Source: Nemertoderma westbladi
Taxonomy: Eukaryota > Animalia > Xenacoelomorpha
NCBI GenBank assembly: GCA_032718475.1
Contig: JAUCBJ010000669.1
Coordinates: forward strand, 1-37,234
DNA length: 37,234 bases
Direction: 5' to 3'
The first letter of the stretch is position 1; each line of letters opens with the position of its first letter. Below the pieces are notes generated by a model that worked only from the letters and a program-made list of their open reading frames with translations, made no database searches and was not told where the DNA came from. Positions 1 to 37,234 of the stretch are shown here, piece by piece. A program made the position numbers and the translations under genes.

Positions 1-131
1 GTTTGTTTGTTTGTTTAATATTGGTAATACTTTAATTATGTACTTGTAACTTTGTGCTTATTTCTGTTTGTCATTTGTGTTTTTATGGGCGCCCCATTTG
101 CCTGGATTAAAGATTAAATAATAATAATAAT
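1..131 (+). mobile_element. 3' tail of a non-LTR retrotransposon (L2/CR1-like)
   Basis: T-rich 3' UTR ending TTTTATGGGCGCCCCATTTGCCTGGATTAAA then (TAA)n. This resembles the stem-loop plus microsatellite tail of L2/CR1-type LINEs, and it truncates the zinc-finger exon that follows. Confidence 0.45.
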
Positions 132-415
132 ATACTTGAGGGAAGGGATTTTCAAGCAAATGCCACCTAACGAGACACAAATCGTTTCATACTGTTTACA
201 ATCCAAGGCAGTGTAAAGAGGCACCAACTAACACATACAAAGAGATCAACTACAAAAATGTGACAGAGACAGTCAGATTCGATAATAATCTTTTCAGTAG
301 AATCGCAGGATATCTTCCATATCATAAAACCTTATCTTCAATTTATTATCATTCATGCATGCATGATAAATATTATTTGTGCTATTTGTTATCTCTCTCT
401 TCTGCTATACATTAG
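132..415 (+). pseudogene. Truncated C2H2 zinc-finger last exon (copy 0 of the local ZF family)
   Basis: Reads T*GKGFSSKCHLTRHKSFHTVYNPRQCKEAPTNTYKEINYKNVTETVRFDNNLFSR..., homologous to 6183-6520. The second Cys is mutated to TGA. Confidence 0.7.
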
Positions 416-1325
416 TATGACCGTGATAAACTACAGCAAATAAGTTTTTTATAACCTATGTAAATTTGGTTGTTTTTCCGTGTCTCTGTCGTACTATGAC
501 CAGACCATACCTTTTGAATCTTAACATTATCAACAATAAGTAATGTATTTGTAAGAATAGATCCATGATTCAAAGTGCTCTTCAGTGTTCACTATTGTCT
601 CTACTGCACTATCTCGTTAGAAACTGACCGGTATTCAGTATAATGTTGTAACTGGAATATTGATGTACTGCCTTATATACAATTATTCTGGGCTGGTAAA
701 CCCTCTTCATTATCCGTCCTACTTCGTAGCTGATTACAACTATCTAAACAATGGGACGAGTTATCCCAGATAGCATTTTGGATATCAGTCACTGATATCC
801 AAAATGCCCAAAATGATATCCAAATATGTCACTGACAGTGACATGTTGCCAGGACATCCTCTCTGGGATGTTCGATGATGTCCAAATATGAGTTCCCAGG
901 ACATCCCAAAGATATTCCCATATTTATATTTGAGGATATAACCGAGACATCCCCAGGAAGTCCCCGACATTGTTATGTGATGTTATTTAACAATATAACC
1001 TTTTCATCAGGTTCCACTGGAGAGAAATGCGTAATTCGGCGGAAAATTGCGGCCTTCGGGTCCCAAACCATAATAAAGAGGTAATAACAAAACTCATTCG
1101 TTCTGTTCTTCTTCGATGGTTGCATCAGTTAGCGTTAGCGATAGAAAGAAATAATAAAGAGAGAAAACATCATGTTCTTAAAGTTTTTCTACAATTTCTA
1201 AGTTTGAGAAAGTGTATTTGTATTTCTTGAAATCACTAGATAATATATTATGACTCTCTTATAGAGGCATAATCACAGCATATGATATGAGATCTATTGG
1301 AGATAGTTCCAGAAATCACAACATT
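200..1325 (+). repeat. Paralogous segment of the duplicated unit (uninterrupted 'empty' copy)
   Basis: Colinear with 32010-32564 + 33156-34212 + 36440-36472, and partly with 6300-6580 and 28175-28585. It serves as the empty-site reference for later insertions. Confidence 0.85.
764..1023. mobile_element. Putative MITE (CCCAGATAGCA...CCACTGGAG) with internal palindromes, copy 1
   Basis: Imperfect CCCAG/CTGG termini. Internal palindromes TGGATATCAGTCACTGATATCCA and ATGTCACTGACAGTGACAT. Copies also at 28196-28455 and 33182-33911. Confidence 0.5.
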
Positions 1326-2348
1326 TAGTTTGCCTCTTAGTTAATTTATGTAATTTAAAAATGAAAATATCATTCTTATACAGTAGATTTTTTTATGTAA
1401 ATTTAATTTATTCAAAAGTTAGATGAGTCTTCTTCAATATACAGTATTTATAGCTAGTAATTTTAATTATTGTTTTATTTTTCTGAACAACTTAAAGTGT
1501 GTTTTATGTGTGTTCTCCTCCTTTGTGTTGTTATTGACTATAGGCTGATCAATCTCGTTTGGTACACAATTCTTTGCAAAATTTTGATACTTCTCTCATG
1601 AGTCATGATCCATGTTGTGGGGAGTTAAAGTGCGATTGTTGAGTCATACATAGGGTAAGAAGTATCGAATCTAGATCATTTGATTATAGAAAATTATAAA
1701 ATTCTGGAACACAGTTGGACGCCCCACAATGTTGTGGTAGCTATAAAATTGTTATTTCATGGTAGCTAGTAATTTTTTATGTTAGATATAAATAGAATGG
1801 TTTTTATTTATTTTTCCTTTAAATTTAGCCTCTTTATTTATTTTTATAATTAACTTAATTATAATTTCTATAATATATTATTTATTATTGCCCAGCCCTA
1901 GCTTATTTGATATAACAATATCTAAATATTACTAAACAACAGATAAAATTAACTTTATATAACTAAACTTATTAATATTTGGGTACTGATTTAAGGCTCA
2001 AATATTTAAGACATAATATTTAAGACTTAATTATAATTAATTTGATACATTAATTCTACATGCAAATGCATGGATTCTTTTAGGATTTTATTACTTTTTG
2101 ATATTATAAATACAAAAATTTATTTAATTTACTTTTCCTTTTCCTTTTCCTACATTTAATAATAACGTTTATCTATTATAACTAAAAATATTTGTTATAG
2201 AATATTTATATATGATATTTGTTGTTAGAGAACTTATAAAAAAATTCCGCGATAAAAATCCCATAAAACTAATGATATTAGGAAGACTAATCCAACATTT
2301 TCCCAAAAAAAGCTGTTTTGAAAAACACAAATATTGTGAAACAACTTA

Positions 2349-3266
2349 CACCATTTCCCAGAATATACTGTCGTAATTCTGTGACACGCCCCCCCCCCCC
2401 CCCCCTATTTTTTCTATAAATCTTAATGAAATTTTTCTGAAATTTGAAACAGAGATAGTTTCACCTCCCGACCACTGACTGGGTGAGCCAGAATTTTAAT
2501 TTTTGCTTTCAATCTTTAGCTACAAGCGTTTAAAAAAAGTGTCTCCAGCGATATTACACCAGTTACACCGCAGTTATTCTTCTACCTTATAGCTGTTTGT
2601 TGGTACTAATGGAAAGCTGGCCCTGCAAGGATTTCAAATATGTAACACAATTTGAATTTTGTTGAAAAATAGCTGAGATATGAGCGTTCAAATGTTGCAT
2701 GGTTTTGCACCGGCGTGAGGCTATTTTATTCTATTTAATAAATACATCATAATCTGGATTATTTTGTTCATCCAAATACCTAGCTGGGCAACAATGCATT
2801 ACATCTTTAATCTTACTATTACGTAGCTATTCATACATTTAAAAAATGTTCCAGAATATGGTTTTTTTATTAAATAGAATAAAATAGCCTCACGCCGGTG
2901 CAAAACCATGCAACATTTGAACGCTCATATCTCAGCTATTTTTCAACAAAATTCAAATTGTGTTACATATTTGGAATCCTTGCATGACCATCTTTCCATT
3001 GGTACCAACAAACAGCTATACCTATAAGCTATAAGGTAGAAGAATAAACTGCGGTATAACTGGTGTAATATCGCTGGAGACACTTTTTTTAAACGCTTGT
3101 AGCTAAAGATTAAAAGCAAAAATAAAAATTCTGGCTTACCCAGTCAGTGGTCGGGAGGTGAAACTATCTCTGTTTCAAATTTCATGCAATCTCATTAAGA
3201 TTTGTAGAAAAACTAGGGGGGGGGGGGGGGTCACTGAATTACGGCACTATATTCTGGGACATGGTG
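2349..3266. mobile_element. Fold-back MITE with TA TSD (Tc1/mariner-like, non-autonomous)
   Basis: About 390-400-bp inverted arms (2349-~2742 and ~2866-3266; CACCATTTCCCAGAATATA...TATATTCTGGGACATGGTG) flanked by TA at 2347-2348 and 3267-3268. No transposase ORF. Confidence 0.85.
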
Positions 3267-3374
3267 TATGTATACTGGTCATATTGCATCATTATAGCAT
3301 AATGGTGCCTGTGTATAGAATATGTAGTGATTGCGAATATTATCAAGAGTATAGTAAGTAATCCTCTTCAAAAC

Positions 3375-3584
3375 ATGGATTCAATAAGGAGTGCTAGAGA
3401 TAGTGACAGTGACCATAGTGACCATTTGCAAAGTAATCCTTCCACATCTTCCTCAGAACCAACACCAAGACAAAATACACAGAATAACTCCCGCAGGTTT
3501 GTTTCACAACAATCACCTCTTCTCCCACCATTAAGTGGCAGTGTGCAAAGTGGTTTCACTACGGATGGTGGCATAGATGCGTCT
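3375..3584 (+). CDS. Possible Ser/Pro/Gln-rich first exon (perhaps of the ZF gene)
   Basis: ATG in AAACATGG context, open frame MDSIRSARDSDSDHSDHLQSNPSTSSSEPTP..., followed by a GTAAGT donor at 3585. The link to downstream exons is unproven. Confidence 0.35.
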
Positions 3585-3977
3585 GTAAGTGGTTAGTATT
3601 ACTTCACACATTTCTGCAGGTAGTTCAAGGTAACAACCTTTTTTTTTAATAACATCCTTATTTATTAGAATAACTATTTTTAAAGTTACATTAGTTCAAC
3701 TTGAACACTAGTATAAACTTAGAACTAGTATGAACTTAGAGATTAAATACAATTTATAAAGTTTATATCAGTCTCAGCATCGGCCACAACGTTACTTAAA
3801 GCACCTAACCAACAGTCTACTCCGCTAATCAACATGAGCTGTCTCTGCAAGAGCGTGCTCCAACGTTTCTACGCGGCCCTGCATCCTCAAACTAGCCCGT
3901 CCTCGCCTCGGCTACCTCGCAGATTACCCCGGTTTCTCTAATTGGCGTTGGGTTAAATCGTTGTTTCTTTGGTCCGC

Positions 3978-4250
3978 GTGCACATTGGCGCCATTACTAT
4001 TTGTAATTGTAGTTGATTACGCAATGAGGACGGCCACAAAGGGTGAAGATCTGGGATTCACACTACAAGAACGCAGAAGTAGTAGATGTCCGGCAACTAC
4101 AGTCACAGACACCGACTTCGCGGATGACACCGCCCTGCTCTCTAATACACTCTTATACGCAGGTTCTACTGAATAAATAGGAGAGGCCTGTTAAGGAGGT
4201 TGGATTGCATATAAATGCTACCAAGACGGAATTCTTGACATTTAATGTTA
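3978..4250 (+). mobile_element. RTE-like LINE reverse-transcriptase fragment
   Basis: TLAPLLFVIVVDYAMR...TDTDFADDTALLSN, then frameshifted VGLHINATKTEF. These are non-LTR RT motifs (FADD box). Partial copy at ~24809-24885. Confidence 0.85.
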
Positions 4251-5127
4251 ACTTTGATTGGGATGGGCCCAGTGAGATCAGCCCACAACAACGGTATGGC
4301 CGTAAGCTGACAGTATCTGACAGAGTAGTAGAAATGTGGGTAAAATAGATAATGGGCAGCAATAAAATAAAGTTATAAAACAATCATTCAAAGTTCCGTA
4401 TGTTTATGTATTTAAGGTTCATCATGGTTTACAATACGTATAAATAATATTTAAATTGCCACTTTAAATTGTCATTTAAAGGCGCAGGTTGCAGGTTAGT
4501 AAAGGAGCAGGTTACAGAGGCGTTTTGGGAGAACCAAAACAATAATTGAAAGTTAACACATGTGTTTTGTATAGGTCTTTATTCTTTGGTCTTGGTTTTG
4601 TACTCACCCTACCCATGTACTCACACTACTCACCCCTACCCATGCCCCCTCCAACATCCCACACCATCACAGCCTGGCCCCATCTCTAAAGCACCCAACA
4701 TCCCATACTGACCTCGAATTGTACAGTACATGAGCATCCGCAATCCTTCAGAACCTACTAACCCAAACTTGAGTAATCTTAATAATCAACCAACCAGCTG
4801 TAATTCATATAATATTAATAACTGCCCTTCCCATCTTCATTCTTCAATACAAGGATGACCTTTAATCACCCACCAATACTTGCTATTGAGGCACCCCGAG
4901 TGTCGAGGCATCCACTAATATCTCCCTTAGTGGAATCGGGATTAGAGGTTGACCATCCCCTCTGGCGCCACTCCAAACTGCTTAATTTAATTAAACTGTT
5001 CTTTTGTTATCATCTAAAATTATATTTTGTAAATATTACTGTTAATTTACTGTCTCTTACATTAGCTACGATTGCCTAGTTTTATTAGCTAACTAAATCC
5101 TATACAAACTATAATTATTATTTTTAG

Positions 5128-5372
5128 CGCCTTTTAAGCTGCCAAATTATCCGTCATGTCCTATTAAGATTCCTGGGGAAGATCACCGGTACAAGTGTCC
5201 GGTTCAGTGGTGTGATCGTCGATACTCACGATCCGATGGACTCATCCAACATTATCGAAAACATTGGAGATATAAAGAATACGAATGCCATATCTGCAAG
5301 AAGGATTTCAGTTATTTAAATTATTTACGCAGACATGTACTCAGTCAACACACAGGCGAAAAACAATTCCAG
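5128..5372 (+). CDS. EGR-like C2H2 zinc-finger exon (fingers 1-2), copy 1
   Basis: Acceptor TTTTTAG at 5127 and donor CAG|GTTAG at 5373. Encodes PFKLPNYPSCPIKIPGEDHRYKCPVQWCDRRYSRSDGLIQHYRKHWRYKEYECHICKKDFSYLNYLRRHVLSQHTGEKQFQ, aligning to EGR [38 protein letters not shown]. Not in the ORF track (no start codon). Confidence 0.85.
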
Positions 5373-5845
5373 GTTAGAAAATAAAGTTTTATCTTATTCT
5401 AAAACACTTCTAAAATTTAAACTAAAAGTGAAATATCATAATATAAAATCTCAAATATTTCTATCATATTTTTCTGACAATGTGTTGCTGTATGACTAAA
5501 TACTGAGACTAAATTGTCAGTAAATAAATTATAAATTGTCTCTTTCCTTCATTTTGCTTTATATATATGATCAGAATTTGAATGGTTTATTTGATTTTAT
5601 TAATATTATCACTGATACATTTAATTATTTATGTGTTGTTCAATCTGTGTTGGCAGTGTGTGTCATGTACGACCAGCTTTGCGATATATAGAACAACTTT
5701 AAAGGCATACTGGACAAGGAAAAAAAACAACTTTGGAGAATCGCGAAGACTGGAAGGATCTCTGGAAGTCTGGGAGGGGTCTCTCGATATAATAGTAGTA
5801 ATATATAACTACTGTAATATATATTCCATGATATTATTGTTTTAG

Positions 5846-6313
5846 TGCGAAACATGTGGAGCTAAGTTTCTGTTATTTTCCGAGAAAAAACGACATATGA
5901 TACTGGGCACATGTGAACCACCGGTATCCCTGCCAACAGCTGAACCATCACTATCCCTGCCAACAGCTTTCACATTAAGTTGTGGCGGTTTACAGAGTCA
6001 TTTCGGTACAAATAATGGATTAGGAGTGGGTGCTGGCAGTTTACAAAGTACCTCACGAATGGATACAGGAGAGCAGGCATCATACAATTGTGATACTTGT
6101 GGGGAGGGACTTTCAAGCCAAGGCCACCTAACGAGACACAAACGGATGATACATAGGGGAAAGAAGCCATCATACAATTGTGATACTTGTGGGAAGGGAT
6201 TTTTAAGCCAAGGCCACCTAACGAGACACAAATGGAAGATACATATGGGAAATAAGCCATCATACAAATGTGAAATCGAGCATTCGTACTGCATTCAACC
6301 CAAGGCAGTGTAA
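5846..6313 (+). CDS. ZF last exon: EGR-like finger 3, linker, and two extra C2H2 fingers, copy 1
   Basis: Acceptor TTGTTTTAG at 5845 is phase-compatible with the previous exon. CETCGAKFLLFSEKKRH is in frame with ORF 5897-6313, which has two YNCDTCGxGxxSQGHLTRHKxxIH fingers on a 90-bp tandem repeat. Confidence 0.8.
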   Translation, partial: CETCGAKFLLFSEKKRHMILGTCEPPVSLPTAEPSLSLPTAFTLSCGGLQSHFGTNNGLGVGAGSLQSTSRMDTGEQASYNCDTCGEGLSSQGHLTRHKRMIHRGKKPSYNCDTCGKGFLSQGHLTRHKWKIHMGNKPSYKCEIEHSYCIQPKAV

Positions 6314-6579
6314 GGAGGCACCAACTAACACATACAAAGAGATCAACTACAAAAATGTGATAGAGACAGTCAGATTCGATAATAATCTTTTTCAGTAGAA
6401 TCGCTGGATATCTTCCATATCATACAACCTTATCTTCAATTATTATCATTCATGAATGCCTGATAAATATTATTTGTGCTATTTATTATCTATCTCTTAT
6501 GATATTCATTAGTAGACCGGACCGTGATAAACTACAGCAAATAATTTTTTATAACCGATGTAAATTTAGTTGTTGTTTC

Positions 6580-7512
6580 CCCATTTCAGAGATAAACTCT
6601 TTGCGACAGCACAACCTCAACTGGTTGATATCCACTTAAGATCTAGAGATCTTATCGCTGACGCTCCTATGTTACAACGTCCGCCAATCGAAACTACTCG
6701 TGTCGACGGTATACTCGTTGAACCTCCGGACAATCGAGCGGATCTTGTCCGTTGTATGGTACACGAGGTTAACCTACCCGCTAGACCTCTACCAAACTCA
6801 TTTTATGGGATCAAAGATCACCCCTATTATGTCCATTTAACTCAATATTATATGGTGAAACCCGAAGATCCTACACATAGTTTAAGGTTTCTACTGTTGA
6901 TAAATCCCCTCGATCTTGTTGAACTCGAACAACTACAAAAACACTTAGATCAATTGGTTAAAGTAAACTCATTTAGAAAATCTTATAATATTTCAAGAAT
7001 AGAAAATGACGTAATACCTCCATATAATCTCGATGGATTTATTAAAACTCGATTAGTCCATTGGAATTTATATGTATTGTTCAAGGACGTAAAGAATACG
7101 TTGACTTATTCATAAACTCACATCCCGAGTTACAAGAAGTTCATAGACGACCATATGAATATAAAGCCAGAGAACGCGAATTAGAGAGAACAATCAAACC
7201 GAGGAAATTTCTCACTACACACTGTCAACCTACTGCCATCGTGCAAAGGACCAGTACGAGCAGCCATCCTGAAACGAGCTCTAAAGGTTGTTCACCCTCA
7301 ATCCACCGATGTCAACATCGATAAACCGGGTACCTCGACCGGTGGATACACCGACCGTAATCCAAAACCTTCCGATGCAATTGTATTGCACCCTTCCCCC
7401 AGGAGTTATAGCCCTCCTAGTAAAGTGGCTTGCCCTAAAGAGAAAAAGACTCTCACTAGTCTCAAAAAACTTCGTAAATGCCGTTCGCGAAAGAAGGACT
7501 AAAATAGTTTAG
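6580..7512 (+). pseudogene. Frameshifted unknown ORF with C-terminal F-box-like motif
   Basis: Three overlapping ORFs (6570-7115, 7061-7324, 7288-7512) in successive -1 frames. The last ends YCTLPPGVIALLVKWLALKRKRLSLVSKNFVNAVRE. Confidence 0.45.
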
Positions 7513-7574
7513 AGTATTTTTATATATTAGAAACTGTGATTTTTTATATTTTATAGACTTAAATCCCATTTTCT

Positions 7575-8527
7575 GGGAGCGGTGTAAAAGCTTTTGCAGA
7601 CATAACAAGTCATTTTAATGCAATGCGCTGAATACTCTAAAAAGGCCTAGAATTTTTCAGCTACGCGTCTGTCAGAAAATAGAACTAAGATGACGAAATC
7701 TGCCAGCTGATTCTTTGTGTAATGGAGGTTTCTTTGTTTGGACATATTTCAGCCAATCAGAGCAACCTTCCCAGTTATGCCCATAGAGCCCTATGGAAAA
7801 TGGCGTAATGCGGCAGTTTTTCTTAGAATCCTATTTCATTCTGGATTCAGTCAGAAGTTCAGACGTTTCAGACTTTGCCCAAGAACATCTGATGGCTAGA
7901 GTCATAAGAACGTAAATCTATTAACGAACCAAACCGAACATTACGCACGAAACATAACTCACCAACTCAATTCATACATATTTCATACTGACTCTGTTAA
8001 CCGCACTGTCTTAATGCTGTTTTATATTGTTGTTAATTGCTGTTTATATTAATGGATGTTATATTTTGAGAATACCGATAAATAATCGTAAACCCCTCAA
8101 CTTTCTTAATTACTGAGGTAAGAAGAAGGGTGTACCGGTAGCAACTGCGACTCAAATTATAGTGGTTTTTGTGTGAATTAAATGCTATTTCATAATACCT
8201 ACGTGTGTCAGTTGCAATCCTCCTTATATATGATCAAAATCAGTGACGGTCGGCAAGTTAGTGTGAATTAGTGTGAAGTAGTGTGAAGGTTAATAAAGCA
8301 TTTCCTAAAGAATGCGCTATTTGCGAGATTCTATAGCCATCTAGTTGTGATTAGTGTAAGACATAACTCTGTTTTATACTTAAAGCACCACGTCCCAAAG
8401 GAACTGCTAATATTTATCCGAAAGTAAATATAGTTGTCAGAGATTATATAGTAGCGATCAATCAAATGATACAAAGTAGCCTACACTGCAATAACTTCCT
8501 CTGGACCCGAATCCAGTCTCCCACACA
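7575..8527 (+). mobile_element. Putative PPT plus 3' LTR of a second BEL/Pao-like element
   Basis: TTCTGGGAGCGG|TGT at 7571-7585 mirrors TTTGGGGGCGG|TGT at the proven 3' LTR (23798). AATAAA near 8292. The right end (...CACA at 8527) is only a candidate. Confidence 0.4.
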
Positions 8528-9462
8528 GTGGGTCATATGGCGCGCACGGGCTGGCTTCGGCGGATGTAAATTCGGTAATTGGTAAGGGCAATAATCGATT
8601 TATAATTAAAAGGACATTTAAATTGGCAGGTTAAACTGTCTAAAAGCGCGAACGAAAATATTAAAGAGTGTAATAGGCTAATAACAGAATAATCAGCATG
8701 AAAAGGAAACCAGTACTCAGTACTGCACTGATGGTAGGCATACACTACACTGAACTCCAGTATTCAGGTACCGGTAGGCCTACTGCTGTACTGGACTGGC
8801 TACAAATAGTTCTGCTTCTGCAGTTCTGTCAGCAGCGGGGCCTAGCCACTACAGCACTAGCTGAGTCGGTAAGCTTCTGCGTACTCAGGTCCTGTTACTC
8901 CTGTACTCCCCCCAATATTTCCGATTTCCCCACCATAAAACCTTGCAACAGTGCAATAAAACTCAAATAGCGTATTAGGCAGTAGTGGTAACTCATTAAA
9001 ATATGAAAGTATGTTGTCGGCTGTATTCCTGAATTTCCAGCTTCCATTGATTGTTTTGGTTAGAAATGTCGGCTGCCATGTAGCTGGCAGTTTACTGCAA
9101 TCAGTTATTGACTCAACAAAAATCACTCCATTCGAATCTCCACCCTCGAAAACCTATAGTGCTTGGTATTCCCTTATTTATAGCCACAATAACTTGGGGA
9201 ATCATATATCATAATAAATTACCCCATTACCATGGCAACAGAACGACGTGATACATATGACCATGAAAATGTTAAAAATGGATTTATCGACCCCGAAAAC
9301 CCTATAATGGACTATTTTGTTTTACATTCAAAGTCAGTTTAGTATGAGAACTGAATGGACCCCGCTAGTGGGGGCTTACTTTTAGCTCTGCCAGTCCTGT
9401 AGTAGTAGATTGGGTTCAGATAGGTTCAGATATGACTTAAGTACTATCCGGAAAAGTACTGT

Positions 9463-9537
9463 AATTGTTGTGATTTCTGGAACTACAGTATCTCCAATAG
9501 ATATCATATCATATGCTGTGATATGCTTCTATAAGAG
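9463..9537 (-). repeat. Inverted copy of 1256-1323
   Basis: Reverse complement reads CTCTTATAGAAGCATATCACAGCATATGATATGATATCTATTGGAGATA(CTGTA)GTTCCAGAAATCACAACA. Confidence 0.85.
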
Positions 9538-9657
9538 TTCCCTGTCCAGCTGAAGATGGTGTCGAGGATTAACTCAAATATGTCCAGCGCATCTATCTCT
9601 AGCACGTGTCTTTAAAATTTAGATGACAATAAAAACCGAGTGGTAATCAACCAATCT

Positions 9658-11736
9658 TGTTGGTGAAACTCGCCTATATTTAGTTTATCTGTTATAGGCC
9701 CTATTCAGTATCTTAAATATCTTTATAAGCTCTCATTAGTTTATATTACCTAGCCTGATTTCACCAAATGATTATGTTCCCCTATTACGGTGCAGTGAAT
9801 TCATTACTATTATTATTAATAACTTGATATATTCTGCCGTCCTAAGGCAAATCCATGAGGGCCATATTGGTGGTTGGTTAGGTTATTGAAACGTAATTTA
9901 TATTGTGCGCTTTCTTTCTTTCTCATATTCTGCTTATTGTAGAAGATTCAGCTGTAACAACCATATGGCAGTTAAGGGGGGGGTAGCGCATTTTCTGACC
10001 AAAAAGACGAATTTTTGAAACATATCCTATCTGATGCAGAATTTCTTGCTGAATCCAAATATGGAAACCGTTTTCCCATATCTTGCTTAGTTTTCGAGAT
10101 ATCATGGATAGAAGATACTGGCTCCGATATATCGCGATATCGGTAAAGGCGATGAAGTTTGGGTTTGCATTCAATTTCTGCAAATTTCTGTGCTCAGTGG
10201 TGCCAATTGGATGTCTCCACGAGAAAGAGCACAAAATTTTAGTTGAGAAGGTATTTTTTTATGATTATTGGACCTACTTGTCAGTTTATAAGACAACTTC
10301 AAGTCTCCGGAATGAAGACGGGACTCGAATAAGCGACTCGCGGTCTTTGCGGGATTACACGGAATAGACTTATCGGTCATCGGAGATCTTCAAAATGTAT
10401 AATCTCCAGTTCTAGTGGTCGTACGAAGTTCGTTTTAGGCTCATTCGAAAGCTCTTTTCTTAGAGAACAAAGTTACCATTTGATTTAAGATAAAATGGTT
10501 GTGAAGCAACATAACATGAATTTGGGTAAAATATGCCTTGCAAATTTTGTTCAAGTTATGATTGCTCAGGCAGCTTTCAAGAGTTCGCCAAACCAAATGG
10601 TAACTTTGGTCTCTGAGAAAAGAGCTTTCGAATGAGCCCAAAACGAACTCCGTACGACCACTAGAACTGGAGATTATACATTTTGAAGATCTCCGATGAC
10701 CGATAAGTCTATTCCGTGTAATCCCGCAAAGACCGCAGAGTCGCTTATTCGAGTCCCGTCTTCATTCCGGAGACTTGAAGTTGTCTTATAAACTGATCAG
10801 TAGGTCCAATAATCATAAAAAAATACCTTCTCAATTAAAATTTTGTGCTCTTTCTCGTGGAGACATCCAATTGGCACCACTGAGCACAGAAATTTGCAGA
10901 AATTGAATGCAAACCCCAAACTTCATCGCCTTTACCGATATCGCGATATATCGGAGCCAGTATCTTCTATCCCAGATATCTCGAAAACTAAGCAAGATAT
11001 GGGAAAACGGTTTCCATATTTGGATTCAGCATGAAATTCTGCATCAGATAGGATATGTTTCAAAAATTCGACTTTTTGGTCAGAAAATGCGCTACCCCCC
11101 CCCCCCTTAATGAGATTTACAGCTTTCTGACGCTGTGATTGGTTGAATTTCTAGGGCAATCGCAGCTGCTGTACTTGTGTATAGGACATACCTATTTGTT
11201 ATGTGGTATATAAGGCCTTGGTTTAATATTGAGCGGTGATTATTAATTTATCCCTCACCGTAACGCGATAGAGTTGCTATAGGAAAGCAATAAAATTAAG
11301 TTCAAATAGTACTAAATTTAATAGTTATGTATGCAGTATTTATAAATCATTAATTATTAACTATATAATAAGTTTGATATATACGGTATATACTGTAATC
11401 TGCATTGAAAGTAATATATGAAGAAAGATATAACACAAGACGTTGTTCAACGATTAAAGGGAAACAAGGGGAGCTATTTGCCGCACATGGTGAGTGTCAA
11501 GCCATTTGTTCTCTGCCCTTTATTGCCAGTGCACTGTGTGTGATTGACAGCCCTTTGTGTCCGATAGTTGTCCGGTTCAATTATATTCCGGGCACCATAA
11601 TCTATACATACACTTCATATATTCATTAAGCCTATTAAAGTACTAATTAATTAGCGTATTGCAACTCAACGTAAAAATACCATCGCTCCGTGACAAATAT
11701 CGCGTTGTGAGTTAGAAAAAGTCAGCGGCGCGAACA
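9658..11736 (+). repeat. 5' LTR (interrupted by a 1131-bp MITE)
   Basis: Equals the 944-bp 3' LTR once 9976-11110 (MITE plus one TTAA) is removed. Confidence 0.96.
9976..11106. mobile_element. Fold-back MITE with TTAA TSD and GG termini (Kolobok-like)
   Basis: About 510-bp inverted arms (GGGGGGGGTAGCGCATTTTCTGACC...GGTCAGAAAATGCGCTACCCCCC) with a ~100-bp spacer. TTAA at 9972-9975 and 11107-11110; a single TTAA at the homologous site of the 3' LTR. Confidence 0.92.
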
Positions 11737-13924
11737 TTAATTTTATTGCTTCCAACAGTATTTATTTACTTGTTGTTTTCATATCGGAAGCAAATTACAA
11801 GATTAAATTTCCAAACTATTTGGAATAAACATACAGTATTATTTCTGATGTGATTATAACGTACAGTATTTCTAGAGTTTCATTTGTTTGTGAGCCTCTA
11901 TAATACCTTAAAATAATTTACTGTATGTGTCCGTAGGCTTGACTACTCTTATTCCTGGGTGTAAAATATACAGTATTTTACACATTTCCTGCGCACTGTA
12001 GAATTATAAATCGTGATAGGCATCAGATAAGTCCTAGCGTATCTCTATAGTGTATTGAGATAAACTGTTGAGAGGTTGGCGACAGTTTGTCTTGTCCATT
12101 CCTGTCGGCTGTGATATGAATGTCAGTAATAAGCTTCGTGACAGTGCATGGTTTGATGTTGTAATTCGGTGCATGTGATCTGTATCCGTATAGTCTGCTG
12201 CGCCCTGGTCAAGGAGTTCTCGATAATTATCTAAGTTGTCCGATTAAATCGTTTGGGTATAGGATAAATCCCACTTCGTACTCCGGAGGCTTAGTTTTTA
12301 TCTAGAAGTTATTGAGTTTTCATATTTTAAAGGCTTGACTCTCCGCGAGCAAAACTTCTTTGTTTCAAGATCTGATCAATCGGGGATCTGGGTTGTATTG
12401 TTCGCAAATAACGGTGAGATTTCGAAACACATTAATTCACTGCGCATTAATATGGCCGTCCTACATAATAAATCTTCTGACGGTCTCAGATAATTCCGTG
12501 GAGTATATTGGTGGCATATTATTTGTGTGGACTGACCTAATACTGAGACATAATACTGTAGTTAACACTGCGGTGTAGTAAAACAGTTCGATTGAGGTCG
12601 TGTGTCTCAGCCTTCAGAAGTGTAGGTACTGTACGTACTGCATGTACTTGTAGGAAGTGGAATCACACTTCGGTTTCCAAAAGGGTTTTGATAATTGTCT
12701 TTCTTTCATATATACTGTACTACGCTGTCAATATTGATTATTATGATTATATTAAACGTAATAACAGAATAATACATACTGTACAGTACAACTCTACTGT
12801 ATAAAATAATTTCAGATACTCTCTTGTCAACTTATTATATTAAACTTTACTGCACTTGTTTAAACTAAACTATTATTTCAATTTATACTGCTTTCTGTAC
12901 TGCATGCCGAGTTGCAGTGGCCCGATTAAATACGATACTATAAATAGGCTTCTAAGAAATTGCAGTAACCAGACTAACAATTAATTTAGGCTGTACGGCA
13001 AGGCCTGAAATTGTAGAACGGAAGTAACGGAACTGACAATCAGAGAGGCACAACACTGCTGCACTGTACAGCAGTGTATCTCATCTGTATACAGCCCAGT
13101 CAACCAGTCTGCCATTGCTGTCTGCCAGACTGAAGACTACAGCCATCCGTGATGCCGACTGCTGGTGTTGAACTACTGCAGTACTGAGATACCTGTCACC
13201 TAAACAATAGGCTGATAGGGTAAAACATTTTCTAGACATTAAGCATAGCACCATAGGCTTACCTACTACAGTACTACACCCTACTGCTGTACTGCCTAGA
13301 CTAGACATACCGGTACCACCTACAGACCTGCATAGGCCTACTGCAGTTGCAGTACCTACAGTAGTAGGTCAGCAAGTCTACCTGTCTACTGTCAGACTGT
13401 CACATCCACTGATCCAGATATCCTACCGGGTACTTCTGTTTCTGTACATCCAACAGTCAAGCTTAGTACATCAATACAGTCAGACAGTAGCCTGGTAGCA
13501 GCAGAGCAGAGTAGGACTAGTACTTTATCTGACAGTAGTAGTAGTACCCATACTTCAGTACCGGTACTTCAATATTTACAGTCCTATTTATACTGTATTA
13601 CGCCATTACAGCATTAGGTCTAGGCCTAGCCTAGATACCGGTACTATCTATACTGACTATCTGCAGATCTGTACTGACTATTCAGCTATCAGGCTATAGC
13701 CTGACCTGTCACCTGTCTGCGTTAATCTGCTAATACCAGTCAGCCAGTACGTCAGCACGGGTAGGTCTGTAGATGCTGTTACATATCTAGGCTTAATTTT
13801 TAATTTAGCCTTCTATACTATTTCACTAATTGCATATCCCAATCCCATACTGCCATATCATCAGGCTGTCAGGTAAGTCGGTCTAAATTATTGCAGTATT
13901 AGAGTATTACTATATTAATGTATT

Positions 13925-15178
13925 ATGGACCCTAATTTAACTATACTTAGTGACAACGATTTGGACCAGACAAAAATACCTACTACCGGTAGTGGCATTG
14001 ATAGTGGCCCTGATGAAACTTATATTACAGGACCTGACTCTCCAACCACTAGTACTATCACTGGGGTACCGGTACCAGTAACAGTATCGGTAGGCTTAAC
14101 AGTACCAATAACTGATCCCGTGATTATTACCTCATTGCCCACTGTAGTTAGATCTAAGACTTACACTACCGGTAATACAGTTCTGACAAATAGGCCTATT
14201 CCAGTGACAGCTTCAGCAGTACCTATTCCAAACACTGTTGCTGCAACCACCCCTAGTGCCACCGCTGCAGGGCCAAGTAATTATATTCCAGTTTATAACC
14301 CACATAATTTAACCCAATTTCAACGCCCAGCACTTACCCAGTACTTCGATTTTAGAAGTTTAACCTGGGAGCATTTGTATGAACAAAATGTACCTAAGGA
14401 TTACTCAAATTGGGTTAAGTTTGGAAGAACTATTCGTGGTTATGTGCAAGGGTTTGTCAACCATTGTACTAAGTTGAAGAGTAAGTGTAAACGTGAAGTA
14501 CCGGTATTATCTTTAATAGAGTATAAAAAATTAGATTTGGAACTGAAGGAGAAACTATATAGAATTAAAGTAATATTGTCTGCCTTTCATGAAGCAGCCA
14601 TACGTGGTGAATCACAATCAGCTCTGGACTCAATAGATAGCTTAATGTCCAAGACAGTGGATATTGCAGAGACAGCAATACTATTAACAGAGGGATTGGT
14701 TAGAGAAGCCGTAAAAGGTGATCTTCGTGCACAAGGAATTCTTCCTGAAGAGACGGAGTGTGAAACTGATATTGAAATAGTAGGTGATGAAGGTGAAGAA
14801 GGTGATGATACAATTAATAAGTTCTTGTCTCCCCTCTTTGATTTTCATGGTGAAGCTTATGTGAGAGACAGGTTAAAGGGATTGAATGCACGCAGTAAGG
14901 AATCAGACAATATTGTGCAAGAATTATTTAAGCAGATGGAAGAAGGTGACAGGCAATGTGAACAAGAAGCATTAGATGCACTAAATAAAACATTAGAGAT
15001 AGAGTTAGCCATTTCTGATCTGGATGCTAAGCATGAAGCAGATCGTGTTCATCGGGAAGCAGAACGAGCTAAGCAAGAAGTAGAATGTGAAATAGATAAA
15101 GCCAAGAAGTTGAATTTGTGGCAGCTAAAAGTCGGCTTGAAATTCGTCAACAGCAGGAAAAAACAAGACAAAAATTGA
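13925..15178 (+). CDS. gag: BEL/Pao polyprotein N-terminal part (Thr/Pro-rich plus coiled coil), ends by frameshift
   Basis: 417-aa ORF. The coiled coil continues in the -1 frame near 15101-15112 (QEVEFVAAKSRLE). Confidence 0.8.
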   Translation: MDPNLTILSDNDLDQTKIPTTGSGIDSGPDETYITGPDSPTTSTITGVPVPVTVSVGLTVPITDPVIITSLPTVVRSKTYTTGNTVLTNRPIPVTASAVPIPNTVAATTPSATAAGPSNYIPVYNPHNLTQFQRPALTQYFDFRSLTWEHLYEQNVPKDYSNWVKFGRTIRGYVQGFVNHCTKLKSKCKREVPVLSLIEYKKLDLELKEKLYRIKVILSAFHEAAIRGESQSALDSIDSLMSKTVDIAETAILLTEGLVREAVKGDLRAQGILPEETECETDIEIVGDEGEEGDDTINKFLSPLFDFHGEAYVRDRLKGLNARSKESDNIVQELFKQMEEGDRQCEQEALDALNKTLEIELAISDLDAKHEADRVHREAERAKQEVECEIDKAKKLNLWQLKVGLKFVNSRKKQDKN

Positions 15179-18100
15179 TAGATGAAATGCGTTCTGCAAA
15201 TAAATATAAGTATACCTATAAGAGCAATACTCCAGAAGGTAGCAGAAGGTCTAGTTTTTATACCTCAGATGAGAGTAATTGTGAGGGCACCAATAGTGGT
15301 GGTAGTGCAAAGAGGCATCATCGTAAGGCTAAGGATTCACGCCATAGAGCACCATTAAAAATTCTCCCTGATTGTCCACTCCAAATGAATCCTCATATCA
15401 GCCGTGCTTCCAGTTTTATACATTCAGCCGAAAATATGGTTATCAGCTCTCCTGTTATACAGTCACCCACTGTTTCTACAACTTACTCCTTGGCTGCATG
15501 TCAGCCATCAAAGATTATTCCTAACCATCTTAGTCCTATTCCAACTACTAGTGCTTCTATTCAACAAAAAATAGTTGATCTACAACCTCCTAATGCACCA
15601 TTTGTTACAACAATGCAACAAGAGGAAACAATTCATCTTTCCAGCACCACAATGCCTTCTCGTATACCTCGGGTCTCCTTTGGAGGAGTATCTCCTGTGC
15701 CCCTCAACCCGGAGGTACCTCCATTTGCTCCAAGGAGTTTTCAAACACCAGTGACAGATAATGTTACATTGTCTGAGAATGATAAACTCTCTGTTGAAAA
15801 GGATAAAATCATATACATTCTGCAAGAATCTAACCGCGAAGCACAGAAACTGGATCGTCTACGGGAAGAAACCCTTTCACTAGCAGGTAAACATCGTTTA
15901 CAATTGGAGCAGTTAGAACAACACAGAGTCCAATTGGAGGAGTTGCAACAGGAAATGGTTATCCGCCAAGATTATTTAGCAACTACTCAGCCTCTTGTAT
16001 CTAGGTCACAAGCAGTACATGGTGCAGCAGCCATTCGTAATGCCTCAAAAATAAATAATATTTATCAAGAAGCAGAATGTTCTTCCTTACCAGATGTTAA
16101 TAGTAGTGGCGTGCATAATTACCCTTCCCAAATTTTACGACGTCCTCCATCGAATGATCCCATTAATGAGACTTCTGAGTTGAATTCTATGCTCGCTTCG
16201 CAGAGTTTTTCGAGACAACTTGCGAGGACAGATGCTAGACAAGCACTTATGATGGGAACTATTACCAAATTCAATGGCCAACTTTTAGAATGGATACCTT
16301 TTCTTGACCACTATGAAACTTCTATTAAGGACAGTCTTCTTCCAGCCAATGAAAGGTTGAAGCTTCTTATAGATAGCTTGGATGGTGAGCCAAAGAAATT
16401 AGCAGAAGGGTTTAGGGGTATGCCAAATGGTATAGATAATGCATGGGACATTCTAAAGAGAAGATATGGTAATGAAACAACTTTGGCATCGAGGATTTTT
16501 GATAAGTTGACAGTTCATCGTAAGGTTACAACAGATAATTTAATTGCATATGCTGATGAACTGAGAACCATATGTCGCCAGTTGGATTGGTTGAAGAAAT
16601 CTGATACCTATAATAATCCAATGGTTGTGAGAATGGTTTCAGCGGCACTGCCCACAGGAGGTATAGGTTATCGTTGGGACAAAATTGTACTTTATACACG
16701 TGATAAACATAGACGTGAACCAGTGATGGAGGAATTTCTCGAATTTCTTCAGAAGGAAACTGACTTAACCTTTATTAAGAGAGAGCGTGAACGGTCTTCA
16801 GACAAACATTCAATGGGAAAGGATAAGGTTGCTGACAGACATTCTGTTGGGAAGGATAGAGATAAGAGACAATCTCACAATATTATGCAATTAAATGATA
16901 TACATGAGGAAGGTGAAACAGAAGATGACACAGGTGGACGTGTACAAAATCTTTATAGCAAACCTTCAAAGGGTCAAGCAAAGTTTCCTTTTAAGAAACC
17001 TCAACGTGATTTATCTATAGAAAATAAATCAAAACCAATCAATAATGCAATTGCAAATTACTTGGCTGAAGCATATAGTGACCTTTTGACTGATGTCATA
17101 GATGGTGGAACTCTAGAAGGTTCTTGTTTTAATTCCATTGGTGATAACATAAAAATGAGCAAAGAACCTTGTATTAGATGCAAGAAAGGAGGGCATAGGA
17201 TAACCCTCTGTGATGTTTTCAAAAATGACTCTATTGCAACTAGGCGAGAATTCCTTCGTAAGAATAATTTATGTTTCATATGTTTGCGACCGGGACATTT
17301 TCGTTTAGACTGCAGATCTTCTTTACGATGTTTCAAATGTAAGGGTACTCATAATCTTTTGCTTCATGTCGACAAAACACCCCCAGCACTTGATAGGGTT
17401 CATAAAATATGCGAACTAGTAGAAGAAACAGTTAACAATAGTGATATTATAGATACTGATGAATTTGAGGAAAATGAATTTACTGATGAAGAAACTTGCG
17501 ATTCTCGATATGTATATAAAGCATTGACCTATGAGGAGGATACTAAGATTCATCCAGCAGGTTCAAAGAATCAAGATCGTATAAGAGAGTTTCCAATTCT
17601 GCAGGTTAGAATTAGGGGAACAAGAGGACTAGTGACTGTAAATGCTCTATTAGATAGTGGTAGCTCTCTTTCCTTTATTGACAAAGAGTTAGCTGAACTA
17701 ATTTTTCAAGGGCAAACTAGGAAACCTCTACGGTTAAATCTCTCTGGTGTTATGGATGTATGGAAAACTACAGTACAAACAGGTTATTATGAAGGAGATT
17801 TATTGCCTGCTGACAGGATGCTCAGTGGTATTGTTCCACATGCTAGGTTAGTAGTCATTCCTAACTTCCAAACTAGTCAATCTACACCTTATGATTGGGG
17901 GAATGACAAATTTACACTTCAACATAAGATTCCATATCATGCTGTAGACTATCCAGGTATTAATTTATTAATAGGACAAAACTTGCATGAAGTGTTTGAA
18001 CCCTTGAACAAAATTCCGAGTAATCCATTACCACTTCAAGATTATGCAGTCCTGACACGGTTGGGCTGGTATTGTACTGGGCCCTCAGAACGTACATTAT

Positions 18101-21100
18101 ATGAACGTGGTATCGCAAAGGATCACATAGTTGGTAATTCAGTAGACATTCCCTGTTCTTCCAAAGATGTCTCCGATAGTTCTGATTCGGAAGTTGAATG
18201 GTCCAGTGAGGCACTGCGCTGCACCAATACTGATCCAATTGGCCTGATGCCCGAGGAAGAGATACTTCAATGCCAAACTCATCTATGTAATCTGCTTCAT
18301 GATTCTACCACTCATTTAGATAATCCTTCTACCTGTGAATCTTTAGCACCAATTGAAGAAGCTATTAATAAACTTAGACTTACTGAGAAAGTTATTGCTT
18401 GGCTTGATCAAGACAAACTTGAACATAACGCTAATGCAAAAACCCTGTCTGTGGAAGATGAACGATCACTTCAAATTCAACAAACTACTCGACGATTTAT
18501 CCCTGAAGAAGGGAAATATGAAATTGGGCTCCTATGGCGAGCTCAAGAACCAAACTTAATTAATAACCTTCCCTTGGCTCTAACTCGTGCTCAACAATTA
18601 AAACGTCGATTATTAGCCAACAAAGAAATACACAAGATGTATTCCGATAAAATGAGCCATTATATTTCAAATGGATATATGGAGGAGATTCCTCCTCATA
18701 CTCAAGATACCAACAGAACATATTATTTACCACACCACTTTATTCAACGAGAAGATAAACCAGGATGCATACGAGTTGTTAAAGATGGCGCTGCAATGTA
18801 CAAAGGTCATTCATTAAATACAGAACTTATGTCTGGCCCTAATCTTCTCCGGTCTCTTACAGGAATTTTAATTCGCCTACGCCAATATAATATTGCATTT
18901 GCATCCGATATTAAGGAAATGTTCCTTCAGGTGAAGGCATGTGAAATTGATCGTGATAGTTTAAGGATTCTGTGGTGGCCTGAGGGTAAACTAACTTGCG
19001 AATTGCGCCAATATAGAATGACAATCCAGGCCTTTGGTCTAATATCAAGTCCTTCAAATGCCAGTTTCATACTGCAAAGTACAGCTGATGATAATAAATT
19101 GAAGTTTCCTCCAGGGGTCATTGACAATATAAAGGAAGATTTTTATATGGATGACAATTTGTGTTCTAAACCTACTGTGGAGGAAGCAATTGTTACAGCG
19201 AAAGGCACAATTGAATGTCTGAAATTAGGAGGTTTTAAGCTTACTAAATTTGTAAGTAATTCAAAGGAAATGCTATCCTCTATTCCGAAAGACGACAGGG
19301 CTGCCACTGATATAGATCTTTTTAAAGAGCCTCTGCCTGTTACCAAAACCCTAGGTTTACGATGGAATACTGAGGCAGATCAATTATACTTTCAAGTGAA
19401 GCCACGTGGTGGGGAAGTCAGAACGAAGCGCATTTGTTTAAGTATATTGTCTTCTAACTTTGACCCTCTGGGTTTTATTTGTCCTATTACTCTACGAGCT
19501 AGGCAGTTGGTTCAGAAAATGTGGAAGCTTGATACAAACTGGGACGACCATTTGGATGGGGTCATATTGAAAGAGTGGAAAGCTTGGGAATCGCAATTAC
19601 CAGCTATTGATCAGCTATTAATACCCAGAAAATATTTCTATAATGCTCAACCCCACCATCAATATGCATTACATATGTTTAGTGATGCTAGCACACAGGG
19701 CATGGGTGTTACTGCATACTTTCGCAAGGAGGATGATACTGGTGTCGAAGTATCCTTAGCCTTCGCCAAAGCGAAGCTTAAACATGAGTCATTAGACATT
19801 CCTAAGGCAGAGCTTCAAGCTGCCGTATATTCTGCCATTGTAGCAAATGATCTTATTGAACAAACCAAATATAAACTACATCAAATTGTCTATTGGACGG
19901 ATGCAGCACTGGTTCTGCAATATATAACTAATAGTAAATGTGAGTTTAGTGTCTTTGTCAGAAATCGAAGGCATGTAATTCTGAATACTTCAAAGCCGGA
20001 ACAGTGGCGTTATTGTCCAGGCCCACTGAATCCAGCAGACATTGCATCCCGAGGAGCTACTCCTTTGGAGCTGTTACACACTGAGTCTTGGATTCATGGT
20101 CCAGAATTTCTTCAACAACCTGAAATAAATTGGCCTAAACAACTCAGTCAACAACAAATAGAACAGGCCAAGGGAGCAGAAATAATCAGGCCAAAATCCA
20201 AACCCTCAAAGTCCAAACTTTTACGAAACTCACTTGGCTCCTCAAATAACTATATCATTATTCAGAATACCTTTACTGGTAGTAAACTAGATATTCTAGA
20301 TAAAACATTCTGGACAAATGCACCGGATCTACCTGACCTTTCTTTGGGTGTTTCTCAAAGATTAGAGAATTATTTCAACCATTACAGTTCATGGAACCGC
20401 TTATGTCGTGCAGTAACCTATCTTAGGTTACTCTTCCACTATTGGTACAATCAACGTCAGACACGAAAATTCATGTCTCTGCAAGAAGTAGACTGTACAA
20501 ACTTGAAACTTTTACGTATCACACAAAAACGAGATAACCTTAATGATTATGACAAGTTGCTTACTCATGCAAACCTTATACTTAGCAACCGATACAGTAG
20601 CATAATGAGAGATGGGCTTATTAGAGTCGGTGGGAGATTGACCAATGCTCCTCTTTCATTCGACACTAAATATCCAATTTTAGTGTATGATACAAGAGTG
20701 CAAACAAAAATCATTTCTGATGTTCATAAGTCATTATTGCATGCGGGTCGAGAATATATCCTCAATCAAATACGCACGCGTTATTATTTTGTACACCCTC
20801 GCAAGGCCTTGAATTTTGTACTTAATGAGTGTATTCCATGTAAGAAAATTAACTGTAGACCTATGACACAATTAGAGGCTGCTTTACCACTTGAAAGACT
20901 TGGTAGTTACTCACCCCCATTCACTTTCACAGGTGTCGAACTATTTGGGCCTATTGAAGTAAAAAGGGCTCGTACTTTGGTAAAGAGATGGGGTGTACTG
21001 TTCATTTGTCTGACTTGTCGAGCAGTGCATATTGACATGGTGAACGACCTTAGTATGAATAGTTTTTTATTATGCCTTAGACGGCAAATTGCAAGATATG

Positions 21101-21456
21101 GAACAAGCGAAGTGGTCCGATCAGATAGAGGCACAAACTTTATCGGTTCTTCGAATGAGATCACAAAACTTATAACAGACTGGAATCAACAACAACTTGA
21201 TGATTCTCTCAAAATCAAAGGTTCTGACTGGAAATTTATTCCTAGTCATGCTCCTTGGTATGGAGGAAGCTGGGAACGGCTTATTCGAAGTGTAAAAATC
21301 TCATTGAATCATATATTGCCGTGTAAAGCATACCTTAATGATGAATTACTGAGAACCCTTTTTGAGGAGATTGCATCATACATAAATGGCAGGCCTCTTA
21401 TGCCTGTATCATCCGACCCTCACGCTTTAGAGTCTCTCACACCGCTCACTTCATGA
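15118..21456 (+). CDS. pol: BEL/Pao Gag-Pol: capsid-like (DUF1759), 3 Zn knuckles, aspartic protease, RT, RNase H, integrase
   Basis: KFNGQLLEWIPF; CIRCKKGGHRITLC, CFICLRPGHFRLDC, CFKCKGTHNLLLH; LLDSGS; YMDD (19144-19155); LHMFSDAS; NPADIASRG; H..H..CIPC; SDRGTNF; GGSWERLIRSVK. Confidence 0.97.
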   Translation: MAAKSRLEIRQQQEKTRQKLIDEMRSANKYKYTYKSNTPEGSRRSSFYTSDESNCEGTNSGGSAKRHHRKAKDSRHRAPLKILPDCPLQMNPHISRASSFIHSAENMVISSPVIQSPTVSTTYSLAACQPSKIIPNHLSPIPTTSASIQQKIVDLQPPNAPFVTTMQQEETIHLSSTTMPSRIPRVSFGGVSPVPLNPEVPPFAPRSFQTPVTDNVTLSENDKLSVEKDKIIYILQESNREAQKLDRLREETLSLAGKHRLQLEQLEQHRVQLEELQQEMVIRQDYLATTQPLVSRSQAVHGAAAIRNASKINNIYQEAECSSLPDVNSSGVHNYPSQILRRPPSNDPINETSELNSMLASQSFSRQLARTDARQALMMGTITKFNGQLLEWIPFLDHYETSIKDSLLPANERLKLLIDSLDGEPKKLAEGFRGMPNGIDNAWDILKRRYGNETTLASRIFDKLTVHRKVTTDNLIAYADELRTICRQLDWLKKSDTYNNPMVVRMVSAALPTGGIGYRWDKIVLYTRDKHRREPVMEEFLEFLQKETDLTFIKRERERSSDKHSMGKDKVADRHSVGKDRDKRQSHNIMQLNDIHEEGETEDDTGGRVQNLYSKPSKGQAKFPFKKPQRDLSIENKSKPINNAIANYLAEAYSDLLTDVIDGGTLEGSCFNSIGDNIKMSKEPCIRCKKGGHRITLCDVFKNDSIATRREFLRKNNLCFICLRPGHFRLDCRSSLRCFKCKGTHNLLLHVDKTPPALDRVHKICELVEETVNNSDIIDTDEFEENEFTDEETCDSRYVYKALTYEEDTKIHPAGSKNQDRIREFPILQVRIRGTRGLVTVNALLDSGSSLSFIDKELAELIFQGQTRKPLRLNLSGVMDVWKTTVQTGYYEGDLLPADRMLSGIVPHARLVVIPNFQTSQSTPYDWGNDKFTLQHKIPYHAVDYPGINLLIGQNLHEVFEPLNKIPSNPLPLQDYAVLTRLGWYCTGPSERTLYERGIAKDHIVGNSVDIPCSSKDVSDSSDSEVEWSSEALRCTNTDPIGLMPEEEILQCQTHLCNLLHDSTTHLDNPSTCESLAPIEEAINKLRLTEKVIAWLDQDKLEHNANAKTLSVEDERSLQIQQTTRRFIPEEGKYEIGLLWRAQEPNLINNLPLALTRAQQLKRRLLANKEIHKMYSDKMSHYISNGYMEEIPPHTQDTNRTYYLPHHFIQREDKPGCIRVVKDGAAMYKGHSLNTELMSGPNLLRSLTGILIRLRQYNIAFASDIKEMFLQVKACEIDRDSLRILWWPEGKLTCELRQYRMTIQAFGLISSPSNASFILQSTADDNKLKFPPGVIDNIKEDFYMDDNLCSKPTVEEAIVTAKGTIECLKLGGFKLTKFVSNSKEMLSSIPKDDRAATDIDLFKEPLPVTKTLGLRWNTEADQLYFQVKPRGGEVRTKRICLSILSSNFDPLGFICPITLRARQLVQKMWKLDTNWDDHLDGVILKEWKAWESQLPAIDQLLIPRKYFYNAQPHHQYALHMFSDASTQGMGVTAYFRKEDDTGVEVSLAFAKAKLKHESLDIPKAELQAAVYSAIVANDLIEQTKYKLHQIVYWTDAALVLQYITNSKCEFSVFVRNRRHVILNTSKPEQWRYCPGPLNPADIASRGATPLELLHTESWIHGPEFLQQPEINWPKQLSQQQIEQAKGAEIIRPKSKPSKSKLLRNSLGSSNNYIIIQNTFTGSKLDILDKTFWTNAPDLPDLSLGVSQRLENYFNHYSSWNRLCRAVTYLRLLFHYWYNQRQTRKFMSLQEVDCTNLKLLRITQKRDNLNDYDKLLTHANLILSNRYSSIMRDGLIRVGGRLTNAPLSFDTKYPILVYDTRVQTKIISDVHKSLLHAGREYILNQIRTRYYFVHPRKALNFVLNECIPCKKINCRPMTQLEAALPLERLGSYSPPFTFTGVELFGPIEVKRARTLVKRWGVLFICLTCRAVHIDMVNDLSMNSFLLCLRRQIARYGTSEVVRSDRGTNFIGSSNEITKLITDWNQQQLDDSLKIKGSDWKFIPSHAPWYGGSWERLIRSVKISLNHILPCKAYLNDELLRTLFEEIASYINGRPLMPVSSDPHALESLTPLTS

Positions 21457-21878
21457 TGAAGAAAAAGGTCACCATGATACCCATTAGTGAACCCACTGAT
21501 GGAGATGAGTACCTCCGTCAAACCTGGCGTATAATGCAACTTCTAACAAAGCGCTTCTCAATTCACTTCGAGAAACATTATTTGCCAAGTATTCATTTAC
21601 GCACTAAGTGGTTTGCAGAACAGAGGAATGCACAAGTTGGAGACATGGTACTTCTGGTTGACGACAATCTTCCTCGCAAGTATTGGACTACTGGTCGCAT
21701 TACAAAGGTAATTCTAGGTAAAGATGGAAGGGTGCGTGAAGTAGAAGTTCTTTCTGACCAGGGACAGCACCTCAACAGAGCTATTGGTAGATTATGTCTA
21801 TTGGAACGAGCCCGTGAGCCCTCTGGGAACTATGGACAACAACCAAATAAACCTGAAATTATCGAATATACTCAATAA
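21453..21878 (+). CDS. Integrase C-terminal domain (DUF5641-like), split off by a 1-nt frameshift
   Basis: RTKWFAEQRNAQVGDMVLLVDDNLPRKYWTTGRITKVILGKDGRVREVEV is the typical BEL C-terminus. Adding 1 nt near 21444 restores LTPAHFMM. Confidence 0.9.
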   Translation: MMKKKVTMIPISEPTDGDEYLRQTWRIMQLLTKRFSIHFEKHYLPSIHLRTKWFAEQRNAQVGDMVLLVDDNLPRKYWTTGRITKVILGKDGRVREVEVLSDQGQHLNRAIGRLCLLERAREPSGNYGQQPNKPEIIEYTQ

Positions 21879-23789
21879 GATGAAGACAACATATACAGAA
21901 TGGCACAGATTACCATACTATAGTAGCTACTGGTGTATTCATTCCTTTATAGCATAATTGTAAAGTACGCCGCATACAATACAATTCAATCCATAATGCA
22001 TTATTCTTTACAGACTGTTGTTACAGACTTATTAGGTCTCCTAGATGTTCTTATTAGGCCTCCTAGATACACTAGTATTTATATTACATATGCACTTGTA
22101 TTGATTCTCGGGATTTGTATATATTTATGTCTGTGTATAAAAATGTACTCAATTGTACTGATTGTATAATTCAGTTATATCATTTATATGTATGTTTGTA
22201 TCCGTGAGCCTGGTATGTATGATAAAGAGCCAGTATGTGTGGGCATGCGCAGCCAGTTGTATGACGGCTCTTGTGTATTAGTGGATGATAATTGAACATT
22301 TCAGTAAATAGTATATGTAATATATGTACAAGACAGCTAAGCCTATTTCGTGTTTAGATAGATAATTAAATCACAAAATATCAAAGTATGAGGCTAAAGT
22401 TGTCACGGGAGCGGAGGAAATTAATATTTCGGTACGACCGGATGCAACTTTGTGTATGGATAGATCATAAGTGATTTATTGAGTTTTTATCACTTCCTTC
22501 TTGCTAGTTAGAATGCTGTGATAACTAATTAAAAATTATATTCAAGACCCGGCTCTATATAAAATTACAATAATCGGACATTTCCAGATCTGAATGAATG
22601 ACGCGATACTCTAACTACGCTCGATCTCTAGAATATTTACCCTCATTATTCGTTATTCATTACTCAATTATATGAATATTCATTATTCATATAAATTGCC
22701 AATTGCTTGTTTTTATATACTTTTTTATATACAACTGTAAATATTCTTGAAATCACAAAAGACAGAGACAGCAATTAAATCCAGTACCGTATATTGTATG
22801 AATGTGATGTAATGGAGTGGCGCATGTATTGTATATACATATATCTCATATATATATCTTCTAACTATGAGTGTTACAGTAGAAACTGGTGAATAAGGGG
22901 TTTGGGAATGGGTGGTCTGGCATAAGCCTTGCGGTATGCCCCTCTAAAGTACCAAGTTAACCCCGAAGAATGTATTTACGTTGCAGAATGTTCGGTGATA
23001 CCTGCTCGCCCAGTGTGGGGCAACATGTCATGGTGATTGTTACACACTCCATAGTGTGCCTCCAACGAGTGGGACCTGGTGGGCTTCTCTGGTTCAAAGA
23101 TAAATTGGGGGCTTGTCCGGGAGTTGACTGATGTATACCTAGTTGACTGATGTATCGCAGCTCGATCAACCGGAACAAACTAGTACTGGGAAAAATCCGT
23201 TCGTCGCTCCGAATGTACTGATTTCGCGAGAATATCGACAGGACTACAACTCTCACAACTTTGATCGCATCTGCCACGTTGTTCTCGCAATTGCGACCAT
23301 GATGGTTTAACCAATATTCAACAATGATCTAGGTAGCTTTATTATTTAGTATATATATTATATATGTATTGTTATGCAGTATATGTAATGTACTTATTGG
23401 GAGTGCTTCATTATGATTGTATATTAACTTTGGTTATGTAATAGTATTTTATGTTATACTTTATTATGTAGTTGATTACAGATGTATGTAACTGAAATTT
23501 AAATAGTTTGGAGCAATGACTGATTTAAGTTTGATGTTGATCTTTATTGTATTTAAATTGCTCAAAAATTATTATCAATTTCGTACAATCTGTCCAGTAT
23601 ACATTATGATATCTTAATGGAAATATTTTAACCTATACATGCAAGCAAGTAATGAACTAGTAAAATTTGCAACAATGTGCGATTTATATTTATAGGCGAC
23701 TTACTATTGTTTCATTCTTTGAAAGAGTTTGTGTTTTGAGAAAATTGTAGTATTTTATATGTTTTTGGGACATGCCACACAAACCCTTT

Positions 23790-23797
23790 GGGGGCGG
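23790..23797 (+). promoter_or_regulatory. Polypurine tract
   Basis: GGGGGCGG immediately 5' of the 3' LTR TGT. Confidence 0.8.
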
Positions 23798-24741
23798 TGT
23801 TGGTGAAACTCGCCTATATTTAGTTTATCTGTTATAGGCCCTATTCAGTATCTTAAATATCTTTATAAGCTCTCATTAGTTTATATTACCTAGCCTGATT
23901 TCACCAAATGATTATGTTCCCCTATTACGGTGCAGTGAATTCATTACTATTATTATTAATAACTTGATATATTCTGCCGTCCTAAGGCAAATCCATGAGG
24001 GCCATATTGGTGGTTGGTTAGGTTATTGAAACGTAATTTATATTGTGCGCTTTCTTTCTTTCTCATATTCTGCTTATTGTAGAAGATTCAGCTGTAACAA
24101 CCATATGGCAGTTAATGAGATTTACAGCTTTCTGACGCTGTGATTGGTTGAATTTCTAGGGCAATCGCAGCTGCTGTACTTGTGTATAGGACATACCTAT
24201 TTGTTATGTGGTATATAAGGCCTTGGTTTAATATTGAGCGGTGATTATTAATTTATCCCTCACCGTAACGCGATAGAGTTGCTATAGGAAAGCAATAAAA
24301 TTAAGTTCAAATAGTGCTAAATTTAATAGTTATGTATGCAGTATTTATAAATCATTAATTATTAACTATATAATAAGTTTGATATATACGGTATATACTG
24401 TAATCTGCATTGAAAGTAATATATGAAGAAAGATATAACACAAGACGTTGTTCAACGATTAAAGGGAAACAAGGGGAGCTATTTGCCGCACACGGTGAGT
24501 GTCAAGCCATTTGTTCTCTGCCCTTTATTGCCAGTGCACTGTGTGTGATTGACAGCCCTTTGTGTCCGATAGTTGTCCGGTTCAATTATATTCCGGGCAC
24601 CATAATCTACACATACACTTCATATATTCATTAAGCCTATTAAAGTACTAATTAATTAGCGTATTGCAACTCAACGTAAAAATACCATCGCTCCGTGACA
24701 AATATCGCGTTGTGAGTTAGAAAAAGTCAGCGGCGCGAACA
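23798..24741 (+). repeat. 3' LTR (944 bp)
   Basis: TGTTGGTGAA...GCGCGAACA, followed by TSD AATCT. Confidence 0.97.
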
Positions 24742-24957
24742 AATCTTGACGACGAGTCCTGTGTTACTCGCTCTTCCATGTACCATATTGGAGGCTGCTC
24801 ACTTACTTATAGGAGAGGCCTGTTGAGGTGGTTGGAATGCATATAAATGCTACCAAGGCGGAATTATTGACATTTAATGTTAACTTTTGTTGGGATGGGC
24901 CCAGTGAGATCGGCCCACAACAACTGTAGGGCCGTAAGCTGACAGTATCTGACAGAG

Positions 24958-25923
24958 TATTTCCTTAGAAACTTATTTTATGCTACTTTTGTTAGGTGGA
25001 TATGATGACTATGTAGGATGCATGGAAATGTAATAAAATGTCTCTCTGGAATTTTTATCTTGTATGTTGCCAAGGTAACCGGGTGCAAAGTTCAAACTTT
25101 GCGGGCCTGTATTTCAAGGCGACAATGGATTCTTCCCTTGAGATTTGGTATATGAGTAAAGGGAATAAAAGTCTTTCAAAATATTTTACATTTGAATTTG
25201 TTTACATTCCCGTTGCCATGGAAATAAGTAGAATGAACAATTTTAATAATTGTCTACTAATTCTATAAAACACCATTTTTATTCGGTTTGTCAGTCTAAA
25301 TAATAAGTTAAAATTGCCAACATTTTATTTTATAATTCGTCAATTGTGAATCATATTTATAAAAGTCAATATTTGCAAATAAACTAAACTGTCCAATCAG
25401 AGAGCAAGACCTGTTATAGCATGATTTTGACATTCCAGAATATTAAATTTCGGTTAGCAATTATGAGAAATAAAGGACAGCCACCAGGCATGTTTGTTGA
25501 AAATTATATAAGTAGTAAATAGTAGCCGAATTTCAATCTGGCGGTCATAATGGGGAATTATCGTAATTCCCGTCACCATAGAAACGGGATTGAAAAATAA
25601 ATTAAATGTAAAATAATTTGATAGACTTTTATTCCCTTTACTCATATACCAAATCTCAAGAACAGAATCCCTTGTCGTTTTGAATTGCAGGCGCTCGAAA
25701 TTTGAACTTTGACCCGTTTACCTTGGCAACTACAAGATAAAAATTCCAGAAAGACATTTTATTACATTGCTATGAATCCTAGTCATCATATCCACCTAAC
25801 CAAAGTTGCATAAGAGAGGTTTCTAAGAAAATATTATGAAAATAGTGTCATAAATAGGGAAACGATCGGCCTCCGTTAATTTCAGGAATCTGCTCGCTGC
25901 ATGACCTGTTATTTAGTACACCT
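24958..25923. mobile_element. Older fold-back MITE, left end truncated
   Basis: Diverged inverted arms ~24958-25222 and ~25577-25833. Absent from duplicate copy 1. The right end ...AGTACACC|TTGA is Kolobok-like but uncertain. Confidence 0.7.
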
Positions 25924-26634
25924 TGATTTAAGGTCATGGTTTACAATACGTATAAATAATATTTAAATTGCCACTTTAAATTTCATTTAAGGCGCAGGTT
26001 GCAGGTTAGAAAAGGAGCAGGTTACAGAGGCGTTTTGAGAGAACCAAAACAATAATTGAAAGTTACCACACATGTGTTTGGTATAGGTCTTTATTCTTTG
26101 GTCTTGGTTTTGTACTCACCCTACCCATGTACTCACACTACTCACCCCTACCCATGCCCCCTCCAACAGCCCACACCATCACAGCCTGGCCCCATCTCTA
26201 ATGTACACAACATCCCATACTGACCTCGAATTATACATGAGCATCCGCAATCCTTCAGAACCTACTAACCCAAACTTGAGTAATCTTAATAATCAACCAA
26301 CCAGCTGTAATTCATATAATATTAACAACTGCCCTTCCCATCTTCATTCTTCAATACAAGGATGACCTTTAATCACCCACCAATACTTGCTATTGAGGCA
26401 CCCCGAGTGTCGAGCCATCCACTAATATCTCCCTTAGTGGAATCGGGATTAGAGGTTGATCATCCCCTCTGGAGCCACACCAAACTCCTTATTTTAATTA
26501 AACTGTTCTTTTGTTATCATCTAAAATTATATTTTGTAAATATTACTGTTAATCTTCTGTCTCTTACGTTAGCTACGATTGCCTAGTTTTATTAGCTAAC
26601 TAAATCCTATACAAATTATAATTATTATTTTTAG

Positions 26635-26879
26635 CGCCTTTTAAGCTGCCAAATTATCCGTCATGTCCTATTAAGATTCCTGGGGAAGATCACCGGTACA
26701 AGTGTCCGGTTCAGTGGTGTGATCGTCGATACTCACGATCCGATGGACTCATCCAACATTATCGAAAACATTGGAGATATAAAGAATACGAATGTCATAT
26801 CTGCAAGAAGGATTTCAGTTATTTAAATTATTTACGCAGACATGTACTCAGTCAACACACAGGCGAAAAACAATTCCAG
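26635..26879 (+). CDS. EGR-like C2H2 exon (fingers 1-2), copy 2
   Basis: Same 245-bp exon and splice sites as 5128-5372. Confidence 0.85.
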
Positions 26880-27349
26880 GTTAGAAAATAAAGTTTTATC
26901 TTATTCTAAAACACTTCTAAAATTTAAACTAAAAGTGAAATATCATAATATAAAATCTCAAATATTTCTATCATATTTTTCTGACAATGTGTTGCTGTAT
27001 GACTAAATACTGAGACTAAATTGTCAGTAAATAAATTATAAATTGTCTCTTTCCTTCATTTTGCTTTATATATATGATCAGAATTTGAATGGTTTATTTG
27101 ATTTTATTAATATTATCACTGCTACATTTAATTATTTATGTGTTGTTCAATCTGTGTTGGCAGTGTGTGTCATGTACGACCAGCTTTGCGATATATAGAA
27201 CAACTTTAAAGGCATACTGGACAAGGAAAAAAAAACAACTTTGGAGAATCGCGAAGACTGGAAGGATCTCTGGAAGTCTGGGGTCTCTCGATATAGTAGT
27301 GGTAATATATAACTACTGTAATATATATTCCATGATATTATTGTTTTAG

Positions 27350-27817
27350 TGCGAAACATGTGGAGCTAAGTTTCTGTTATTTTCCGAGAAAAAACGACAT
27401 ATGATACTGGGCACATGTGAACAACCGGTATCCCTGCCAACAGCTGAACCATCACTATCCCTGCCAACAGCTTTCACATTAAGTTGTGGCGGTTTACACA
27501 GTCATTCCGGTACAAATAATGGATTAGGAGTGGGTGCTGGCAGTTTACAAAGTACCTCACGAATGGATGCAGGAGAGCAGCCATCATACAATTGTGATAC
27601 TTGTGGGGAGGGACTTTCAAGCCAAGGCGACCTAACGAGACACAAACGGATGATACATAGGGGAAAGAAGCCATCATACAATTGTGATACTTGTGGGAAG
27701 GGATTTTTAAGCCAAGGCCACCTAACGAGACACAAATGGAAGATACATACGGGAAATAAGCCATCATACAAATGTGAAATCGAGCATTCGTACTGCATTC
27801 AACCCAAGGCAGTGTAA
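27350..27817 (+). CDS. ZF last exon, copy 2
   Basis: As 5846-6313, with a few substitutions (for example SQGDLTRH versus SQGHLTRH). Confidence 0.8.
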   Translation, partial: CETCGAKFLLFSEKKRHMILGTCEQPVSLPTAEPSLSLPTAFTLSCGGLHSHSGTNNGLGVGAGSLQSTSRMDAGEQPSYNCDTCGEGLSSQGDLTRHKRMIHRGKKPSYNCDTCGKGFLSQGHLTRHKWKIHTGNKPSYKCEIEHSYCIQPKAV

Positions 27818-28195
27818 GGAGGCACCAACTAACACATACAAAGAGAAGTTATACTTTTAGCAATCAAAGTAGTATTATGTATAATAATTAATTAAAATAA
27901 GTTGTTATACTTCCAGCCAGTACAGCAGTATTGAAGCAGTATTGTTTTATGCATATAACTCCGTAGCCAGATAAATGTATCCAAAATTAATTTACAACAT
28001 TAATAAATTAAATTACCTTGTTAATGCGTCGAAAAAATCAATATAAATTTATTTTGCGGCTATATATACGTACATCACTTTAACAAGGGCCAATGCAAGG
28101 GTCCAGAATTCCACAAAATTTCTTTATCTAAACGTTATCTAAAATCGCTATCTAAATCGTTAGCTAAATCGTCATCTAAACAATGGGACGAGTTA

Positions 28196-28455
28196 TCCCA
28201 GATAGCATTTTGGATATCAGTCATTGATATCCAAAATGCCCAAATTGATATCCAAATATGTCACTGACAGTGACATATTGCCAGGACATCCTCACTGCGA
28301 TGTTCCATGATGTCCAAATGTGAGTCCCCAGGACATCCCAGAGATATTCCCATATTTATATTTGAGGATATAACCGAGACATCCCCAGGAAGTCCCTGAC
28401 ATTGTTATATGAGGTTATACAACAATATAACCTTTTCATCATGTTCCACTGGAGA
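28196..28455. mobile_element. CCCAGATAGCA putative MITE, copy 2
   Basis: Homologous to 764-1023. Confidence 0.5.
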
Positions 28456-28614
28456 GAAATGGGTGATTCGGCGGAACTTGGCCTACTACAAAATCTGGGA
28501 AGTTGAGATGTAGGCCGATATAGTAAATCAAGTTTCTATCAAAAAGTAAATACATAAAAATTGTTGCCTTCGGGTCCCAAACCATATCGGGTCCCCTATC
28601 CTTCAGCAAATTAA

Positions 28615-30499
28615 CACTAGAACAGCTGAGATTTCGGTAAACCTAGAAAGGCTATGACGGTCAAATTTGACCGGTTCTAAAATTCATTGTCAATGTACAG
28701 TTTAGTAAAAATTTATTTACTACTGTACATTGTAGTTACATTTTAGTGTTATGTTATATTATTATATTATATTATATTTTATTATAATAATAATTTATAT
28801 ATAATATAATAAAATATAGTAATATAACAGAAAATTCACCTATAGGAATTTATTTATTTATTGTAGCACAAAAAAAGTTAATTTATGAACACTGCACACA
28901 TACGGCTTTAGCAAATTTTTCAATTTCAATTAGACAGGTGGTATTTAGGCATAGAACATTTCAAGCATATAATATTGGTTTTGTTATTACACCCGGATGT
29001 CCGACATTCACGCCGCTTCTTGGTAATTTGTACAACGTTGTTAAGTGGTGAAATAACAGTTTCTAGATTTGAATTATCTCTGTATGTATCTTTGTGTGTA
29101 TGTATGGCTCCTTCAAACAATCGACCAACACAAATATGAAATTACGTCTTGACATCTTAGCATTAGTAACGTTATTATAAACAAGATGGGCGTTAATTAG
29201 ACAAATATCAAGTATGTTGCCCCAGACAGCCATTGGCCATCATCTCATGGCACATTTAGTAGTATAGAGCCGGGACATCTGATCAAAAATGTTCCCTCCA
29301 CATTTTTGAGAGTTATAATACATGATAATTTCTGGTTTTTTCTTTTCTGTGGCTGTGACAGTTGGAGCTTCATGAAAAGTAGATAGAAGCAATACGTTTT
29401 TGTTTAGTTTTCGTCGATAAGAGACAACAACTGATGTACTATCAGGATCATGAAAGAAAGTACTATCGAAGACATTTCCTCCACTACAATCGAGCATCTT
29501 GGGCAGAGTTCTCTCCGTTTTTTATGCATTGTACCAACTATAGATGTTTTCTTATCATACAACCTCTTATCTAGTTGGAGTGACGTGAAAAAATTATCTG
29601 TTGTCAGATTATATCCTCTGTTGAGGTGATCTGCCATTAGTCGCATAACTACATCTTACCCCAATAGACCATCACGGGTTTCTGATTCTTGTTATCCCAG
29701 ATATGGCAATATTCTAACGACGTATTTAGATTCTAGATCAACCAAAACCCAAAATTTGATGCCATATTTATCCGGTTTATTAGGCATAAATGTTATTAGA
29801 TTACACCTCCCCTTGAAGTGTAATAATTGTTCATCAATCGTTAGTGAATATTATGGGATATATTTGCTCAAACAGTTTTCCACAAACTTGTCGAACTCCT
29901 CTCTTATATGAGTGAACTTATCAGTAGCAAAATGACTCATTATTTTACTCTTATCATCAAACCGAAAACATCGTTTTATTAGGCGGAATCGGTCTCGCGA
30001 CATTGTATTTGGGAATATCTTGATTCCTACATCTTTATTCCATAGGGAATCTAGAGGAATGTGTTTACCATAAACTTCGCGAATATATTTTAAACCAATA
30101 TGTGCCTCTAGCTCAGTTACAGTGAATTGAAGGTCTATTTCCAAATTATCGTGCGCAAATTTATTTGTGTAATCCGTTATAAGTCTAAGAATCGGTTCAG
30201 ATATGAACTCTTTCCAAGCTGAATAAATATCAGTTATACGATTTCTCACATATGGTTTGGTTCCTATACGTTCGCTAAAAACATTTCTTGCTGGTCGACG
30301 ACCAGCAGTACTGGTATGTGGAGTTCCAGTTTCAAGATTAAACCAACGAGTCCCATCTTTACCCATCATTTCAGCCAGTTCAAAAAGGTCACCATCATCG
30401 GAACCGGAAATACCGGTACCGGTATCGTCTTCATCGAGATCAGAGCTATCATAACTTAGGTTGTCGGAATCAAAATTTCTAGTCTCTCCATCCGAACAT
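28615..30499 (-). mobile_element. Decayed piggyBac transposon (transposase pseudogene plus one end)
   Basis: MSRDRFRLIKRCFRFDD, TIDEQL, PNKPDKYGIKFW, TTDNFFTS, YNSQKCGGNIFDQM (third Asp changed to Asn), and a Cys-rich C-terminus. Multiple stops and frameshifts. TTAA|CACTAG end at 28611-28620 with a GGTCAAATTTGACC palindrome. Confidence 0.9.
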
Positions 30500-30816
30500 C
30501 CAATGCCATTGTACTTCATGGCAGTGTCTTCATGACAAATCCAATGTTCTTGGATGCAGATGATGTCGATGTTATATTCCATTGCCAGAGCGACCATGTC
30601 ACCCTGTTTGGTATGTGCTTTCAGCGTGCGTGCGTTCATTGTAGCAATCTTTAGTGTCTTTTTACATTTCAACAGGTTGGTTCTTCTTTCTTCTCGGTCT
30701 TCTGTTCCAGTAGCCAATTTATCGACCCCAGCCTGGTGTACCACTGGGGGACGCAGTCCTTGTTGACCCGGGCGACGACCGAGCCGGTATTTCTCCTGGA
30801 GGGTTCTCATACTCAT
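29851..30816 (-). CDS. Chimeric ORF: RTE-like AP-endonuclease N-terminus fused to piggyBac transposase N-half
   Basis: First ~106 aa contain LKIATMNARTL...IDIICIQEH (APE motifs I-II). The remainder is an acidic region plus GKDGTRW...MSRDRF of piggyBac. Confidence 0.75.
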   Translation of the reverse strand: MSMRTLQEKYRLGRRPGQQGLRPPVVHQAGVDKLATGTEDREERRTNLLKCKKTLKIATMNARTLKAHTKQGDMVALAMEYNIDIICIQEHWICHEDTAMKYNGIGCSDGETRNFDSDNLSYDSSDLDEDDTGTGISGSDDGDLFELAEMMGKDGTRWFNLETGTPHTSTAGRRPARNVFSERIGTKPYVRNRITDIYSAWKEFISEPILRLITDYTNKFAHDNLEIDLQFTVTELEAHIGLKYIREVYGKHIPLDSLWNKDVGIKIFPNTMSRDRFRLIKRCFRFDDKSKIMSHFATDKFTHIREEFDKFVENCLSKYIP

Positions 30817-31310
30817 ATCTTTCAGCTGTGGGAGTAAACCGCTTGTGGTCGCAACTCCTACAAGCGTCTTCGCAGTAGATCGCCGTTGGTTGATTACCTT
30901 CCGCCGACCTTGTCAGCATGTCTAGCCGTTGGTTGATTACCTTCCGCCTATCCATGGCCTACAGCCCTGCTGCCGACTGTAGGGGTCCTTTTGTTACACC
31001 CTGAACCAAGTGTGCCTCCTGGGTTAGGTTACCTAACACTGGTAGAGGAGCATCCAGTATAGACAGGGCGGGGCGTGTATAATCTCTAATGCAGATGCTT
31101 TGCCTTCAATGGTGCCCTAGGCGCTATAGCCCTCAATGACTTATTTAGATGATGGGGCTGAACCAACCCACTCTTGATCAACTAAATAATGAATAGGCTA
31201 TGCTTATCGGGCCTGCCCTACTGGGCTGGCAGCTACAGGTAGTACCACATTACTGCCATCGTGGTAGCAGGATCTGGGGACCTGACCTGAGCTCGCTCGA
31301 CCTAGTTGTA
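30500..31310 (-). mobile_element. 5' portion (UTR plus ORF start) of an RTE-like LINE
   Basis: APE start as above. GC-richer UTR with a ~24-bp direct repeat GCCGTTGGTTGATTACCTTCCGCC (~30882 and ~30925). The upstream boundary is approximate. Confidence 0.7.
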
Positions 31311-31679
31311 GTAATATATAACTTCTTATAACTATTAATTCTATAACTATAATATTCTTTATGTTAAAATGTATTCTGAATCTGATTAACACACTCTGAA
31401 GGCCATTCTCCCAAGTATAACTGAGATATTTAACGTTTCAAAACTACATATATGCCAGTTTTAAAACAACCTATATGCGACATAATTCCATTATTTTCAA
31501 ACACAATGTGTTTTTTTTAATTCAAATCACATAAGATCACCAATATGTCAAAACCCATTTAAATTTATTCAAAAACAAAATTTAAATCAAAAATGCCATT
31601 TTACAGGAAAAGTTAATTTTGCCATTTGGGTTGTTTGAAATTGAAAGGGACGATATATTCCATGATATTATTGTTTTAG

Positions 31680-32024
31680 TGTGAAACATGTGGGGCTAAG
31701 TTTCAGCGATGTTCCGACAAAAAACGACATTTCAAATTGCATTCGGAATACAAGCCAAAGAAAGAAGGTTCACCAGGAGGTTCCCTCCCCATGGATATGA
31801 TACCGGTCACATGTGAATTACCGGTATCCCAGCCAACAGCTGAACCACCACCACTATCCCTGCCAACAGCTTTCACATTGAGTACTGGCGGTTTACAAAG
31901 TAGTTTCGGTACAAATAATGGATTAGGAGTGTTGGCAGTTTACAAAGTACCTCACGAATAGTTACAGGAGAGCAGCCATCATACAATAGAGCATTCGTAC
32001 TTCATACAACCCAAGGCAGTGTAA
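31680..32024 (+). pseudogene. ZF last exon, copy 3 (intact EGR-like finger 3, extra fingers deleted)
   Basis: Acceptor at 31679, then CETCGAKFQRCSDKKRHFKLHSEYKPKKEG... A frameshift near 31930, and the 90-bp finger repeats are missing. Confidence 0.8.
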
Positions 32025-32655
32025 AGAGGCACCAACTAACACATACAAAAAGATCAACTACAAAAATGTGATAGTGACAGTCAGATTCGATAATAATCTT
32101 TTTCAGTAGAATCACAGGATATCTTCCATATCATACAACCTTATCTTAAATTATTATCATTCATGCATGCATGATAAATATTATTTGTGCTATTTGTTAT
32201 CTCTCTCTTCTGATATACATTAGTATGACCATGATAAACTACAGCAAATGAGTTTTTTATAACCTATGTAAATGTGGTTGTTTGTCCGTCTCTCTGTCGT
32301 ACTTATGACCAGACCATACCTTTTGAATATTCACTTAAACATTATCAACAATAAGTAATGTATTTGTAAGAATCGATTCATGATTCAAAGTGCTGTTCAG
32401 TGTTCACTATTGTCTCTACTGCACTATCTCGTTAGAAACTGACCGGTATTCAGTATAATGTTGTAACTGGAGTATTGATGTACTGCCTTATATACAATTA
32501 TTCTGGGCTGGTAAACCCTCTTCATTATTCGTCCTACTTCGCAGCTGATTACAATTATCTAAACGGCTAAGCATGGGAATAACGAAGTTGTACTTTCCTT
32601 TGAGTGATTAGTTGGCCTAAATATGATATCCCACTCCATAGTGAAATCTTCATCC

Positions 32656-32739
32656 GATCTGGTAGCTCAGTACACAGACCCGGCTGATGATAACCGGAAG
32701 TTTGAAACCTAGGTACCGGGTTCGAGCCCCAACAGGGTC
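32656..32739 (+). ncRNA. tRNA-derived Pol III cassette, unit 1 (not a functional tRNA)
   Basis: Acceptor-like GATCTGG/CAGGGTC, A-box-like TAGCTCAGT, B-box GGTTCGAGCCC, and a T5 terminator ~8 nt downstream. The 3' half resembles tRNA-Asn. Confidence 0.7.
32678..32721 (+). ncRNA. Minimal type-I hammerhead ribozyme motif, unit 1
   Basis: Stem I ACCCGG/CCGGGT; CUGAUGA (32684-32690); stem II AAC/GUU closed by U.U; GAAA (32704-32707); palindromic stem III ACCUAGGU; GUA cleavage triplet (32713-32715). Confidence 0.6.
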
Positions 32740-33016
32740 GGTTGATATTTTTCGCTATGGAGAGCATTATCATTGTATTATCTACGTTATATATTTAATT
32801 CACCGTCACTCACCCCACAACAATTCATTTATTATTATTAATTAACAGCCTGGGCCAGGCATACGGGGTTACAGTGGTTTCTACAACACTGTATCATAGT
32901 TATTCTTTGAGGCATGGTTGCCATTTCTGGCAGAGCACGGGAATAACGTTGTACTTTCCTTTGAGTGATTAGTTGGCCTATATATGATATCCCACTCCAT
33001 AGTGAAATCTTCATCC

Positions 33017-33100
33017 GATCTGGTAGCTCAGTACACACACCCGGCTGATGATAACCGGAAGTTTGAAACTTAGGTACCGGGATCGAGCCTCAACAGGGTC
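33017..33100 (+). ncRNA. tRNA-derived cassette with hammerhead motif, unit 2
   Basis: CCCGG CTGATGA (33045) TAACCGGAAGTTT GAAA CTTAGGTA CCGGG. The core is conserved, stem III has a C>U change that keeps a U-G wobble, and the B-box is mutated (GGATCGAGCC). Confidence 0.55.
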
Positions 33101-33181
33101 GGTTGATATTTTTCGCTATGGAGAGCATTATCATACTGTCCTATCTACGATATATAATTATCTAAACAATTGGACGAGTTT

Positions 33182-33911
33182 TCCCAGATAGTATTTTGGA
33201 TATCAGTCACTGATATCCAAAATGCTCAAAATGATATCCAAATATGTCACTGACAGTGACATATTGCCAGGACATCCTCTCTGGGATGTTCCATGATGTC
33301 AAAATGTGAGTCCCGAGGATGGATCTAGGACACTTCCCCCCCGGACAGTTCCCCCTGGATACTTCCCCCCCGCCCAAGTAGGACACTTCCCCCCGGACAT
33401 TTCCCCCCCGGACACTTGCCCCCCGGACCAGTTAAAGTGTTAAAATTAATCTGGGTGCATCAAAGCAATAAACAAAAGTTAAAGATACTTACAGGACAAG
33501 TTGTATCTAGACAAGTTTTTATAAAATTATAAAAGAAACATTTTTATTGTCAAATTTTGTTTGTTTTTCTTCCCCCCCCGGACACTTGCCCCCCGGACCA
33601 GTTAAAGTGTTAAAATTAATCTGGGTGCATCAAAGCAATAAACAAAAGTTAAAGATACTTACAGGACAAGTTGTATCTAGACAAGTTTTTATAAAATTAT
33701 AAAAGAAACATTTTTATAGTCAAATTTTGTTTGTTTTTCTTTTAATTGGGGGCTGCCGCCCCCAAACCCCCGCTTCTTTTGTTGGGGGCTGCCGCCCCAA
33801 AATTCCCACATTTATATTTGAGGATATAACTGAGACATCCCCAGGAAGTCCCCGACATTGTTATGTGAGGTTATACAACAATATAACCTTTTCATCAGGT
33901 TCCACTGGAGA
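33182..33911. mobile_element. CCCAGATAGCA putative MITE, copy 3 (interrupted)
   Basis: Homologous to 764-1023; split by 33321-33803. Confidence 0.5.
33321..33803 (+). mobile_element. Truncated left part of the MULE-like MITE
   Basis: Starts GGATCTAGGACACTTCCCCCC as at 34936. Contains a 170-bp internal tandem duplication (~33401-33740). Confidence 0.75.
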
Positions 33912-34212
33912 GTAATGCGTAATTCGGCGGAACTTAGCCTTCTACAAAAACTGGGGTGTAGGCCGATATAGTAAACCAAGTTTCTATCACAATGTATTTA
34001 CAAAAAGATTGCGGCCTTTGGGTCCCGAACCATAATAAAGAGGTAATAACAAAACTCCTTCGATCTGTTCTTCGAGTTGGCTGCCTCAGTTCACTAAATT
34101 TAGAGATAGAAAGTAATAAAATAAAGAGAGAAAACATCATGTTCTTAACTTTTTTCTACAATTTCTAAGTGTGAAAAAGTGTATGTGTTTCATGAAATTA
34201 CTAGATAACATA

Positions 34213-36439
34213 CTAGAGACGGGCCTAGCGGCCCGTAAAGCAAGTCGTATGAAACAGTACGAGTCAAGTAAAAGCTTTTTGTTCTGTCTGATAATAAATT
34301 AGTGTGAGGGTAGTCCCGGTGGTGTACGAGAAATTTTCTAGACAACTTCAAACTATAATTATTATGTTGTAATCATCTAATGAATTATAAAAGCTGTTGT
34401 GATTATAGAAGATAGAGAGTGGTTAGCGATAAGTGATAGAGCTATCGGATAGAGTAGTCAGAAAGGAGTCGATTGATTAATAATAATAGCAGCAGTTGTC
34501 ATGAATTCAATCTTATTTTTGTAATAAATAAAACAAGTTGAGACGTTTCAATGTAAACCGCGATTAACAATTTACAGAGTTCAATGTAAACCACGATATT
34601 AATTAAATACAACAATTATATTATTATTATAACAGATTTTTATATTTCAAACTACAATTAGCCGTATCGAGAATCATTATGAGGCTGAGTAAACATTCAG
34701 CCTTATAAGCATACAGCCTCCACAGTATTAATGTTGGCACAAAGATTTCAAAATGAAACAATAATTAGATGAGTGCACAGTACAATCAATAGTAGCCAAC
34801 ACAGACTGTCTAACTAACAGTCATTTAGCTTGCACACCAATTAATTAACATAGCTGAGAGAGCAACCTTGTAGTTTTTCCCATAGGATGCATTGGGAAGA
34901 GTTATTCAGCTGAGATTGTAATAGCCAGCTAAACAGGATCTAGGACACTTCCCCCCCCGGACACTTCCCCACAGGACACTTCCCCCCCGCCCAAGTAGGA
35001 CACTTCCTCCCGGACACTTCCCCCCGGACACTATCTTGTTGTATCTAGACAAGTTTTTTCAAAATTATAAAAGAAACATTTTTATAGTCAAATTTTGTTT
35101 GTTTTTCTTTTAATTCCTTTATTTCTTTTAATTGGGGGCTGCCGCCCCCAAACCCCCCCCTGCTTCTTTTGTTGGGGGCTCCCGCCCCCAAACCCCCGCT
35201 TCTTTTATTGGGAGTTATCGCCCCCAGACCCCGGCATTTCCCTGAGTGCCCGTGGTGAAAGACTTAAGACCACTTTGAAATAATTAATTCATGTTTGTAT
35301 CATCAGATAATAAATTGACTAAGCCTAAAGTAGGAGCTGTATTGAATGTTAACCAATTTAATATATAAATTACTACAATATTATATAATTCAACAAAATC
35401 CTATTAAAAATATTGCAAGTAACCAGGAAATTTAATATGTAGTGTGTATAATATCTATATAGTATGTATAGTAGTAATATATATATCAATATGTAATGCT
35501 GAACACAGAATACAGGTCGACGCATGTCGATTTTACCCTGGAGAGGTATAATTTTGATTGCAACAATAATATTCATCCCCATCTGCTACAATTTGAAGAA
35601 GACTATTACATAATAATACCTATAATTAAAACAATTAATTATTATAATTCTATAGTTAATAAAAACAGTATATCATTCCGGGGATGGAATTTATAGGTCA
35701 TCTAATATAATTAATTGTTTAAAGATTAGCAAACAATACGATGTAATTGCATTGATAAAACCCATAAATAAAACTTGGATATAAAATGTAAAATCGGGAT
35801 GCAAAAGATCACTTTCTGAGCTACGAAAGGAAAATTGGATACAACTTATCTGGATACAAGCGGTCCGTTTACCTTACAAAATGAAAAATACGAATGTGCG
35901 AAGTTAAGAACAGTCGGGGGGGAAGTGTCCGCGGGGGGGAAGTGTCTGGGGGGGAAGTGTCCGGGGGGGAAGTGTCCTACTTGAGGGGAGGGGAACTGTC
36001 CGGGGGGGAAGTGTCCGGGGGGGGGGGGGGGAAGTGTCCGAACACCAGCTAAACCAGTTAATGTTTGCTTACTGTTTGGGTTGTAGTAGGGTTGTAATAC
36101 TTGGCACAGAAAGTACTTCTTAGTTAGTTGGCCCTTCCTATTGAATGCATTACCAGGCCATCTCTATACATTTTTCATGATTGCCAGCTGGTGTTTTTAT
36201 CATTGCGCCTATGGCAATTTTCGGATTTTGGGGCAATTTTTCGAAATAAAACAAGTTGAGATGTTTCAATTTAAACCGCGATTTCACAAGTACCCATTGA
36301 AATCTATTGTCATGGTCCATGCAAAATTTCATCAAAATCGTTAGAGCCGTTTTTGCTCTAGGTCAGTAGCCAGTAGTAGCCAGTAGCAGTCAGTAGCTTT
36401 TTTTCTTACAGTAATCAAGTCTGACGACTTGCTAACTAA
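34213..36439 (-). mobile_element. Non-autonomous Helitron/Helentron-type element
   Basis: Minus-strand 3' end has hairpin ACGGGCC/GGCCCGT followed by CTAG. Subterminal inverted repeat AGCAAGTCGT (34239-34248) / ACGACTTGCT (36424-36433), an AAATTTCATCAAAATCG motif and a CAGTAG microsatellite. Inserted at A|T with no TSD relative to the empty site near 1247. Confidence 0.8.
34936..36046. mobile_element. MULE-like MITE with (GGACACTTCCCCCC)n inverted subterminal arrays
   Basis: GG...CC termini, arrays at 34943-35031 and ~35915-36040 in opposite orientation, and an 8-9-bp TSD AGCTAAAC(A/C) at 34927 and 36047. Confidence 0.8.
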
Positions 36440-36580
36440 TTATGAATCTCCTTGTAGAAGCATATCACAGCACTAAATACTAGATAAAAACACACTAAAA
36501 AAATACAATTAAAAAATACACAAAATTTTACAGAATACAAAGTTATACAAATACAATAAAAAATACACTAGATAACAACA

Positions 36581-36794
36581 ACAATTTACAGTGTTCAATG
36601 TCAACCACGATATTAATTAAATACAACAAATATATTATTATTATATAACAGATTTTTATGTTTCAAACTATAATGTTAGCCTTATGGAGAATCATTATGA
36701 GGCTGAGTAAACTTTCAGCCTTATAAGCATACAGCCTCCACAGTATTAATGTTGACACAACGATTTCAAAATAAAACAATAATTCGATGAGAGC
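36581..36794 (+). repeat. Dispersed direct repeat of ~34568-34777
   Basis: ACAATTTACAG.GTTCAATGT.AACCACGATATTAATTAAATACAAC...GATGAG.GCA is shared. Confidence 0.85.
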
Positions 36795-36817
36795 ATATAT
36801 GGTGGCTGAATTCGGCC

Positions 36818-37234
36818 AAAATTAATTATATTATGGAAACACGTTTTTGGTCTGTTGGTGATGTTGTAAAATTAATTATATTATGAAAAAACGTTTTTGG
36901 ATGAACTTGCAAAATTAATTATATTATGAAAACACGTTTTTGGTTGAACTGGCAAAATTAATTATATTATGAAAACACGTTTTTGGATGAACTTGCAAAA
37001 TTCATTATATTATGAAAACACGTTTTTGGATGAACTTACAAAATTAATTATATTATGAAATCACGTTTTTTGGTTGAACTGGCAAAATTAATTATATGAT
37101 GAAAACACGTTTTTGGATGAACTTGCAAAATTAATTATATTATGAAAACACGTTTTTGGATGAACTTACAAAATTAATTATATTATGAAAACACGTTTTT
37201 GGTTGAACTTACAAAATTAATTATATTATGAAAA
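36818..37234. repeat. 43-bp tandem repeat (about 9-10 units, runs off the window)
   Basis: Consensus AAAATTAATTATATTATGAAAACACGTTTTTGGATGAACTTGC, contiguous with no spacers. Confidence 0.93.

Follow-up and report, generated by a model that had tools for sequence, protein, structure and literature searches.

The window analysed here, 37,234 nucleotides of contig JAUCBJ010000669.1 from Nemertoderma westbladi, contains a real, conserved and mobile cassette in which a type I hammerhead motif lies between the A and B boxes of a tRNA-like frame of the kind read by RNA polymerase III (Pol III). The cassette belongs to an insertion with a target-site duplication that is built of tandem 361-bp units carrying both motifs; its family reaches high abundance, and the ribozyme is conserved across that family. 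On balance, the element is probably a non-LTR retrozyme, likely transcribed by Pol III from the nested frame, predicted to be cut in pairs into 361-nt units that would be circularised, and likely reinserted by a Penelope-type enzyme.

Structure of the insertion and its empty site

A retrotransposed tandem unit had been placed at 32565..33155 by a first-pass annotation made from the letters alone, and these coordinates proved exact. The insert measures 591 bp (32565-33155), corresponding to 1.6 head-to-tail units of 361 bp, with motifs spaced 361 bp apart between the two units; it is bounded by a 12-bp duplication and has an empty paralog in the same window.

32553..32564, plus strand: left copy of the target-site duplication (12 bp, AT-rich), also present singly, with one mismatch, at the empty paralog (738-749)
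32565..32795, plus strand: unit 1, 5'-truncated (231 bp), retaining 91 bp upstream of the tRNA frame, the entire frame and the terminator
32796..33155, plus strand: unit 2, full (360 bp), with an AC-rich stretch at its start and reading frames without a protein family
33156..33167, plus strand: right copy of the target-site duplication (12 bp)

C2H2 zinc-finger segments that are 91-98% alike recur at about 100-1070, 4556-6570, 26068-28550 and 31650-34000, and the insert sits in one of these paralogs, so that another supplies the empty site. At this paralogous site (523-901), which is without the insert, the 12-mer occurs once and 361 of 380 columns match the joined flanks.

Over their overlap, the two units differ in 18 of 233 columns, of which ten are substitutions and one is an end column, the rest belonging to three short indels. 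Several of the differing letters are private or in the minority among family members, and both copies share the minority letters C32733, A32657, T32738 and A32676; shared minority letters combined with private differences are consistent with one template having been copied in a single event, the copies decaying afterwards. The GC content of the insert unit is 42%, no run of four A was found in the insert, and none of the four reading frames of at least 55 aa that lie over it has a Pfam match. The insert ends 79 nt past the second predicted cut, where many family contigs also exit into AT-rich flanks; those leaving at 33144 into AT-rich sequence number 25, 19 and 25 in three runs.

The hammerhead motif

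The complete type I hammerhead that had been reported between the A and B boxes was recovered in both units by a type I descriptor, which detects these two sites only in the 37-kb window and fires in 1 of 300 shuffles. By itself, the loose pattern CTGATGA...GAAA...TA is weak, as its four matches are equalled by 4 of 100 shuffles.

32677..32722, plus strand: type I hammerhead motif, copy 1, predicted cut after 32715
33040..33081, plus strand: type I hammerhead motif, copy 2, with a helix I of 5 bp and a predicted cut after 33076

Copy 1 consists of a 7-bp helix I (32677-32683/32716-32722), the core elements CUGAUGA (32684-32690) and GAAA (32704-32707), a helix II (32691-32703) with a U.U base followed by 3 bp, and an 8-nt palindrome (32707-32714) that gives a helix III of 2 bp; each hammerhead has a GUA cut site. 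The palindromic stem III described earlier is exact in copy 1 but has one change in copy 2 (33070), which still forms a G.U pair in the dimer. An Rfam search, proposed beforehand as a check, did return a hammerhead as the best match, although a weak one: in a 131-base stretch, HH9 scored 16.4 bits (E=0.086) against a gathering score of 52, and no match over the window reached the gathering score.

The hammerhead helices alone amount to -7.9 and -5.5 kcal/mol in the two units and are not the minimum-energy fold. It had been suspected that the U.U pair closing stem II leaves these copies weak or dead. Death does not follow from this pair, since the axolotl hammerhead HHR_Amex2, which also has U.U, reaches 22% cleavage within one hour as a monomer, and its dimer does better (PMC7229834). 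Weakness is another matter: judged from the modelled structures, these two copies may be weak ribozymes, but the family probably is not.

The tRNA-like frame and putative Pol III signals

The cassette had also been called tRNA-shaped, a description that fits the boxes and the acceptor stem, which lie in register, but not the D arm, in which the A box lacks the D-loop GG and no D stem exists.

32656..32740, plus strand: tRNA-like frame of copy 1, without CCA
32663..32671, plus strand: A-box-like motif, with the D-loop GG absent in these copies
32719..32729, plus strand: exact B box, overlapping the 3' strand of hammerhead helix I
32748..32752, plus strand: T5 run resembling a Pol III terminator, 8 nt past the discriminator and the only run of at least four T per unit on this strand
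32979..32984, plus strand: TATA-like hexamer, 38-33 nt upstream of tRNA position 1

The acceptor strands (32656-32662/32733-32739, 7 bp) form six of seven pairs, two of them G.U, and stand in tRNA register with both boxes. The B box at 32719 is the sole exact one in the window, with the A box 56 nt upstream, and such a pair of boxes arises in 1 of 300 shuffles; the B box of copy 2 has two changes (33082, 33090). The spacer between the boxes is 46 nt long, i.e., 10-12 nt longer than the 34-36 nt of tRNAs, the reference being 117 tRNAs in 120 loci with identical box letters and of ten isotypes. A tRNA covariance model ranked 32656-32741 highest in the window (14 bits, rough E=0.044), a score from a biased model, as most of its 39 training tRNAs had been retrieved by this very B-box motif. 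No tRNA was found by ARAGORN, and no Rfam tRNA match was obtained at E values up to 10. The TATA-like hexamer has one change in copy 1 (32620) and is weak evidence given the AT-rich DNA. Scarcity of T runs was considered as a mark of Pol III read-through and rejected, such runs being no rarer than expected by chance (P(<=1)=0.31).

As a functional tRNA gene the frame does not qualify: it has no D stem, a T stem of 3 bp and 10-12 extra bases, and without a D stem and with so short a T stem no full cloverleaf can form. The earlier proposal that ribozyme and cloverleaf folds are mutually exclusive holds for the T arm and the anticodon-like hairpin, both of which compete with helix I, but not for the acceptor stem, which can form together with the hammerhead and closes its fold.

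Before 32672 and 33033, 7-21 contigs per run depart from the family sequence as loose ends in which the A box is followed by GG and about nine more bases, in a noisy consensus (agreement 0.45-0.65). These ends suggest a longer sister form (by about 9 nt) that would possess the D-loop GG and a fuller D arm.

Predicted folding of monomers, dimers and circles

For copy 1, the active monomer fold costs 8.1 kcal/mol relative to the minimum; the gap is about 7 kcal/mol when majority letters are used and 2.7 when the letters are those typical of run X5. Helix I is lengthened in the best active fold by base pairing between segments of the A and B boxes. Loop II is polymorphic at 32696, with G and A each accounting for about half of the family depth; with G32696, a hairpin can form in competition with helix I (in copy 1 at a pair probability of 0.93), and A abolishes it.

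Isolated cores favour a dimer fold (-28.6 kcal/mol) over two free monomers (-21.6 kcal/mol), so that the dimer action expected of a hammerhead with a palindromic helix III appears likely on these models. The minimum of the two-core cofold is not the active fold, and in the real tandem the dimer fold lies 15 kcal/mol above the minimum. Cutting at both predicted sites would release the following RNA:

32716..33076, plus strand: predicted cut-to-cut monomer, 361 nt, with the B box first and the A box and hammerhead core last

As a circle, this monomer folds at -97.3 kcal/mol (z=-3.4), with 60% of its bases paired and 0 of 60 shuffles as low, and the hammerhead is not formed in the best circle fold. 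The 103-nt cassette folds little better than shuffles (z=-1.4 and -2.1).

Abundance and variation of the family

Public DNA runs place the unit in an abundant family. In runs X1-X3, depth over the whole unit reaches 1e4-3e5, compared with about 70 in the flanks; depths and shares from the runs are summed contig depth, and thus neither copy number nor counts of copies. Contigs span the unit junction, and joints to the opposite strand are common (9 of the 10 listed). Run X6, which comes from another organism and is only guessed to be RNA, yielded two partial contigs of 90-95% identity, which are not evidence of expression.

Variation was tabulated from 704, 567 and 57 contigs of runs X1, X2 and X5, respectively, a site being counted as variable at 2% or more; contigs strongly divergent from the window align less well, which biases these tables toward conservation. 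The 86-nt cassette has 15 variable sites, all of them outside the 27 positions that make up the core and helices I and III (P=0.002); for the core alone the count is 0 of 11 (P=0.10). Common changes in the ribozyme occur at tolerant places, namely N7 (32688), loop II (32696) and the base of helix II (32691), where U.U is replaced by A-U in an abundant contig from run X5. The first-pass annotation had named a core lost from most family members, and hence a private indel accident, as fatal to its reading; in the alignment of run contigs, most of the family keeps the core.

The acceptor pair 32657/32738 changes from A-U to G-C with matching shares at its two positions (61/59% in X1 and 56/60% in X2), figures that do not show linkage, and a T>G change at 32738 that makes up 15-22% of depth breaks the pair. 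The box positions are not significantly spared, with 2 of 13 variable (P=0.6); the nine common variants hit none of the 13 fixed box positions, a comparison of low power (P=0.21). In the T5 run, no variant reached 2% among family contigs.

Proposed mechanism of propagation

Under the retrozyme reading, Pol III would begin just upstream of the tRNA frame and occasionally read through the T5 run. This run implies that most Pol III transcripts stop at about 100 nt, so that unit-length RNA needs either read-through or transcription by Pol II from outside; as a guess, the short Pol III transcripts might act as dimer partners. Two hammerheads would then pair via the 8-nt palindrome and cut, and a host ligase would circularise the 361-nt monomer. 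A reverse transcriptase would use an AT-rich nick to start some 70-80 nt past the cut and would go round the template more than once. Because the predicted cut lies between the boxes, a linear monomer would have the B box first and the A box last, and in a copy made from it both promoter and ribozyme would be broken; an intact new copy would consequently need a circle or an uncut or multi-unit RNA. The present insert spans both predicted cuts, and its template was thus a circle or an uncut multimer.

By analogy, the fixed internal 3' end, the AT-rich target and the nearby AC-rich stretch resemble the Penelope element of the anole, and a LINE enzyme might also have served. The anole element primes inside its own RNA and inserts at AT-rich targets, and in vitro its insertion does not need hammerhead cleavage, uncut RNA being the main template (PMC11167929). 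Within the window itself, no Penelope frame was found.

These observations bear directly on an unlikely alternative, in which a Penelope element carries the unit as a SINE-like passenger or has shed it as a terminal repeat, the template being linear multi-unit RNA that stays uncut, with cleavage and circles as side products. The use of uncut RNA by the anole element (PMC11167929) would accord with it, as would the 3' end fixed within the unit, the partial-tandem layout, the AT-rich target, the AC-rich stretch past the end and the inverted joints. The ribozyme argues otherwise, as it is a canonical retrozyme hammerhead (helix I of 5-7 bp, short helix II and palindromic helix III of 2 bp) and not the minimal build. 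Moreover, the whole 361-bp unit stands at high depth with contigs traversing its junction, the circle fold beats all 60 shuffles, and the unit has no reading frame that matches a family.

The part assigned to Pol III in the retrozyme reading meets a different challenge, namely that the tRNA boxes are relics or structural parts of the RNA and that transcription comes from Pol II read-through of neighbours, e.g., the host zinc-finger repeat. We regard this as quite improbable. An A box without GG, the absent D stem, the two changes in the B box of copy 2 and the lack of significant conservation at box positions all suit decayed signals; the T5 run would stop unit-length Pol III RNA, and the pairing between A and B boxes that extends helix I in the best active fold would give the boxes a structural role. 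Conversely, the B box of copy 1 is exact and unique in the window, the TATA-like hexamer and the T5 run are placed as in a tRNA gene, and the loose ends hint at a sister form with a fuller A box; the nine common variants also leave the fixed box positions intact, at the low power given above.

Origin of the nested ribozyme

The first-pass annotation had further proposed that two insertions into a tRNA-Asn template made the core, and this claim is not supported. Random hammerheads of identical geometry, scored by their best match to 82 tRNA middles, served as the null, and the best tRNA match was reached by 19 of 400 nulls for copy 1, 106 of 400 with majority letters and 36 of 400 for the common A32696 allele. 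The best isotype was Asn for copy 1 and Arg for the A32696 allele, and G32677, which favours the Asn fit, is nearly private to copy 1. With a wider panel of 118 tRNAs, a subsample without the best-scoring Asn, the corresponding counts were 76, 152 and 38 of 300, and a local test of the match gave 16 of 300. The Asn set alone gave 1, 9 and 34 of 400, as a set picked post hoc with the motif of the first-pass annotation. The tRNA panel is bacterial, phage and giant-viral, the host's own tRNAs being absent from it. Since matches to tRNA-Asn are at chance level against random hammerheads when majority letters are used, and the covariance model prefers another register, tRNA-Asn was rejected as a proven template.

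In the register of the covariance model, 32700-32706 (GUUUGAA) is the anticodon loop, the extra bases fall in the D arm, and no long T-stem insertion is required. A copy of the Schistosoma Sm-alpha type has GUUUGAA 15 nt before the T loop, compared with 14 nt here (PMC8490949), a match made by eye, post hoc and to one decayed copy. In PMC2770079, Sm-alpha copies are called as tRNA-Gln-TTG. A Gln(TTG) template is likewise not proven: the best ungapped match is 12 of 18, with a mean of 8.8, among 101 Gln segments that were themselves retrieved with the loop motif.

An origin of the ribozyme in place from a tRNA, either by two insertions (Asn) or by one D-arm expansion of a Gln(TTG)-type head, is compatible with the retrozyme reading and seems doubtful to us. 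Asn as the top isotype for copy 1 speaks for the first route; the covariance register, in which GUUUGAA becomes the anticodon loop and no long T-stem insertion remains, speaks for the second, as does the sharing of this heptamer with an Sm-alpha-type copy, Sm-alpha copies being called as tRNA-Gln-TTG. Both routes are weakened by the majority letters, with which no isotype exceeds random hammerheads of equal geometry, and by box letters that are identical in ten isotypes. The two registers are incompatible and fit roughly equally well, and the GAA of GUUUGAA is dictated by the hammerhead; a longer sister form with GG would mean that the Asn model needs a third insertion. Alternatively, a ready-made hammerhead module may have replaced the middle of the tRNA. 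It is a tentative and rather unlikely proposal that the hammerhead arose within a tRNA gene that had been captured, with GAAA, helix III and the cut site derived from the anticodon and variable loops; self-cutting would then split the Pol III promoter, and a circle alone would restore the gene. If so, a natural birth of a catalytic RNA could be dated here, and the family with its sister forms would preserve the record of how a ribozyme recently emerged from tRNA in nature.

Relatives in other collections and the surrounding window

Matches to a search pattern joining a hammerhead to a B box numbered 4 in viral and 119 in metagenome sequences (44 of 64 parts scanned); none is homologous to the insert. 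One metagenome contig (OFEO01002458.1) is the only pattern match that resembles a true hammerhead, and its sequence is unrelated to the insert. Within the first 60 bases of its minus strand is a clean type I hammerhead in which helix III is palindromic and helix I enters a B-box-like motif; this hammerhead meets the contig end, and no acceptor stem is seen. The pattern of A box plus hammerhead had nine viral matches, which by eye are without hammerhead helices. A family-specific pattern found nothing in GTDB genomes, and blastn against phage records likewise gave no match.

The window is repeat-rich, with about 28-44% GC per kilobase. A Pao-type LTR retrotransposon on the plus strand (13919-21878) has frames of 419, 2118 and 170 aa with Peptidase_A17, DUF1759, integrase zinc finger and DUF5641 domains. 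Broken remnants of a DDE_Tnp_1_7 transposase, which we take to be piggyBac-type, occupy 28929-30912 on the minus strand, where the start of the longest frame resembles by eye a LINE endonuclease fragment. A palindrome of about 1.1 kb (9976-11102, within 9658-11406) has flanks that are contiguous and 100% identical at 23798-24411, which suggests a foldback insertion of recent date; the window has further long inverted repeats at 2344-3271 and 24953-25838. Arrays of 14-15-bp C/G-rich units at 33326-33428, 34936-35032 and 35901-36039 are inverted and about 2.6 kb apart, like the ends of DNA transposons. Further tandem repeats comprise a 170-bp duplication at 33400-33741 and a 43-bp satellite at 36808-37234 that runs past the window end.

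Comparison with known systems

In a tRNA-derived SINE, the tRNA head comes first and a tail of A-rich or simple-repeat sequence comes last. The insert has boxes in tRNA register, but neither a start at the tRNA head nor an A-rich tail. With tRNA-derived SINEs and tRNA-bearing TRIMs such as Helenus it shares a captured tRNA frame as internal promoter in a non-coding retroelement (PMC10886601); unlike them, it starts 91 bp upstream of the frame, is tandem, lacks an A-rich tail and LTRs, and contains a ribozyme inside the frame.

Penelope-like elements resemble it in their partial-tandem layout, fixed internal 3' end, AT-rich target and dimer-favouring palindromic helix III, as described in PMC4209133 and PMC11167929. 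Their minimal hammerhead, according to the former, has a helix II of 7-8 bp, an extra nucleotide before helix II, G10.1-C11.1 and little or no helix III, whereas here helix II has 3-4 bp, U.U or A-U replaces G10.1-C11.1, and helix III has 2 bp. The 361-bp unit also differs from these elements in having no reverse-transcriptase or GIY-YIG frame.

Animal non-LTR retrozymes offer a closer likeness: according to PMC7229834 and bioRxiv 10.64898/2026.07.22.740005, they consist of tandem units of 150-450 bp with one type I hammerhead each, GC below 50%, a target duplication longer than 4 bp and no coding frame. A working rule of the latter source asks for a complete type I hammerhead in at least two consecutive units and a fold below -5 kcal/mol. 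Every retrozyme feature that sequence can reveal is found here, i.e., a 361-bp tandem, a hammerhead in both units, no frame, 42% GC and a 12-bp duplication. Retrozymes are further marked by self-cleavage as monomer or dimer, by linear and circular RNA of unit length in vivo and by an autonomous Penelope partner in the same genome; here the folding models favour the dimer over the monomer, neither being the minimum, and the window contains no such partner. A helix III of 2 bp and U.U at the base of helix II also occur in the axolotl HHR_Amex2 (PMC7229834). In the available portions of the same two sources, a tRNA-type promoter is not described for animal non-LTR retrozymes. How such retrozymes are transcribed and whether circles are the true copying templates are open points, according to PMC7761336 and PMC7229834. 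The nested layout puts both questions into one 100-base cassette, in which the boxes can be mutated separately from the catalytic core, and a cut between the boxes predicts that linear monomers yield dead copies and circles yield live ones.

Engineered Pol III cassettes exist in which a tRNA gene carries a hammerhead between its A and B boxes. Compared with these constructs, which cut other RNAs in trans, the nested hammerhead described here is natural, mobile and predicted to cut itself. In the literature covered, which is partial and includes few subscription papers, no natural element with a hammerhead between A and B boxes is described, and in 12 supplements of PMC4918200 the motifs sought were absent, save for one unrelated plant match.

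The closest likeness is found among parasitic flatworms. The alpha repeats of Schistosoma (Sm-alpha and Sj-alpha) are tandem or dispersed repeats of about 330-360 bp in which a tRNA-type Pol III head is combined with a type I hammerhead (PMC6765202). The available descriptions also have their propagation take more than one unit, and GUUUGAA stands at the would-be anticodon loop (PMC8490949), the sequences having been compared by eye at these letters. Sm-alpha has its hammerhead behind the promoter (PMC6765202, PMC8490949) and contains a recognisable full tRNA (PMC4918200). In the 361-bp unit, by contrast, the hammerhead lies between the boxes and overlaps the B box, the cloverleaf is destroyed and the predicted cut splits the promoter. 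Hence, although the element works like Sm-alpha, it is classed apart, since Sm-alpha has the promoter-first order and the full tRNA. Schistosome repeats that unite a promoter with a hammerhead have been known since 1998; the combination of both in one repeat is thus established, and the novel part is their nested order.
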